NCBI GenBank assembly: GCA_035569495.1 | Contig: DATMMX010000012.1 | Location: 176,602-240,601, forward strand | DNA: 64,000 nucleotides | Reading direction: 5' to 3' | Origin: Candidatus Angelobacter sp. | GTDB lineage: Bacteria; Chloroflexota; Dormibacteria; Aeolococcales; Aeolococcaceae | Notes under the pieces: generated by a model | What the model saw: the letters and a program-made list of their open reading frames with translations, nothing else | Told to the model about the DNA's origin: nothing | Database searches by the model: none | Made by a program: the position numbers and the translations under genes | Part shown: positions 1 through 64,000 of the stretch, piece after piece | How positions within the stretch are numbered: the stretch's first letter is position 1 | Layout: each line of letters starts with the position of its first letter

Positions 1-1969
1 GCAGCCGCGCGGTGAACTGGGGCAGGCGCTGCATGGTGTCGTGGCCCAGTGTGGTCGTGGCGCAGAGCGGGATCAGGCCGACGATGGAGCGGCCGTGCAC
101 CGGCAGCGTGTTGCCGCTGTCCTCGTGGAGCACGTCGTAGTAGTAGCCGTCCTGCTCGTCCCACATGCCGCTGCCGTTGATCGCCTCGGCGATGCGCACG
201 AAGTGCTCGAAGAACTTGGTGGCGACGTCCTCGTAGGTGTCGTCATGCGCGGCCAGCACCAGGGCCAGCTCCAGCATGTTGAGGCAGTACATGGCCATCC
301 ATGCGGTGCCGTCGGCCTGGTCGAGGTGGGCGCTCATCACCGGCAGCCGCGAGCGGTCGAAGGGGCCGACGTTGTCGAGGCCGAGGAAGCCGCCCTCGAA
401 CACGTTGCTGCCGTCAGGGTCCTTGCGGTTGACCCACCAGGTGAAGTTGATCAGCAACTTGTGGAAGATGCGCTCCAGGAAGTGGTAGTCGTCGTCGCCG
501 GCGATCTCGAAGACGCGCAGCGCGGCCCACGCGTGCACCGGCGGGTTGACGTCGTCGAACGCCCACTCGTAGGCGGGGAGCTGGCCGTTGGGGTGCATGT
601 ACCACTCGCGGCACAGCGTGATGAGTTGCTGCTTGGCGAAGGCGGGGTCGACGCGCGCCAGGACCACACAGTGGAAGCCGAGGTCCCAGGCGGCGAACCA
701 CGGGTACTCCCAGGTGTCGGGCATGGAGAGCACGTCGCGGGCGTTGAAGTGGCGCCAGTGGCTGTTGCGGCCGTCCTCGCGCTGCGGCGGTGGCGGTGGC
801 TGGCCGGCGTCGCCGTCGAGCCAGCGGGCCACGTCGTAGTGGTAGAACTGCTTGCCCCACAGCATGCCGGCGTGGGCCTGGCGGAGCATCGACTTCTCGT
901 CGTCGCTCGCCGTTGGCGGTTGCAGCGAGGCGTGGAACGCGTCGGCCTCGCTGAGGCGCGCGTGCATGACGGCGTCGAAGCCCGCGCCGAGGTCGCCGTC
1001 GCCGCGGCCCAGGCGCAGGCGGATCTCCGCGGTGGCGCCGGGGTCGAGGGTGAGGACGTGGTGGAAGGCGGCCTTGGTGCCGGTGCCGTCGGGGCGGACG
1101 CTGGGCACGTCGTGGACCACGCGGTCGTTGATGCCGTCCTTGGGGTACAGCGGGCCGGGGCAGTCCCACAGACGGCGGGCGTTGGTCTCGTTGTCGCAGG
1201 CGTACGCGTCCTGTGGCGCCGGCGCGGTGACCAGGGTCCACTCGCCGAGGGTGGCGTCCGCCGCCGTCATCCGCGCGGGCTCGGTGCGGATCAGCGGCTT
1301 GCGCGCGGTGGGATTCCATGACCAGCGATTGCGGAACCACAGGGTGGGCAGCAGGTGCAGGGTGTCGCGCACCGGGCCGCTGTTGTGCACGCTGACGCGG
1401 ATGCAGATGTCCTCGGGCGACGCCTTGGCGTAGTCGGCGATGACGTCCCAGTAGCCGGCGTCGAGCACGTCGGTGTCGAGCAGCTCGTATTCAGGATCAT
1501 CGCGGCCGCGGGCGTGGTTGACCGACACCAGCGCGTCGTAGGGGAAGACGTTCTGCGGATAGACGTAGCGCCAGCGCATCCACGAATGCGTCGGCGTCGA
1601 GTCGAGGTACCACCAGTACTCCTTGGCGTCCTCGCCGTGGTTCCCCTCGGGACCGGCGAGGCCGAAGACGCGCTCCTTGAGGATGGGGTCGCGCCCGTTC
1701 CAGAAGGCCAGCGCCAGGCAGAGGATCTGACGGTCGTCGCTGATGCCGCCGAGCCCGTCCTCGCCCCAGCGATAGGCGCGCGAGCGGGCGTGGTCGTGGG
1801 GGAAGGAGTCCCAGGCGGTGCCATCGGCGCTGTAGTCCTCGCGCACGTTGCCCCAGCAGCGCTCGCTGAGGTACGGCCCCCAGCGCCGCCATGCCTGGGC
1901 GCCGCTGTCGGCCTCGGCGAGGCGCCGCCGCTCCGCGTCGCTCACGGCGTCGTCGTCGGGGGTGGGCAT
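1..1969 (-). CDS. Glycoside hydrolase family 63 (mannosylglycerate/glucosylglycerate hydrolase-like); 3' end runs off the window
   Basis: The minus-strand frame is not in the ORF track because it has no in-window stop. Hand translation from the ATG at 1969..1967 gives MPTPDDDAVSDAERRRLAEADSGAQAWRRWGPYLSERCWGNVREDYSADGTAWDSFPHDHARSRAYRWGEDGLGGISDD... The WRRWGPYLSERxWG.VREDYS N-terminal signature is typical of bacterial GH63 enzymes (MGH/GgH/YgjK-like). Confidence 0.7.
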   Translation of the reverse strand, partial: MPTPDDDAVSDAERRRLAEADSGAQAWRRWGPYLSERCWGNVREDYSADGTAWDSFPHDHARSRAYRWGEDGLGGISDDRQILCLALAFWNGRDPILKERVFGLAGPEGNHGEDAKEYWWYLDSTPTHSWMRWRYVYPQNVFPYDALVSVNHARGRDDPEYELLDTDVLDAGYWDVIADYAKASPEDICIRVSVHNSGPVRDTLHLLPTLWFRNRWSWNPTARKPLIRTEPARMTAADATLGEWTLVTAPAPQDAYACDNETNARRLWDCPGPLYPKDGINDRVVHDVPSVRPDGTGTKAAFHHVLTLDPGATAEIRLRLGRGDGDLGAGFDAVMHARLSEADAFHASLQPPTASDDEKSMLRQAHAGMLWGKQFYHYDVARWLDGDAGQPPPPPQREDGRNSHWRHFNARDVLSMPDTWEYPWFAAWDLGFHCVVLARVDPAFAKQQLITLCREWYMHPNGQLPAYEWAFDDVNPPVHAWAALRVFEIAGDDDYHFLERIFHKLLINFTWWVNRKDPDGSNVFEGGFLGLDNVGPFDRSRLPVMSAHLDQADGTAWMAMYCLNMLELALVLAAHDDTYEDVATKFFEHFVRIAEAINGSGMWDEQDGYYYDVLHEDSGNTLPVHGRSIVGLIPLCATTTLGHDTMQRLPQFTARL

Positions 1970-2015
1970 CGCCGAGCGATGATAGCCCGCGCCGCAGCCC
2001 GCGGCCCGTGCGGGC

Positions 2016-4004
2016 GTGGCATCATGCCGGGCCATGCCCACGCCTGCACCCTGCGGGTCCTGGCGCTCGCCGATCAGCGCCTCGATGCTCGCCGAGCAGA
2101 CCATCCGCATCGGCGCGCCCGCCCTCGACGGCGACGATCTCTACTGGCTGGAGCTGCGCCCCGCCGAGCAGGGGCGCAACGTGCTGGTGCGCCGCTCCGC
2201 GGACGGCCGGGTCGCGGACGTGACCACGGCGCCACACAACGTGCGCAGCCGCGTCCACGAATACGGCGGCGGCGCGTACCTGGTTGCTGACCGGGTGGTC
2301 TGGTACAGCAACATCGCCGACGGCCGCATCCACCGCGTCGATCCCGGCGCTGAGCCGCGGCCGATCACGCGCGAGGGTGAGCTGCGCTACGCCGACATGG
2401 TGTACGACGCGCGCCGCGACCGCATCGTCTGCGTGCGCGAGGACCACGAGAACCTGGCGCCGTCGTCGACGCCGGGCGCGGGCGATCGCGGGCCCGAGCC
2501 GGTGAGCGCCATCGTCGCGCTTCCCGCCCGCGGCGAGGGCCGGCAACGCGTGCTGGTCGAGGGCGCCGACTTCCACGCGGCGCCGCGACTGTCGCCGGAC
2601 GGCGCGCGGCTGTGCTGGCAGAGCTGGAACCATCCGGACATGCCCTGGGACGGCTGCGAGCTGTACGTCGCCGATGTGGACGGCGGCGGCTCGCTCAGCG
2701 GCGCGCGCCTGGTCGCCGGCGGGCGCGGCGAGTCGATCGCCCAGCCGTCGTGGTCGCCGGACGGCGTGCTCCACTTCGTCTCCGACCGCAGCGGGTGGTG
2801 GAACCTCTACCGCGACGGCGCCGCGGGCGTCGAGGCGCTCACCGTCGAGGAAGCGGAGTTCGCCGGGCCGCAGTGGGTGTTCGGCATGTCGCAGTACGCC
2901 TTCGACGGGCTGTCGCGCATCGTCTGCGCGTACACCGTCGCGGGCGTGTCGCGGCTCGGCATTGTCGACGCCGGCGAACGCACGCTGACGCCGATCCCTT
3001 TGCCATACAACGACATATCGCCGTGGTTGCAGGTGCGCGGCGGGGTAGCGTACATGGTGGCGGCCACCGCGACGGAGCCGCGTGCGCTGGTCCGCGTCGA
3101 GCTGGCCACCGGCGCGACCAGGGTGATCCGCTCCAGCGAGTCCGTCGACCTCGGCGGCGAATGGATCTCCGTACCGGAGACACTGCGCTTCCCCACCGAG
3201 GGCGGACGCGACGCATACGCGTTCCTGTATCCGCCACGCAACCCTGACTGCACCGTGCCCGGCGGGGAGCTGCCGCCACTGCTCGTGCGCACCCACGGCG
3301 GCCCCACCGCCGCGCAGGCGCCCGCGTTCAGCCTCGACACGCAGTACTGGACGACGCGCGGCTTCGCGGTGCTCGACGTCAACTACGGCGGCAGCAGCGG
3401 CTACGGCCGCGAGTACCGCGCGCGCCTCGATGGCGCCTGGGGTGTGGTCGACGTCGAGGACTGCGTCAACGGCGCGCTCCACCTGGTCCGCGCCGGCCGC
3501 GTCGACGGGGCGCGGCTGGCCATCGACGGCGGCAGCGCAGGTGGCTACACCACCCTGGCCGCGCTCACCTTCCGCGACACCTTTGCCACCGGCGCCAGCT
3601 ACTACGGCGTCGCCGACCTCGAGCTGCTCGCCCTGCACACCCACAAATTCGAGTCCCGCTATATGGACCGGCTGGTCGGTCCATACCCGGAGCGCCGCGA
3701 CCTCTACCGCGAGCGCTCCCCGATCCACCACACCGACCGCCTCGCCCGCCCGGTCATCCTCTTCCAGGGCCTCGACGACCGCGTCGTCCCGCCCGAGCAG
3801 GCCGAGGCGATGTTCGAGGCGGTGCGCGCCAAGGGGCTGCCCTGCGCCTACCTCGCCTTCGAGGGCGAGGACCACGGCTTCCGCAAGGCGGAGAGCATCG
3901 TCCGCGCCCAGGAGGCCGAGCTCTCCTTCTACGCGCGCGTCTTCGGCTTCGAGCCCGCCGACCCCGTCGAGCCCCTGCACATCGAGAACCTGCCCGCCAC
4001 GTGA
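2016..4004 (+). CDS. S9 family serine peptidase (acylaminoacyl-peptidase / prolyl oligopeptidase-like) with an N-terminal beta-propeller
   Basis: The 662-aa ORF has a nucleophile-elbow motif GGSAGGYTTLAAL. An Asp (LFQGLDDRVVPPEQAE) and a His (FEGEDHGF) follow downstream, and the N-terminal region has WSPDG-type propeller repeats. The start could be one of the internal Met codons (2034 or 2085). Confidence 0.85.
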   Translation: MASCRAMPTPAPCGSWRSPISASMLAEQTIRIGAPALDGDDLYWLELRPAEQGRNVLVRRSADGRVADVTTAPHNVRSRVHEYGGGAYLVADRVVWYSNIADGRIHRVDPGAEPRPITREGELRYADMVYDARRDRIVCVREDHENLAPSSTPGAGDRGPEPVSAIVALPARGEGRQRVLVEGADFHAAPRLSPDGARLCWQSWNHPDMPWDGCELYVADVDGGGSLSGARLVAGGRGESIAQPSWSPDGVLHFVSDRSGWWNLYRDGAAGVEALTVEEAEFAGPQWVFGMSQYAFDGLSRIVCAYTVAGVSRLGIVDAGERTLTPIPLPYNDISPWLQVRGGVAYMVAATATEPRALVRVELATGATRVIRSSESVDLGGEWISVPETLRFPTEGGRDAYAFLYPPRNPDCTVPGGELPPLLVRTHGGPTAAQAPAFSLDTQYWTTRGFAVLDVNYGGSSGYGREYRARLDGAWGVVDVEDCVNGALHLVRAGRVDGARLAIDGGSAGGYTTLAALTFRDTFATGASYYGVADLELLALHTHKFESRYMDRLVGPYPERRDLYRERSPIHHTDRLARPVILFQGLDDRVVPPEQAEAMFEAVRAKGLPCAYLAFEGEDHGFRKAESIVRAQEAELSFYARVFGFEPADPVEPLHIENLPAT

Positions 4005-5215
4005 GCGCTCCCTGTCCGCAGTGCGGCGCAGCGCTGCCCACCGATCCGCGTTTCGTCAGCTGGTGCGAGGCGTGCGACTGGAACCTGGAGCCCCGCGGTG
4101 CTCGGCAGGAGGAGGAGAAGCCGCGACAGCGACGCGGCCGTGAGCGCGCACTGCGGCGCGCGCAGCGGCTGCACGACGAGATGGTGCGCCGCGGCACAGA
4201 CGAGGCGGGCGTCGACGCGGGTCGAGTGCTCACCTACGGGCTGGCGGTGATCGTGCTGGCCATCCCCGTGGCGCTGTTCGGGCTCGGCGTGCTGCTGCTG
4301 GTGGCCAGCGGCTTCACGGTCGTCGGCATCGTGCTCGCCATGGTCATCATCGCCACCGCAATCGTGGCACGGCCGCGCTTCGGACGCCGCCCTGCGAAGA
4401 GTGAGGCGACCGTGGGCCGCGCCGCCGCGCCGGCGCTCTATGCCGTGCTCGACCGCCTCGCTTTGGCGACCGCCGCGCGGGTGCCCGTGTACGTTGTGGT
4501 CGATGGTGACTACAACGCGGCGACGCGCTTCGTCGGGCTGCGCCGCCGAGTCGAGCTGCGCATCGGCATGCCGCTCTGGGCGGTGCTCGACGACCCGGAG
4601 CGCATCGCCGTGCTCGCCCACGAGATGGCCCATCAGAGCAACGGTGACAGCGCGCACTCGCTGGTGGTCGGTGGCGCCATGGGCACGCTGGTCGAGCTGC
4701 AGCTGCTCTTCGCCCCGTCGCGGGTGTTCCACCATGCCAGCATCGGCGCCGCGCTGTCGGAGCTGGTGCGCGGCGGGTTCGCGGCACTGCTGCGGGGAGT
4801 GCGGCGAGGCATGGAGCTGCTGCTGGCACGGCCCCACCAGCGCGCCGAGTACCGGGCCGACGCACTGGCAGCGCGCGTGGCCGGGGGCGAGGCAATGGCC
4901 CGGACCCTGGGAGCGCTGCTGCTCGCCGACTCGTGCCGCTTCGCCGTCCAGCGCGCACGCAGCCGCGGCAGCGAGGAGGACGCGCTGAGCATCGTTCGCG
5001 CCCACGTCGAGGCGCTGCCCGCACGCGAGCAGGAGCGGCTGCGCCGCGTGGCCGCCCGGCAGGGCAGCCGGGTCGACGCCAGCCATCCGCCGACCCCGTT
5101 GCGCATGGAGTGGGTGACCCGCCTGGGTGGCGGGACGGCCCAGGTGGCGGTGTCTCCGGCGGAGTCCGCGGCCGTCTCCGCCGAGCTGCGCGACGCCTGG
5201 GCGCGCCGGCGCTGA
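4001..5215 (+). CDS. M48-family zinc metalloprotease (HtpX-like) with an N-terminal zinc-ribbon and transmembrane segments
   Basis: HEXXH motif (VLAHEMAHQSNGD). N-terminal CPQCG...CEACDW zinc ribbon. Two hydrophobic helices (VLAIPVALFGLGVLLLVASGFTVVGIVLAMVII). The ATGA start overlaps the upstream stop by 4 nt. Confidence 0.75.
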   Translation: MSAPCPQCGAALPTDPRFVSWCEACDWNLEPRGARQEEEKPRQRRGRERALRRAQRLHDEMVRRGTDEAGVDAGRVLTYGLAVIVLAIPVALFGLGVLLLVASGFTVVGIVLAMVIIATAIVARPRFGRRPAKSEATVGRAAAPALYAVLDRLALATAARVPVYVVVDGDYNAATRFVGLRRRVELRIGMPLWAVLDDPERIAVLAHEMAHQSNGDSAHSLVVGGAMGTLVELQLLFAPSRVFHHASIGAALSELVRGGFAALLRGVRRGMELLLARPHQRAEYRADALAARVAGGEAMARTLGALLLADSCRFAVQRARSRGSEEDALSIVRAHVEALPAREQERLRRVAARQGSRVDASHPPTPLRMEWVTRLGGGTAQVAVSPAESAAVSAELRDAWARRR

Positions 5216-5274
5216 GACCATCGCCGCCCGGCGTGACCCGCAAGACCGGCCCGCCTCGGGGCGTCTCCACGACC

Positions 5275-6531
5275 ATGCCCCACAAATACTCCTCGGCCCT
5301 GGCGACCGCCGCCGTGGCGGGTATCGCCCTGACCGCATGCGGCGGCGGCACCTCTGGCGGCAGCGCCGGAACCCCGCTGCTGATCGCCGTGGTCGCCCCC
5401 ACCACCGCTGCGCCCTACCTCGCCCAGACCCTCCACCGCGGCGCCGACCTGGCCATGCGCGAGCTCAACGCCGCGGGAGGGGTGACCGTCAACGGCACCC
5501 GCCACATGGTGCAGATCCGCACCTACGACGATGCCCTCGACCCGCAGCGCACCCGCGCGGCGGTGCAGAACGCCATCCACGACGGCGCCTTCGGCATCGT
5601 CACCGACGGCTACGGCGCCATGGCCGCCGCCGCCGACAGCGACGCTGCGGGCGTGCCGCAGATCGTCATCCAGAACGGCAGCGCCTCGCTCATCGACCCG
5701 CAGGGGCGGCCCAGCCTGTTCCGCGTCGGCATCGCCAACGACGCCGCCGCCTCGATCCTCAGCGCCTACGTGGCCAAGTCCTCCAAGGCGCCCGCCGTGC
5801 TCCACGACGACACCGACAACGGCCGCGACGGCGACAAGCAGCTCCAGCAGGCGCTGCCCACCGCGGGCGTGCACCCGGTGGCGTCGCGCGAGGTGGCCCA
5901 CGACGCGCCCGCCGTCGACGCCCAGGTCCGCGCCGTGCTCGACGCCCACGCGGATTCGCTGATCGTCTGGGGCACCGACACCTTCACCGGCCGCGTCATC
6001 GCCGCCGCCCACGCCGCCGCACCGGAGCTGCCCATCTTCACCGGGCCGAGCGGGGAGAGCCCCGCGGTGCGCGCCCTGGCCGGCGCCGACGCCACCGACG
6101 GCGTCGCCTTCGTCGCCTCGCGGATGACCAGCGAGGTGGATTCGGCCAGCTTCGGCCAGTTCGAGCACCGCCTCGCCGCCGCCGAGGGCGGACCCATCGA
6201 CGCGGGCGTCAAGGACCGCGAGGGCCGCGAGATCCGCCAGCCCGCCGACGTGGAGGTCTTCAGCTACGACGCCGTCGACCTGCTCGCCGCGGCGGCGCAG
6301 AAGCTGGGTTCGCTGCAGCCCTCCGCCAAGCTGCTGCCACTGATGACCCAAACGCGCACGCACAGCGCCAACGGTGACGCGCGCGGCTTCAACCCCGACA
6401 ACCACGAGGGCGTCGCCGACGACGACTTCTACATCGCGCGCTTCCACGACATGGTGTTCGCGCCGGTGAAGGACGAGGCGCTGTCCGCGACGCTGCCCAC
6501 CTCCGACCAGCTCCTTGCCGACTTCCACTGA
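5275..6531 (+). CDS. ABC transporter substrate-binding lipoprotein (Leu/Ile/Val-binding protein family)
   Basis: In-frame ATG at 5275 within the longer ORF 4933..6531. The lipobox-like N-terminus is MPHKYSSALATAAVAGIALTACGGG. The rest is a type-I periplasmic binding protein-like sequence. It lies next to liv-type permease and ATPase genes. Confidence 0.7.
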   Translation: MPHKYSSALATAAVAGIALTACGGGTSGGSAGTPLLIAVVAPTTAAPYLAQTLHRGADLAMRELNAAGGVTVNGTRHMVQIRTYDDALDPQRTRAAVQNAIHDGAFGIVTDGYGAMAAAADSDAAGVPQIVIQNGSASLIDPQGRPSLFRVGIANDAAASILSAYVAKSSKAPAVLHDDTDNGRDGDKQLQQALPTAGVHPVASREVAHDAPAVDAQVRAVLDAHADSLIVWGTDTFTGRVIAAAHAAAPELPIFTGPSGESPAVRALAGADATDGVAFVASRMTSEVDSASFGQFEHRLAAAEGGPIDAGVKDREGREIRQPADVEVFSYDAVDLLAAAAQKLGSLQPSAKLLPLMTQTRTHSANGDARGFNPDNHEGVADDDFYIARFHDMVFAPVKDEALSATLPTSDQLLADFH

Positions 6532-7150
6532 CCGGCGCCGGCGTGCCCTGCTCTGCACCGCGCTGGCCGCGCTGGCGGGACTGCTGAGCGGCTGCAGCGA
6601 GGCCCAGGTGGCCCGGACGACACCGGTGGCGTCGGCGACGCCGATCGTGCTCGCCACGCTGCCGCCGATCGGCTTCAACCACCGCTACGGCAACAACCCG
6701 GTGGCCGCCGCCGACGCCTTCGCCCTGGAGCGAAAGCTGTTCTCCCAGAAGGAGTATTGGGAGGTCGGGCTACGCGCCGACCCGGCCGCCGCGGGCTTCG
6801 TCGACGAGAGCGACCCCAACGCCACCGCCGCCGCGCGCGGCCGGTTCAGCACCATCTTCGTGATCCTCGCGTCGGAGTCACTGCCGACCTTGCGCGCGCT
6901 GCTGGCGGGTGGCGACGCGGGGCAGCAGCAGTACTGCCAGCAGCTCGTCGACGGGCTGCGCACCCAGGGCTACACCGGGCTGCAGAACGTGACCATGGCG
7001 GTGTTCTTCGGCGAGAACGACCGCCATGCGGACCTGACCTGGAGCAGGGGCGGCGGCTACACCTTCAAGATCCTCGACAACAACCTCAACGGCGCGCTGC
7101 AGACGCCGATTCCGACCGCGACGCCGTTCGCTACTCCGCCGCCGCACTGA
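6515..7150 (+). CDS. Hypothetical lipoprotein
   Basis: N-terminus ...ALAALAGLLSGCSEAQ with a lipobox (LSGC). No recognisable domain. Overlaps the SBP stop region and converges on livF. Confidence 0.45.
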   Translation: MPTSTDRRRRALLCTALAALAGLLSGCSEAQVARTTPVASATPIVLATLPPIGFNHRYGNNPVAAADAFALERKLFSQKEYWEVGLRADPAAAGFVDESDPNATAAARGRFSTIFVILASESLPTLRALLAGGDAGQQQYCQQLVDGLRTQGYTGLQNVTMAVFFGENDRHADLTWSRGGGYTFKILDNNLNGALQTPIPTATPFATPPPH

Positions 7151-7778
7151 GGCGGCCGCCGGTGAGGTGCAGCGCGGCGGGCGCGGGGAGCGGGGCTCCC
7201 GGCTGATCGAGCCAGAGCACGGCGGCGCCGCGGGCGGCCTCGTCTCGTGCCAATGCGAGCACGGCGTCGACCACCGATGCGGCGAGGCCGGTGGTGGGAC
7301 TGTCGAGGACCAGGGCGTGCGGTTGCGGCATCCATGCGCAGGCGATGCGCAGGGCCTGGTGCTCGCCGCCGCTGAGCCGCTCGGCGCGCAGGTTGCGGCG
7401 GGCGGCGAGCAGGGGGAAACGGTCGAAGATGGCAGCAACCCGGCGGGTGCGGTCCTGTGTTGTGGCGGCGGCGAGGGCCAGGGCCTCGCTGACGGTGATG
7501 CCGCGCAGGCGCAGCGGGGCGTTGGGGACGGCGGCGAGGCCGGCGCGGAGACGGGCTGAAGGGGGGCCGTCGAGCAGGCGGCCGTTCAGGCGCACGTCGC
7601 CGCGGGTTCCATCGAGCGCACCGGAGAGTGTGGAGGCGAGCATCGTCTTGCCGGAGTCGGTGGCGCCGGTCAGCACGGTGCAGCGGCCGGCGGGCGCCTC
7701 CAGCGCGGGGACGTCGAGCAGGACGCGGCCGTCGCGCTCGACGCGCAGGCCCTGGATCCGCAGGCCGTCGCCGGTCAT
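7131..7778 (-). CDS. livF: Branched-chain amino acid ABC transporter ATP-binding protein (LivF-like)
   Basis: Internal start MTGDGLRIQGLRVERDGRVLLDVPALEAPAGRCTVLTGATDSGKTML. Walker A (GATDSGKT), signature (LSGGEHQ) and Walker B (LVLDSP) are present. The longer ORF to 8102 is an N-terminal over-extension. Confidence 0.8.
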   Translation of the reverse strand: MTGDGLRIQGLRVERDGRVLLDVPALEAPAGRCTVLTGATDSGKTMLASTLSGALDGTRGDVRLNGRLLDGPPSARLRAGLAAVPNAPLRLRGITVSEALALAAATTQDRTRRVAAIFDRFPLLAARRNLRAERLSGGEHQALRIACAWMPQPHALVLDSPTTGLAASVVDAVLALARDEAARGAAVLWLDQPGAPLPAPAALHLTGGRLSAAAE

Positions 7779-9511
7779 GCGGGCGCGGTGCCGGACGCCG
7801 GGTCCGTCGAGGCGTCGGGGTCGAGCCGGTACAGCTCGGTGGTCGCGGTGGCGATGCGGGCCAGCGAGGCGCGGTCGTGCTCGGCGACCACCAGCGTCAC
7901 GCCCGCGGCCGCGGCGGCGCGCAGGCCCTGGAGCGCCAGCTCGCGGTCGGCGCCGTCGAGCCCGGCGAGCGGCTCGTCGCAGAGCAGCACCGAGGGACGC
8001 AGCAGCAGCACCCGGGCCAGCTCCACGCGCCGCCGCACGCCGTGGGACAGCGACTCGCACAGGGCCGCCTCCACGTCCTCGAGCCCGAGCAGCTCGGACC
8101 ACTCTGCGGCCGCCTCACGCGCGTCGCGACGGGAACGGCCTCCCGCCCGGGCAGCCAGCCGCAGCGTCTCGGCGACGGTCGTCCCTGGCCATCCCCCGCC
8201 CCGCTGCGGCAGCACCGCGACCCGCGCGCCGGTGACGGTGGGTTCGAGACGGACCGCGCCACCACCGCCGCGTCCATGCAGCACCTCGGCGACCTGGCGC
8301 AGCGCGGTGCTCTTGCCCGCCCCGTTGGGACCGACCAGGCCGTGCACCGTGCCGGGCGGCACCGACATGTCGAGGCGCGTCAGCGGCGCGGCGCCCGGCT
8401 CGGGCACCACGTCGAGCCCACGCACCACCAGCCCCACAGGTCCGCCGGGTGGGTGCAGCGACGGCCACACCACCTCGACGCGGGCCGCGACCAGCCCGCG
8501 GTCGCCATCCGACCATGGCGCGGCCGCTCCACCGGCGTCCCGGGCCTCCGCCTCCGGCGCGGTGGCAGCCACGCGGCCATCCCGGCGCCGCCACCACGGC
8601 CGCCACCCCACCGCCCCCGGCAGCACCAGGAGCGTCAGTGCCGCCAGCACCCCGGTCGCCAGCGCCTCGGGTCCGGGCGGCCCCGTCCACCCCAGTGCGG
8701 GCAGCACGCGCAGCCCGAGCGCCCCGACCGCCGCCCCCAGCAGCGCCGCCGCCGCCGGACCGCCGCGCCCCGCGAGCAGCGCCGCCAGCAGCGGCAGCAC
8801 CGCCGCGTCCACGGAGAACGCCGAGGGCGACGCCACCCCGGTCGCATGCACCGCCAGCACCCCGCCCAGCCCCGCCAGCGCCCCGCTCACCGCCAGCGCC
8901 GCCAGCGTCCCCCGGAGCGGCCGCAGCCCGGCATCCCGGCTGCGCGCGCGGTCGCCGCCGATGGCCCGCCAGCGCGCCCCCGGCAGCGCCAGCAGCACGG
9001 TGCCGCACACCACCACCCCCGCCGCCACCAGCAGCAGGGTCACATGCAGGATTCCCGCCGGCCCGAACACCAGCGAATCGCCCCCCGGCAGCGGCACCGA
9101 CAGGATCGGCACCGGCTGCAGCCCCGAGGCGCCGCCGAGCAGGTCGGGCAGCGCCGCCACGAGCGCCCCGCCCGCCAGCGTCGCCACCAAGGTCAGGGCG
9201 ACGAACGCCGCCGCACTCAGCCGCGCCCCCACCACGCCCAGCGCCACGGACGCCGCCACTGCCATCCCCACGCCGCCCAGCATGGCCAGGGGCACCGCCC
9301 ACCCGTGCATCGCCGCATAGCCGCTCGCATACCCCGCCACCCCGCCCACCGCGGCCACCCCCAGTGACGGCCGCCCCACCGCGAGCGCCACCGAGGCCGC
9401 CGCCGCCAGCGCCCCGCGGGTCACCGCCAGGGTCACGTCGGTGACGTCCCCCGGCGCGAGCCACGCCGGCACCAGCGCCGCCAGCAGCGCCGCGACCGCC
9501 GCCGCCGCCAT
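7775..9511 (-). CDS. Fused branched-chain amino acid ABC permease (LivM-like) and ATP-binding domain (LivG-like)
   Basis: Starts at MAAAAVAALLAALVPAW (ATG at 9511). About 330 aa of multi-pass membrane domain run directly, in the same frame, into an ABC ATPase with GPNGAGKST Walker A, LSHGVRRRVELARVLL signature and LLCDEPLAGLD Walker B. The ORF 7775..10462 is an over-extension. Confidence 0.75.
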   Translation of the reverse strand: MAAAAVAALLAALVPAWLAPGDVTDVTLAVTRGALAAAASVALAVGRPSLGVAAVGGVAGYASGYAAMHGWAVPLAMLGGVGMAVAASVALGVVGARLSAAAFVALTLVATLAGGALVAALPDLLGGASGLQPVPILSVPLPGGDSLVFGPAGILHVTLLLVAAGVVVCGTVLLALPGARWRAIGGDRARSRDAGLRPLRGTLAALAVSGALAGLGGVLAVHATGVASPSAFSVDAAVLPLLAALLAGRGGPAAAALLGAAVGALGLRVLPALGWTGPPGPEALATGVLAALTLLVLPGAVGWRPWWRRRDGRVAATAPEAEARDAGGAAAPWSDGDRGLVAARVEVVWPSLHPPGGPVGLVVRGLDVVPEPGAAPLTRLDMSVPPGTVHGLVGPNGAGKSTALRQVAEVLHGRGGGGAVRLEPTVTGARVAVLPQRGGGWPGTTVAETLRLAARAGGRSRRDAREAAAEWSELLGLEDVEAALCESLSHGVRRRVELARVLLLRPSVLLCDEPLAGLDGADRELALQGLRAAAAAGVTLVVAEHDRASLARIATATTELYRLDPDASTDPASGTAPA

Positions 9512-9543
9512 CCACCCCCGCGCCCCGCGCCACGACGCCCCGC

Positions 9544-10419
9544 TCACCGCCGCCACCTCCACCCCGCCGCCAGGGCCGCCGCCGCCACCACGTAGGTCAC
9601 CGCCTCCCCCCCACCGCCCAGCACGAACGTCGCCCCCACCTCGGTCCCCCCGATCAGCGCCGCCCCCAGGCATACCGCCAGCGGCGACCCGAACCCGCCC
9701 GCCGCGGCCGCACACAACCCCTTCAATCCGATCGCAACCCCCGCAGCCGGCGTCGCCGCCACCCGCCCCGCCGCCAGCACGCACGCCAGCCCGGCCACCA
9801 CCCCCGCCACCCCGAAGGCCAGCAGCCGCACCCGCCGCGTGTCCACCCCGATGGACTCCGCCGCCGCCTCCCCACCCGCGGTCACCCGCAGCGCCGCCCC
9901 CACGCGCGTCCGCAGCACCACCACGCCGAACAGCACCGCCCCACCCACCGCCACCGCGGCCGTCAGCGCGTCCGACGCCCGCAGCACCCCGCCGCCCACC
10001 GCCCACGTCGCCGACAGCGCCGGAAACGCATACGCCGCATGGGTGAAAACCCCCGCCAGCACCTGCCGCAACACCGTGCCCCCCGCCACCAGCGCCGCGG
10101 CCGCCAGCGCCACCCGCCCCCGCGACGGCCGCACCAGCACCCGCTCCATCGCCGCGCTCAGCACCCCCGCCACCAGCAGCGCCACCACCGCCGCCACCCA
10201 CGCGGGCACCCCGCCCGCCGCGAGCGCCGCGCCCACGATCGCCCCGAAGATCGCCGCGTCCCCCAACCCGAGGTGGAGCACCCGCGACCCCGCATACGCC
10301 ACCTGCACCCCCAGCCCGACCAGCGCATACACCCCCGACGTGGCAAGCCCGTCGAGCGAGAGCTGGAGGACGGTCCCGCCGCTCACGCAGCGCGCCCGGT
10401 GGAGGACATCGCCGCGCAT
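9544..10419 (-). CDS. livH: Branched-chain amino acid ABC transporter permease (LivH-like)
   Basis: Start MRGDVLHRARCVSGGTVLQLSLDGLATSGVYALVGLGVQVAYAGS (ATG at 10419). The protein is hydrophobic and multi-pass, with a LivH-type N-terminus. The upstream part of ORF 9544..10857 overlaps the SDR gene and is rejected. Confidence 0.75.
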   Translation of the reverse strand: MRGDVLHRARCVSGGTVLQLSLDGLATSGVYALVGLGVQVAYAGSRVLHLGLGDAAIFGAIVGAALAAGGVPAWVAAVVALLVAGVLSAAMERVLVRPSRGRVALAAAALVAGGTVLRQVLAGVFTHAAYAFPALSATWAVGGGVLRASDALTAAVAVGGAVLFGVVVLRTRVGAALRVTAGGEAAAESIGVDTRRVRLLAFGVAGVVAGLACVLAAGRVAATPAAGVAIGLKGLCAAAAGGFGSPLAVCLGAALIGGTEVGATFVLGGGGEAVTYVVAAAALAAGWRWRR

Positions 10420-10439
10420 TGTGGCCAGGTGGTGGGGGG

Positions 10440-11171
10440 TCAGCGCAGGCTGAGCCCACCATCGCAGGCGACCACCTGCCCGGTGACGTAGTCCGAACGC
10501 ACCAGCCCGAGGCACAGCGTCGCGACGTCGTCCGGGATGCCGCTGCGCTGCAGCGGCGCCATCACCTTGACCGCGTCGCGCAGGTCGCTCCAGTCCGCCG
10601 TCCACGGCGTGTCGATCAGCCCCGGCGCAACCGCGTTGACGCGCACCGTTGGCCCGAGAGCGTTGGCGAGCAGCAGGGTGAGGTGGTGCACGGCCGCCTT
10701 GCTCGCCGCGTAGGGAATCGAGCTGCCCGAGGGACGCAGCCCCGCCAGCGAGCCGACGTTGACGATGCAGCCGTCGCCGCTCTCGCGCAGCGCGGGAATC
10801 GCCGCCTGGGTGACCTGCCAGGTGCCGATCACGTTGACGTCGAGGATGCGGTGCCACACCTCGGGGGTGACGGCGTCGAAATCCGTGTGCGGGATGCGCA
10901 CGGTGGTGCCGGCGTTGTTGACCAGCACGTCGAGACGCCCGTAATGACTCAGCGCCTGGGTGACGATGGCGCGCGCGTCCCGCGCGTCGGCGACGTTGCC
11001 GCGCACGTACAGCGCGTCGGGCAGGCTCGCCGCCACCGCCTTTCCCGCCTCCACCGACGACGACGAGTTGACCACGACGCGCGCGCCCTCGGCGGCGAAG
11101 GCCCGCGCCACCGACTCGCCGATGCCGCTCGACGACCCGGTGACCAGGACGACCTTTCCCTCGATCTGCAT
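10440..11171 (-). CDS. SDR family NAD(P)-dependent oxidoreductase
   Basis: Start MQIEGKVVLVTGSSSGIGESVARAF. Rossmann motif TGSSSGIG, NNAG motif, and catalytic YAASK (Y-x3-K). Confidence 0.85.
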   Translation of the reverse strand: MQIEGKVVLVTGSSSGIGESVARAFAAEGARVVVNSSSSVEAGKAVAASLPDALYVRGNVADARDARAIVTQALSHYGRLDVLVNNAGTTVRIPHTDFDAVTPEVWHRILDVNVIGTWQVTQAAIPALRESGDGCIVNVGSLAGLRPSGSSIPYAASKAAVHHLTLLLANALGPTVRVNAVAPGLIDTPWTADWSDLRDAVKVMAPLQRSGIPDDVATLCLGLVRSDYVTGQVVACDGGLSLR

Positions 11172-11191
11172 CGCGGCAGTATCGCTCAGTG

Positions 11192-12427
11192 CTACCAGCC
11201 GGCCGTGGAGGGACGGTGCTCGCGCTGCGCCGCGCCGCGGAGCTCGACGCCGTCGTCGCCGGCGCCGTGGTCGCGCAGCCACGCGGCCAGGTCGGCCCAC
11301 AGCGAACGGCCGGCGCGCGAGCCGCTGAGCATCGAGACGTGTCCGCCCTTGCAGCGCAGGACGGCGACGTCGATGCCCTCCACCTCGGCGAGGGCCAGGG
11401 TCATGGCGGGCGGCACGATGTGGTCGCGCTCGGCGACGCAGGCGAGCAGCGGCAGGGGATCAAGTCCTTCATGCCGTCTGCGCGTCTCCGCGCCGCTGCG
11501 TCCGTTGCCCATCGCCCTGACCACGGTGTTCTCCCGGATCATGCGCACGGAGTCGAAGAGCACCGCGCCGCCCAGCCGCCGCTGCTCCCACACCCATCGC
11601 GCCAGCGCCGCGTAGCCGTGGCGGCGCAGCGGGTCGCGGCGGCCCTTGAGTCCGTACCACACCGTGCGCAGGGCGCGGCGGCTGAGCATGTGGAACGCCT
11701 CGCGGACCGCCGCCGCCGGGACGCAGCCGTCGGCGTCGAGGGCGAGCACCGGCTTGAGGACATGACTGGCCAGAACTCGGCTCATCCCGCCGGGCGCGGT
11801 GCAATCGACCGGGGTGGCGATCACGGTGATGGAGCCGAGGCGGTCGTCGCTGAGCATCACGCTGCGCATCAGCGCCAGCGTCCCGCCCGCGCAGTAGCCG
11901 ACGACGTGGACGCGCGGCTCGCCGGTCACCTGGAGCACGTGGTCCTCGGCGAGGGCGAGCAGGCGGATGTGCTCGTCGAAGCCGAGCAGCGCCTGCTCGC
12001 GGCCGGGGTCGCCCCAGTCGAGCAGGAAGACGTCGAAGCCGGCCTCGACCAGCGCGGCGGCGAGGCTCTGCCCCGGGGCCAGGTCGAGGATCCAGGGACG
12101 GGTCACCAGCGAGTGCACCAGCAGCACCGGCTCGCCGCGCCGGCCGCCGTGGTAGCGCGAGAGGGTGCTGTTGCCGAGGCGCAGCACCACGTCGGCAGGG
12201 GTGGTCGCCACCGGGGTGCGGTGAACCCGCAGCAGCACGTCGACGATGTGCGGCCAGGCGGCGAGCGCCGCCAGGGTGCGCCCCACGCCGACGCGCAGCC
12301 GCCGCACCGGCCAGGCGAAGCTGCGGCAGGGGATCAGCGCGTGATCGGTGGACGAGGGGACCGCCCACACCACCACGGCCGCCGGCAGCCCCACGGCGAG
12401 CAGCGTCAGCAGCAGCCCGACCAGCAT
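11192..12427 (-). CDS. Membrane-anchored alpha/beta-fold hydrolase with a Cys lipase box (PHA-synthase PhaC-like)
   Basis: N-terminal transmembrane helix (MLVGLLLTLLAVGLPAAVVVWAV). The G-x-C-x-G box VHVVGYCAGGTLAL resembles the PhaC/PhaEC nucleophile elbow. The remainder is alpha/beta-hydrolase-like. Confidence 0.55.
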   Translation of the reverse strand: MLVGLLLTLLAVGLPAAVVVWAVPSSTDHALIPCRSFAWPVRRLRVGVGRTLAALAAWPHIVDVLLRVHRTPVATTPADVVLRLGNSTLSRYHGGRRGEPVLLVHSLVTRPWILDLAPGQSLAAALVEAGFDVFLLDWGDPGREQALLGFDEHIRLLALAEDHVLQVTGEPRVHVVGYCAGGTLALMRSVMLSDDRLGSITVIATPVDCTAPGGMSRVLASHVLKPVLALDADGCVPAAAVREAFHMLSRRALRTVWYGLKGRRDPLRRHGYAALARWVWEQRRLGGAVLFDSVRMIRENTVVRAMGNGRSGAETRRRHEGLDPLPLLACVAERDHIVPPAMTLALAEVEGIDVAVLRCKGGHVSMLSGSRAGRSLWADLAAWLRDHGAGDDGVELRGAAQREHRPSTAGW

Positions 12428-12497
12428 CCCGTCGCCCTCCGAACGCTCACACCCTTCTCACAGGGTCAAACGCGCAGGCGGGTGCGGGAATTGCGGC

Positions 12498-13130
12498 TTA
12501 CGCGCGCAGCGCCTCGCGCTCGTCGAGGAACGACCACCAGGCGCCGGCCGCGGCGGCGATCGAGTCGCCGATCACGTCCTCGCCGGCGCCGCTGCCGCTG
12601 AGCGCGTCGAGCGCCCAGGCCGCGTGGTCGCGGTCGAGGGTGGCGTGCAGGTCCCAGAAGCGCAGGGCGTCGCCGTCGAGGATGCCGTGGTCGCGCAGGC
12701 CCTGGGCCTTGCTGGCGGCGACCTCGGGCGACTGGGCCTCGTAGGCGAGCAGGGCGGCGAAGCCCTCGACGGCGCTGCGGCCGCGGGCCTGCTGGTAGAC
12801 GCCGAGCAGGTGCGACATCGCCGGGCTGGGCGCGTCCTGGCGGGGCTCGCCGAGAGCGGTGGTGAAGGCGTCGAACAGGGCGAGGTGGCCAGACTCGTCG
12901 TCGAGGTTGCGCAGCGCCTGGGCGCGCAGCTCCGCGCCGGGGGCGCTCTCGGCGACCGACTGGAGGTGCGAGGGCAGGGCCGCCTCGAAGTGGCGGTATT
13001 GCGCCGCGTAGGCGCGCAGCTCCTCGACGCTCACCTCGCCGCGCGACCAGCGCTGGTAGAAGGGATGGTCGAGCAGGCGCCTGCCGTCGAGCCGCGCCTG
13101 CAGCACCTCGTCGAGCCGGTGTGCGTCCAT
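12498..13130 (-). CDS. Heme-oxygenase-like fold protein (TenA/PqqC/CADD family; possible di-iron enzyme)
   Basis: Internal start MDAHRLDEVLQARLDGRRLLDHPFYQRWSRGEVSVEELRAYAAQYRHFEAALPSHL. The HPFY-x-RW-x-G...L-x-YA-x-QY motif is characteristic of the TenA_E/PqqC/CADD superfamily. The longer ORF to 13445 is an over-extension. Confidence 0.6.
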   Translation of the reverse strand: MDAHRLDEVLQARLDGRRLLDHPFYQRWSRGEVSVEELRAYAAQYRHFEAALPSHLQSVAESAPGAELRAQALRNLDDESGHLALFDAFTTALGEPRQDAPSPAMSHLLGVYQQARGRSAVEGFAALLAYEAQSPEVAASKAQGLRDHGILDGDALRFWDLHATLDRDHAAWALDALSGSGAGEDVIGDSIAAAAGAWWSFLDEREALRA

Positions 13131-13283
13131 GCCGGGAAACCTCCGTCCGGCGCGTCCAGGGGTTGCACCGCGCCGCCGCCAACCATATCCGTTCGGGGGT
13201 CGTGCGCGGGGCTTTACACGGCGGCGGCGCAGGTGCATCGTGGTGGCCCTCGGGGGACAGACCACCAGCAGGAGAGAGCACCG

Positions 13284-13613
13284 ATGTACGGAACCATCAT
13301 GCGGGCACAGACCAAGCCGGGCCGGCGCGACGCCTTCATCGCCAAGATGAAGGAGCGCGGCACCCCGGAGCGCAACCCCGGGTTCGTCTCGGCCGAGATC
13401 GCCGCCGAGGACAAGAGCCCCAACGGGGTGATCGCGGTCATCCACTTCCGCGATCGGGACAGCTATGTCACCAACGCCCAGCGCCCCGAGGTGGACAGCG
13501 AGTACCGCGAGATGATGGAGTTCCTCGAAGGGCCGCCCGAGTGGATCGACGTGAACTACGTCGCCTACACCGGCGAGCCGCTCAACGAGAGCAGCATGGC
13601 GGCGGCGCGCTAG
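13284..13613 (+). CDS. Small hypothetical protein (109 aa; possibly an ABM/Dabb-like fold)
   Basis: ATG at 13284 preceded by GGAGAGAG. Sequence MYGTIMRAQTKPGRRDAFIAKMKERG...EFLEGPPEWIDVNYVAYTGEPL. Upstream TTGCAC-17-TATCCG could be its promoter. Confidence 0.5.
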   Translation: MYGTIMRAQTKPGRRDAFIAKMKERGTPERNPGFVSAEIAAEDKSPNGVIAVIHFRDRDSYVTNAQRPEVDSEYREMMEFLEGPPEWIDVNYVAYTGEPLNESSMAAAR

Positions 13614-14135
13614 CTAGAGCTCCCGGTTCAGGAACTCCGCGAAGCCCGGCCAGCGCTTCAGCATCTGCCGCTCCAGCTCCGGCGTGATCGGCAGGAAGGT
13701 GCCGCTCGACTCGGCGACGACCGTGCCGTCGCCGAGCAGGGCGCGTGCCTCGGCGTGCATCGACATGCGGCGGTGCCGCGTCGCCCACGCCTCGAAGCGC
13801 AGCGGCACGCCCAGCGGCGCGGCGCTGCGGTAGCGGACCTCCATTCGCGCCGTCACCACCCAGCGGCGGCGCAGCACGGCGACGCGGCCCATGATGTCGT
13901 CCATCACCGCCGCGATCAGCCCGCCGTGGGCCATGCCGGGGAAGCCGACGTGCGCGTCGTGCGGCGTCCAGTCGCTCACCACCAGCGGGCGCCCCTCGGC
14001 GTCGTGCTCCAGGCGGTAGGCCAGGCGCAGCCCGCCGGCGTTGCGCATGCCGCTGACGGCGTTGAGCTGGAACTCGGAGTGGTCGTTGAGCCAGGACGGG
14101 TCGACGTCGCCGGCGCGGACCTCCTCCTCGCTCAT
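13614..14135 (-). CDS. Hotdog-fold acyl-CoA thioesterase (PaaI/YbgC-like)
   Basis: 173 aa. The motif HGGLIAAVMDDIMG is typical of 4HBT/PaaI thioesterases. Confidence 0.8.
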   Translation of the reverse strand: MSEEEVRAGDVDPSWLNDHSEFQLNAVSGMRNAGGLRLAYRLEHDAEGRPLVVSDWTPHDAHVGFPGMAHGGLIAAVMDDIMGRVAVLRRRWVVTARMEVRYRSAAPLGVPLRFEAWATRHRRMSMHAEARALLGDGTVVAESSGTFLPITPELERQMLKRWPGFAEFLNREL

Positions 14136-15391
14136 GCGCCGGCGCTGATCCGCTCGGTTCCTGCCAGGTACGGCCGCAACACGTCGGGCACGACGATGCT
14201 GCCGTCGGCCTGCTGGTAGGTCTCCAGCACCGCGTCGAAGGTGCGCGGCAGGGCCAGCGCGCTGCCGTTGAGGGTGTGCACGAAGCGCGGCCGCTCACCC
14301 GGCGCGGGCCGGTAGCGGATGCCGGCGCGCCGCGCCTGGAAGTCGGCGAAGACGCTGCACGACGACACTTCGAGGAAGCGCTGCATGCCGGGACACCAGA
14401 CCTCGAGGTCGTACTTCTTCCATTGCGCGAAGCCCATGTCGCCGCTGCACATCAGCAGCACGCGGTAGTGCAGGCCGAGCTGCTGCAGCAGGCTCTCCGC
14501 GTCGGCGACCAGCGCCTCGTGCTCCGCCAGCGACGTCTCCGGGGTGGTGAACTTGACCAGCTCCACCTTCTCGAACTGGCGCATGCGGATGTAGCCGCGC
14601 GTGTCCTTGCCCGCCGCGCCCGCCTCGCTGCGCCAGCACGGCGTCCAGGCGACGTGCTTGATGGGGAGCTGCGCAGCGTCGAGGATCTCCTCGCGGTACA
14701 GGTTGGTCAGCGGCACCTCGGCGGTGGGGATGAGGAACAGGTCGTCGTCGGCGTGGAAGGCCTCGTCCTCGAACTTGGGCAGGTTGGCGGTGCCGACCAT
14801 CGCCTCGCGGCGCACCAGGTACGGCGGGGCAACCTCCTCATAGCCGCGCTGCGCGGCCTGGTCGAGGAACCACAGCGCCAGCGCGCGCTGCAGTCGCGGG
14901 CCCTGGCCACGCAGCAGGGCGAAGCGCGCGCCGCTGATCTTGGCGGCGCGTTCGAAGTCGAACATGCCCAGGGTTTCGCCGAGCTCGTAGTGCGGGCGCG
15001 GCTCGAAGTCGAAGCGCTTGGGCTCACCCCAGCTGCGCACCGTGACGTTGTCCTCGTCGCCCTTGCCGGCGGGCACCGACTCGTGCGGCGGGTTGGGCAC
15101 GTAGAGCAGCAGGTTCTCGATCTGCGCGTCGAGCTCGGTGAGCTGCGCCTCCAGCTCCTGGACGCGCTGGCGGAGCTGCTGCATCCGCTCGCGCTGCTCG
15201 TCGCTGGGTTTGCCCTTGATCTGCTTGGCGGCGGCGTTGCGCTCGGCCTGCAGGCGCTCGGCCTCCGCGCGCAGAGTGCGGGCCTGCGCGTCGAGGGCGA
15301 GGATCTCGTCGACGGGCGCGTCCTCGCCCTTCAGTTGCGCGCCGCGGCGGATGGCGTCGGGGTCGTCGCGGATGCGCTGCAGCGGGATCAT
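14132..15391 (-). CDS. serS: Serine--tRNA ligase
   Basis: 419 aa. N-terminal coiled-coil arm ([23 protein letters not shown]...) and class II core motifs. The 4-nt overlap with lysS suggests translational coupling. Confidence 0.95.
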
Positions 15392-16914
15392 TGCTGCGGC
15401 CGCATCTGGGGAAAGAGCAGCACCTCGCGGATCGCGGGGCTGTCGGTGAGCAGCATGACCAGGCGGTCGATGCCGACGCCGAGGCCGCCCGCCGGCGGCA
15501 TGCCGGTCTCGATGGCTTCGAGGAAGTCCTCGTCGAGCGGCGGCGCCTCCTCGTCACCGGCGGCGCGCTTGCGCACCTGGTCCTCGAAGCGGCGGCGCTG
15601 GTCGATGGGGTCGTTCAACTCGCTGAAGGCGTTGGCCAGCTCGCGTCCGGCGACGACCAGCTCGAACCGCTCGACGAAGCGCGGGTCGTCGTGGCGGCGG
15701 CGCGCCAGTGGTGAGACCTCGGCCGGATAGTCGAGCACGAAGGTGGGATCCCACAGCGTGTGCTCGACCCTCTGCTCGTAGATCTCCATGAACACCGCGC
15801 CATCGCCCATGCCGGCGCCGAGCACCACGCCGATCTGCTCGGCGCGCTGCCGCAAACTGCCGTCGTCCCAGGCCTGCAGCGGGTCGAAGCCGGTGCGCTC
15901 GCCGATGAGGTCGGCCATGCGCGCGGTGCGAAACGGCGCGGTGAGGTCGAGCGGCCTGCCTTCCAGGGTTCGCAGCAGCGGATCGCCGTCCGGTTCCTGC
16001 GCACCGACCGCGTTGGCCGCGTCGACGAAGATCGCCTCGGTCAACTCGCGCATGGCGTCGTAGTCGCCGTAGGCCTCGTAGGCTTCGAGCATGGTGAACT
16101 CGGGATTGTGGCGCGGCGACAGGCCCTCGTTGCGAAAGACGCGGCCGATCTCGTACACCCGCCGGTAGCCGCCGACCAGCAGTCGCTTGAGGTGCAGCTC
16201 GATGGCGATGCGCAGGTAGACGTCGGTGTCGAGCGCGTTCCAGTGGCTGCGGAACGGACGCGCGCTGGCGCCGCCGGCCAGCAGCTGCAGGATGGGCGTC
16301 TCGACTTCCAGGTAGCCGCGCGCGTCGAGGGTGCGGCGCACCGACTGCACGATGCGCGTCCGGCGCACGAAGTGGCGGCGCTGCTCGGCGTTGGAGAGCA
16401 GGTCGAGATAGCGCTTGCGAAACCTGGTCTCGGTGTCCTGCAGGCCGTGCCACTTCTCGGGCGGCGGGCGCAGCGCCTTGACCAGCAGGACGACCTCGTC
16501 GGCGAGGACGCTCGGCTCGCCGCGGCGGGTGCGCACCATCGGGCCGCGCACGCCGACGATGTCGCCGAGGTCGAGCAGCTTGACCAGGTCCCACTGCTTC
16601 TCGCCGAGGCGGTCGGACTTGAGCCAGACCTGCAGACGCGCGTCCCCGTCCTCGATGTGGGCGAAGGCCATGCGGCCCTGGGGGCGGAGCTGCATCACGC
16701 GCCCGGCGACGGCGACGCGCGGGCCTTCGCGCGGGCTCTGCGCTGCGTCGTCGTCGGGCGAGGCGGGGTGCTCGGCCTCCCACGACTCGAGCTGCCGGCG
16801 CGCCTCCTCCGGGGTGGAGTCGGGCTTGAAGTCGACGTTGTAGGCGGGCACGCCGAGGGCGGCGAGCTCGTCGACCTTGCGGCGGCGCTGGGCGAAAAGG
16901 TCGTTGTCCGGCAC
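15388..16914 (-). CDS. lysS: Lysine--tRNA ligase (class II)
   Basis: 508 aa. OB-fold anticodon-binding N-terminus ([28 protein letters not shown]) and class II motifs (FRNEG...). Confidence 0.95.
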
Positions 16915-16953
16915 GGTCCGGCAAGGGTAGCGGGCTGGCGCGCCCGCTCGAAC

Positions 16954-17415
16954 CTAGTCGACCTTGACGATCTTCACCGTGCGCGAGCCGCTGGGGGTCT
17001 GCACCTGCACCTTCTCGCCCACCCGGTGGCCGATCAGCGCCTTGCCCACCGGCGACTCCATGGAGATGCGCCCACCGGCGACGTCCACCTCGGCGGGGCC
17101 GACGATGGTGTAGGTCTCCTCGCCGAAGTCGTCCTTGACCTTGACCACCGATCCGACCTGGACGATGCCATCGTGGTGCTCCTCGATGAGCACCGCGTTG
17201 CGGATCATCTTCTCCAGGGTGAGGATGCGTCCCTCGACCATCCCCTGCTCGTTCTTGGCGTCCTCGTACTCGGCGTTCTCCGAGATGTCGCCGAACTCTT
17301 TGGCGTACTTGATTCGCTCGGCGATCTCGTTGCGGCGCGTGGTGCGCAGCTCGTCGAGCTCCTGCTGCAGCTTGTCGAGGCCCTCCTTGGTGAGGAGAAC
17401 CGGCTTGTCGAGCAT
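16954..17415 (-). CDS. greA: Transcription elongation factor GreA
   Basis: Internal start MLDKPVLLTKEGLDKLQQELDELRTTRRNEIAERIKYAKEFGDISENAEYEDAK. Canonical GreA N-terminal coiled coil and C-terminal FKBP-like domain. The longer ORF to 17601 is an over-extension. Confidence 0.9.
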   Translation of the reverse strand: MLDKPVLLTKEGLDKLQQELDELRTTRRNEIAERIKYAKEFGDISENAEYEDAKNEQGMVEGRILTLEKMIRNAVLIEEHHDGIVQVGSVVKVKDDFGEETYTIVGPAEVDVAGGRISMESPVGKALIGHRVGEKVQVQTPSGSRTVKIVKVD

Positions 17416-17536
17416 GTTGGGTCCACCGGAAGGGAAAACGTGGCAGCGGAGTATAGGCGACGTTCGACGCGGTGTGTGCCGCGTGGCGACCGTCCCGCGG
17501 TCAGCCGGCGGCGCTATTTCTGGGCGCTCAGGACGG

Positions 17537-17565
17537 TTGACTCCACGTGATACATCCGGTATCAT
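17537..17565 (+). promoter_or_regulatory. Near-consensus sigma-70-type promoter (TTGACT-17nt-TATCAT)
   Basis: -35 TTGACT at 17537..17542, a 17-nt spacer, and -10 TATCAT at 17560..17565. The promoter sits in an AT-richer patch of a GC-rich intergenic region and points away from greA. Confidence 0.4.
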
Positions 17566-17571
17566 CCATGT

Positions 17572-17656
17572 TGTTCGCGACTGGTTCGGCGTCGGGAACA
17601 ATCCAAGTGCCCCCCCTCTCGGGGCGTCCCTGGTTTCCGGGGGCGCCCTTTTTTTT
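17572..17656 (+). ncRNA. Candidate small RNA (about 85 nt) bounded by a consensus promoter and an intrinsic terminator
   Basis: The predicted TSS lies just downstream of the -10 element. The body contains a short stem (UUGUUC...GAACAA) and a C-rich stretch (GUGCCCCCCCUCUC). It ends at a 9-bp GC-rich hairpin (GGGCGUCCC/GGGGGCGCCC) followed by T8. No protein-coding ORF in this orientation. Confidence 0.3.
17622..17656 (+). terminator. Rho-independent terminator (GC-rich hairpin plus T8)
   Basis: GGGCGTCCC-tggtttccg-GGGGGCGCCC followed by TTTTTTTT. The 3' arm GGGGGCGCCC has one base more than the 5' arm, so one G is bulged or unpaired. It is functional only in the + orientation, since the minus strand reads A8 before the hairpin. 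Confidence 0.5.
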
Positions 17657-17700
17657 GTTCGGGGGTGTTGCGTTCGAGGTTTTCCGGCGGTCCGTCGCGG

Positions 17701-18015
17701 TCAGTGGGCGCCGCCGCCGAAGCGCTCGACCGCCCAGATCACCACCGCGAACGCCCACAGCGCCATGGCCGCGCTGATGTATACGCTCTGCATGCTGCTG
17801 CTGCGCACCCGCAGCGCGACGCGGAGCAGCATCCACAGCATCGCCGCCGACGACAGCAGCAGGAGCAGGCGCCCGCTCAGCGGCGCGCCGACCACCAGAC
17901 TGGCGAGGATGCCGCCGACCAGCGGCAGCCCCAGCGGCACCGTCCACCACGGCAGCTCGACCGGCTCGCCCAGCCGCGGGCTGCTTCCCGACGGCGGCGT
18001 CTCCACCGCGCTCAT
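17701..18015 (-). CDS. Small hypothetical membrane protein
   Basis: About 105 aa from MSAVETPPSGSS..., with two hydrophobic helices (WWTVPLGLPLVGGILASLVVGA; LWMLLRVALRV...ALWAFAVVIWAV). Translationally coupled to dus. Confidence 0.4.
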   Translation of the reverse strand: MSAVETPPSGSSPRLGEPVELPWWTVPLGLPLVGGILASLVVGAPLSGRLLLLLSSAAMLWMLLRVALRVRSSSMQSVYISAAMALWAFAVVIWAVERFGGGAH

Positions 18016-19052
18016 CCCTCGCCCGAGGTGAACACCGGCGCGAACCACCCCTCGGGCCGCTCGCCGCTGGCCAGGGCGAGGTCGAAGAGCTCCTCCAGCC
18101 GCTCCTGGGAGTCGAGGCCCTGGACCATCGAGCGCAGCCGGGCGGCGCCGTTGCAGCCCTTGATGGTCCAGGCCACGTACTTGCGGCCGATGCGCAGGGC
18201 GCGGCGCTCGCCGTAGTAGGCGATCAGGTCGGCGAGGTGGCGGCGGGTCAGCGCGATCCGGTCGGCGAAGGGCTGCTCGGGGAGGCGCTCGCCCGTGCGC
18301 AGGCGGTGCTCCATCTGGCGCACCAGGTGGAAGTTGCCGAGCATCCCCCGGGCGACGATCACCCCGTCGACGAGGCCCTCCTCGATGCGCCGGGCGACCA
18401 CCTCGGGATCGCGCACGTCGCCGCTGCCGATCACCGGGATGTCGACCGCCTCCTTCACTCTGGCGATCTCGTCCCAGTCGGCCCAGCCCTCGTAGGCCTG
18501 GTTGCGGGTGCGGCCGTGGACGGTGACCATGCGCACGCCCACGTCCTGGAGGGCGCGGGCCAGCTCGGGGGCGTTGATGCTCTGGTGGTCCCAGCCGAGG
18601 CGCATCTTGGCGGTGACGGGCACGGACACCGCGTCGACCATGGCGCCCAGCACCTGCGCGGTGCGGTGCAGGTCGCGGGCCAGCGCGGCGCCGTTGCCGA
18701 TGCCGACCACCTTGCGCACCGGGCAGCCGAGGTTGACGTCCACGGCCATGGCGCCGCGCTCCACGCAGACCTGCGCCGCCTCGGCCATCACGGCGGGGTC
18801 GCTGCCCACCAGCTGGGCGGCCACCGGCCGCACCGTGGCGGGGAAGTCGAGCAGCTTGACGATCGCCTCCTGGCTGCGCACCAGCGCCTCGGCGGCGACC
18901 ATCTCGGTGGTGGTCAGGCCGGCGCCCATCTCGGCGGCGATGGCGCGGAAGGGCGCGTCGCTGATGCCGGCCATGGGGGCGACCAGCACGGGGCTGGGCA
19001 GCGTCAGGTCACCGAGCTGCAGCGGGCGTGCGAACGCGGGGGCGAGGGCCAT
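18012..19052 (-). CDS. dus: tRNA-dihydrouridine synthase
   Basis: 346 aa. Sequence LAPMAGISDAPFR...NLGCPVRKVV...KMRLGW, with TIM-barrel Dus family motifs. Confidence 0.9.
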   Translation of the reverse strand: MALAPAFARPLQLGDLTLPSPVLVAPMAGISDAPFRAIAAEMGAGLTTTEMVAAEALVRSQEAIVKLLDFPATVRPVAAQLVGSDPAVMAEAAQVCVERGAMAVDVNLGCPVRKVVGIGNGAALARDLHRTAQVLGAMVDAVSVPVTAKMRLGWDHQSINAPELARALQDVGVRMVTVHGRTRNQAYEGWADWDEIARVKEAVDIPVIGSGDVRDPEVVARRIEEGLVDGVIVARGMLGNFHLVRQMEHRLRTGERLPEQPFADRIALTRRHLADLIAYYGERRALRIGRKYVAWTIKGCNGAARLRSMVQGLDSQERLEELFDLALASGERPEGWFAPVFTSGEG

Positions 19053-19092
19053 GGCGGCGATGGTAGCCGAGGTCCGGCCATCGGCCGGAAGC

Positions 19093-19863
19093 TCAGCCCG
19101 GCGCGTTGAGGTCGTGGATGATGCGCAGGCCGTCGAGGGTGAGGCGCTGGTCGACGGTGTCGATGACCGCCGTCTCGGCGGCGATCAGCTCCGCGAGGCC
19201 GCCGGTGGCGATGACCCGGGCGCCGTCGCCGAGCTCGGCCTTCATGCGGGCGACGATGCCCTCGATCAGCCCCACGTAGCCGAAGACCAGGCCGGCCTGC
19301 ATCGACTGGGTGGTGTTGCGGCCGACCACGGTGGGCGGGGCGGCGAGCTCGACGCGGGTGAGCTTGGCGGTGTGGGAGACCAGCGCGTCGAGGCTGATCA
19401 CGATGCCCGGGGCGATGGCGCCGCCGAGGTAGTCGCCGTTGGGTGAGATGGCGTCGAAGGTGGTGGCGGTGCCGAAGTCGACCAGCACCGCGGGGCCGCC
19501 GTAGCGGCGGAAGGCGGCCAGGGCGTTGACGATGCGGTCGGCGCCGACCTGGCGCGGGTCCTCGTAGAGGATGCGCATGCCGGTGCGGATGCCGGGGCCG
19601 ACGATCATCGGCGCCAGCTTGAAGTAGTGCTGGGACAGCTCCTCGATCGGCCGCGAGAGGATGGGCACCACGTTGCTCACCACCACCGCGCTGATGCGCT
19701 CGGGGAGGATGGCCCGGCTGCCTAGCAGGCCGACGATGAGCAGGCCCATCTCGTCGCCGGTGGCGCGCTCGTCGGTGTGCAGCCGGAAGTCGGCGACCAG
19801 CTCCTCGCCCTCGAAGACGCCGAGGACCACGTTGGTGTTGCCGACGTCGATGGCGAGCAGCAT
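19093..19863 (-). CDS. coaX: Type III pantothenate kinase
   Basis: 256 aa. N-terminus MLLAIDVGNTNVVLGVF plus DRIVNALAA and GTATTFD motifs typical of CoaX. Confidence 0.9.
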   Translation of the reverse strand: MLLAIDVGNTNVVLGVFEGEELVADFRLHTDERATGDEMGLLIVGLLGSRAILPERISAVVVSNVVPILSRPIEELSQHYFKLAPMIVGPGIRTGMRILYEDPRQVGADRIVNALAAFRRYGGPAVLVDFGTATTFDAISPNGDYLGGAIAPGIVISLDALVSHTAKLTRVELAAPPTVVGRNTTQSMQAGLVFGYVGLIEGIVARMKAELGDGARVIATGGLAELIAAETAVIDTVDQRLTLDGLRIIHDLNAPG

Positions 19864-19884
19864 GGCGCGTGATTGTAGGCGTGC

Positions 19885-20973
19885 CTACTCGGCCCCGGCT
19901 GCCAGCGCTCGCGCGAGATAATCCCAGCCGATCGGGTAACGGTGGGCCATGCCGCCGTGCCGCCCGGCGAAGCGCTCGTAGCGGTGCTCGACGCCGAGGC
20001 GGTCCAGGGTCTCGTGCATCGCCCGGGTGCCCAGGTCCATGTAGTACTCGTCGCTGTCGCCGGCGTCGAGGTACACGGCGTGCAGGGCGCGCAGCTCGGC
20101 GGCGTGGCCCTGGGCCATGCGCACCGGGTCGTTGGCCAGCCAGCGCTCCCAGTTGGCGGGCACGATGCGCCCCCAGGTGTCGACGGGAAGGCCGATGCCC
20201 AGCGGCTCGTCGGGGTCGGGTGAGTACGCGGCCGCGCAGCCGAGCACCATCAGCGCGCCGAAGTGACGGCGGCGGTACTGGTCGTCGCCGAGCAGCCGGT
20301 CGCGCAGCGCGACGACGTTGTTGCCGTGCTCCTGCAGGGCGCGCGCGAACTCGCCCAGCTCGCGCCCGTAGCAGTGCTCGAACAGCGAGTCGCCCGCGTG
20401 CGACGCCGCTGCGCCGAAGACGTCGGGACGGCGCATGCACAGCGCCAGAGCCCCGATGCCGCCGCTGCTGTGGCCACTTGCCCCGCGATGCCGCGGCGCA
20501 GCGAGGGTGCGGTAGTTGCTGTCAACGTGGGCCACAACGTCGACGGCCACGTAGTCCTCGTGGCGCCCGGTGGCGGTGGAGTTGACGAACTGGCCGCCGC
20601 CGTACGCGGTGGCGCCGTCGAGGAACGCGTAGATGCACGGTGGCGGCGCGCCCTCCGAGGCGTGCAGGACGTCGAGGCGCTCGAAGATGGTCGGCTCGAA
20701 CAGCTCGGCGTGGCGCCACTCCTCGACCGCCGACCCGTAGCCGGGCAGCACGTAGATCACCGGGTAGCGTCGCTCGGGCTCGGCGTCGTAGCCGGGCGGC
20801 AGCCAGAGCAGCAGGGTGCGGCGGGCGGGGTCGCCGAGCGGGTTGTCGCGCAGGGCCGCGCTGTCCACGGTGTCCTCGACCGCCGTCCCGCGCTGCGCGG
20901 GCGGGGTGCGCCAGCGCGCGGGGCGCAGGGGGTGGGGAACCGCCACGGAGCGCAGCGGCGGGGATGCCGTCAT
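19885..20973 (-). CDS. Esterase-family alpha/beta hydrolase (esterase D / enterochelin esterase-like)
   Basis: 362 aa. Nucleophile elbow GHSSGG. Sequence RYPVIYVLPGYGS... is typical of the putative-esterase family. Confidence 0.8.
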   Translation of the reverse strand: MTASPPLRSVAVPHPLRPARWRTPPAQRGTAVEDTVDSAALRDNPLGDPARRTLLLWLPPGYDAEPERRYPVIYVLPGYGSAVEEWRHAELFEPTIFERLDVLHASEGAPPPCIYAFLDGATAYGGGQFVNSTATGRHEDYVAVDVVAHVDSNYRTLAAPRHRGASGHSSGGIGALALCMRRPDVFGAAASHAGDSLFEHCYGRELGEFARALQEHGNNVVALRDRLLGDDQYRRRHFGALMVLGCAAAYSPDPDEPLGIGLPVDTWGRIVPANWERWLANDPVRMAQGHAAELRALHAVYLDAGDSDEYYMDLGTRAMHETLDRLGVEHRYERFAGRHGGMAHRYPIGWDYLARALAAGAE

Positions 20974-21004
20974 CGCGCCGGATATTGTCGCCGGAGCACG
21001 CCCC

Positions 21005-21033
21005 TTGACGGCGGGCCGGTGGCGACGTACTCT
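21005..21033 (+). promoter_or_regulatory. Putative promoter TTGACG-17nt-TACTCT driving a leaderless or near-leaderless transcript
   Basis: The -10 element ends 8 nt before the GTG start codon at 21042, so the mRNA would have essentially no 5' UTR and no RBS. Confidence 0.35.
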
Positions 21034-21041
21034 CCGCGCCC

Positions 21042-21746
21042 GTGACGATTCTTGGGAGATCAGCCCTCACCGCGCGCCGCCGCCAGTGCCTGGCCGCGCT
21101 CGACCGCGCGGTCCGCGCCGCCGGTGGCGCGGTCCACTACAGCGCCGTCGCCGACCCCCTGGGGATCAGCGCCTGGACCGCTTACGACCTGCTCCGCGAG
21201 CTGGAGCGCGACGGCCTGGTGGCCACCTCCTACGCGCACCGCGCCGGGGTGGCGGTGGGCCGCACCCAGGTCGGCTTCGCCCCCACCTCGGCGGGCCGCG
21301 CCGCGCTCGGCGAGCCCGCCGCGCCGCCCGCCGAGGAACGCGCCCTGCGCCGCGCCCACGCCAGCCTGGCCGAGCTCGGCTCGGTGCGCGCCGCCCTCGC
21401 GGCGGTCGATCGCGGCTCGCGCGGGCTCGACATCACCAGCCACCTCGCCTTCTGGCTCAGCCAGGCCGAGCGCCTGCCGGGCCGCACCCGCGCCGGCCTG
21501 CGCCAGGTGCTGCGCACCGCCCCGGAGGCGGCCACCGCGCTGTCGATGTTCGTCGCCGGGGTGTACGGCGCGGCCAGCGCGGAGAGCGCCGAGGTGGCCG
21601 ACGCCCTGGCCGCCGAGGTGGGCGCCTTCCAGCGCCGCCTGGCCCGCACCACCGCCGCCCGCCGCGAGCGCCTGGCCCGCTCGCTGGCCTCACTTCTCGA
21701 CCACCTCGCCGTCTCCACGGACGCGGCACCGCAGACCGGCGCATGA
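21042..21746 (+). CDS. Hypothetical protein, possibly a winged-helix regulator
   Basis: 234 aa with a GTG start. The segment ISAWTAYDLLRELERDGLV resembles a wHTH recognition helix. No confident family assignment. Confidence 0.5.
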   Translation: MTILGRSALTARRRQCLAALDRAVRAAGGAVHYSAVADPLGISAWTAYDLLRELERDGLVATSYAHRAGVAVGRTQVGFAPTSAGRAALGEPAAPPAEERALRRAHASLAELGSVRAALAAVDRGSRGLDITSHLAFWLSQAERLPGRTRAGLRQVLRTAPEAATALSMFVAGVYGAASAESAEVADALAAEVGAFQRRLARTTAARRERLARSLASLLDHLAVSTDAAPQTGA

Positions 21747-21782
21747 CCCCGCGCCGCCGCATTTCTTGGGAGTAGCAGACCG

Positions 21783-22631
21783 ATGGCAGGCATCCGCTTC
21801 GTCGCCGACAGCACCCACGACCTGGCCGGCTGGGCCGGCGAGCACGGCGTCACCACCGTCCCCCTCAAGGTGATCTTCGGCGACGAGGTGCTGGTTGACG
21901 GCGTCGACATCACCGCCACCGCCTTCTACGAGCGCATGCGCTCGGCGACCAGGAACCCGACCACCTCGCAGCCGACCCCCGCGGAGTTCGAGGCGGCCTT
22001 CCGCGACGCGGCGGCGGACGGGTCGAGCGTGGTGTGCACCACCATCTCCGCGGAGATGAGCGGCACCTACGGCGCGGCCCTGACGGCGCGCGAGGCGCTG
22101 CCCGAGCTGGACATCCACGTCATCGACACGCGCAGCGTCAGCCTGGGTCACGCGGGGGTGCTGCGCGCCGCGGTGGAGACCGCCGAGTCGGGCGGGAAAC
22201 TGCAGGACGTGCTCAATACGGTCGACGAGGTGATGCGCCGGCAGCGCACGGTGTTCATCGTGGAGACGCTGGAGTATCTGCGCCGCGGCGGGCGCATCGG
22301 CGGGGCGCGGGCGCTGCTCGGCTCGGTGCTGAACATCAAGCCGGTGCTGCAGATTCTCGACGGGCGCATCGAGCCCTTCGACCGGGTGCGCACCTATGCG
22401 CGGGCGCTCGATCGCATGTGCGCGGAGGTGATCTCGGCGACCGGCGAGGCGGGGCGGCCGGCGCGCGTGGTGCTGGGGCACGCGGACAAGCTGGAGGACT
22501 GCCAGATGATCGCGCGGCGGCTCGCCCCGCACAGTGATGGGGAGCCGGAGATCATCGAGATCGGGCCGATCGTCGGGGCGCATGCGGGGCCGGGGACGCT
22601 CGGGCTGTCGTTCTACCTGCCGCCCAGGTAG
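21783..22631 (+). CDS. DegV family fatty-acid-binding protein
   Basis: 282 aa. Sequence IRFVADSTHDL...VPLKVIFGDEV..., consistent with the DegV/DhaL-like fold. Confidence 0.9.
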   Translation: MAGIRFVADSTHDLAGWAGEHGVTTVPLKVIFGDEVLVDGVDITATAFYERMRSATRNPTTSQPTPAEFEAAFRDAAADGSSVVCTTISAEMSGTYGAALTAREALPELDIHVIDTRSVSLGHAGVLRAAVETAESGGKLQDVLNTVDEVMRRQRTVFIVETLEYLRRGGRIGGARALLGSVLNIKPVLQILDGRIEPFDRVRTYARALDRMCAEVISATGEAGRPARVVLGHADKLEDCQMIARRLAPHSDGEPEIIEIGPIVGAHAGPGTLGLSFYLPPR

Positions 22632-22685
22632 GCGAAGCGCGAGGTGCGCCGCCGCGCGGGGCGGGGCGTGCGACCATGAATCACC

Positions 22686-23057
22686 ATGCCCCGACGCCGC
22701 CGCGACCTGCACTGCCCCAACGGCTGCCCTGACGGGACCTTCGAAGCGCTCAACGCGCCGCTGATCGTCGATCGCAGCGCCGCGTACCTGCGCCACGACG
22801 ACCGCGCCGCCACCTACCGGTGCACGTCGTGCAGCTCGGTGGCGGTCGACCTGTGGGCGGCGGCGCGCGAGATGCAGCACGACCGCACCGCCGCGCCGCT
22901 GACGCTGACCTGCCCCGCCTGCGCCACGATGATGCTGCCGCCCGTGGACGATCCGCTGGCCACCGTGGTCGAGTGCCCGCAGTGCGGCCAGCAGTTCGCG
23001 GTCGAGGAGGGCATGCCCCACCTCCACGGCGGCGGCGGCGCGGACGGCGACCTCTAG
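22686..23057 (+). CDS. Small cysteine-rich protein (predicted double zinc ribbon)
   Basis: 123 aa with four C-x2-C pairs: CPNGC, CTSCSS, CPAC, CPQC. Confidence 0.5.
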   Translation: MPRRRRDLHCPNGCPDGTFEALNAPLIVDRSAAYLRHDDRAATYRCTSCSSVAVDLWAAAREMQHDRTAAPLTLTCPACATMMLPPVDDPLATVVECPQCGQQFAVEEGMPHLHGGGGADGDL

Positions 23058-23064
23058 TCCACCG

Positions 23065-24036
23065 CTAGCTGCACGGCCCCCCGCACTGCCGCGTCGCCCC
23101 CGAGTTGGGGTCGAGCATCAGCGAGGACTCGTCCACCGCCTCGAACGACGCCGCTGGAATCGTCTTCAGCTCGGCGATCAGCGCGTCCGGCCAGCGCGAG
23201 TCCTGGGTGCCCTGGAAGAACCAGTTGCTGCCATTGTCGGCAAGAATCAGCCCGTAGTGCTTCATGCCCTCGATGATCGTCCGCGCCGCGGCGCTGTACG
23301 TCGACTCGTCGAACGTCGACTGCAGGCGGAAGCGCTCGCCCATCGGCGGGAAGACCGGCCCGGTGGTGCCCGCCTGGTGGCGCGCCGGCCAGACGAAGGC
23401 GTTCTGGGTGTGCACCATGGTGAAGCGGATGGCGTGGTCGACCTTGCCGGCGAGCACCTCGTCGTAGGAGAGCAGGCCGGGGAGGATCGGCAGTCCCGCC
23501 GCGTCGGCGCTGGTCCACGTTGCCGGGCGCAGCGCGTCGGAGCTCAGGGGGAACACCGCGCCGGAGCCGCCGGTGTACGGCGAAGTGGCGAGCTGCGCAT
23601 GCCACACCTCGTACAGCGTGCACGTGTCCCGGTTGACGGTGAGGGCGTGGTCGTCGCCGCCGTCGTTGGGCGTGCCCTCGATCTTCAGGTCGGCGCCGAC
23701 CGGGTACGGACCGGGGTCGCTCTCCGAGGCGTACTGGAACTGCAGCGTCCCGGTGGCGCGGGTGTTGTCGACCACGTTGAACGGCATGCCGTATGGATAG
23801 GCGCCGAAGTCGGGGTGCAGCTTGAGCGCGGCGCTGCCCGAGGTGGCCAGGTAGAGCGGGCCGCTGGGGTCGAGGGGCAGCTTGGAGACGTCGGCGTGCC
23901 AGACGTTGTCGGCGGGCAGCAGGTTGCACGCCGTGCCCGGCACGACCGCGGCGCGCGCGCCCAGGGGCAGGGCGTTGAGCGCGATCGCGCTGCAGGTGGC
24001 GACGGTGAGGGCGCGGCGGCGCTTTCGCTGGGTCAT
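23065..24036 (-). CDS. Secreted hypothetical protein
   Basis: 323 aa. Signal peptide (MTQRKRRRALTVATCSAIALNALPLGARAAV). No recognised domain. First gene of the accessory block. Confidence 0.55.
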   Translation of the reverse strand: MTQRKRRRALTVATCSAIALNALPLGARAAVVPGTACNLLPADNVWHADVSKLPLDPSGPLYLATSGSAALKLHPDFGAYPYGMPFNVVDNTRATGTLQFQYASESDPGPYPVGADLKIEGTPNDGGDDHALTVNRDTCTLYEVWHAQLATSPYTGGSGAVFPLSSDALRPATWTSADAAGLPILPGLLSYDEVLAGKVDHAIRFTMVHTQNAFVWPARHQAGTTGPVFPPMGERFRLQSTFDESTYSAAARTIIEGMKHYGLILADNGSNWFFQGTQDSRWPDALIAELKTIPAASFEAVDESSLMLDPNSGATRQCGGPCS

Positions 24037-24079
24037 GGCGTCCCTTCCAAGGTCGAACGTGCGGCCCGCGCCGACGACT

Positions 24080-24814
24080 CTACAGGTCGGGGAGCAGCCC
24101 CACGGTGGCCTCGACCGGGCCCGCGGACTCGTCGCCGCTGCGCGCCCAGTAGCGCGAGAAGCAGCCGTCGAAACTCCAGATCCTGCCGCCGTGCGACGCC
24201 ACCGGGCGGTCGCTGTGATGCGGCGTGTGGCCGTGCACCACGCGGGTGGCGTCGAAGTGCTGCAGGTGGGCGTCGAGGCGCTCGGGGTCGTGGAAGGCGC
24301 GGCGGCCGACGGTGTACCAGAACACGTCCCACGCGCCCTGCGGCCGGGCCAGCATCTCGCGCCCCGCGGCGTTGACGCTCTCGACGTCGTTGCCGAGGCG
24401 GGCGTAGGCGTCGTGGTCGCAGTGCTGCACCAGGGTGCCGTCGGGGAGGCGGAGCATCAGCGGCAGCGAGCGCAGCCAGTCCTCCAGGCCGGGGTCACCG
24501 GCGACCTCGCGCAGGTCGGCCCAGTCGCCGCGGCGCCACAGCCAGACGTCGGCCAGCGAGGCGCGGCCGAACTCGACCACCTTGGGCGGCGTCCAGCCGG
24601 TGCGCACCTCTTCGAGGACGCCGAGCAGGAGCAGGTCGTGGTTGCCCAGCACCGACTGCGCGTTGCCGCGGCTGCGGGCGATGCGGGCGGCCCGCGCGCC
24701 ACCGCCCTCCCCCGGCGGACCGCCCTGGAAGAAGTCGCCGACGAAGACGGTGTCAACCTCGTCCTCGGGGTACGGGCGCAGCGCGGACTCGAGGCGCTCG
24801 GCGTCGCCCTGGAC
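24080..24814 (-). CDS. Metallophosphoesterase (calcineurin-like phosphatase)
   Basis: Internal start MVRPLLIVGDVQGD. Motifs GDxxD...GNHD...GHTP are present. The ORF to 25093 is an over-extension. Confidence 0.8.
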   Translation of the reverse strand, partial: VQGDAERLESALRPYPEDEVDTVFVGDFFQGGPPGEGGGARAARIARSRGNAQSVLGNHDLLLLGVLEEVRTGWTPPKVVEFGRASLADVWLWRRGDWADLREVAGDPGLEDWLRSLPLMLRLPDGTLVQHCDHDAYARLGNDVESVNAAGREMLARPQGAWDVFWYTVGRRAFHDPERLDAHLQHFDATRVVHGHTPHHSDRPVASHGGRIWSFDGCFSRYWARSGDESAGPVEATVGLLPDL

Positions 24815-24920
24815 GTCGCCGACGATCAGCAGGGGGCGAACCATGTGCTGCCGAGCATACCGCTCGGCGGCGGGAGGGCCCGGTGAACCCCGCCGTTCAC
24901 CGGACCGCAGAGCGCAGAGG

Positions 24921-27344
24921 TCAGATCGCGGCCATTCCCACCATCGGCGCGTTGAGCGTCTGCCCGCCCATCGAGCCGAAGCCGATGGCGTCGCCGAAGG
25001 GGAAGATGCCGCCGTCGGAGGCGACCAGCCAGTAGCCGCGCCCGGACGGCGAGGACGCCATGCCGACCACCGGCTTGTTGAGGTGCATGGCACCCGTGGA
25101 GCCGAAGCCGCCGGCGTCGCCGAACGGGAAGATGCCGCCGTCTGCGGCGACCAGCCAGTAGCCGCCGCCGTCTGGAGTCGCCGCCATGCCGACCACCGGC
25201 TGGTTGAGCCGCAGGTTGCCGGTCGAGCCGAGGCCCTGCGCGGCGTCGCCGAAGGGGAAGATGCCGCCGTCCGCGGCGACCAGCCAGTACCCCTTGCCGG
25301 TGGGCGTCGCCGCCATGCCGACGATCGGCTGGTTGAGGTGCTTGCCGCCCATCGAGCCGAGGCCCTGGGCGGCGTCGCCGAAGGGCCAGACGCCGCCGTC
25401 CGAGGCGACCAGCCAGTAGCCCCTACCGGTGGGCGTCGCGGCCATGCCGACGATCGGCCGGTTGAGCCGCAGGTTGCCCGTCGAGCCGAGGCCCTGGGCG
25501 GCGTTGCCGAAGGGCCAGATGCCGCCGTCGGCGGCGACCAGCCAGTAGCCCTGGCCGTCGGGGGATGTCGCCATGCCGACGATCGGCTGGTTGAGGTGCT
25601 GGCCGCCGGTGGAGCCGAAGAATGGCGCGCCGCCGAAGCCGAAGATGCCGCCGTCGGAGGCCACCGTCCAGTAGTAGGGGGCCAGCTCGAAGGCGCCGAT
25701 ATCGCAGCGCGGACCCTGGGGACGGTTCACGCCGCGCTGGTCGGTGCGCGCGCAGGAGCCGTCGCCGGCGTCGATGGCGGGGCTGTTGACCAGCAGCGAC
25801 ATGGTCGGCGTCGGGCCGCCGTTGGCGTTCAGCGGGCCGAGGTGGGCGTCGCGGTTGCTGAGGTCGCCGGGACCGGCCAGGGTGCAGGTGCCGTCGCTGT
25901 CGATGTTGTGGCCGCGGGAGCGCACGCCCAGGCCGCTCCCACAGTTTCCGCCGCTGTTGGCAGCAACGATGCTGTCCTCGGCGACGATCTGCGGGTTCTC
26001 TCCGCCGTTGTTCTGGGGGGCGACGCCACCGTTGCGGTTGGCGGCCACGGTGACGTTGAGCAGGCTGGCCGGCCAGTGCACGACCAGGCCGCCACCGCCG
26101 CCGCTCGCGGAGTTGCCGGTGACGGTGTCGTCGGTGAGGCTGACACCCTGCGCCTCGACGGCGATGCCGCCGCCCATGCCGCCGGCGCTGTTGGAGTCGA
26201 CGGTCGAGCGCTGCACGTCGAGGCTGGTGGCGAAGTGCATGATGCCGCCGCCGTCGCCGTCGCTGCGGTTGTGAGTGACGATCGAGTCGACGATCGACAG
26301 CGAGGTCTCGTTGTCGGCGCCGCCGCCGTAGCCGGTGGCGTGGTTGCTCTGCAGGACGCTGCGGGTGACCTGGCCGTTGCCGCGGTTGGAGAGGCCGCCG
26401 CCGAACGGGGCCCCGTTGTCGGCCAGCGTGCTGTCCGAGATCGAGGTGGTGCCGTTGTTGTCGACGCCGCCGCCGCCGAACGAGCCGCCGCCGTTGGCCT
26501 GGGCGCCGTTGTGGTCGATGAAGTCGTTCTCCAGGTGCGCCGCGCCGTCGACGAAGACGCCGCCGCCGGTGGCGTTGGCGGTGTTGAGCACCACCCGCGA
26601 GTGCAGCAGCCAGAGCTGGCCGCTGTCGGCGATGCCGCCGCCGCTGCCGGCCGAGTTGGCCGCGTTGATCGCGGTGGTGCTGCTGCGCACCACCACTCCG
26701 TCGAGCAGGGCCGACGAGTTGCTGTCGACGAGCACGCCGCCGCCGTTGGTCGGATTGGAGCTGCCGTCCAGCGGCGCCGCGCCGTTCTGGATGGTCAGCG
26801 CCTGGATCGTCACCAGTGAGCCGTTGCCGTTGCCGGTGCCGTCGCCGACGTGGAAGACGCGCGAGGCGCCGTTGCCGTCGACAAGGGTGGCGCCCTGGCC
26901 GGCGCCGGCGATGTCCATGCCCGCCGGGGCGGTGACCTGCAGCTCGCCGAGGGTCAGCGTGTAGGTGCCCGCGGGCACGACGATGGCGGTGAGCCCGCTG
27001 TCGGCGTTGGCTTCCTCCACGGCGGCGCGCAGCGTGCACTGGCCGGCGGCGGAGCAGATGCCGTCACCGACCGTGGTGTCATGTGCGTCGGTCGTGGAGT
27101 TGACGGTGAAGGTCCGCGAGGGCGTCACCGCCGTCTTCGGCCGCGCCGCGAGGGCCGGCGGGGTCGAGGTGCGCGGCTGCGGCGTGGTGTGGCTGTGCGC
27201 GGACGGCACCGGCGCGGCCGCCGCGGTCAGCGTCGACGGCGCGCCGAGCACCATCCACATCGCCACCGCGCCCGGCGCCGCCGCCGCCACGAGCCGCCGG
27301 GCGCGCGAGGCCCTCGTTCCATGTCCAGGACTCCAGGGGGTCAT
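24921..27344 (-). CDS. Secreted parallel beta-helix protein with a CSLREA-type N-terminal domain and six C-terminal 47-aa tandem repeats
   Basis: ATG at 27344 with an upstream GGAGAA. The signal peptide is followed by the GQCTLRAAVEEAN motif (CSLREA-like), then Gly/Asn-rich beta-helix rungs and a CDIGAFE motif. The C-terminus has six copies of ...GYWLVA(A/S)DGGIFPFGDA.QGLGSTG.LRLNQPIVGMAATP... Confidence 0.8.
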   Translation of the reverse strand: MTPWSPGHGTRASRARRLVAAAAPGAVAMWMVLGAPSTLTAAAAPVPSAHSHTTPQPRTSTPPALAARPKTAVTPSRTFTVNSTTDAHDTTVGDGICSAAGQCTLRAAVEEANADSGLTAIVVPAGTYTLTLGELQVTAPAGMDIAGAGQGATLVDGNGASRVFHVGDGTGNGNGSLVTIQALTIQNGAAPLDGSSNPTNGGGVLVDSNSSALLDGVVVRSSTTAINAANSAGSGGGIADSGQLWLLHSRVVLNTANATGGGVFVDGAAHLENDFIDHNGAQANGGGSFGGGGVDNNGTTSISDSTLADNGAPFGGGLSNRGNGQVTRSVLQSNHATGYGGGADNETSLSIVDSIVTHNRSDGDGGGIMHFATSLDVQRSTVDSNSAGGMGGGIAVEAQGVSLTDDTVTGNSASGGGGGLVVHWPASLLNVTVAANRNGGVAPQNNGGENPQIVAEDSIVAANSGGNCGSGLGVRSRGHNIDSDGTCTLAGPGDLSNRDAHLGPLNANGGPTPTMSLLVNSPAIDAGDGSCARTDQRGVNRPQGPRCDIGAFELAPYYWTVASDGGIFGFGGAPFFGSTGGQHLNQPIVGMATSPDGQGYWLVAADGGIWPFGNAAQGLGSTGNLRLNRPIVGMAATPTGRGYWLVASDGGVWPFGDAAQGLGSMGGKHLNQPIVGMAATPTGKGYWLVAADGGIFPFGDAAQGLGSTGNLRLNQPVVGMAATPDGGGYWLVAADGGIFPFGDAGGFGSTGAMHLNKPVVGMASSPSGRGYWLVASDGGIFPFGDAIGFGSMGGQTLNAPMVGMAAI
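24925..25650. repeat. Tandem direct repeat, 141-bp unit, about 6 near-identical copies (coding)
   Basis: The unit gccatgccgaccaccggctggttgag...gccgccgtc.gcggcgaccagccagtagcc... recurs with only a few substitutions per copy. It encodes the 47-aa GYWLVAADGGIFPFGDA repeats. Confidence 0.85.
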
Positions 27345-27420
27345 CCAGTTCTCCGGTTGGGGGGGTTGGCCGTCCGGCCGGGCGTGGGGGCGCCCGGCCG
27401 GAGGCGATGGGTCAGATGGG

Positions 27421-30400
27421 TCAGAAGCCAGGGGCGCCGCACTGGCCGGCCCGCGCACCGCTCACGGTGTTGGGCGCGCCGTCGTTGATCGGCGCCGGCG
27501 CGTTGCCGCTGCAGCTCAGGCTGCCCTTGATGCTGTTGTGCTCGATCTCCGGCGCGCCGTTCTCCGCGTCGACGGCGCTGCCGGCGAGCACGTTGTTGTT
27601 GACGGTCACCGCGCCCTTGATCGACGGGTTGCCGCCGACCTCGAGACCGCCGGTGTTGCCGTTCAGGGTCACTCCGCCGTTGATGCTGTTGCCCGCGCAG
27701 GGCATCGCGGTGTCGTCACCGTTGCTGCCGATCAGCACGAAGCCGGTGCTGTTGCTCACCTGCATCGAGCTGCCGACGCTGCTGAGGCAGACGGTGAGCA
27801 GGTGCGCGCCGTTGGAGGTGAGGCCGCTGCCGATCGTCGAGTTGACGATCGACACCGACGCGCCACCGCTGACGCTCACGCCGCCGCTGATGCGGGCGCC
27901 GTTGATGCAGGCCGAGCCGCCGCTGATGGTCAGGCTACCGGCGATGCGGGTGTTGTAGACGACCGCGCAGCCGGTGTTGACATCGATCGAGCCGGTGCTG
28001 GGCTGGAAGGTGTTGGTCTGGCCGCTGTAGGCGGCGCTGATGGTGTGCGCACCCTGCTGCAGGCTGCTGGTCGTCCACTGCGCCTGTCCGTTGACCAGGG
28101 TCACCACCGCGGTGTTGGTGCCGTCGACCGCGAAGGTCACCGTGCCCGCGGGCGTCCCGCTCGACGGCGGCTGCGGCGCCACCGTTGCGGTGAAGGTGTC
28201 GGGCGAGCCGAAGGTGGGCGAGGTGGTGCTCGCCGTCACCGTGGTCGTGGTCGGCGCCGGGCCGACCTGCAGGGTGAACGCCTGGGTGCCGTCGCTGCCC
28301 ACGCCGTTGTGGGCGGTGAAGGTGATGTGGTACGTGCCGGCCGTGCCCGTGGCGGGCGTGCCAGCCAGCGTGCCGGTGCCGTCGTGGTTGTCGGTGAAGG
28401 TGACGCCGCTGGGCAGCGCACCGCTCTCACCCAGGCTCGGGATCGGGTAGCCACGGGTGGTGACGGTGAAGGTGCCCGATGCGCCGACCTGGAACTGCGT
28501 GTGGTCTGCCGAGGTGATCGCGGCAGCCTCGTTGACGGTGAGCGTGAAGCTCTGCGTCGCGTCGCCGCCGACGCCGTTGTGCGCCTTGAAGCTGATGTGG
28601 TACACGCCGCCGGTGCCGGTCGCGGGGTTGCCGCTCAGCGTGCCGGTGCCGTTGCCGTTGTCAGTGAAGCTCACGCCGCTGGGCAGCGTGCCCGTCTCGG
28701 TGAGGCTCGGCGCCGGGAACCCGGATGTGGTGACGGCGAAGCTGTTCGCCGAGCCGGCGGTGAACGTCGTGTTGTTGGCGCTGGTGATCGCGGCGGGCTG
28801 GTCGACGGTCAGCGTGAAGGACTGCGTCCCGTCAGTACCGACGCCGTTGTGCGCCGTCAGCGTGATCGGGTAGGTGCCGCCGATGCCGGCGTTGGGCGTG
28901 CCGCTGATCTTGGCGGTGCCGTCGCCGTTGTCGGTCAGGGTCACGCCGCCCGGCAGCGCGCCGCTCTCGCCGATCGACGGATGCGGGTAGCCGCGCGTGG
29001 TGATCGGGAAGTTGCCCGCCTGTCCGGTGGTGAAGGTGGTGTGGTTGGCGCTGGTGAACGCGGATGCCTCGTCCACGGTCAGCGTGAAGCTCTGCGTGCC
29101 GTCACTGCCGACGCCGTTGTGCGCGGTGATGGTGATCGGGTAGACGCCGCCCGTGCCGGTCGCGGGCGTGCCGCTCAGGGTGGCGGTGCCGTCGTGGTTG
29201 TCGGCGAAGGTGACACCGCTCGGCAGCGTGCCGGTCTCGCCGAGCGACGGCGCCGGGTAGCCGCGCGTGGTGACGCCGAAGCTGCCCGAGGCGCCCACGG
29301 TGAAGGTGGTGTTGTTGGCGCTGGTGACGGCCGCGGCTTCATTGATGGTCAGGGTGAAGCTCTGCGTCGCGTCAGGGCCGCTGGTGTTGTGGGCCTTGAA
29401 GCTGATCGGGTAGACGCCGCCGGTGCCCGTCGCGGGCGTGCCGCTCAGGGTGGCGGTGCCGTCGCCGTTGTCGAGGAAGCTCACGCCACTGGGCAGCGTG
29501 CCCGTCTCGGTGATCGCCGGGTGCGGGAATCCACGCGTGGTGACGGTGAAGGTGCCCGCGCTGCCCGCGGTGAAGGTGGTGCTGCTGGCGCTGGTGATCG
29601 CCGGCGCCTCGTTCACCGTCAGGGTGAAGCTCTGCGTGCCGTCACCACCGATGCCGTTGTGGGCGGTGATGGTGAAGGTGTAGACGCCGCCGGTGCCGGT
29701 CGCCGGGGTGCCGGCCAGGGTCGCGGTGCCGTCGCCGTTGTCGGTGAAGCTGACCCCGGTGGGAAGGGTGGCGCCGCCGTCGCTGAGCGACGGATGCGGG
29801 TAGCCGCGCGTGGTGACGCCGAAGCTGCCGGCGGTGCCAACGGCGAAGGTGGTGCTGTTGGCGCTGGTGACGGCGGCCGCCTCGTTGACGGTGAGGGTGA
29901 AGATCTGCGGTGCGGGGCTGCCCACGCCGTTGCTGGCTGTGAAGCTGATCGGGTAGACGCCACCGGTGCCGGTCGCCGGTGTGCCGCTCAGCGTGCCGGT
30001 GCCGTCGTTGTTGTCGGTGAAGGTGACGCCGGTCGGCAGGGTCCCGCTCTCACCGAGCCCCGGCTTCGGGTAGCCGCCCGTGGTGACCGTGAACGTGCCC
30101 GCGCTGCCCACGGTGAAGGTGGTGTTGTTGGCGCTGGTGATCGACGGCGCCTCATCCACCGTGAGGGTGAACGCCTGGGTCGCGTCACTGCCGACACCGT
30201 TGTGCGCCCTGATGGTGATGGGGTACACGCCGCCGGTGCCGCCCGCGGGAGTTCCGCTCAGGGTGGCGGTGCCGTTGTGGTTGTCGACCAGGGTGACGCC
30301 GCTCGGCAACGCTCCCGTCTCACTGATTGCCGCGGGCGGGAAGCCGCTGGTGGTGACGTCGAAGCTGCCCAGCGTGCCCACCGTGAATGTGGTGTTGTTG

Positions 30401-33400
30401 GCGCTGGTGATCCCGGCGGCCTCGTCGACGGTGAGCACCAGGGTCTGGGTCGCGTTGGGGCTCACCCCGTTGTTGGCGGTGAGGTGGATGTTGTAGGTGC
30501 CGCCCGTGCCCGTCCCCGGTGTGCCGCTGATGGTCGCGGTGCCGTCGTTGTTGTCGAGGAAGGTCAGGCCGGTGGGCATGGTGTCGGGCTCGGTGATCGC
30601 GGCGTGCGGGAAGCCCGTGGTGGTGACGTTGAAGCTGCCTGCGGTGCCGACGGTGAATGTCGCCGTGCTGGCACTGGTGATTGCGGGCGCCTGGTCGATG
30701 GTCAGCGTGAACGGCTGGGTTGCGTCGCTGCCCACGCCGTTGGCGGCCTTGAAGCTGATGTGGTAGACGCCGCCGGTGCCCGCGCCCGGTGTGCCGCTCA
30801 GCGTGCCCGTACCGTTGGCGTTGTCGGCAAAGGTCACGCCACTCGGCAGCGCGCCACTCTCGGTGAGCGCGGGTGTCGGTGTGCCGGTGCTGGTCACCGT
30901 GAAGGTGCCCGCGGCGCCGACCGTGAACGTCGTGTTGTTGGCGCTGGTGATCGCGGGTGCCGCGTTGACCTGCAGGGTGAAGCTCTGCACGTCGTCAGGC
31001 GTCTGGCTGTTGTGCGCCGTGATCGACAGCGGGTAGGTGCCCGCCGTGCCCGCCGCGGGTGTGCCCGCGAGGGTTGCGGTGCCGTCGTTGTTGTTGGTGA
31101 GGGTGACACCGCTCGGCAGCGAGCCGGTCTCGCTGATGGTCATGGGCGTCGAGCCGGTGGCGGTGACCGTGAAGGTGCCCGCGCTGCCGACCACGAAGGT
31201 TGTGTGGTTGGCGCTGGTGATGTGCGGCGCGCCGGCAACTGTCAGCGTGAAGTTCTGCGACGCGGCGGGGGCCACGCCGTTGTTGGCACCGAAGGTGATC
31301 GGGTAGCTGCCCGCGGTGGTCGACCCGGGGTTCCCGCTCAGCGTCCCGGTGCCGTTGCCGTTGTCGGTGAAGGTCACGCCGGTGGGCAGCGTGCCCGTCT
31401 CGGTGATCACCATCGACGCTCCGCTCGGGAAGCCGCTGGTGGTGACGCTGAAGGTGTTCGGCGTGCCGATGTTGAAGGTGGTGGCGTTGGCGCTGGCGAT
31501 CGCGGGAGCCTGGTTGACGGTGAGCGTGAAGCTCTGCGTCCCGGGCGAGCCGATGCCGTTGGTCGCGGTGATGGTGAAGGGATACGTTCCGCCGGTGCCC
31601 GCGGCCGGTGTGCCGGCCAGGGTGGCGGTGCCGTCACCGTTGTCGTGGAAGGTCACGCCACTGGGCAGCGTGGCAGCGCCGTCGCTGAGTGTCGGCGTCG
31701 GCACACCGCTGGTGGTCACGGTGAAGGTGCCGGGCGCGCCCACGGTGAACGTCGTGCTGTTGGCGCTGGTCACCGCCGCCGCCTGGTCGACGGTGAGGGT
31801 GAAGCCCTGGGTCGCGTTGGAGCCGACGCCGTTGGACGCGGTGATGGTGAAGGGATACGTCCCGCCCTGGCCCGCGCCCGGTGTGCCGGCGAGGGTGGCG
31901 GTGCCGTCGCCGTTGTCGTGGAAGGTCACGCCGGTGGGCAGGGTGGCGCCGCCGTCACTGAGACTCGGCGCGGGGACGCCGGTGGTGCGCACCGTGAACG
32001 TGCCCGGGCTGCCCACCGTGAAGGTGGTGGCATTGGCGCTGGTGATCGCCGGCGGCTGGTCGACGGTCAGGGTGAAGCTCTGCGTCCCCTGGCTGCCGAG
32101 GCTGTTGTTCGCGGTGATGGTGAACGGATACGTCCCGCCCTGGCCTGCGGCCGGTGTGCCGGCGAGCGTTGCGGTGCCGTTGCCGTTGTCGACAAAGGTC
32201 ACGCCGGTGGGCAGGGTGGCGCCGCCGTCACTGAGGGTCGGCTTCGGGAAGCCGAGGGTGGTGACGCTGAAGGTGCCCGGCGTTCCCGTGGTGAACGTCG
32301 TGTTGTTGGCGCTGGTGACCGACACGGCCTCGTCGACGGTGAGCGTGAAGGGCTGCGTCGCGTCGGTGCCGATGCCGTTGTGCGCCGTGATGGTAAAGGG
32401 ATACGTTCCGCCCTGGCCGGAGCCGGGGTTGCCGCTCAGCGTGGCCGTGCCGTCGAGGTTGTCGACGAAGGTCACGCCGGTGGGCAGGGTTGCACCGCCG
32501 TCGCTCAGCGTCGAATGCGGGAAGCCACCGGTCAGCACCGAGAAGCTGCCCGGGGTGCCCACCGTGAAGACGGTGCCGTTGGCGCTGGTGATGCTCGCCG
32601 GCTCGTTGACGGTGAGCGTGAAGGCCTGCACCGAGTCGGAGCCGATGCCGTTGTGCGAGGTGAACTGCAGCGAGTATTGGCCGCCGGTGCCGGCATTGGG
32701 CGTGCCGCTGAGCACGTGCGTCGGCGCGTCGTAGGTGACGCCGCCGGGCAGCGAGCCCGAGGTCAGCGTGATGCTCGGCGCCGGGTAGCCGCGCGAGGTG
32801 ATCGTGAACGTGCCCGGGCTGCCGACGGTGAACGTCGTGTTGTTGGCGCTGGTGATGTGCGGCGCCTCGTTGACGGTGAGCGTGAAGCTCTGGGTGTCGT
32901 CAGGAGTCACGCCGTTGGTGGCGGTGATGGTGAAGGTGTAGACGCCGCCGGTCCCCGTCGCCGGGGTCCCGCTCAGCAACCCGCCGCTGCTCAGCGTGAC
33001 GCCGTTCGGCAGGGTGCCGGTCTCGCTGAACGTCGGCGCCGGGTAGCCGGCCGCGGTGACCTGGAAGCTGCCCGCGGAGCCCGCGACGAACGTCGCGTGG
33101 TTGGCGCTGGTGATGTGCGGGGGCTGATCGACAGTGATCGACGCGTTGACCGTCTGGCCGTCGATGGTGGTCGGCACGCCGTCCACGCCGCCGGTGGCGC
33201 CCGCGGTGTACGTCGTGCTCGTCGCGCCGCTCGACAGGGTGCCCGACGTCGAGTTCACCGTCCCCAGCGCTCCGTTGGCGAAGGTCACCGGGATGCCGTC
33301 AGGCAGGTGGTGCGACGGCGCAATGGTCGCACTGGTGTTGGTGTGGTCGAGGTCGGCGGTGATCGTCGAGGTCTGGTTGACCAGGATGGTGCTCGGCGAC

Positions 33401-34794
33401 GCGGTGCTGGTGAGGATCTGCCAGGGGCTGACCGTGATGTTGCTGGACGCAGCGGTGGTTGGGCCCGCGTTGACGCCCCACCAGTCGTTGGTGGCGTTCG
33501 CCGAGCCGGGGCCGCTGGGGACGAAGTAGGCCTGGTTGGCGGTCGTCGCCGTGTTGTTGTACAGACGGCTGTAGTGCATCGTCAGCACGCCGGCCTGGTC
33601 GTTGAAGATGGCCCCGCCGTGGCCGGCGTTGGTGCCGCTGCCGGTCGCGGAGTTGCCGGTGAACGTCGAGCCGGTGACGGTGATCGTGCCGGCGTTGGCG
33701 AGCGCACCTCCGTCGGAGTTGGTGGCGGTGTTGCCGGTGAACGTGTCGCTGGTCACCGTCATCGTGCCACCGGTGTTCTTCACGGCACCGCCGCGGCCGC
33801 CGGTGTTGCCGGTGAACGACGAGGTGCTGATGCTGAGCGAGCCCGCGCCGCCCTGCTCCACGGCGCCGCCGCTGGCGGTCGTCGAGTTGGTGCCGAAGCT
33901 CGACCCGGTGATGCTTGCGGCAGGGGAAGTGGCGGTTCCGGCGAACTTGACCGCCCCACCGCCGCCCGCGGCGCTGTTGCCGGTGAAAGTCGAGCTGCTG
34001 ACCGACAGGGTCGGCGAGCCGCCACCCAGCGTCTCCTGGTCGATGGCACCGCCCACCGAGGCGCCGGCGGAGTTGTTGGTGAACGTCGAGCCGCTCACTG
34101 TCACGGCGCCGTACACCTGGCTGATGGCCCCACCCGGCGTGGTGGTGGCCGGGCCGTAGATGACGTTGTCGCTGAAGGTGGAGTTGGTGATCGTGGTGTT
34201 GTCGGGCGTGTGCACCGAGTCGAGCACGCCGCTGATCAGCCCGGCGCCGCCGAACTGCGCGGTCCGGCCGCCCGAGACGGTGACCCCCGTGAGGGTGATG
34301 TTCGTCCCGCCGTTGGTGGCGGGGTCGATGTTGAAGACGCGGAAGCAGGTCGACGTCGCCGACGAGGTGCACGTGGGCGGCTGCAACGCGTGGATGGTCG
34401 TGCTCGCCATGCCCGCACCGTTGATGGTCAGCGACTGGCCGCCGCTGGGTGCGACCTGAAGCTCGCCGAGGGTGAGGTTGTAGGTGCCCGACGGCACGGT
34501 GATGGTGTTGGTGCCACCCGCGTTGTTGCTCGCCTCGATGGCCGCCCGCAGGCTGCAGGTTCCCGCCGTGTTGCAGGTGGTGCTGTTGCTCGGCGTGACG
34601 TGGAGATCGAGAGTGGTGTCGACCGTGAAGTTGGTCGCGTTGGCAACCAGGGTGTGGGAGAGCACACCGAAGAGACCTCCGCCGAGAGCGAGGCCGGACG
34701 CGGCGACCATTGCCAGGCGGCGTGGCTGCAACCACCGCCCGACGCGTCCCGGCCGCGAGCGACCGGACTGAGCCGTCGTGCTTCTGTGCTTCAT
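27421..34794 (-). CDS. Giant (2457-aa) secreted adhesin-like protein: CSLREA/beta-helix N-terminus, about 18-20 tandem Ig-like domains (PF05345-like), Big_3-like domain, C-terminal Gly/Asn/Ser-rich region
   Basis: Strong RBS GGGAGGAGAG before the ATG at 34794. Signal peptide present. CSLRAAIEASN motif. Repeated TFT/SFT-GN-S beta-helix rungs. Then 88-aa units ...ITSANNTTFTVGSAGTFTVTTGGYP.P.L.ESGTLPSGVTF.DNGDGTATLSGTPA.GTGGVY..TITA.NGVGSD.TQSFTLTV... repeat about 18-20 times. Confidence 0.85.
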   Translation of the reverse strand: MKHRSTTAQSGRSRPGRVGRWLQPRRLAMVAASGLALGGGLFGVLSHTLVANATNFTVDTTLDLHVTPSNSTTCNTAGTCSLRAAIEASNNAGGTNTITVPSGTYNLTLGELQVAPSGGQSLTINGAGMASTTIHALQPPTCTSSATSTCFRVFNIDPATNGGTNITLTGVTVSGGRTAQFGGAGLISGVLDSVHTPDNTTITNSTFSDNVIYGPATTTPGGAISQVYGAVTVSGSTFTNNSAGASVGGAIDQETLGGGSPTLSVSSSTFTGNSAAGGGGAVKFAGTATSPAASITGSSFGTNSTTASGGAVEQGGAGSLSISTSSFTGNTGGRGGAVKNTGGTMTVTSDTFTGNTATNSDGGALANAGTITVTGSTFTGNSATGSGTNAGHGGAIFNDQAGVLTMHYSRLYNNTATTANQAYFVPSGPGSANATNDWWGVNAGPTTAASSNITVSPWQILTSTASPSTILVNQTSTITADLDHTNTSATIAPSHHLPDGIPVTFANGALGTVNSTSGTLSSGATSTTYTAGATGGVDGVPTTIDGQTVNASITVDQPPHITSANHATFVAGSAGSFQVTAAGYPAPTFSETGTLPNGVTLSSGGLLSGTPATGTGGVYTFTITATNGVTPDDTQSFTLTVNEAPHITSANNTTFTVGSPGTFTITSRGYPAPSITLTSGSLPGGVTYDAPTHVLSGTPNAGTGGQYSLQFTSHNGIGSDSVQAFTLTVNEPASITSANGTVFTVGTPGSFSVLTGGFPHSTLSDGGATLPTGVTFVDNLDGTATLSGNPGSGQGGTYPFTITAHNGIGTDATQPFTLTVDEAVSVTSANNTTFTTGTPGTFSVTTLGFPKPTLSDGGATLPTGVTFVDNGNGTATLAGTPAAGQGGTYPFTITANNSLGSQGTQSFTLTVDQPPAITSANATTFTVGSPGTFTVRTTGVPAPSLSDGGATLPTGVTFHDNGDGTATLAGTPGAGQGGTYPFTITASNGVGSNATQGFTLTVDQAAAVTSANSTTFTVGAPGTFTVTTSGVPTPTLSDGAATLPSGVTFHDNGDGTATLAGTPAAGTGGTYPFTITATNGIGSPGTQSFTLTVNQAPAIASANATTFNIGTPNTFSVTTSGFPSGASMVITETGTLPTGVTFTDNGNGTGTLSGNPGSTTAGSYPITFGANNGVAPAASQNFTLTVAGAPHITSANHTTFVVGSAGTFTVTATGSTPMTISETGSLPSGVTLTNNNDGTATLAGTPAAGTAGTYPLSITAHNSQTPDDVQSFTLQVNAAPAITSANNTTFTVGAAGTFTVTSTGTPTPALTESGALPSGVTFADNANGTGTLSGTPGAGTGGVYHISFKAANGVGSDATQPFTLTIDQAPAITSASTATFTVGTAGSFNVTTTGFPHAAITEPDTMPTGLTFLDNNDGTATISGTPGTGTGGTYNIHLTANNGVSPNATQTLVLTVDEAAGITSANNTTFTVGTLGSFDVTTSGFPPAAISETGALPSGVTLVDNHNGTATLSGTPAGGTGGVYPITIRAHNGVGSDATQAFTLTVDEAPSITSANNTTFTVGSAGTFTVTTGGYPKPGLGESGTLPTGVTFTDNNDGTGTLSGTPATGTGGVYPISFTASNGVGSPAPQIFTLTVNEAAAVTSANSTTFAVGTAGSFGVTTRGYPHPSLSDGGATLPTGVSFTDNGDGTATLAGTPATGTGGVYTFTITAHNGIGGDGTQSFTLTVNEAPAITSASSTTFTAGSAGTFTVTTRGFPHPAITETGTLPSGVSFLDNGDGTATLSGTPATGTGGVYPISFKAHNTSGPDATQSFTLTINEAAAVTSANNTTFTVGASGSFGVTTRGYPAPSLGETGTLPSGVTFADNHDGTATLSGTPATGTGGVYPITITAHNGVGSDGTQSFTLTVDEASAFTSANHTTFTTGQAGNFPITTRGYPHPSIGESGALPGGVTLTDNGDGTAKISGTPNAGIGGTYPITLTAHNGVGTDGTQSFTLTVDQPAAITSANNTTFTAGSANSFAVTTSGFPAPSLTETGTLPSGVSFTDNGNGTGTLSGNPATGTGGVYHISFKAHNGVGGDATQSFTLTVNEAAAITSADHTQFQVGASGTFTVTTRGYPIPSLGESGALPSGVTFTDNHDGTGTLAGTPATGTAGTYHITFTAHNGVGSDGTQAFTLQVGPAPTTTTVTASTTSPTFGSPDTFTATVAPQPPSSGTPAGTVTFAVDGTNTAVVTLVNGQAQWTTSSLQQGAHTISAAYSGQTNTFQPSTGSIDVNTGCAVVYNTRIAGSLTISGGSACINGARISGGVSVSGGASVSIVNSTIGSGLTSNGAHLLTVCLSSVGSSMQVSNSTGFVLIGSNGDDTAMPCAGNSINGGVTLNGNTGGLEVGGNPSIKGAVTVNNNVLAGSAVDAENGAPEIEHNSIKGSLSCSGNAPAPINDGAPNTVSGARAGQCGAPGF
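28242..33117. repeat. Degenerate tandem repeat, 264-bp unit (Ig-like domain array) inside the giant gene
   Basis: An 88-aa periodicity is visible in the protein and as periodic antisense ORFs (28040.., 28457.., 29423.., 30080.. and others). Confidence 0.7.
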
Positions 34795-34870
34795 GGCCTG
34801 TGCTCTCCTCCCGCGCTGGCGGTGTGTCCCGTCGCCGCCTGGCGTGGCGAAACCGAATGCGAACCGGGGT

Positions 34871-35398
34871 TTAGGATCTGGCTGGGAAGATGCCCTGCAG
34901 GGCGATGCAGAAACTCAACGTGAGGTAGGGCATCATGTTGTTGTGCGGCAGGCTGGCGCCCGTGATGGACAGGGCAGCTGGGTTCATCTGAACATTGGCG
35001 GGTGTGGTGTAGAGCTTCTGCTGGCCGCGCTGGAATGGCGACGTCGACCACACCTGCCCCGCCGGGCTGTTGCTCGTACCCGTCGCGTTGTTTGCCTGGG
35101 CGTTGTGGCTGTGCGCGGCCATCTCGCTCTGCAGCAGCGTCACGGTCTGCTCCCCGCCGACCTCGCCGAGATCACGCAGGCTCAGGCCGTTACCCTGGCC
35201 GAAGTTCATCGGCGCCGAGCCCTGCAGGTTGGGCAATGCGAAATTGCTCTTCCCGTCGCCGCCGTACGTCGTGCCGAGCAGGGAGAAGAGCGCGGTGTTC
35301 TGCGAGATGGGCATGAGCTGCCCATTGCACATCGCCCAGCCGGCGGGAGCGAAGTTGAAGCCGAAGATGCGAATCTCAGCGACGAATGGGTTGGCCAT
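34871..35398 (-). CDS. Phage tail-collar domain protein (MdpB / T4 gp12 collar-like), paralog 1
   Basis: 175 aa. RBS GGAGGT. Sequence MANPFVAEIRIFGFNFAPAGWAMCNGQLMPISQNTALFSLLGTTYGGDGKSNFALPNLQG matches the tail-collar fold signature (FAG.FAP.GW..C.G.LL.I..N.ALFSLLGTTYGGDG...FALPDLRGR). Confidence 0.8.
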   Translation of the reverse strand: MANPFVAEIRIFGFNFAPAGWAMCNGQLMPISQNTALFSLLGTTYGGDGKSNFALPNLQGSAPMNFGQGNGLSLRDLGEVGGEQTVTLLQSEMAAHSHNAQANNATGTSNSPAGQVWSTSPFQRGQQKLYTTPANVQMNPAALSITGASLPHNNMMPYLTLSFCIALQGIFPARS

Positions 35399-35415
35399 TT
35401 TCTACAGACCTCCGC

Positions 35416-35913
35416 TCAGTTCCGGCTCGGGAAGATGCCCTGGAGGGCGATGATGAAAGGCAGCACCAGGTACGGCGACATGTTCTCGTGAGGCTGGCTG
35501 CCACCGGCGTTGGCCACGGCTGCGGGCGCCATCGTCGTGTCCGGCGTGGCCGCGTACGCCGCGGAGAGCTGGGTGGCCCAGAAGTTCCCGTTGGGCGAGC
35601 CCTGGTCGGCCGCCTGCGAGCCGGCGTTGGGAACGTGATTGTGCGCCGGCATCTCTTGGATGGTCAGGGTGTGGGCGGCTTCACCGCCGGCTTGGCCCTG
35701 GACAAGCCCGTTGCCCATGTGGAAGGGGATCCGGCCGCGCAGGTCGGGTAGTGCGAAGTTGACCCGCCCATCGCCACCGTAGGTGGTCCCCAGGAGCGAG
35801 AAGAGGGCTTGGTTCTGGTTGATGGGCAACAGCCCTCCGTCGCAGAACGCCCATCCCTTGGGCGGGAAGTTGAAGCTGATGACCTTGATCTCGCCGAGGA
35901 ACGGTTCACTCAT
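35416..35913 (-). CDS. Phage tail-collar domain protein (MdpB-like), paralog 2
   Basis: Internal start MSEPFLGEIKVISFNFPPKGWAFCDGGLLPINQNQALFSLLGTTYGGDGRVNFALPDLRGRIPF. RBS GGAGAAG. The ORF to 36117 is an over-extension. Confidence 0.8.
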   Translation of the reverse strand: MSEPFLGEIKVISFNFPPKGWAFCDGGLLPINQNQALFSLLGTTYGGDGRVNFALPDLRGRIPFHMGNGLVQGQAGGEAAHTLTIQEMPAHNHVPNAGSQAADQGSPNGNFWATQLSAAYAATPDTTMAPAAVANAGGSQPHENMSPYLVLPFIIALQGIFPSRN

Positions 35914-35938
35914 TGCGCTGGCTTCTCCGGATTGCCGG

Positions 35939-36442
35939 TCACGTCGGCGACGGGAAAACGCCGAACAGCGACAGGATGAAGTTGATGACCCCGAAGGGCA
36001 CCATGTTGTCGTGCGGCTGGCTGTTGCCCGCTCCACCAAACGCGGTTGGCGCCATGACGGTGCCGTCGTTGGTCGCCGCGTACTCGGTGTAGGTCGGGCT
36101 GGCGGCCCAGAACCCATTGGTCGGACTGCTCGCGCCCTGGTTGTTGGTCGACGCGCTGGCCGTGTGGGGATGAACCGGAAGCTGCGAGGTGGTCAGCGTC
36201 ACCTGCTCCACGCCGCCCGTCTGGGCGATGGTGAAGCCGTTGCCCTGGTGCAGGGGGATGCGGCTGCGCAGGTCCGGCAGCGCAAAGGTGCTCTGGCCGT
36301 CGCCTCCGTAGGTGGTGCCGATCAGGTTGAACAGGGTCTCGTAGTTGGAGATCGCCAGGAGCGAGCCGTCACAGAAGGCCCAGCCCACGGGCGCGAAGTT
36401 GCCCGCGAACATGCGGATCTCGCCGACGTATGGCTGGCTCAT
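35939..36442 (-). CDS. Phage tail-collar domain protein (MdpB-like), paralog 3
   Basis: 167 aa. RBS GGAGGA. Sequence MSQPYVGEIRMFAGNFAPVGWAFCDGSLLAISNYETLFNLIGTTYGGDGQSTFALPDLRSRIPLH. Confidence 0.8.
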   Translation of the reverse strand: MSQPYVGEIRMFAGNFAPVGWAFCDGSLLAISNYETLFNLIGTTYGGDGQSTFALPDLRSRIPLHQGNGFTIAQTGGVEQVTLTTSQLPVHPHTASASTNNQGASSPTNGFWAASPTYTEYAATNDGTVMAPTAFGGAGNSQPHDNMVPFGVINFILSLFGVFPSPT

Positions 36443-36774
36443 CCGTCATCCTCCGAAGGCGCCTGGTCGGTGCGCCTGCTGAATACGGCTTCGAGCTGCA
36501 GCCCTGCGGCGTCGCGTCCGATGGGGACGAGGAAGAGTTGCAGCGCGCCGAGCACGGGGTGGTCCAGGTCGTAGGTACGCTGCACCGGCGGCGTCTCCAC
36601 GGGGAGCCGGAAGTGGAGCGCGAACTGCTCGGTTCCCGGGGAGGTGGGCCCATCGACCGTCTCGAAGAGCACAGCGGGGACGGTGACCACGTCGCTGACG
36701 TGGATGGTGAAGGTCGAGCCGACCTGCTCGACTAGGTCGGCCTTGGTGTGCAGCTTCTGCGTTGCGATGCTCAC
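36439..36774 (-). CDS. Small hypothetical protein co-transcribed with the tail-collar genes
   Basis: About 111 aa. Likely GTG start with a strong upstream AAGGAGGA. The stop overlaps the paralog-3 start by 4 nt, and the start overlaps the GNAT stop by 4 nt. No recognisable domain. Confidence 0.45.
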   Translation of the reverse strand: MSIATQKLHTKADLVEQVGSTFTIHVSDVVTVPAVLFETVDGPTSPGTEQFALHFRLPVETPPVQRTYDLDHPVLGALQLFLVPIGRDAAGLQLEAVFSRRTDQAPSEDDG

Positions 36775-37307
36775 GGGTTCTGCCGTCCTCCTTGTGTCGG
36801 CTGCTTGTCGCCCACCACCCGCTCCATGAGGATGTAAAGGCCACGCTCCTCGACGGGCACGAAGCCGAGCCGCTCATAGAGCCGGCGCGCCCCGTCGTTG
36901 AACATCTCCACGTGGAGGCGCATGGGCAGGCCGCGCTGTTCCGCCTCCTCCATCAGCTCGCGCGCTAGGAGCGTGCCGATGCCGCGGTTGCGGTATGGGG
37001 CGAGGACGGCGATGTCGAGCAGGTGGATCTCGTCGTCGCCGCGCTGCACGTAGAGGCGGCCGACCGGCTCGCCGTCGACCAGGATCAGGTCGAAGTCGGC
37101 GCCCGCGTGGTTGGTGGCGTAGTGGACCGACTGGGCGAAGAACTGCTGGTCGAGGAACGCCTGCTTGGTGGCGTGGTCCCAGTCGACCATGGCCATCTCC
37201 GCGTCGCGCGTGCTCGCGTACACCTCGCGGACGAAGGCTTCGTCTGCCGTGGTGATTGCTCGCAGGCTGACATTCAGACCAGCGGGTGCGTCACTCCTGG
37301 CGCCCAC
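36771..37307 (-). CDS. GNAT family N-acetyltransferase
   Basis: 178 aa. Acetyl-CoA binding motif RNRGIGTLLARELMEEAEQRG (R/Q-x-x-G-x-G/A). Confidence 0.75.
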   Translation of the reverse strand: MGARSDAPAGLNVSLRAITTADEAFVREVYASTRDAEMAMVDWDHATKQAFLDQQFFAQSVHYATNHAGADFDLILVDGEPVGRLYVQRGDDEIHLLDIAVLAPYRNRGIGTLLARELMEEAEQRGLPMRLHVEMFNDGARRLYERLGFVPVEERGLYILMERVVGDKQPTQGGRQNP

Positions 37308-37812
37308 AGACCCCGACCGCCATTTGGCTGCCCCATGTCGCCGCGGTGCCCGCCCTCCCTTTGAGGACCGCCGTCACCACCGTTGCCCGCGCACTATAAC
37401 GCGGGCCTCTCGGCGTGCCAACCACCTCCGAAGACGGAATTGCGGCAGCCACTGTGACGATTTGGGGATGAGCGGCGACTTCTTGCCAGGTTCGGGTTGA
37501 ACCTCTGCAATCAGGAGTATCACGTTGCCGCACGAGCGAGCAGGAAGGCGACGCGATAGCAGCGATCTGACCGGTGGTCAGGGTTCCCGTCAGGAACGAC
37601 CGTAAAAAGTCGTGAAGGCATCGCAACCCAGCCCTGAACGCTCCGATCCCACCACCTCGAACGAGCTTAGCCCGGCTGCCCTCACGCGCAAGCACACACC
37701 CTTGTGGTTCGGCGCAGGAACCGTCTTGCGCGATGTTCGCTTCCCACCTATTATCCGGCGCAATACCCGGCTCCCCCGGGCGACAGGAAGAGGTATTGAG
37801 GGGACGGCCGCC

Positions 37813-40800
37813 ATGAGCGTCCAGCATGTAGAAGCGCGCGTCTCGCTTTGGCGGCGTGCCGTGCACTCGTTGGTGATGGGATCGGTGCTGCTCGCAGCGA
37901 TGTCGGTGGAGATCCTGCAGGGACCGGCCAGCTCGGTTGCCAGCGCAGCCGGGCCCACCCCGGCGTTCGGTTCCCCGGTGGCCTACGCGAATGGGGCCAT
38001 CGCGCTCAACGGCGTCGCGGTCGCCAACGACAAGAACGGCGGCTTCGACATCGTGACGGCGAACGCGACTGCGGGCAACGTATCCTCGCTGCAGCCGAAC
38101 AGGAACTCGGCCGGCGTACCCGACGGCACGTTCGGAAGCGCAGTGCTTTCCACTGCCAGCCCCGGCGTCGTCGCGCTGGCCAGCGGTGACTTCAACGGAG
38201 ACGGCATCCCGGATCTCGTGGTGGCCACGGGCAACAACACGCTGAGCGTGATGATGGGCCAGGGCAACGGGGCGTACGGACCCGTCACCGCACTGCAGAA
38301 CATCCCTGCCTACAACGTCGGCACCCCTCAGGCGGTGTTCGCACGCGTCGCCGACCTCAACGGCGATGGCAAGCAGGACGTGGTGGTCGCGGTGAACACC
38401 GGTTGCGTGTGCCAGGCGGAGATCGCGGTGTGGGTCGCCCTCGGCAATGGTGACGGCACCTTTCAGCCGGGGGCGGAGGTCAACGTCCCCGAAGCCAGCC
38501 TCGGCTCGAATCCGAGCGTCAGCGGCCTGGCCGTGGCGGACGTCACCCACGACGGCAAACCCGACATCGTCGTCGCCCTGAACGACACCGGACATGGGTT
38601 CGACGACGGACAGTTCTGGGTGCTGGTCAACCAGGGCAACGGCACCTTCGCCCAGGGCGTGCAGGCCGGCGACGCGCACGGGATACGCAGCTCGGGACCC
38701 GGCGAGGCGATGGCCTCAGCGGACCTGAACGGCGACGGCGCCGCGGACGTGGTGACAGTCCAGCAGCCGCTGACCGAAGCCTCCCGCGGCATCCACGTCT
38801 TCCTCAACCAGGGAAGCGGCACCTTCTCGACAGGCACGTACATCGCGGACCCCAATCTGACCAACGGAACCACAGCGTCCGGCTCCATCCACAGCATCGC
38901 CATCGTGGACGTCAACGGCGACAAGTTCCCGGACATCGTCACCGCGGTGAGCAGCAACCTCAACGGGAACGGCATCTCCCTCTACGTCAACAACGGTGAC
39001 GGGACCTTCGCCGCCCCAGTCTTCTTCAGCACGCCGGGATTCTCGCCGGACACCATGGCCATCGCGGACGTCAACCAGGACGGCAAGCCGGACTTGGTCC
39101 TGGGCTCGCAGACCAACGGGAACAACCTCCACGTCATGCTCAACCAGACCGGCCCAGTTGGGGGCGACGTCACCGACCCGGAGTCTCGCGGTGGGGGATC
39201 CACCTGCTGGCCGTGCCTCGCCAAGCGCCTCGACAGGGCGCGGAATCGTGGCCGCTTCCCGATCTCCCTTCCGTTTGGCACCTTCTGGCACAGCTTCTCC
39301 GACGTGTACGTCCCGGCGCGCGGATTCCCGCTCGCGGTGACGCAGACGTACAACTCCAGCGACGCGACCGACTACGGGCTCGGCCCCGGCTGGTCTTCCA
39401 GCCTGTTCAGCAAGCTCGTCGTGACCGGAACCAGTCCCAATCAGAGCGTGACGGTGACCGCGGAGAACGGTAGCCAGGTGGTCTTCCATCAGTCGGGCAC
39501 CGCCTGGACGACCGCCCCGCGCATCCAGGCCACGCTGGTGCAGAACGGCGACGGTACCTGGACGTTCACGCGCGGTGGAACCGACACGATGACCTTCAAT
39601 CCGACCGGCCAGATCGTGAGTGAGCAGGACCTCAACGGGAACGTGCTCCGGTTCGCCTACACGGGCGGCCTGGTCACCGGCCTGAGCCATGACGACATGG
39701 CCCACTCGGACGTTCGCTCGCTGTCGATCGTCTGGAACACCGCGACGCCGGCCCACATCACGTCGATCACCGACAACAACGCCGGCCTCAACCGTCAGGC
39801 GGCCTTCACCTACGACACCGATGGCCAGCTCACCGACATCGACTGGACGACCGGCGGTCTGCCCGCCACCGACATCAACGAGCACTTCGAATACGAGACC
39901 AGCAGGCCACTCAGCCATCGCCTGACGGGAATGCGCGACGGGAGAGGGTTCTGGGTGACCCAGGCGTACGACACTCTTGGAAGGGTCACGAGCCAGACGA
40001 TCGACCCGACCGCAAAGGACTCCGGCGGGTTGAACGAAGTCACGACGTACGACTACTCGGTGCCGACCCAGGTCACCGTGACCGACCCCAAGGGCAACCG
40101 GACGACCGACACGTACTCCTACGGCCTGTTGATGTCCCGCACCCTCGGCGTGGGGAGCCCGCAGGCGGCCACGTGGCAGTACAGCTATGACATGTCGACG
40201 ATCGGCCCCACCTCGGTCGCTGACCCGAACGGGCACACCACGCGCCGGCAGTACGACAGTTACGGGAACGAGCTGAGCGTGACCGACGCGCTCAACCATC
40301 AGACGACGACCCAGTACAGCACCGCCGACGCCCCCTTTCACCAGCCGACCACCGTCACCGACGCGCTCGGCGTCATGACGACCTATACCTACGACTCGCG
40401 GCGCAATCTCACGTCCGTATCCACGCCCCTGGTCGGCAGCAGCCCGGCACAGACGCAAACCACCACGTACTACCGCGACGGGACGACCACCCATCCCGAC
40501 GACGTGACGCGCATCGTGGACCCAGGTAGCAATACGTGGTCGTACGGCTACGACGCGTATGGTGACGTGACTTCGGCGAGGGACCCCCTCCAGCACATGT
40601 CCACCAGCACCTTCAACGCGGATGGGTGGCGCACCGCATCGACGACCCCGCGGGGCCACAACGGCTCGTGCAACTGCGCCGCACAGTTCACCACGACATA
40701 CAGCTACACCGACCCGGTGAGCGGACAGGTGAACTATTTCGGCGACGCGCGTGTGGTGACCGATCCTCTCGGCCACAGCACCACGTATGGCTATGATGCG

Positions 40801-42912
40801 CAGCGCAACCTGACCAGCGTCAAGGATGGCGACGGCAACGTCACCTCGTACGCGTACGACGCCGCCGGTCAGCAGACCACTGTGACACGGCCGGACAGCT
40901 CGACGCTGCGGACTCAGTACGCGGCGGACGGCACGACGACCCGCCAGATCGACGGTGCGAACAACGCCACCAGCTACGGCTACGACGCGCTGGGACGGGT
41001 CACCTCGGTGACCGACCCCCTCAACAGAACCACGTCGATGACCTACGACGGCACCGGGAACCGCCTGGCGGTCGTCGACGCCCAGTCGCAGACGACCACC
41101 TACGCGTATAACGCGGACAATCAGGTCACATCGATTCAATACAGCGATGGTGTGACGCCCAATGTCACCAGCATCGCCTATGACGCCGATGGGCAGCGCA
41201 CCGGGATGACCGACGGAACCGGGACCTCCAGCTATGTCTGGGACTCCCTGCACCGGATGACCTCCTCCACGGATGGGGCCGGGAACACCGTGTCCTACGG
41301 CTATGACCTCCGAGGCGAACTGACAAGCCTCACCTACCCGGGCGTGACCACGCCGGTCACCTACACGTACGACCCGGAGGGGAATATCCTCCAGGTCACC
41401 GACTTCTCGGGCTCGACGGCCTACGTCGCCCTCGACTTCAACGGGAACACCCTCAACGTGAGCTTCCCTCGCCCGAGCCAGACGATCGACTTCTACACCT
41501 ACAACAACGCGGATCAACTGACCGGCCAGAGTTTCACGGTGGGCAATCTGACGACGTATGCCTCGCTGTCGTACGCGCGTGACGGGAATGGCCAGGTGAC
41601 CTCCGAGACGGACACCGGTCTGCCAGCACCGGCCGCGCCGACCTACACGTACAACTCGCTGAACCAGCTCTCATCGAGCAGCGGCGCCTCGTACACGTAC
41701 GACGCGGCCGACAATCCTGTGAAGCTGGCCGGCGGGGCCACGCAAGCCTTCAACGCGGGGAACCAACTGTGCTGGGCCTCGCCCGGAGGGGGCACCGGTA
41801 CCTGCACCTCGCCTCCCAGCGGCGCCACCGCCTTCAACTACGACAGCCGAGGGAACCGAACATATGGACCCAGCCCTGTCGGTACTCTTTCCTACGGATA
41901 TGACCAGGCGAACCGCCTCACCGCCGTCAGTCAGGGGCCCACAGCCCAGGTGTCCATGACCTACAACGGTGATGGCCTCCGCATCACCAAGGTATCCGGC
42001 GTGGGTCACGCGATTACAACCCACAACTACGTCTGGGACGTCCACGGAGCCCTCCCCCGCCTCCTCGCCGACGGCACGACCCGCTTCATCTACGGACCCG
42101 GTGGTACCGTCATGGAACAGGTCAACGGCTCCACCGCGTCCTACTTCCACCACGACCAGCTCGGTAGCACCCGCGCCATCACCGACGGCACCGACACCCC
42201 GATCGCCACGTACAGCTACGACGCGTACGGCAACACCGTGGGCTCGACGGGAACCTACACGAATTCCTTCCACTTCGCCGGCGAGTACCTGGACTCGGAC
42301 ACCGGCCTCTACTACCTCCGCGCTCGGTACTACGATCCCAGCACAGCTCAGTTCCTGACCCGTGACCCAGCGGCGCCGACGACGCGGGCGCCGTATGACT
42401 ACGTTGGCGACAACCCCCTAAATGGATCCGACCCCATTGGGCTCGACAGCAATTGCTCCATCTTTGCCTTCTGGGCATCTGACTGGTGCGCACGAGAGGG
42501 TGCTGGTACGACCACGGGTAAAGTCGTGATTGGTGCTGGCGTGGTCGTCGCTGGAGTTGCCACTGGCGGTGTCGCACTCGGCTGGTACGGTGCCGCGGCG
42601 GGCGCTGGTGCCGGAGCAGAAATCGACACCACGACAGTGGTACCGGCGATCGTCAACGACGTGGCGGCGGCGAGCGAGGATGTCGTGCCCACGGTGGGGG
42701 CTGCTGGCGAGGGCCCAATCTCCACGGGTCTTCAACGCCAGATATGTGAGCACTTGATAAAACTCAATGACTACATTCAGAATCCACTCAATAGCGACAC
42801 CACAGGCCGCCTGGCCAACGCCATCAACAACGGACTGGGTAACCCGAACTCGATCTACGAGGGTCGTATCAATCACTTGTTGAGCGAGATAAGGGCCTTC
42901 AACAGTCAGTGA
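37813..42912 (+). CDS. RHS-repeat polymorphic toxin: signal peptide, FG-GAP/VCBS beta-propeller region, YD/RHS repeat shell, DPxGL boundary, novel C-terminal toxin domain
   Basis: ATG at 37813 inside ORF 37612..42912. N-terminus MSVQHVEARVSLWRRAVHSLVMGSVLLAAMS... Six FG-GAP-like repeats (DFNGDGIPDLVVA, DLNGDGKQDVVVA, DVTHDGKPDIVVA, DLNGDGAADVVT, DVNGDKFPDIVTA, DVNQDGKPDLVLG). Dozens of YD repeats (YGYDALGRVTSVTDPLNRTTSMTYD...). The RHS core ends at YYLRARYYDPSTAQFLTRDP...YDYVGDNPLNGSDPIGL. A 165-aa C-terminal tip follows, with a glycine-zipper hydrophobic segment. Confidence 0.9.
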   Translation: MSVQHVEARVSLWRRAVHSLVMGSVLLAAMSVEILQGPASSVASAAGPTPAFGSPVAYANGAIALNGVAVANDKNGGFDIVTANATAGNVSSLQPNRNSAGVPDGTFGSAVLSTASPGVVALASGDFNGDGIPDLVVATGNNTLSVMMGQGNGAYGPVTALQNIPAYNVGTPQAVFARVADLNGDGKQDVVVAVNTGCVCQAEIAVWVALGNGDGTFQPGAEVNVPEASLGSNPSVSGLAVADVTHDGKPDIVVALNDTGHGFDDGQFWVLVNQGNGTFAQGVQAGDAHGIRSSGPGEAMASADLNGDGAADVVTVQQPLTEASRGIHVFLNQGSGTFSTGTYIADPNLTNGTTASGSIHSIAIVDVNGDKFPDIVTAVSSNLNGNGISLYVNNGDGTFAAPVFFSTPGFSPDTMAIADVNQDGKPDLVLGSQTNGNNLHVMLNQTGPVGGDVTDPESRGGGSTCWPCLAKRLDRARNRGRFPISLPFGTFWHSFSDVYVPARGFPLAVTQTYNSSDATDYGLGPGWSSSLFSKLVVTGTSPNQSVTVTAENGSQVVFHQSGTAWTTAPRIQATLVQNGDGTWTFTRGGTDTMTFNPTGQIVSEQDLNGNVLRFAYTGGLVTGLSHDDMAHSDVRSLSIVWNTATPAHITSITDNNAGLNRQAAFTYDTDGQLTDIDWTTGGLPATDINEHFEYETSRPLSHRLTGMRDGRGFWVTQAYDTLGRVTSQTIDPTAKDSGGLNEVTTYDYSVPTQVTVTDPKGNRTTDTYSYGLLMSRTLGVGSPQAATWQYSYDMSTIGPTSVADPNGHTTRRQYDSYGNELSVTDALNHQTTTQYSTADAPFHQPTTVTDALGVMTTYTYDSRRNLTSVSTPLVGSSPAQTQTTTYYRDGTTTHPDDVTRIVDPGSNTWSYGYDAYGDVTSARDPLQHMSTSTFNADGWRTASTTPRGHNGSCNCAAQFTTTYSYTDPVSGQVNYFGDARVVTDPLGHSTTYGYDAQRNLTSVKDGDGNVTSYAYDAAGQQTTVTRPDSSTLRTQYAADGTTTRQIDGANNATSYGYDALGRVTSVTDPLNRTTSMTYDGTGNRLAVVDAQSQTTTYAYNADNQVTSIQYSDGVTPNVTSIAYDADGQRTGMTDGTGTSSYVWDSLHRMTSSTDGAGNTVSYGYDLRGELTSLTYPGVTTPVTYTYDPEGNILQVTDFSGSTAYVALDFNGNTLNVSFPRPSQTIDFYTYNNADQLTGQSFTVGNLTTYASLSYARDGNGQVTSETDTGLPAPAAPTYTYNSLNQLSSSSGASYTYDAADNPVKLAGGATQAFNAGNQLCWASPGGGTGTCTSPPSGATAFNYDSRGNRTYGPSPVGTLSYGYDQANRLTAVSQGPTAQVSMTYNGDGLRITKVSGVGHAITTHNYVWDVHGALPRLLADGTTRFIYGPGGTVMEQVNGSTASYFHHDQLGSTRAITDGTDTPIATYSYDAYGNTVGSTGTYTNSFHFAGEYLDSDTGLYYLRARYYDPSTAQFLTRDPAAPTTRAPYDYVGDNPLNGSDPIGLDSNCSIFAFWASDWCAREGAGTTTGKVVIGAGVVVAGVATGGVALGWYGAAAGAGAGAEIDTTTVVPAIVNDVAAASEDVVPTVGAAGEGPISTGLQRQICEHLIKLNDYIQNPLNSDTTGRLANAINNGLGNPNSIYEGRINHLLSEIRAFNSQ

Positions 42913-42921
42913 GCTCTCAAT

Positions 42922-43401
42922 GTGATTGTGGAGAACCCGATGGACGGATTGTCTCAACCAGCGGACGGACGGCGATTTGTCTTCTCGCGGATTCACAGCC
43001 TGTCATCGTGGCCGACGGACGCGAACATTCCAGGAGAGCAGTTCTGTCTGCTCCTGCTGTGCGGCGATGCTCTACCAGATGCTGCCGCCATTGAGGCATT
43101 CGCGTCGCGCGCTCTAACCCAAGGGATGGTGTATCTATCTGTCTGGGGTAGGGCGCCACACCGGATCGAGGAAGTTGTGGACGAGGTGTACGTCGACACG
43201 GCGGCGGAGGAACGATCAACGCTGGTGACGACGGCACATACCAATCTCGACGAGGCAATAGCATTCTTCGAGAACGACGTTCGACCTCCGAAAGCTCAAT
43301 GTCATCTCTGGTGGGTGGTCGCGGTCGGGGACGATGACGCAGCCGAGAGGACTTTGAGCGCGTTGGAGTCTCGTCGGACCGTGGGGCGGCTTGCGTGCTG
43401 A
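42922..43401 (+). CDS. Putative cognate immunity protein for the RHS C-terminal toxin
   Basis: 159-aa ORF starting 10 nt after the RHS stop, on the same strand. It shares the low-GC composition (about 58% vs about 72%) of the toxin tip. No known domain. The call rests on position and composition. Confidence 0.5.
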   Translation: MIVENPMDGLSQPADGRRFVFSRIHSLSSWPTDANIPGEQFCLLLLCGDALPDAAAIEAFASRALTQGMVYLSVWGRAPHRIEEVVDEVYVDTAAEERSTLVTTAHTNLDEAIAFFENDVRPPKAQCHLWWVVAVGDDDAAERTLSALESRRTVGRLAC

Positions 43402-43455
43402 GTCGAACCTCGTCGCGCGCGACCGTGGCACGGCGCACGAACGGAGAAACCCACC

Positions 43456-45171
43456 TCAGCGGCTTGTTGCTGGCCCCTCGGAAGGCGCTCGGCGCGGACG
43501 CACCCCCGCGCCGACCTCCTTGGCCGCAGCAGTCTGCCGCGCCAGCACAGGAACGATGCGGCGGGTGCGCGCCACCATGGTGGCGGCGCGGACCAACTGG
43601 CGGGAGACCATCTTCGGGCCCGGGCCGCCGGGGACTTCTTTGCGGCGCAGGGAGCGGTCGACGTCGAAGAGTTCGAGGACGTCGTCGTCGAAGAGTGGGG
43701 AGTGCTGGCGCCAGGCGTCGAGGTCCATGTCGGTGAAGGTGCGGCGCTGTCTCTGCAGGTCGCGGACGATGCGGCCGACGATGCGGTGGGCGTCGCGGAA
43801 GGGCACGCCCTTGACGACCAGGTAGTCGGCGACGTCGGTGGCCATCAGGGAGGGATCGCTGGCCGCGGCGCGCAGCGCGTCGGTGTCGAAGCGCAGCACC
43901 TTCACCACGTCGGTGACGATGGCCACGGTCTGCATGGCGACGTCGACGGCGTCGAAGAAGGGCTGCTTGTCCTCCTGCAGGTCGCGGTTGTACGCGAGCG
44001 GGAGTCCTTTGAGGGTTGTCAGCAGCGCGACGAGGTCGCCGATGGTGCGCCCGGCGCGCCCGCGGACCAGCTCCAGCACGTCGGGATTCTTCTTCTGCGG
44101 CATCAGCGACGAGCCGGTGGCGTAGGCGTCGGGCAGCTCGGCGAAGCCGAACTCGCTCGACGTCCACAGCACGATCTCCTCGCCGAGGCGGGACAGGTGC
44201 ACCATCAGCAGCGCGCACGCGGCGGTGATCTCGACGGCGAAGTCGCGGTCACTCACGGCGTCGAGGCTGTTGGCGCTGATCGACTCGAAGCCCAGCTCCT
44301 GGGCGACCATGCGCCGGTCGATGGGCAGCGTGGTGGCGGCCAGCGCCCCGCTGCCCAGCGGCAGCACGTTGCTGCGGTCGTGCGCATCCTCGAGGCGCTC
44401 GACGTCGCGCTGCAGCATCTCCACGTAGGCGAGCAGGTGATGGGCGACGCTGACCACCTGGGCCCGCTGCATGTGCGTGTAGCCCGGCATCACCGCGTGG
44501 CGATGCTCGTCGGCGCGGCGCCACAACGCCTCCTGCAGCGACGCGATGGCCAGCATCAGGTCGCGGGAGATGCGCTTGGCGTAGAGGCGCAGGTCGGTGA
44601 CCACCTGGTCGTTGCGGCTGCGCCCTGTGTGCAGCTTGCCGGCGACCTCGCCGATCTTCTCGCCGAGACGGCGCTCCACCGCCATGTGGATGTCCTCGTC
44701 GCCGGGGTCGTCGGTGAACTCGCCCTTGTCCAGCTCGCGCTTGATCTCGCGCAGGCCGCGGTCGATGGCGGCGTGCTCGTCGCGGCTCAGCACGCCGATG
44801 GAGCGCAGCATCTTGGCGTGCGCCTGCGAGCCGGCGATGTCGTCGGGGTAGAGGCGGCGGTCGATGGCGATGCTGGTGGTGTACTCCTCGACGCGCCGCG
44901 CCGTCCTGGAGCCGAGCCGCCCCGACCACGCCTTCTCGGCGCGCGCGCCGTTTTCGTCAGGCGTGTCGGCAACTCTCCCGGCCGGCTCGGTCGCGGCGCG
45001 CCGCGCGGTGGCGGCCATGGTGTGGTCGTGCACCGCCTGCTTGGCCTGGTCGTCCTCGGCGTTGCGCTGCTGGCGCTTCTCGGCGCGCGACGGCTTGGGT
45101 GCGCGCGCGCTGCTCAGTGGTGCTTCAGGATCACCCGCCTCCGCACCGACGATGCGGATGCCCCTAGCCAC
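43456..45171 (-). CDS. argH: Argininosuccinate lyase
   Basis: Fumarate-lyase signature GSSLMPQKKNPD. The N-terminal region AWSGRLG corresponds to the usual LWGGRF. The annotated start overlaps argG, but the true start may be the internal Met (MAATARR...), about 50 codons downstream. Confidence 0.9.
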   Translation of the reverse strand: MARGIRIVGAEAGDPEAPLSSARAPKPSRAEKRQQRNAEDDQAKQAVHDHTMAATARRAATEPAGRVADTPDENGARAEKAWSGRLGSRTARRVEEYTTSIAIDRRLYPDDIAGSQAHAKMLRSIGVLSRDEHAAIDRGLREIKRELDKGEFTDDPGDEDIHMAVERRLGEKIGEVAGKLHTGRSRNDQVVTDLRLYAKRISRDLMLAIASLQEALWRRADEHRHAVMPGYTHMQRAQVVSVAHHLLAYVEMLQRDVERLEDAHDRSNVLPLGSGALAATTLPIDRRMVAQELGFESISANSLDAVSDRDFAVEITAACALLMVHLSRLGEEIVLWTSSEFGFAELPDAYATGSSLMPQKKNPDVLELVRGRAGRTIGDLVALLTTLKGLPLAYNRDLQEDKQPFFDAVDVAMQTVAIVTDVVKVLRFDTDALRAAASDPSLMATDVADYLVVKGVPFRDAHRIVGRIVRDLQRQRRTFTDMDLDAWRQHSPLFDDDVLELFDVDRSLRRKEVPGGPGPKMVSRQLVRAATMVARTRRIVPVLARQTAAAKEVGAGVRPRRAPSEGPATSR

Positions 45172-46444
45172 GCGGCGCCTCGGTGGGCGCCTGCAGCCGC
45201 TCCAGCTTGTCGGGCAGCAGCTTGCGCGACGCCTCGCCCAATGCGCCCTGCACAGTCGTCTGGGTGCGCAGCGGCAGGCCGAACAGCTCGATGAAGCCGC
45301 GCGCGGCGGCGTGGGAGAAGGAGTCCTGGGCGCGGTCGTAGGTGGCCAGGTCGTGGCGGTACAGCGATTGCGGCCCCTTGCGCCCCACCACGCGGACCGA
45401 GCCGCGCTGCAGGCGCAGCCGCACCTCGCCGGTGACGAACTCCTGCGTCGAGCGCACGAAGCCCCACAGGTCGTGGCGCAGCGCGCCGAACCACAGACCG
45501 TCGTAGACCAGCCGCGCCCACTCGTCGGCGACGATGCGCTTGAACTTCATGACGTCGCGCGACAGCGTGAGCGCCTCCAGGGCGTCGTGCGCCGCGAAGA
45601 GGATGGCCGCGCCGGGCGCCTCGTAGATCTCGCGTGACTTGATGCCGACCAGACGGTTCTCGACGTGGTCGATGCGGCCGACACCGTGTTCTCCACCCAC
45701 CTTGTTGAGATGGGCGACGAGGTCGTGCCCCGCCATGGTCTCGCCGTCCACCGCGACGGGAATTCCCTGCTCGAAACGGACCTCCAGCAGCGTGCCCTCG
45801 GCGGGCGCCTCCTGCGGATCGACGGTCCATTCGAAGACGTCCCGCGGTGCCTCCTCCCATGGGTCTTCGAGCACGCCGCTCTCGATGCTGCGCCCCCACA
45901 GGTTGGCGTCGACGCTGTACGGCGACTCGACGGTGACCGGCACCTCGATGCCGTGTTCGGCGGCGTAGCGCAGCTCGTCGGGACGGCCCATGTCCCAGTC
46001 GCGCACCGGCGCGACCACCTGCAGGTCGGGAGCCAGCGCGGCGACGGCGACGTCGAAACGCACCTGGTCGTTGCCCTTGCCGGTGCAGCCGTGGGCCACC
46101 GCGCGCGCGCCCTCCTCGCGGGCGAGGTCGACGAGCAGCTTGGCGATCAGCGGACGGCCGAGGGCGGTGGCCAGCGGGTACACGCCTTCGTACAGCGCGC
46201 CCGCCATCAGCGAGGGAAAGGCGAAGTTGTCGACGAACAGCTTGCGCGCGTCGACGATGTAGGCCGCGCTGGCGCCGGTGCGCAGCGCGCGCTCCTGGGC
46301 CACGCGCAGGTCCTTGGCCTCGCCGAGGTCGATGCTCAGCGCGACCACCTCGTAGTTGAGCTGGTCGGTCATCCAGCGGATCGCCACCGAGGTGTCGAGG
46401 CCGCCGCTGTAAGCCAGAATGCACTTCTGCCGGTCGCCGGTCAC
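45164..46444 (-). CDS. argG: Argininosuccinate synthase
   Basis: 426 aa. N-terminal PP-loop AYSGGLDTS and the rest of the sequence are canonical ArgG. Confidence 0.95.
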   Translation of the reverse strand: MTGDRQKCILAYSGGLDTSVAIRWMTDQLNYEVVALSIDLGEAKDLRVAQERALRTGASAAYIVDARKLFVDNFAFPSLMAGALYEGVYPLATALGRPLIAKLLVDLAREEGARAVAHGCTGKGNDQVRFDVAVAALAPDLQVVAPVRDWDMGRPDELRYAAEHGIEVPVTVESPYSVDANLWGRSIESGVLEDPWEEAPRDVFEWTVDPQEAPAEGTLLEVRFEQGIPVAVDGETMAGHDLVAHLNKVGGEHGVGRIDHVENRLVGIKSREIYEAPGAAILFAAHDALEALTLSRDVMKFKRIVADEWARLVYDGLWFGALRHDLWGFVRSTQEFVTGEVRLRLQRGSVRVVGRKGPQSLYRHDLATYDRAQDSFSHAAARGFIELFGLPLRTQTTVQGALGEASRKLLPDKLERLQAPTEAPRG

Positions 46445-46929
46445 GCGCGAGCTCCTGTGATCGCTTCCAATCGAGTCTGCAGCCGCCGGGCCGCGTCGTT
46501 GCCGCGCGCCACCACCAGCACGGTGTCGTCGCCCGCGACGGTTCCCGCCACCTCCTCGAAGTGTGCCTGGTCGATGGCCGCGGCCACCAGCGGCGCGGTG
46601 CTCGGCCGCGTTCGCAGCACCCCGAGATGCCCGACGAACTCGACGCCGCGCACGTGCTCGCGCATCGCGCTGCGCAGCCGCGTCGAGATGCCGGTGGGAT
46701 CGGCGTCGGCGGCGGTGGCGACGTAGCGCAGCCCGTCGCCGTCGGGAACGCGCATCAGCGCCAGCTCGCGCACGTCGCGCGAGACGGTCGCCTGAGTCAC
46801 GTCGAGGCGCAGCCCGCGCAGGGCGTCGACCAATTCGTCCTGGGTGCGGATGGGATGGGCGCGCACTAGGTCGAGGATGGCGCGATGCCGCTCCGCCTTG
46901 GTGGGCGCCCGCCGAGCGGCCGTGGCCAT
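46441..46929 (-). CDS. argR: Arginine repressor
   Basis: Internal start MATAARRAPTKAERHRAILDLVRAHPIRTQDELVDALRGLRLDVTQATVSRDVREL (wHTH). C-terminal oligomerisation/arginine-binding domain GDDTVLVV. The ORF to 47511 is an over-extension. Confidence 0.85.
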   Translation of the reverse strand: MATAARRAPTKAERHRAILDLVRAHPIRTQDELVDALRGLRLDVTQATVSRDVRELALMRVPDGDGLRYVATAADADPTGISTRLRSAMREHVRGVEFVGHLGVLRTRPSTAPLVAAAIDQAHFEEVAGTVAGDDTVLVVARGNDAARRLQTRLEAITGARA

Positions 46930-46937
46930 CGCCGGGC

Positions 46938-48167
46938 TCACGCGCCCCCCTCGGTCATGGCCAGGTCGATGGCGGCGCCGATGCGACGCACCGCCTCGTC
47001 GGCCTGATCGGTGGTGAGGATCAGCGGCGGCACCATGCGCAGCACGCGATTGCCCACCGCGTTGACGATCACGCCCGTGTCCAGCCCGGCACGCACCACC
47101 CGCGGTGCGATGTCCTCCGACAGGACCAGCGCGACCATGAGGCCGCGACCGCGCACCGACTCGATGGGTCTGCCGCCGTCGCGCAACGCCAGCAGCGCGC
47201 GCTGCAGGTGGGCGCCAACACGCTCGGCGTTGGCGATCAATCCCTGCTGCTCGATGGCGCGCATCACCGCGACACCGACCGCGCTGGCCAGCGGGTTGCC
47301 GCCAAAGGTGGTGCCGTGGTCGCCCGGTTCGAGCACGTCGGCCCGTGGCGCGGCGAGCACGGCGCCGATGGGGACGCCGCCGCCGAGTCCCTTGGCGACG
47401 GTCATCAGGTCGGGCGCCACGCCGGTGTGCTGATGCGCCCACCAGCGGCCCGTGCGCCCCATGCCGGTCTGCACCTCGTCGAGGATGAACAGCATGTCGC
47501 GCTCGTCGCACAGCGCACGCAGGGCGCGCATGGTCTCGTCGCGCATCGGCACCACGCCGCTCTCGCCCTGCACCGGCTCCATCAGCACGGCGACGGTGCG
47601 GTCGTCCACCGCGTCGCGCACCGCGTCCACGTCGTCGAACGGGACGTGCACGAAGCCCTCTGGCATCGGCTCGAACGGCTGCTGGTACCTGGGCGTTCCC
47701 GTTGCCGCCAGCGAACCCAGCGTCCGGCCGTGGAAGGCGTTGTGGGCGACGACGATCTTGAAGGCGCCGTCACGCCGCTTCTGCCCCCACTTGCGGGCGA
47801 TCTTGATCGCCGCCTCGTTGGCCTCGGCGCCGCTGTTGCAGAAGAACACGCGCGACGGGAAGCTCGACTCCACCAGCAGCCTGGCCAGCTCGATCTGCGG
47901 CAGCGTGTAGTACAGGTTGCTTGTGTGGATCAGCTCCGACGACTGGTGCTCCAGCGCGGCGCGCACCGCCGGGGCCGCGTGGCCGAGCACGTTGACGGCG
48001 ATGCCGCCGACCAGGTCGATGTGCTCGCGACCCTCGGTGTCGGTGACCAGCACGCCGCTGCCGCGCACCAGCGCCACCGGCTGGCGGCCGTAGGTGTGCA
48101 TGACGTACGTCGACTCGTCCTGCTGGATCTGCTGCAGCGCGGTGGTGGTCGACTCCGACGCGCTCAT
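46938..48167 (-). CDS. argD: Acetylornithine aminotransferase
   Basis: 409 aa. Class III PLP aminotransferase with the PLP-lysine context (MTVAKGLGGG) and typical ArgD length and order. Confidence 0.9.
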   Translation of the reverse strand: MSASESTTTALQQIQQDESTYVMHTYGRQPVALVRGSGVLVTDTEGREHIDLVGGIAVNVLGHAAPAVRAALEHQSSELIHTSNLYYTLPQIELARLLVESSFPSRVFFCNSGAEANEAAIKIARKWGQKRRDGAFKIVVAHNAFHGRTLGSLAATGTPRYQQPFEPMPEGFVHVPFDDVDAVRDAVDDRTVAVLMEPVQGESGVVPMRDETMRALRALCDERDMLFILDEVQTGMGRTGRWWAHQHTGVAPDLMTVAKGLGGGVPIGAVLAAPRADVLEPGDHGTTFGGNPLASAVGVAVMRAIEQQGLIANAERVGAHLQRALLALRDGGRPIESVRGRGLMVALVLSEDIAPRVVRAGLDTGVIVNAVGNRVLRMVPPLILTTDQADEAVRRIGAAIDLAMTEGGA

Positions 48168-49054
48168 GCCGGCTGCGCCTCCGCCAGGTTGGGGCGCCGC
48201 AGCATGGTGCCCACGCCGGACTCGGTGAGCAGCTCCAGCAGCAGCGAGTGGGGCACGCGGCCGTCGATGATGTGCACCGCCTCGGTGCCGTCGAGGGCGC
48301 GCAGCGCCGCCATCACCTTGGGAATCATGCCGCCCTGGATGACGCCGCCGCCGATCAGGCGCTGCGCCCGCTCCGCCTCCAATTCGCTGATCAGCGATCC
48401 GTCACCGTCGCGCACGCCGTCGACGTCGGTGAGCAGCATCAGCTTGGTGGCCCGCAGCGCCACCGCCAGCTCGGCGGCGACCGCGTCGGCATTGACGTTG
48501 TAGGCCTGCCCGTCGTAGCCCAACCCGATCGACGCCACCACCGGGATGCGTCCCTGGTCGAGCAGCGCCTCGATGGGCTCGGGGTTGACCTGGACCACGT
48601 CGCCGACGAAGCCGAGGTCCTCCCCCCCTTCGGCCTCGCGCGGCTTGACCAGCAGCGTGGGCCCGTCCTCGCCGGACATGCCGAAGGCCTCGCCGCCGAG
48701 GCGGTTGATGGTTCCCACCAGCTCTGGCCCGATCTTGCCGGTGAGCACCATCTTGGCCAGCTCCATGGTCTGCGCGTCGGTGACGCGAAGGCCGTTGACG
48801 AAGCGGGTCTCGATGCCGACCTTCTTCTGCCAGGCGCTGATCGCCGGGCCGCCGCCGTGCACCAGCACCGGGCGCATGCCGACGAAGCGCATCAGCACCA
48901 CGTCCTGCAGCACCGGCTCGGGGTCGCCGGACTCGATGGCGGCGCCGCCCAGCTTGATGACCACGGTGTGCCCGAAGAAGCGCTTGATGTAGGGCAGCGC
49001 CTCGACGAGGACCTCCGCGCGGCGGATGCGTTCCTCGATGCTCTCGACAGCCAT
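48164..49054 (-). CDS. argB: Acetylglutamate kinase
   Basis: 296 aa. Amino-acid kinase family with VVIKLGGAA and VHGGGP motifs. Confidence 0.9.
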   Translation of the reverse strand: MAVESIEERIRRAEVLVEALPYIKRFFGHTVVIKLGGAAIESGDPEPVLQDVVLMRFVGMRPVLVHGGGPAISAWQKKVGIETRFVNGLRVTDAQTMELAKMVLTGKIGPELVGTINRLGGEAFGMSGEDGPTLLVKPREAEGGEDLGFVGDVVQVNPEPIEALLDQGRIPVVASIGLGYDGQAYNVNADAVAAELAVALRATKLMLLTDVDGVRDGDGSLISELEAERAQRLIGGGVIQGGMIPKVMAALRALDGTEAVHIIDGRVPHSLLLELLTESGVGTMLRRPNLAEAQPA

Positions 49055-49063
49055 CGCGTTCCT

Positions 49064-50311
49064 CTAGGTCGTGTAGTCGGCGTTGATGCGGACGTAGTCC
49101 GCGGACAGGTCGCAGCCCCAGGCGTGCGCGGCGAAGTCGCCGGCGCCGAGCTGCACGGCGATGTCGATGCGCGGCTGCGCGAAGACGGCGCGGATGCGCT
49201 CGGTGTTGGCCACCACCGGGGAGCCGTTCTCGAACACCGGCACGCCGCCGATGGCCACCTGCAGGCGATCCAGGGCGAAGTGCGCACCGCTGCGACCCAG
49301 CGCGGCGACGATGCGCCCCCAGTTGGGATCGCAGCCGTGAATCGCCGTCTTCACCAGGGGCGACTCGGCGACGGTGCGCGCGGCCAGCCGCCCCTGCTCG
49401 CGCGTCTGCGCGCCCTGCACCTCGACGCGGAAGTGCTTGGTGGCGCCCTCGGCGTCGGCGACGAGCTGTTCGGACAGGTCGTCGCACACCTCAAGCACCG
49501 CCGCCTCCAGTGCCGCCAGCTCGGCAGAGCCGTCCAGGAACACCTCGCCACCACCCTGCCCGTTGGCGAGCAGCAGCAGCGTGTCGTTGGTCGAGGTGTC
49601 GCCGTCGACGGTGACGCAGTTGAAGGTCTCGTCGGCGACGCGCGCCAGCAGCGGCTGCAGCGCGCCGGCGGCGACGGGTGCGTCGGTGGTGACCACCGCC
49701 AGCAGCGTCGCCATGTCGGGATGGATCATCCCCGCGCCCTTGGCCATGCCGCCAACCGTGTAGCGGCGGCCGCCCGCCTCGAAGGAGGTGCTCGCCTCCT
49801 TGGGCACGGTGTCGGTGGTCATGATGGCGCGCGCCACGGCGGCGTCACCGCCGGCCGACAGCGCGCCCGCCGCGGCGCGGATGCCACCGACCACCCGGTC
49901 CATTGGCATCGGCCGCCCGATCACCCCGGTGCTGCACACCAGCACCTGCGAGGGGTCGAGGTCGCACGCGTCGCCGGTCGCCTTGCACATCAGCAGCGCG
50001 TCCTTGAAGCCCTGCGCTCCGGTGCAGGCGTTGGCGTTGCCCGAGTTGAGCACCACCGCCTGCACCCCGGGACGGCGCAGCGAGAGCTGCGAGATCACCA
50101 CCGGGGCAGCCTTGACCACGTTGCGGGTGAACACGCCCGCCACCTGGCAGGGGACGTCGCTGCGCACCACGGCGACGTCGAGCCGCTGCAGATCGCCGTC
50201 ACCGCGGATGTGCGCGGCCGCGGCGCCCGCCTGGAAGCCGCGCGGCGCACAGACGCCCTTGCGCGGCGTGTCGACGTGCGCCGCCGCGCTCTGCGGTGCG
50301 CTCACGGCCAT
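49064..50311 (-). CDS. argJ: Bifunctional glutamate N-acetyltransferase / ornithine acetyltransferase
   Basis: Internal start MAVSAPQSAAAHVDTPRKGVCAPRGFQAG. Self-cleavage region ATLLAVVTTDA (T nucleophile). The ORF to 51265 is an over-extension. Confidence 0.9.
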   Translation of the reverse strand: MAVSAPQSAAAHVDTPRKGVCAPRGFQAGAAAAHIRGDGDLQRLDVAVVRSDVPCQVAGVFTRNVVKAAPVVISQLSLRRPGVQAVVLNSGNANACTGAQGFKDALLMCKATGDACDLDPSQVLVCSTGVIGRPMPMDRVVGGIRAAAGALSAGGDAAVARAIMTTDTVPKEASTSFEAGGRRYTVGGMAKGAGMIHPDMATLLAVVTTDAPVAAGALQPLLARVADETFNCVTVDGDTSTNDTLLLLANGQGGGEVFLDGSAELAALEAAVLEVCDDLSEQLVADAEGATKHFRVEVQGAQTREQGRLAARTVAESPLVKTAIHGCDPNWGRIVAALGRSGAHFALDRLQVAIGGVPVFENGSPVVANTERIRAVFAQPRIDIAVQLGAGDFAAHAWGCDLSADYVRINADYTT

Positions 50312-51321
50312 GCCGGGTGCAGCGGGAGACCCGCCGTCTCGTCGAACCCGAAGCGCAGGTTGAGCGCCTGCACGCCCTGTCCCGCGGCGCCCTTGAGCAG
50401 GTTGTCGATGGCGCAGGTGACCACGGCCACGCCGTCCTGCTCCGACACGTTGAGCGCGGCGAGGTTGGTGCCCCACACGCTCTTGGTGGCCGGCGGCTTG
50501 GCGTCGTAGCGCAGGAACGCGCTGCGCGTGCAGAACTCCCGGTACACGTCGCGCACCTGGTCCACACTGACGCCGCCGAGCGGGCGCAGGTACACGGTGG
50601 CGAGGATGCCGCGCGTCATCGGGATCAGGTGGGGCACGAAGGTGAGCCGCACCTCGGATCCGGCGGCGCTGTGCATCTCCTGCAGCATCTCCGCCTTGTG
50701 CCGGTGGCCCTCGACGGCGTAGGCGTGCACCGACTCGTTGACCTCGGCGAAGTGCACCCCGAGCGACGGCGACCGGCCCGCGCCGCTGACCCCGCTCTTG
50801 CAGTCGGCGGTCACGTCCTTCTCCACCACGCCCGCGTGCAGCGCGGGAACTGTGGCCAGCAATACCGCGGTGGGGTAGCAGCCGGGCGCGGCGATCAGGT
50901 CGACGTCGGCGAGGTTGACGCCGGGCAGCTCGGGCAGCGCGTAGACGGCCTCGTCGCAGAGGTCGGGAGCCGGGTGCTCCACTTTGTACCAGCGCTGGTA
51001 GGCGGCCACGTCGCGGAGCCGGAAGTCGGCGCTCATGTCGACCACCACCGCGCCGCGAGAGATCCAGTCGCGGGCGTGGCCGGCGGCGACGGTGTGGGGC
51101 AGGGCGGCGAAGACCACGTCGACCCCCCCGGCGTCGAGCCCGGCGACCAGCTCCATGTCGACGTCGCTGCCCGGCACCACGTCGTTGAAGCGCCTGCCGG
51201 CGTGGGTGTTGGCGAACAGCCGGGCCAGCTCGACGTGGGGGTGGCGGGCGAGCAGCTCGACGCACTGCATGCCGATGTAGCCGGTGGCGCCGGCCACGGC
51301 GGCGCGGAGACGCAGGGTCAT
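50302..51321 (-). CDS. argC: N-acetyl-gamma-glutamyl-phosphate reductase
   Basis: Internal start MTLRLRAAVAGATGYIGMQCVELL with an NAD-binding GATGYIG. Catalytic Cys context APGCYPT. Confidence 0.9.
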   Translation of the reverse strand: MTLRLRAAVAGATGYIGMQCVELLARHPHVELARLFANTHAGRRFNDVVPGSDVDMELVAGLDAGGVDVVFAALPHTVAAGHARDWISRGAVVVDMSADFRLRDVAAYQRWYKVEHPAPDLCDEAVYALPELPGVNLADVDLIAAPGCYPTAVLLATVPALHAGVVEKDVTADCKSGVSGAGRSPSLGVHFAEVNESVHAYAVEGHRHKAEMLQEMHSAAGSEVRLTFVPHLIPMTRGILATVYLRPLGGVSVDQVRDVYREFCTRSAFLRYDAKPPATKSVWGTNLAALNVSEQDGVAVVTCAIDNLLKGAAGQGVQALNLRFGFDETAGLPLHPAWP

Positions 51322-51329
51322 GATCGTGC

Positions 51330-51370
51330 CTTTATACAGGCCCGCTGCATACTTATGCAAGGAGGGGGAC
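51330..51370 (-). promoter_or_regulatory. argC promoter with an ARG-box-like palindrome (TGCATA-CT-TATGCA at 51346..51359)
   Basis: Minus-strand sense reads TTGCATAAGTATGCAgcgggcctgTATAAAggcacgatcATG. A -35-like TTGCAT sits inside the perfect 6-2-6 palindrome, 18 nt from a -10-like TATAAA, about 13 nt before the argC ATG. The ArgR operator is expected here. Confidence 0.5.
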
Positions 51371-51404
51371 CCGCCTCCCCTCAACCCAGAGTGCCCGGGG
51401 AGTC

Positions 51405-52214
51405 TCAGGTGCGCCGGAACCTGGCCACCGCCAGCGGAGCGAACACCGCGACGAACCCCGCGGCCCAGAGCAGCGAGACGGTCACGTACCACCCCGTGCT
51501 GTGGCCGAGCAGCGCCGCCGCCCGCGGCCCCAGGGCGAGCGCGCGCACGGCGTCGACCATCATGGTCACCGGCTGGTACTGGGCGAACGCCTGCAGCCAG
51601 CCCGGCATGGTCTCCACCGGGACGTACGCGCTGGACAGGAAGGTGAGCGGGAACACCAGGAAGCCGATGCCCTGGGCCGCCTGGGGGTTGCCCGCCAGGG
51701 CGCCGAGGGCGATGAACATCCAGAGGAAGGCGAAGCCGAAGACGGCGCAGAGCAGGAACGCGCCCAGCGCGGCGGCGACCGAGCCGTGGAAGCGGAAGCC
51801 GACGGCGAAGCCGATCCCCGCCGTGGCCGCCAGCACCCACACCGTCTGCGCGGTGTCGGACAGGGCGCGTGCCGCCAGCACCGCGCTGCGGGGGATGGGC
51901 AGCGAGCGGAGCCGGTCGATGAAGCCTGTCTGCATGTCCTCGGCGACACCCATCGCCGTCCCCATGCCCGCGTAGAGGACCAGCGTGGCCAGGAAGCCGG
52001 GCACCAGGAAGTCGACGTAGGGCACGCCGGCGATGCCGATGGCGCCGCCGAAGACGTAGCGGTAGATGAGCAGGAAGATGGCGCCCTGCGCGGTCCCCAG
52101 CAGGACCAGCTGCGGGGTCCGCCAGAACTTGAGCAGGCTGCGCCGGGTGATCACCAGGGTGCTCGGCCCCAACCGGGCCGCGGTCCCGAGGGTTTGTGTC
52201 GCTGTTGTCATCAA
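51405..52214 (-). CDS. ABC-2 type transporter permease (DrrB-like)
   Basis: 269 aa, six predicted transmembrane helices. ABC-2 family (ITRRSLLKFWRTPQLVL...). The start overlaps the ATPase stop by 4 nt. Confidence 0.8.
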   Translation of the reverse strand: MMTTATQTLGTAARLGPSTLVITRRSLLKFWRTPQLVLLGTAQGAIFLLIYRYVFGGAIGIAGVPYVDFLVPGFLATLVLYAGMGTAMGVAEDMQTGFIDRLRSLPIPRSAVLAARALSDTAQTVWVLAATAGIGFAVGFRFHGSVAAALGAFLLCAVFGFAFLWMFIALGALAGNPQAAQGIGFLVFPLTFLSSAYVPVETMPGWLQAFAQYQPVTMMVDAVRALALGPRAAALLGHSTGWYVTVSLLWAAGFVAVFAPLAVARFRRT

Positions 52215-53155
52215 CTTGGCTCCTGGATGCCGGTGAGGGTGAGGAACACCTCGTCGAGGGTGGGTGGGCGCAGGGCGATGTCCTCGACCTCGGCGCCCGC
52301 GGCTTCGAGCCGCAAGAGCGCCTCGCGCAGCCGGTCGGCGCCGGCCTCGACGCGGACGCGCACGCGGCGGGTGGCGCCGTCGACCTGCGCCTCGCCGCCG
52401 TCGACGCCGCCGAGGACGGCGGCCACCCGGGGCAGCTCGCCGACGGTGCGCACGTGGACCTCGATGACGCTGCGGCCGACGCGCTGCTTGAGCTCCTGGG
52501 GCGTGCCCGAGGCCACCACCCGGCCGCGGTCGATGATCACCACCCGGCCGGCCAGGTGGTCGGCCTCGTCGAGGTACTGGGTGGTCAGCAGCACGTCGGT
52601 GCCCTCCTGGACCAGGCCGCGGATGGCGTCCCAGAGCTCGATGCGGCTGCGCGGGTCGAGGCCGGTGGTGGGCTCGTCGAGGAGCAGCAGGCGCGGCCGG
52701 CCGACCAGGCTGGCGCCGAGGTCGAGACGGCGCCGCATGCCGCCGGAATAGGTCCGCGCCAGCCGGTCGGCGTCGCCGTCCAGGCCGAGCTGGCCGAGCA
52801 CGCGACGCGCCCCCTCGCGGGCCTGGTTGCGGTTCTGTCCGAAGAGGCGCGCCACCGTCTCCAGGTTCTCGCGCCCGGTCATGGCCGGCTCGACGGCGGC
52901 GTACTGGCCGGCCAGCCCGATGATGCGGCGCACCGCCCGGGGCTCGCGGCTGACGTCGTGGCCGCCGACGCGGAGCACGCCCTCGTCGGGGCGGAGCAGG
53001 GTGGCCACGGCGCGGACGAAGGTCGTCTTGCCCGCGCCGTTGGGGCCGAGCACGGCGACCACCTGGCCGGGCTCGGCGACCAGGTCGAGGCCGTCGAGGG
53101 CGACCGTCCTGCCGAAGCGCTTGCGCAGGCCGGAGGCTTCGATCATCGGTGTCAT
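52211..53155 (-). CDS. ABC transporter ATP-binding protein (DrrA-like)
   Basis: 314 aa. Walker A GPNGAGKTT, signature YSGGMRRRL, Walker B LLLDEPTTGLD. Confidence 0.9.
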   Translation of the reverse strand: MTPMIEASGLRKRFGRTVALDGLDLVAEPGQVVAVLGPNGAGKTTFVRAVATLLRPDEGVLRVGGHDVSREPRAVRRIIGLAGQYAAVEPAMTGRENLETVARLFGQNRNQAREGARRVLGQLGLDGDADRLARTYSGGMRRRLDLGASLVGRPRLLLLDEPTTGLDPRSRIELWDAIRGLVQEGTDVLLTTQYLDEADHLAGRVVIIDRGRVVASGTPQELKQRVGRSVIEVHVRTVGELPRVAAVLGGVDGGEAQVDGATRRVRVRVEAGADRLREALLRLEAAGAEVEDIALRPPTLDEVFLTLTGIQEPS

Positions 53156-53171
53156 GCGGTGGCTCCTGGTG

Positions 53172-53208
53172 TTATCATCTCTCTCACGTAAGTATCTTAC
53201 TATGATAA
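53172..53208. promoter_or_regulatory. Operator-like inverted repeats in the divergent promoter region between the DrrAB-like genes and the MarR-family regulator
   Basis: AT-rich 77-bp intergenic region. Outer dyad TTATCAT(53172..53178)-N23-ATGATAA(53202..53208). Inner perfect dyad GTAAG-TAT-CTTAC (53188..53200). Confidence 0.5.
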
Positions 53209-53232
53209 GAGACTAACAACACTGAGAGGATC

Positions 53233-54333
53233 GTGTCAACCATGAGCAGCACACGTGAGGAGCTGATCGCCGCGCTCACCGGCGAGTGGAACCGGCTGGG
53301 CGCCGAGCTGGTCCTGTTCTCGCAGAGCGTGGCCGAGCGCCTGAAGATCAACGTCACCGACCTGCAGTGCCTGGCCGTGGTGATGAGCGCGGGTCCGATG
53401 ACCGCGGGCCAGCTCGCCGAGGCCACCGGCCTCACCACGGGGGCCATCACCGGCGTCATCGACCGCCTGGAGAAGGCCCGCCTGGTGCAGCGCGAGGACC
53501 ACCCCACCGACCGCCGCCGGGTCATGGTGAGGGCGCTCCCCGGCGACGTCCTGGCCGCCACCGATCCCGTGGTCGGCGCGGTCTTCGCCCGGCTCGCCGC
53601 GGCGGCGACCGAGCAGTACGAGGGCTACAGCGACCGCGAGGTGCAGCTGGTCATCGACGCCCTGGCGCGGGCTCATCCCGTCCTGCTGGAGCAGGTCTCC
53701 CAGCTCCGCGGCGAGCCGTCGCCGGTGCACCACGAGCTCGACGCGCCGCGCGCCGGGGCGACGGTCGGCCGGCTCCTCCTCGCCCCCGGCGTCGGCGAGG
53801 TCACCATCGACGCCGACGCCGCCATGGCCGAGCTCTACCGGGCCCACGCCGAGGGCACGCCGCCGCAGATCGAGGCCGACGGCGGCAACGTCACGGTGCG
53901 GGCGCGCCGCTTCCCGCTGTTCGGCTGGGGCCACCGCAGCCTGCGCCTCACCCTGTCGGCGGCCATCCCCTGGGACATCGAGGTGGCCCAGGGTGCGTAC
54001 CGGCTGACCGCCGAGCTCGGCTCCCTGCGGGTGCGCTCGCTGGCCATCAAGGGCGGGGCGTCACGCCTCGACCTCGCCCTGGGACGGCCCTCGGGCAGGG
54101 TGCCGCTCACCATCACCGGCGGGGCCAGCCAGGTCACCGTGCGCCGGCCGGCCGGCGTGCCCGTCGAGGTGCGGATCAGGGGCGGCGTGTCGAAGACCAG
54201 CGTCGACGGGAACCAGCTCGGACCCGCGGGCGGCAACGTGGTCTGGCGCACCCCCGGCATGCAGGACGGGGCGGATCACTACGCCATCGAGGTGGTCGGC
54301 GGGGTCAGCCGCCTGAGCGTCGAGACGGGCTGA
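53233..54333 (+). CDS. MarR-family transcriptional regulator fused to a C-terminal DUF4097/toastrack-like beta-rich domain
   Basis: N-terminal 150 aa form a MarR wHTH (GPMTAGQLAEATGLTTGAITGVIDRLEKARLVQREDHPTDRRRVMV). The C-terminal 200 aa have repeated beta-strand ladders (VTVRARRF / LRLTLSAAIPWDIEV / LRVRSLAIKGGASRLDLAL / LTITGGASQVTVRRP / VEVRIRGGVSKTSVDG / YAIEVVGGVSRLSVE) as in LiaG/YvlB-type toastrack domains. RBS GAGAGGA. Confidence 0.65.
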   Translation: MSTMSSTREELIAALTGEWNRLGAELVLFSQSVAERLKINVTDLQCLAVVMSAGPMTAGQLAEATGLTTGAITGVIDRLEKARLVQREDHPTDRRRVMVRALPGDVLAATDPVVGAVFARLAAAATEQYEGYSDREVQLVIDALARAHPVLLEQVSQLRGEPSPVHHELDAPRAGATVGRLLLAPGVGEVTIDADAAMAELYRAHAEGTPPQIEADGGNVTVRARRFPLFGWGHRSLRLTLSAAIPWDIEVAQGAYRLTAELGSLRVRSLAIKGGASRLDLALGRPSGRVPLTITGGASQVTVRRPAGVPVEVRIRGGVSKTSVDGNQLGPAGGNVVWRTPGMQDGADHYAIEVVGGVSRLSVETG

Positions 54334-54454
54334 ACCGCCGCGGTGGCGGGCCTGTCGCGCCACTCGCCGGGTGCGCCGGGCTCGACTATGCTCACCAGCC
54401 AGGGCACCGCGCCCACACGGGGGCGCCCGGGAGCGCACCAGGAGACCTGCCGGC

Positions 54455-55237
54455 TTGGACCATCTCCCGCCCGCCGTCGAGCTCGACGCCCTGGGCAAGC
54501 GCTTCGGCGACGTCACCGCCGTGTCCGCCGTCAGCCTGTCGGTCGCGGCGGGCGAGGTCTTCGGCCTGCTCGGCGCCAACGGCGCGGGCAAGACCACCAT
54601 CCTGCGCATGGCCTGCGGGCTGCTGGCGCCGAGCAGCGGCCGGGTCAGCGTCTGCGGCGTCGACGTCTGGGCCGACCCGATGCGCGCCAAGCGGATGCTC
54701 GGCTACCTCGACGAGGAGCCGCTGCTCTACCCCAACCTGACCGGCCGCGAGTTCCTCGACCTGGTCGGCGACCTCTACGCCGTACCCCGCGGCGGCGAGC
54801 GCGAGGAGCGCATCGCCCGGCTGCTCGCGGTGGTCGAGCTGGAGGCCAAGCAGGACGAGCTGATCGCCGGCTACTCGCACGGCATGCGCAACAAGATCGG
54901 CCTCGCCGCGCTGCTGCTCTACGAGCCGCGCGTGCTGCTGCTGGACGAGCCGACAAACGGCCTCGACCCGCGCTCCGCGCGCCGCGTGCGCGACCTGCTG
55001 CGCGACCTCGCCGAGCAGGGCGTCGCGGTAGTGCTGTCGACGCACATCCTCGAAGTGGCGCAGGCGCTGTGCGACCGCATCGCCATCGTCGACCGCGGGC
55101 GCGTCGTCGCCGTGGGCACGCTGGACGAGCTGCGCGCGCGCACCGGCAGCGCGCAGGCGTCGCTGGAGGACCTCTTCCTCGCCCTCACCGGCGGCCCCGA
55201 GGACCGCGCGCTGCTCGACCGGCTGCGCAGCGCCTGA
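54455..55237 (+). CDS. ABC transporter ATP-binding protein
   Basis: Probable TTG start with an upstream GGAGA. Walker A GANGAGKTT, signature YSHGMRNKI, Walker B LLLDEPTNGLD. The ORF from 54371 is an over-extension. Confidence 0.8.
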   Translation: MDHLPPAVELDALGKRFGDVTAVSAVSLSVAAGEVFGLLGANGAGKTTILRMACGLLAPSSGRVSVCGVDVWADPMRAKRMLGYLDEEPLLYPNLTGREFLDLVGDLYAVPRGGEREERIARLLAVVELEAKQDELIAGYSHGMRNKIGLAALLLYEPRVLLLDEPTNGLDPRSARRVRDLLRDLAEQGVAVVLSTHILEVAQALCDRIAIVDRGRVVAVGTLDELRARTGSAQASLEDLFLALTGGPEDRALLDRLRSA

Positions 55238-55245
55238 TCCCTTCG

Positions 55246-56970
55246 ATGACATCCGCGGCCCCGCGCCTGATCCGCGCCGACCTCCAGGCGCTGCGCAACC
55301 GTATTCGGCGCATGCCCGGCCGTCGCGTCGCGCTGCTGCTGGTGGGAATTCCACTGCTGGCGCTGGCCATCCTCGGCCCCGCGGCGGCGTTCGGCGCCAG
55401 CATCGGACCGCTCGGTCGGGACGCGGTGGTGGGCGTGCTCACCCTCGGCTTCACCACGCTGGGCATGGTCATGCTGGTGGTCGGGCTGTCGTCGGTGATG
55501 GTGTCGTTCTTCACGTCGCGCGACCTGCTGCTGCTCGCCGGCGCGCCCATCCGCGTCGTCGACATCTACGTCGCGCGGCTGCTCGTCGCGGCCCGCGCCA
55601 GTGCGCTGGTGGCGGGGCTGCTCTTCGCCTCGGTGATCGGCTACGGCATCTCCATCGGGGCGGGCGCGCTGTACTGGATCGCGGCACCGCTGGCCATCGT
55701 CTGCGTGGTGCTGTCGGTGACTGCGCTGCAGGTGGCCCTGCTCAGTGTCGTGGTGCGCGTCGTGCCCATGGCGCGCGCGCGCTCCCTGGTGAGCATCGTC
55801 GCCGCGGTGATGGGCAGCATCTTCTGGATGGCCTGGCTCTTCCTGCGCGGCGGCGACACCACCACCGCCGGCGACTCGCTCCTGCAGGGCGCCAGCGGAG
55901 CGGCGGGACTCGGTGAGTCGCTGGTGTGGCTGCCGACCGCATGGCCGGCGCGCGCGTTGGCGGGATTCGCCCGCGGCGACGCGGCCGCCCCGCTGTGGCT
56001 GCTGGTGACGCTCGCCGCCACCGCGGGCGCGCTGACCGTGGGCCACGCGGCGTTCGTGCCGTCGTTCCGTCGCGGGCTCAGCGCGCTCGGCGAGGTGCCG
56101 CGGCGATCGTCCACACCGCGGGTGTACACGTCCGTGCCGGCACCGCGCATGACCCCGGGACGCCCGCCGCTGCTGGCGCTGGTGCGCAAGGAGTGGGTGG
56201 TGATGCGCCGCGACTCGCGCCGGCTCGCCGCGCTGATCCCGCTCTGCGCCATCGCCGCGCTGTACCCGCTGCTCAGCGGCGCGGGACGCGGCGACGCCAC
56301 CGGCTTCTGGGACGCGGTGCTGCGCACCGGCAGTGTGTCGCTGATGCTGCCGTTCTTCTTCACCCAGGTGCTCGCCGGTCCGGCGGTGGCCATGGAGGGA
56401 CGCGGGTTCCTGCTGCTGCGGCTCGCCCCGATCAGCGTGGCCACGCTGCTGCGCGCCAAGGCGATCGCGGTGGCGGTGCCGATGGTGCTGGCCACGGCGG
56501 TGTCGACGCTGGTGCTCGGCGCCATCCACCACGGCGGCGCGCTGGACATGCTGGCGCTGCTGCTGATGGGCATATGGCTGGCCCTCGGCGCCACCGCCAT
56601 CGGCGTCAGCGGCGGCGCCATCGGGGCGCGCTTCGAGGCCGAGGACCCGCGCCGCGCGGTGAGCACCGGCGCCGCGATGGCGTCGACCGTCGCCTCGCTG
56701 GCGTTTCTCGGGCTCAGCGTGGTGGCGGCGCTGCAGCTCGTGCGCGCCACCGGGCTGGCCCCCGACGTGCACGTCATCGGCGACGGCGGGGGCGCCCAGG
56801 TTGCTGCCATGGTTGGCGGATTCATCTGCATCGCGCTCGCCGCCGGGCTGGTGCTGGGGATGCTCACCCTGGCCGAGCGGCGCCTGCAGGCGTGGCAGCC
56901 GGATGGCGGCCGCGCGCCCGCGCCGGAGCTTCGCTGGAACTCGCCGGCGCCGCCGCGCCCGGTTGGCTAG
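55246..56970 (+). CDS. ABC transporter permease, 574 aa, about 10-12 transmembrane helices
   Basis: ATG at 55246, 9 nt after the ATPase stop. Highly hydrophobic multi-pass protein with no recognisable specific family. The ORF from 54343 is an over-extension. Confidence 0.6.
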   Translation: MTSAAPRLIRADLQALRNRIRRMPGRRVALLLVGIPLLALAILGPAAAFGASIGPLGRDAVVGVLTLGFTTLGMVMLVVGLSSVMVSFFTSRDLLLLAGAPIRVVDIYVARLLVAARASALVAGLLFASVIGYGISIGAGALYWIAAPLAIVCVVLSVTALQVALLSVVVRVVPMARARSLVSIVAAVMGSIFWMAWLFLRGGDTTTAGDSLLQGASGAAGLGESLVWLPTAWPARALAGFARGDAAAPLWLLVTLAATAGALTVGHAAFVPSFRRGLSALGEVPRRSSTPRVYTSVPAPRMTPGRPPLLALVRKEWVVMRRDSRRLAALIPLCAIAALYPLLSGAGRGDATGFWDAVLRTGSVSLMLPFFFTQVLAGPAVAMEGRGFLLLRLAPISVATLLRAKAIAVAVPMVLATAVSTLVLGAIHHGGALDMLALLLMGIWLALGATAIGVSGGAIGARFEAEDPRRAVSTGAAMASTVASLAFLGLSVVAALQLVRATGLAPDVHVIGDGGGAQVAAMVGGFICIALAAGLVLGMLTLAERRLQAWQPDGGRAPAPELRWNSPAPPRPVG

Positions 56971-57950
56971 ACGACCAGCACCGCCGCGCCCTGCACGTCA
57001 CCGCGGCGCAGAGTGTCGAGTGCGGCGTTGGCGTCCTCCAGGGCGAAGGCGCGCACCTCGGTGTGCACGGGAATCCGCGGCGCCAGGGCGAGGAACTCGT
57101 GGCCGTCCTGGCGGGTCAGGTTGGCGATGGAGCGGAGCACGCGCTCGCCCCACAGCAGGTCATACGCGAACGACGGGATGTCGCTCATGTGGATGCCCGC
57201 ACACACCACCGTGCCACCGGGAGCGACGGCGCGCAGCGCGGCCGGGACCAGCTCACCCGCGGGCGCGAAGATGATGGCGACGTCGAGCGGCTCGGGGCCC
57301 GGCTGCATGGCGTCGCCGGCCCACTCCGCGCCGAGCTGCAGCGCGAATCGCTGTGACGCCTCGTCGTCCCTGCGGGTGAAGGCGAAGACGCGGCGTCCCT
57401 GGTGGCGCGCGACCTGGATGACGATGTGCGCGGAGGCACCGAAGCCGTAGAGGCCGAGGCGCGCGCCGTCGCCGGCGGCACGCAGCGCGCGGTAGCCGAT
57501 CAGGCCGGCGCAGAGCAGGGGGGCCGCCTGCAGGTCGGGGTAGCCGGGCGGGATGGGGAAGCAGTAGCGCTCGTCGCACACCGCGTACTCGGCGTAGCCG
57601 CCGTCGATGTCGTAGCCGGTGAAGCGCGCGTGCTCGCAGAGGTTCTCGCGTCCCGCCGTGCAGTAGCGGCAGGTGCCGTCCGTCCAGCCCAGCCACGGCA
57701 CGCCGACGCGGTCGCCGATCGCGTGCGCCGCCGCGCCGTCGCCGAGCTGCACCACGGTGCCGACGATCTGATGGCCGACCACCAGCGGCAGCTTGGGATG
57801 GGTCAGCTCGCCGTCGACGACGTGCAGGTCGGTGCGGCACAGCGCACACGCGTGCACGCGCAGCAGCACCTGTCCACGCTGCGCCTCGGGCTGCGGCGCA
57901 TCCGCGAAGCGCAGCGCGGTCCGCGGTGCGTCGAGGAGCATCGCGCGCAT
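56967..57950 (-). CDS. Zinc-dependent alcohol dehydrogenase (MDR family)
   Basis: 327 aa. Catalytic-Zn ligands (CALCRTDLHVVDGE...GHQIVG), structural-Zn Cys cluster (CRYCTAGRENLC), and Rossmann GFGASAH. Confidence 0.85.
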   Translation of the reverse strand: MRAMLLDAPRTALRFADAPQPEAQRGQVLLRVHACALCRTDLHVVDGELTHPKLPLVVGHQIVGTVVQLGDGAAAHAIGDRVGVPWLGWTDGTCRYCTAGRENLCEHARFTGYDIDGGYAEYAVCDERYCFPIPPGYPDLQAAPLLCAGLIGYRALRAAGDGARLGLYGFGASAHIVIQVARHQGRRVFAFTRRDDEASQRFALQLGAEWAGDAMQPGPEPLDVAIIFAPAGELVPAALRAVAPGGTVVCAGIHMSDIPSFAYDLLWGERVLRSIANLTRQDGHEFLALAPRIPVHTEVRAFALEDANAALDTLRRGDVQGAAVLVV

Positions 57951-57954
57951 GCCG

Positions 57955-59817
57955 TCAGCGCACCGCGCGCACGCCCATCTCCCGGTGGCGCAGCCGCTCG
58001 ATGTTGACCGCGGCGCCGACCAGGGCGAGATGGGTGAACGCCTGGGGGAAGTTGCCGAGCAGCTCGCCGGTGCGGCCGTCCGCTTCCTCGGCGAGCAGTC
58101 CGCAGGTCGCCTGGAAGCTGCTCACCTGCTCGAAGAGCCGCTCCGCGTCTTCGAGGCGGCCGAGGTGCGCGTAGGCGTCGACCAACCAGTAGGAGCACAT
58201 CAGGAAGGCGCCCTCGTCGCCGGGGACGCCGTCGCTGGACTCGCGGAGGTAGCGGCGGATCAGGACGCCTTCGCGCAGGCCGGCGGCGATGGCGTCGATG
58301 GTGCTCACCATGCGCGCGTCGCGCATGGGCAGGAAGCGCACCTGGGCCATGCGCAGCAGGGAGGCGTCGAGCGTGTCGCCGCCGAGGGTCTGGGTGAAGG
58401 CGTTGAGCTTCCTGTTGAACCCGTCGCGCATGACCCGGCGGTGGATGCGCATCCGCGCCTGGCGCCAGCGCTCGCTGTCGTGGGGCAGGCCGTAGCGCTC
58501 GGCGAGGCGCAGCCCGCGGTCGACCGCCACCCAGCACATCACCTTGCTGTAGGTGAAGTGCCGCTCGCCGCCGCGCACCTCCCAGATCGACGAGTCCGGC
58601 TCCTCCCAGCGCGCGATGGCCAGCTCGACGATGGCGCGCAGGTCCTGCCAGAGGTCGCCGCGGACGTCGCCACCGACCTCGCCGCCGAAACGCGCGTAGA
58701 GGTAGGCGCTGTCGAGAACTTCGCCGTACACGTCGAGCTGGAGCTGGCGCGCCGCGCCGTTGCCGATGCGCACCGGGCGCGAGCCGCGATAGCCCTCGAG
58801 GTGGTCGAGGACGACCTCGTGGGGATTGCGGTGGCCGTCGAGGGTGTAGAGGTTGTCGATGGTGGGGTGATGGTTGCCGCCGATGCCGATGCGCGTCAGC
58901 CAGGCGAAGAAGTGGTGCGCCTCCTCGGTGAGCCCGAGCTGGAAGAACGCGTACAGCGTGAACGACGCGTCGCGCAGCCAGGTGAAGCGGTAGTCCCAGT
59001 TGCGCGTGCCGCCGATCTGCTCGGGGATGCTGGTGGTCGGTGCGGCGATGATCGCGCCGGTGGGCGAGTAGGTCATCAGCTTCAGCGCCAGCGCCGAACG
59101 CCACACCAGCTCCTGGTACGGGCCGTCGTAGCGCACCTGCCCGATCCACTTCCACCAGTACTCCCGCGTCTCGCGGAGCAGCACACGCGCGCGCTCGACG
59201 CTCCAGGGCTGATCGTCGTCGCAGTCCTCGCTCTCGCTGGTGACCATGGCGAAGGCGATGGCGTCGCCGGCGCGGAGGGTGAGCGTCTGGCGCGGGCCGT
59301 CCATGTCGCAGGAGGCGCGGATGCAGATGTGCAGCGGGCCGGCGTCGGCGTGCAGCCGTCCGTTGTGGGAGGCGAAGGGCACCATTCCGTCGCGCGCGTA
59401 GTCGGGCGCGGGCATCATGTCGTTGTGGATCACCACCTCGCCGGTGAGACACTCCAGCAGGCGGACCACGCGCGGATGGCGGTGCGGCCTGGCCTCGTGT
59501 TCCATGCTGTCGCGATGCAGCGGCATGAAGTCGGTGAGCGTGGCCCTGCCGGTGCGGGTGACGTAGGTGGTGTAGAGCAGGTTGGTGCGGTCGCGATAAC
59601 GTGGCGACACCCGGTACGGACCGCGCGGGGCTATCTGCCAGTAGCCGCCCCGGTTGGCGTCGAGGATGCGGCCGAAGATCGAGGCGTCGTCGAAGCGGGG
59701 CAGGCAGAGCCAGTCGATGCTGCCGTCCTGGCTGACCAGCGCGGCGCTGCGGCAGTCGCCGATCACCCCGTAGCCGGCGATGGGCAGGTAGCCGTCGAGG
59801 CGCTCCAGCGGTATCAA
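57955..59817 (-). CDS. Glycoside hydrolase family 15 (glucoamylase / trehalase-like)
   Basis: Probable TTG start at 59817, overlapping the hisI stop (GTTGA), with an upstream GGGAGA. N-terminus [29 protein letters not shown]. Catalytic-region motifs [10 protein letters not shown] and [13 protein letters not shown] are typical of GH15. Confidence 0.8.
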
Positions 59818-60176
59818 CCCGCCGGGTCTCCCTGCTCGGTTGGTGCGGGGACGTCTTCGAAGAAACACGTTGTGCTGCCGGTGTGGCACGCGGGGCCGGA
59901 GGGGTCGACGAGCAGCAGCACCGTGTCGCGATCGCAGTCGAGACGGACGGCGCGGACGTGCATGGTGTTGCCGCTGGTGGCGCCCTTCTCCCAGAGCTCC
60001 TGGCGGCTGCGGCTCCAGAAGGTGGCCCTGCCGGTGAGCAGCGTCGCCCGCCACGCCTCGCGGTTCATGTAGGCCAGGGTGAGCACCGCGTGGGTGGTGG
60101 CGTCCTGCGCGATCGCGGGCACCAGACCCTGCGCGTCGAAATGCGGCTCCGGCGGCGGCGCGCTGACGTCGCTCAT
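59814..60176 (-). CDS. hisI: Phosphoribosyl-AMP cyclohydrolase
   Basis: About 120 aa from [42 protein letters not shown]...CHTGSTTCF. Confidence 0.9.
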
Positions 60177-60715
60177 CGCGAACCCACCGTCCCCCGCGCA
60201 AAGATCCTTCTCCACCACGGCGGCCGCCCCCCCGGGTGCACCTCGCCGTAGAGCAGGTCCCAGGTCTTCCTGAACGCCGCATTGGCCGCACCGCGGCTGC
60301 CCGCCGTCCACTCCGCCAGGCCGAGGTTGTACTGCACGGTCGGATCCGCAGCATCCAGCTCCGCCGCCCGCCGCGCCTCGGCGAGCCCCTGCTCGCGCTC
60401 CCCCTTCTGCACCAGCAGCGTCGCCAGCGTGGTGTGCGCCCGCGCCGAGTCCGGGTTGAACTCCAGCGCCCGCCGCACGTCGCGCTCGGCGTCGTCGTTG
60501 TTGCCCTGGGTGGCCAGAACCGAGGCGTGGAGCAGGTGCATGTCGGCGTCGCCCGGCCTGTCCGCCAGCATGGCGTCGGCGCGCTGCTTGGCATCCGGCG
60601 CGTTGAGGTCGAACCCGTAGCGATCGCGCATCCGCTGCTGCCCCCGCTGCCACAGCGGCAGCCGCAGCCGCGCCGCCGTCGGGGGAATCCGCACCGGCGT
60701 GCGCGTGGTGGTCAC
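60173..60715 (-). CDS. TPR-repeat protein inserted between hisF and hisI
   Basis: 180 aa with three TPR-like repeats ([64 protein letters not shown]). Translationally coupled at both ends. Confidence 0.6.
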
Positions 60716-61470
60716 AGCCGCACCGGGACTCCGGCGTCGCGCAGGTACTGCTTGGTGCGCGGCACGGGATGGGCTTCGAAGTGGAAGATCGACGCCGCCA
60801 GCGCCGCGTCGGCGTGGCCATCGGTGAGCACCTCGCGCAGGTGCTCCGGGCCGCCCGCCCCGCCGCTGGCGATCACCGGCACGGCGACGGCGTCGGCCAC
60901 CGCGCGGGTCAGCGCGATGTCGTACCCGATCCCGGTGCCGTCGCGGTCCATGCTGGTCAGCAATATCTCACCCGCGCCGCGCTCTGTCGCCTCGCGCGCC
61001 CACTCCACGGCGTCGCGCCCGGCGGGATGGCGCCCGCCGTGGGTGTGGACGCCCCACCCGTCGCCCTCCCGGCGCGCGTCGACCGCGACCACGATGCACT
61101 GCTCGCCGAAGCGCTCGGCGCCGCGGGTGATCAGCGCTGGATCCTGCAACGCCGAGGTGTTCAGCGACACCTTGTCGGCGCCCGCGCGCAGCAGCGCCTC
61201 CATGTCGTCGAGGCTGCGGATGCCGCCGCCGACGGTGAGCGGGATGAACACGCTGTCGGCGGTGCGCCGGACCGCGTCGAGGAGGATCGGCCGGGTCTCG
61301 TGCGACGCCGTGATGTCGAGGAAGACCAGCTCGTCGGCGAGGTCCTGGTTGTAGCGCGCGGCCAGCTCGGCGGGGTCACCGGCATCGCGCAGGTCGACGA
61401 ACTGGGTGCCCTTGACGACGCGCCCGTTGTCCACGTCGAGGCAGGGGATGACGCGCCGGGCCAGGGTCAT
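60712..61470 (-). CDS. hisF: Imidazole glycerol phosphate synthase, cyclase subunit
   Basis: Internal start [21 protein letters not shown]...[11 protein letters not shown]...SGGAG. The ORF to 61929 is an over-extension. Confidence 0.95.
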
Positions 61471-62213
61471 GCCGGCTCGGACTCCGCGGCCGCGCCGAAC
61501 CGCTGCAGGGCTTCGGAGAGGTCGAGACGCCCCTCGTACAGCGCGCGCCCGACGATGGCGCCGGAGGCTCCGGCGGCGGCGCAGGCGTCGAGGTCGGCGA
61601 TGGTGGCGACGCCGCCGCTGGCGATCACGTCGCCCTGGTAGGCGGCGATGGTGCTGCGCAGGCCGTCGACGTCGGGCCCGAGCAGCGCCCCGTCGCGACC
61701 CACGTCGGTGCGGATCACGCCCGCGGCGGGCCATTGGCGCCAGCGCTGGAGGTGCTCGCGCGCGTCGCCCGCGGCCTCGGTCCAGCCCTGCGCCTGGGCG
61801 ACGTCGCCGCGCACGTCGAGGCCGAGCAGGACGTGTCCCGGATGGGCGCGGCAGATCTCCTCGGCCGCCCCCGGGTCGCGCAGCGCCAGCGAGCCGAGCA
61901 CGATGTAGCCGGCGCCCGCGTCGAGCCACGACGCCGCCGCCTGGGCGCTGCGCACTCCGCCGCCGACCTGCACGGTGATGCCCATGTCCTTCAGTGTGCG
62001 CACCGCGGCCCGGACGGCGTCGCGGGAGAGCACGTCGGGCTGCCCGCGGGCGGCGTCGAGGTCGACGATGTGCACCCTGGCGGCGCCGCGGCGGACGAAA
62101 CCGATGGCCTGCTGGGTGGGGTCGTCGGAGTACACGGTCTCCTGCGCGTAGTCGCCGCGGAGCAGGCGCACGCAGCGGCCGCCGCGCACGTCGACGGCGG
62201 GGATGACGATCAT
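61467..62213 (-). CDS. hisA: Phosphoribosylformimino-5-aminoimidazole carboxamide ribotide isomerase
   Basis: Internal start [22 protein letters not shown]...VQVGGGVRS. The ORF to 63383 is an over-extension. Confidence 0.9.
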
Positions 62214-62863
62214 CTGGCCGCCGCGTCTGCGGCGCGCGCGCACACCGCCACGAAGTTTGCGTAGATGCGCAATCCGTTGGCGGCGCTCTTCTCCGGGTGG
62301 AACTGCGTGCTCCACACGTTGCCCTGCACGCAGATGGCCACCACCGGGCCGCCGTAGTCGGTGGTGGCGACCACCGCGTCCGTGGCGGTGGTGTCCGGAG
62401 TGGCGGCGTAGGAGTGCACGAAGTACGTGTAGGCGCCGTCCTCGATGCCCTCGGTCAGCGCCGTGGTCCTGGCGAGCTGGAGCTGGTTCCAGCCCATGTG
62501 GGGCACCTTGCCGCGCTCCGGCCCGAGCCGGACGATGCGGCCGGGGAGCAGGCCGAGGCCGCGACGGCCGCCGTTCTCGTCGCTGTGCTCGAAGAGGAGC
62601 TGGTGGCCGAGGCAGACGCCGAGCAGTGGGGTGCCGCTGCGCGCGATGTCCTTGACCACCTCGCCGAGTCCCGTGTCGTCGAGCGCGTCGGCGGCGGCGC
62701 CGAATGCGCCCACCCCGGGCAGCACCACACCCGTGCAGCCGCGCATGGTGTCCGCGTCGCCGGTGAGCACCACCTCGGCGCCCGCGTGGAGCAGGGCGCG
62801 CTCGACGCTGCGCAGGTTGCCGACGCCGTAGTCGCAGATGGCGACGCGCGGGCCGGGCATCAC
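62210..62863 (-). CDS. hisH: Imidazole glycerol phosphate synthase, glutamine amidotransferase subunit
   Basis: 217 aa. Catalytic triad context GVCLGHQ...FHPE. Confidence 0.9.
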
Positions 62864-63453
62864 AGCACCCCCTTGGTCGACGGCACCCCTCCGCCGACGT
62901 GGGCCAGCGCGTCGCGGGTGGCCAGGCCGAGCGCCTTGAAGGCCGCCTCGGCGATGTGGTGCAGGTTCTCGCCGCGGATGTAGTCCATGTGCAGGGAGAT
63001 GCCGGCGGTTTGCGCCAGGGCGCGCACGAACTCACCGAGCAGCTGGACGTCGAAGTCGTTGATGCGCCCGCGCAGGGCGTCCATCTCGTAGACGACGTAG
63101 GGACGGTTGCTGAAGTCGAGGACGGCGCGCACCAGCGACTCGTCGAGCGGCGCGTAGGCGTGGCCGAAGCGGCGGATGCCGGCGCGGTCGCCGAGCGCCT
63201 CGCTGATGGCGGCGCCGAGGACCAGGCCGACGTCCTCGACCAGGTGATGGGCGTCGACGTCGACGTCGCCGCTGCCGTGCAGGGTGACGTCCATGCCGCT
63301 GTACTTGGTGAACGCCTCCAGCATGTGCCGCAGGAACGGCAGCGGGACCTCGATGTCGGCGCGACCGCTGCCGTCGACGGCAACGGTGGCGCTGATCTGC
63401 GTCTCCTTGGTCCTGCGCTCGCGGGTCGCGCTGCGGCTTCCGGTGGTGCTCAT
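62860..63453 (-). CDS. hisB: Imidazoleglycerol-phosphate dehydratase
   Basis: 197 aa. RTKETQISATV...DxHHxxED motifs. Confidence 0.9.
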   Translation of the reverse strand: MSTTGSRSATRERRTKETQISATVAVDGSGRADIEVPLPFLRHMLEAFTKYSGMDVTLHGSGDVDVDAHHLVEDVGLVLGAAISEALGDRAGIRRFGHAYAPLDESLVRAVLDFSNRPYVVYEMDALRGRINDFDVQLLGEFVRALAQTAGISLHMDYIRGENLHHIAEAAFKALGLATRDALAHVGGGVPSTKGVL

Positions 63454-64000
63454 GCGGGCGTCCTGGTGCTGAGTCGCAGGCGGATCGACTCGGTGTGTCC
63501 GTGCAGCCCTTCGGCTTCGGCGAGCGTGCAGGCGTCGGGGCCGAGCTGCTCCATGTCCGCAGCGCTCAGCCGGGTGACGCTCGACCAGCGCACGAAGTCC
63601 ATCACCGACAGCGGACCGCTGAAGCGCGCGGCTCCGCCGGTGGGCAGCGTGTGGTTAGGCCCGGCGATGTAGTCGCCCATCGGTACCGGCGAGTTGGCGC
63701 CGACGAAGATGGCGCCGGCGCAGCGGACGCGGCCGGCGAGCGCCTCCGCCGTGGTGCCCTGCAGCTCCAGGTGCTCGGGGGCGAAGTCGTCGGTGAGCTG
63801 CAGCGCCTCCTCCATGTCGCGGCACACGACGACCATGCCGTGGCGTCCCGCGGCGGATTCGACGATGCCGGCGCGCTGCGCGGACTCGGCCGCGTGCGCG
63901 AACTCCTGCTGCACTGCGGCCGCGAGCGTCTCGCTGTCGGTGATGCACACGGCCCAGGCGAGCGGGTCGTGTTCCAGCTGCGAGACGAGGTCGGCAGCCA
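63450..64000 (-). CDS. hisD: Histidinol dehydrogenase; C-terminal part only, 5' end lies beyond the window
   Basis: C-terminal HisD sequence (...FVGANSPVPMGDYIAGPNHTLPTGGAARFSGPLSV...). Stop at 63450..63452. Confidence 0.85.
   Translation of the reverse strand, partial: AADLVSQLEHDPLAWAVCITDSETLAAAVQQEFAHAAESAQRAGIVESAAGRHGMVVVCRDMEEALQLTDDFAPEHLELQGTTAEALAGRVRCAGAIFVGANSPVPMGDYIAGPNHTLPTGGAARFSGPLSVMDFVRWSSVTRLSAADMEQLGPDACTLAEAEGLHGHTESIRLRLSTRTPA

Follow-up and report, generated by a model that had tools for sequence, protein, structure and literature searches.

The window, that is, the whole stretch of 64,000 nucleotides that was analysed, carries on its minus strand a run of genes coding for a GNAT acetyltransferase, a DUF6916 protein, three Collar proteins (A, B and C), a 2457-aa secreted protein and an 845-aa secreted protein. 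The five genes that the first-pass annotation had placed here (the GNAT, a 111-aa ORF and three tail-collar paralogues) were all confirmed in position and strand. The features of the locus are the following:

37612-42912, plus strand: RHS/FG-GAP gene, divergent from the cassette
37393..37421, minus strand: promoter-like site TTGGCA-17-TATAGT, 10/12 consensus matches (consensus match only)
36771..37307, minus strand: GNAT, 178 aa, with the R-x-x-G-x-G acetyl-CoA motif (RNRGIG); Acetyltransf_1, E = 4e-18
36439..36774, minus strand: DUF6916 protein, 111 aa, predicted all-beta, no signal peptide; PF21880, E = 1.8e-20
35939..36442, minus strand: Collar paralogue A, 167 aa, HPH motif; PF07484, E = 6e-29; orthogroup A
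35416..35913, minus strand: Collar paralogue B, 165 aa, HNH motif, ATG at 35913; PF07484, E = 2.6e-27; orthogroup B
34871..35398, minus strand: Collar paralogue C, 175 aa, HSH motif; PF07484, E = 1.4e-27; orthogroup C
27421..34794, minus strand: giant secreted protein, 2457 aa, with a signal-peptide-like N-terminus, a beta-helix region, 18 He_PIG, Big_3_5 and a Cys-containing C-terminal region
24921..27458, minus strand: second secreted beta-helix protein, up to 845 aa, with a CSLREA N-terminal motif, choice-of-anchor Q and C-terminal 43-aa repeats

The 4-nt overlaps reported between the GNAT and DUF6916 genes and between the DUF6916 and collar A genes were found in the sequence, and the collar genes are, by reading of the sequence, separated by 25 nt and then by 17 nt. 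GGAGG-like sites precede the DUF6916 gene, each of the three collar genes and the giant gene, in agreement with the good ribosome-binding sites noted before. The giant gene lies directly downstream on the same strand, as had been described, with a gap to its ATG at 34794 of 76 nt instead of the 77 nt given. The promoter-like site, located ~86 nt upstream of the GNAT start, is the sole match in 13.5 kb (mean of 0.4 in shuffled sequences), and between 38000 and 24500 no terminator-like site was found on that strand. As no such site intervenes, the 845-aa gene probably belongs to the transcription unit as its last gene, its membership being uncertain.

The He_PIG repeats of the 2457-aa protein form a 270-nt tandem array (28290-32977), and its N-terminal 560 aa exhibited 55% and 30% identity to the giants following the triplet at two related loci, L015 and L016, respectively. 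The 845-aa protein is 31% identical to the N-terminal beta-helix region of the giant. The neighbours of the cassette (Dus, type III pantothenate kinase, esterase, DegV and argH/argG/argD/argB) are housekeeping genes, and no phage structural gene was found in the flanking region. The cassette sits in a low-GC stretch next to the RHS toxin, from which the GNAT gene is indeed divergent; the idea that RHS is a conserved partner of the triplet was not borne out, such a gene not being seen at the other related loci.

Collar, DUF6916 and GNAT proteins

The tail-collar signature attributed to the three tandem paralogues corresponds to the Pfam Collar family (PF07484), with 95-100 bits for a cut-off of 24. 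The homology search with the 111-aa ORF led to DUF6916 (PF21880) with 73.2 bits for a cut-off of 27, and the GNAT reached 66.2 bits against Acetyltransf_1 for a cut-off of 20.7. As sequence-family scores, those of the window genes cannot be due to chance.

The PDB profile matches of collar A are phage fibre tips, namely 8kec, 9qgo and T4 gp12, and the 167-position collar profile was matched at positions 7-145 and 7-157 against 9qgo and 9nxk. An H-x-H motif is present after the collar domain of the window proteins and aligns with the H-x-H of 8kec, its two residues, H91 and H93, being invariant in both the 6-sequence and the 56-sequence collar alignments. The region between this motif and GGSQPH is variable in all three orthogroups, and collar C exhibits a conserved G-x-G-L-S-L insertion specific to its group. 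By profile comparison, the three collar proteins are thus homologous over their full length to the C-terminal tip of phage tail fibres and are devoid of shaft or attachment segment. Identity to the closest phage homologues, most of which are single copy, does not exceed 38%, and the cellular orthologues average ~62% identity across phyla. Neither a signal peptide nor an N-terminal shaft was found in any of 66 collar proteins, which all share one start position, at the collar domain, and of which 60 have Ala, Ser, Thr or Gly as second residue. The AlphaFold2 model of the collar A monomer was poor (pLDDT of 48.9), too poor for a fold search, which may reflect an interwoven oligomer. Collar A has at least 8000 homologues at E<=1e-10, and COG4675 proteins have been found in soil metaproteomes (PMC5579227).

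The model of the DUF6916 protein is better, with a pLDDT of 84.6 and six strands, and the fold search carried out with it gave no significant match that would bear out a chaperone role. The family counts 7389 representatives of 50%-identity clusters, nearly all standalone proteins of ~100 aa; no signal peptide was found in DUF6916 proteins, and the literature search found no paper on the family. For the GNAT, the best PDB sequence matches were AAC(3)-XI, Naa50 and RimI, and among its closest relatives of solved structure are the N-alpha-acetyltransferases RimI, Naa50 and Naa30. The protein scored below the cut-offs of the RimI-type equivalog models TIGR01575 and PRK09491 (47.8 vs 86.4 bits and 30.9 vs 173, respectively), and its likeness to RimI holds at the superfamily level only. 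GNAT proteins exhibited no signal peptide.

Conservation of the cassette across bacteria

We surveyed 22 loci with a full triplet from Actinomycetota, Acidobacteriota, Verrucomicrobiota, Chloroflexota, Bacillota and Pseudomonadota, found via DUF6916, separately via collar A, and on plasmids of cultured strains, a giant being defined as a protein of at least 900 aa beside the triplet. A giant was present at 20 of these loci, an orthologous GNAT at 19 and DUF6916 at about 19; the window locus has all three. Nearly all loci found via DUF6916 held three collar genes, an orthologous GNAT and a giant, and those found via collar A or on plasmids agreed. Orthologues of the GNAT were detected at nearly every related locus (E=1e-28 to 1e-41), and the recurrence of the GNAT and of the 111-aa ORF across these loci makes them members of the module and not incidental neighbours, as the first-pass annotation had proposed. 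The DUF6916 gene is frequently on the opposite strand at related loci, and at L018/L019 and L023 both GNAT and DUF6916 were missing within 10 kb.

We found also that at 17 loci each of A, B and C is present exactly once, with the order A-B-C in the window. Orthologues are more similar across phyla (identity of ~0.62) than paralogues within a locus (0.49), and these sequence comparisons define A, B and C as ancient orthogroups, each represented once at a core locus. The A, B and C distance matrices co-vary with r=0.90-0.93, and the distances of GNAT and DUF6916 show little correlation with the collar distances (r from -0.2 to 0.34). The heterotrimeric collar assembly suggested earlier fits both the single copy of each paralogue at the core loci and this correlated divergence, and is in this way supported indirectly; gene content and co-divergence could both stem from linkage alone.

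The supposed link between the triplet and giant surface proteins proved real, the giant directly adjoining the triplet in 20/22 loci. The two are usually on the same strand, sometimes as overlapping genes, across phyla and in two gene orders; in the alternative order the end of the giant gene and the start of collar B lie no more than a few nucleotides apart. Most giants scanned contain Ig-like repeats, a beta-helix or both, and they bear signal-like N-termini. Their surface anchors suit the lineage, being SLH in Paenibacillus and an autotransporter domain in Sinorhizobium and Brevundimonas, with Sec-type signals elsewhere. No single domain is common to all giants, which carry He_PIG, Big_9/cadherin, DUF11/DUF7933, Big_2 or beta-helix. 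One docking domain conserved in all of them was considered and rejected: a ~500-aa C-terminal beta-helix domain is common to 10 loci and was not detected in the giant of the window, the comparison of the two beta-helix types with hhalign giving a probability of 82% over 69 columns.

No phage module was found in the 22 related loci, either in our own annotation or in the source annotations. Together with the housekeeping flanks, the difference between phage homologues (at most 38% identical) and cellular orthologues (~62%) upholds the earlier statement that the locus is not a prophage or tailocin remnant. An integrase adjoins the cassette in L021, and many copies of the cassette are on megaplasmids. 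Cultured carriers include Sinorhizobium meliloti LMB1 (on pB), Aminobacter sp. SR38 (on pSR1) and Paenibacillus sp. 37 (on pART37), Deinococcus ficus and Azospirillum being further tractable carriers, and their existence makes the cassette testable. In the literature on collar, MdpB and COG4675 we found no paper describing it; widespread in bacteria, the cassette appears to be undescribed.

Possible roles of the cassette

We tentatively favour, with a little less than even confidence, the reading in which the cassette is a domesticated, probably heterotrimeric phage fibre-tip complex working with the neighbouring surface adhesin, the GNAT and DUF6916 proteins being maturation or assembly factors. 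The A, B and C proteins would assemble 1:1:1 into an asymmetric heterotrimer, which would give a monomeric stalk one docking site. T4 gp12 is a trimer with an axial metal site, and by analogy the three H-x-H pairs might form such a site, the hypervariable stretch from H-x-H to G-G-S-Q-P-H being the putative distal ligand-binding face. The trimer and the giant adhesin would act together at the cell surface, where the trimer would be a tip or partner of lectin-like character; in nearly all cases the triplet directly adjoins the giant gene, often with translational coupling between them. The dedicated GNAT would modify the complex, its most economical target being the invariant Met-(Ala/Ser)-x-Pro-(Phe/Tyr) N-terminus, by a hypothetical N-alpha-acetylation after Met removal, and the DUF6916 protein could serve as assembly factor or adaptor. 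The lack of signal peptide, together with the lack of a dedicated exporter conserved in the cassette, though the giants cross one or two membranes, counts against a surface location of the trimer, and no docking site common to the giants was identified. The collar proteins are also far better conserved than usual receptor-binding proteins, which counts against a fibre tip associated with an adhesin. The poor tracking of the collars by GNAT and DUF6916, the loci at which both are missing, the GNAT scores below the RimI cut-offs, and the frequent opposite strand and lack of fold match of DUF6916 weigh against this reading as well. A bolder form of the same reading, in which at least six phyla domesticated the phage tip as an obligate asymmetric A-B-C heterotrimer, docked non-covalently on monomeric giant adhesins as a "stalk plus tip" fibre, matured by an N-terminal acetyltransferase and a DUF6916 assembly factor and reaching the surface by a route without signal peptide, is conceivable and in our judgement doubtful.

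The absence of signal peptides from the three small families in every lineage would be directly accounted for if the collar trimer, the GNAT and the DUF6916 protein stayed in the cytoplasm and acted before or independently of export. They might, for instance, handle the giant pre-protein, or else bind or sense some glycan or metabolite of the cytoplasm that would then be acetylated. Translational coupling to the giant gene suits a co-translational partner, and GNAT enzymes draw on cytoplasmic acetyl-CoA. However, the collar fold family is known from extracellular receptor-binding fibre tips only, we know of no chaperone or regulator with this fold, and a hypervariable distal region is more typical of an exposed binding surface, so that we consider a cytoplasmic role unlikely, though a serious contender. 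The trimer might instead exit by lysis or another route, in the manner of tailocins and of lectin-like bacteriocins that lack a signal, and bind other cells or polymers, its adjacency to the adhesin reflecting a shared accessory island and no physical partnership. The low-GC stretch and the RHS toxin beside the window cassette, the integrase and megaplasmid copies mentioned above and the heterogeneous architectures of the giants fit such a released lectin or bacteriocin-like complex. Immediate adjacency in 20/22 loci, across phyla and two gene orders, nevertheless exceeds what co-residence on an island would give, the cassette has no lysis genes, immunity genes or toxin domains, and its high sequence conservation is atypical for bacteriocin targeting modules, which makes release quite improbable.

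The origin of the fold leads to two further readings. Intracellular collars consisting of the tip only could, through co-assembly, poison the collar-bearing fibres of an infecting phage, and the full-length homology to phage fibre tips without attachment segment and the cytoplasmic character of the collar proteins, as judged from their sequence, agree with such an anti-phage decoy. Co-assembly is, however, unlikely because the phage homologues are at most 38% identical, no PADLOC defence-system model matched any of the seven proteins tested, and the giant adhesin, the GNAT and the three conserved paralogues would be left unexplained; we therefore regard a decoy as very improbable. That the locus is a decayed prophage or tailocin fragment without present function seems hardly credible: the Collar domain is phage-derived and databases label such proteins "tail fiber protein", but the locus is flanked by housekeeping genes, its ORFs are intact and preceded by ribosome-binding sites, six phyla carry the same set of genes with ~62% orthologue identity against at most 38% to phage, and the homologues number in the thousands.

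The MdpB/COG4675 "tail collar" proteins abound in bacteria of soil and rhizosphere and form a family without assigned function; the label "tail fiber protein" that they routinely receive is wrong and inflates prophage calls. The fixed A/B/C triplet and its tie to GNAT, DUF6916 and a giant adhesin replace this vague annotation by a defined system, for which complex formation, N-terminal acetylation, adhesin dependence and glycan binding can be predicted. If the trimer were the ligand-binding tip of the giant adhesins, as in the fibre-tip reading that we favour, it would introduce a new principle into adhesin architecture and be a clear example of a domesticated phage part, with relevance to soil aggregation, biofilms and plant association.

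Comparison with rhi and mrp loci and with phage fibres

RhiB, from the Rhizobium rhiABC locus, has a collar domain and an H-x-H motif and is not a phage protein (PMC13133039, PMC6969944), and hhalign supported it as a collar homologue with a probability of 94%. MrpB of Microcystis (COG4675, "microcystin-dependent protein") was reported to be highly similar to RhiB (PMC3328848). Unlike the triplet of the window, RhiB and MrpB are encoded by single collar genes, the rhi locus lacks GNAT, DUF6916 and a giant adhesin, and the mrp and rhi loci are under quorum or microcystin signals, which were not seen at the window cassette. The possibility that rhiABC is a diverged collar triplet was rejected: only RhiB is a collar homologue, RhiA and RhiC showing no similarity to the collar profile, and all five window proteins are assigned to Collar, DUF6916 or GNAT. 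MrpC was also discarded as a relative, being the CT pilin, of unrelated fold (PMC12397347).

The phage fibre tips (the T4 gp12 short tail fibre, PDB 1OCY/5IV5; the long tail fibre 8KEC; 9QGO and 9NXK) share with the window proteins the succession of a Collar domain, H-x-H and G-G-x-Q-x-H. Phage tail fibres are 200-1000 aa long, have a shaft or attachment region at the N-terminus and are products of tail modules, whereas the window collar proteins start exactly at the collar domain, as three fixed paralogues outside any phage. The nearest in size are minor tail proteins of actinophages, gp40 of Microbacterium phage NoodlelyBoi (188 aa) and gp15 of Yasuo (182 aa), which align with the collars over the whole length with 35-38% identity, the H-x-H and Q-x-H-N-N motifs included. 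They differ by a ~26-aa N-terminal extension, helical by sequence reading, that is absent from the cellular proteins, and by the absence of the C-terminal G-I-F-P-S tail that the latter carry. These small collar proteins are single copy with no GNAT alongside, and the small ORFs after the phage collar genes, examined as DUF6916 relatives, were not DUF6916. The gp40 and gp15 genes directly follow large tail fibre or spike genes, an arrangement that parallels the giant-then-collar order of the cassette.

Gene organization of the collar locus

The minus-strand gene run described in the first-pass annotation (a GNAT acetyltransferase, a 111-aa ORF and three collar paralogues) was confirmed by Pfam and by reading of the sequence, and a homology search assigned the 111-aa ORF to DUF6916. 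The features of the locus are as follows.

Features of the collar locus in the window
36771-37307 (-): GNAT acetyltransferase, 178 aa (Pfam Acetyltransf_1, E=4e-18)
36439-36774 (-): DUF6916 protein, 111 aa (Pfam, E=1.8e-20)
35939-36442 (-): collar A, 167 aa (Pfam Collar PF07484; E=1e-27 to 6e-29 for the three collars)
35416-35913 (-): collar B, 165 aa (Pfam Collar PF07484)
34871-35398 (-): collar C, 175 aa (Pfam Collar PF07484)
27421-34794 (-): giant secreted protein, 2457 aa, with a signal-peptide-like N-terminus, a beta-helix region, 18 He_PIG stretches and Big_3_5
24921-27458 (-): second secreted protein (ORF of at most 845 aa); N-terminus signal-like, domains CSLREA and choice-of-anchor Q
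37612-42912 (+): FG-GAP/DUF6531/RHS-repeat protein, 1766 aa
37421-37393 (-): promoter-like site from a pattern scan, the sole such site along the minus-strand run

The sequence also exhibited the reported 4-nt overlaps (GNAT/DUF6916 and DUF6916/collar A) and good ribosome-binding sites, of the GGAGG type, upstream of the DUF6916, collar A/B/C and giant genes. Gaps of 25 and 17 nt separate the collar genes and 76 nt precede the giant gene. The pattern scan revealed no minus-strand terminator-like site anywhere along the gene run, of which the 845-aa gene may be the last transcribed. As had been noted, the two downstream genes code for beta-helix surface proteins and the GNAT gene is divergent from the RHS gene. 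The He_PIG stretches of the giant form a 270-nt tandem array; the 845-aa protein is 31% identical to the N-terminal beta-helix region of the giant and carries six to seven C-terminal 43-aa repeats (YWLVAADGGIFPFGDA...), encoded by a 129-nt tandem array at 24926-25674. Immediately downstream, at 23065-24036 (-), lies a gene whose 323-aa product has an N-terminus resembling a signal peptide and matches nothing in Pfam or PADLOC. The last ~150 aa of the RHS protein, also without Pfam match, could be a toxin tip.

The flanking genes are housekeeping ones, Dus, CoaX, esterase and DegV on one side and argH/G/D/B on the other. The GC content of the window, 0.70-0.75, falls to 0.64-0.67 at ~34-44 kb, across the cassette and the neighbouring RHS gene, a composition suggesting that 34000-44000 is a horizontally acquired accessory island between degV/coaX and the arg genes. 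A prophage remnant was rejected in view of the housekeeping flanks and the conserved non-viral cassette, in agreement with the earlier view that the locus is neither prophage nor tailocin. Elsewhere, positions 8001-10000 exhibited a GC content of 0.80, a GC skew of -0.26 and an AT skew of +0.40. The ORF at 7775-10462 (-) ends in ABC-transporter ATPase-like sequence, and its N-terminal third, rich in Gly and Arg, seems to have been called too far upstream or in the wrong frame.

A conserved non-viral cassette

Comparative genomics is the decisive evidence that three co-inherited tip-like paralogues form a conserved non-viral cassette, in tight linkage with the genes for a giant surface protein, a dedicated GNAT and DUF6916. 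A scan of species-representative genomes with the DUF6916 alignment gave 12 loci, from Clostridia, Actinomycetota (including Nocardioides and Solirubrobacteraceae), Acidobacteriota, Verrucomicrobiota, Alphaproteobacteria and Chloroflexota. By HMM annotation, nearly all had three collar genes and a GNAT matching that of the window at E=1e-28 to 1e-41, and all-against-all clustering showed that 10 of 13 loci have a homologous giant adjoining the triplet. Because these loci had been picked via DUF6916, the survey was repeated from collar A, for which at least 8000 homologues reach E<=1e-10, on seven long metagenomic contigs and three plasmids of cultured strains (Aminobacter sp. SR38, Paenibacillus sp. 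37 and Sinorhizobium meliloti LMB1). The triplet again directly adjoined a giant, with GNAT and DUF6916 in most loci. Among the 22 pooled full-triplet loci, a giant of at least 900 aa was adjacent in 20, GNAT was found in 19 and DUF6916 in ~19. This synteny largely bears out the proposal of a dedicated non-phage surface or fibre module whose collar assembly may be heterotrimeric; the expected association with giants held, but RHS was not a conserved neighbour in the other loci.

Two gene orders were found: giant, B-A-C, GNAT, with DUF6916 convergent on the opposite strand; and GNAT, DUF6916, A-B-C, giant, in the window and in the related loci L015, L016 and L020. The GNAT and DUF6916 genes are duplicated in L003, L020 and L022, and an Acidobacteriota MAG (L012, 6774-11755) has five separate DUF6916-like ORF matches clustered next to the GNAT gene; DUF6916 and GNAT thus expand while the collars stay exactly three. 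In L015 (7271-18294), whose collar A is 72% identical, two full A-B-C triplets stand in tandem, with GNAT and DUF6916 between them and a second DUF6916 gene downstream of its giant He_PIG protein.

Many copies in cultured strains lie on megaplasmids. In locus L021, a phage-type integrase gene (12162-13328) adjoins the cassette (giant, B-A-C, GNAT, DUF6916), hinting that it travels on integrative elements. On Aminobacter pSR1, collar C and GNAT are separated by the gene for a 494-aa protein without Pfam match (L024, 13071-14555), and DUF6916 is followed by a SapC-family gene; both may be lineage-specific accessory components.

Collar paralogues and their partners

A neighbour-joining tree and classification against the window proteins showed that each core locus has a single A, a single B and a single C, with a mean orthologue identity of 0.61-0.63, higher than the 0.49 between paralogues of the same locus. 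Compared with one another, the distance matrices of A, B and C give r=0.90-0.93; those of GNAT and DUF6916 correlate weakly with them, and confusion between paralogues and saturation may have lowered these two values. Each group is marked by conserved signatures, such as a G-x-G-L-S-L insertion in C, and the stretch between H-x-H and G-G-S-Q-P-H is hypervariable in all three. For the heterotrimer proposed earlier, this pattern is consistent with the trace expected of an obligate heteromer, short of proof.

The collar proteins match PHROG families of phage tail-fibre and tail-collar, and the protein identical to collar A is named 'tail fiber protein' at NCBI, where it is listed under a 'Candidatus Angelobacter sp.' MAG (Acidobacteriota, Terriglobia). 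In the PDB, profile alignment relates them to T4 gp12 and to the fibre tips 8kec, 9qgo and 9nxk. The fibre-tip alignments span positions 7-145 and 7-157 of the 167-position profile, the H-x-H motif included, and the collars are therefore homologous to the complete fibre tip, beyond the collar domain of 57 residues. Invariant positions include H91, H93 and H144. The start position is common to all 66 collar proteins from related loci, none of which has a signal peptide or shaft segment, and residue 2 is Ala, Ser, Thr or Gly in 60 of them, in the pattern M-(A/S/T/G)-x-P-(F/Y)-x-x-E-I-(R/K). The AlphaFold2 monomer of collar A (pLDDT 48.9) was too poor for fold comparison, which may reflect an interwoven oligomer.

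DUF6916 was modelled confidently (pLDDT 84.6) as a small all-beta domain with no significant match in PDB or BFVD; its family counts 7389 representatives of 50%-identity clusters, nearly all standalone and of ~100 aa. The GNAT carries the acetyl-CoA motif, scores under the RimI equivalog cut-off and has AAC(3)-XI, Naa50, RimI and Naa30 as nearest solved relatives.

The giants vary in repeat type (He_PIG, Big_9/cadherin, DUF11/DUF7933, Big_2, SpaA, HYR or beta-helix) and in anchor, which fits the lineage: the giants of Brevundimonas and S. meliloti carry an autotransporter domain, that of Paenibacillus has SLH, and the others have signal peptides. A ~500-aa beta-helix domain is common to 10 loci, usually at the C-terminus of the giant, just ahead of the collar genes. 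The window's giant has instead an N-terminal beta-helix region, homologous to the N-terminal beta-helix regions of L015 and L016 and to the 845-aa protein; the two beta-helix types exhibit weak similarity.

Proposed function and known relatives

We infer a mechanism in which A, B and C would assemble into a heterotrimer that has a metal site on its axis, serving as a lectin-like tip or as partner of the neighbouring adhesin; the asymmetric trimer would offer a single docking site to a monomeric stalk. The GNAT might acetylate the invariant collar N-termini, and DUF6916 might be an assembly factor or adaptor. Topology is the main weakness of a surface tip, the small proteins having no predicted export signal whereas the giants are exported. 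Since, in addition, neither a conserved exporter nor a common docking domain was found across the loci compared, three other readings were retained. That the collar proteins act in the cytoplasm seems rather unlikely, and an independently released lectin-like complex is a still more doubtful prospect. A role as anti-phage decoy, for which PADLOC gave no support, appears very improbable.

The cassette is classed with domesticated phage receptor-binding domains (COG4675 proteins); it is widespread, of unassigned function and now directly testable in cultured strains. The full-text literature outside subscription journals on DUF6916, COG4675, PF07484 and tail collar yielded no description of it; a 2011 genome paper reported 'phage tail collar domain' paralogues under positive selection in Candidatus Solibacter (PMC3174227). 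The closest cellular genes are RhiB and MrpB (COG4675), the function of both being likewise unassigned (PMC13133039, PMC6969944, PMC3328848). Neither RhiA nor RhiC is related to the collar profile, so that rhiABC was rejected as a collar triplet, and MrpC was rejected as a pilin of unrelated fold (PMC12397347). By sequence, the collars are closest to phage fibre tips and small actinophage minor tail proteins, the nearest phage proteins reaching no more than 38% identity and occurring mostly as single copies. In Microbacterium phages, the homologue is a standalone minor tail protein of 182-188 aa (L028, 4899-5465; L029, 3923-4471), encoded by the last gene of the tail module, after the large fibre genes. 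It has an N-terminal extension of ~26 aa, helical as read from the sequence, which the cellular collars lack, and is a natural case of a tip subunit supplied in trans.
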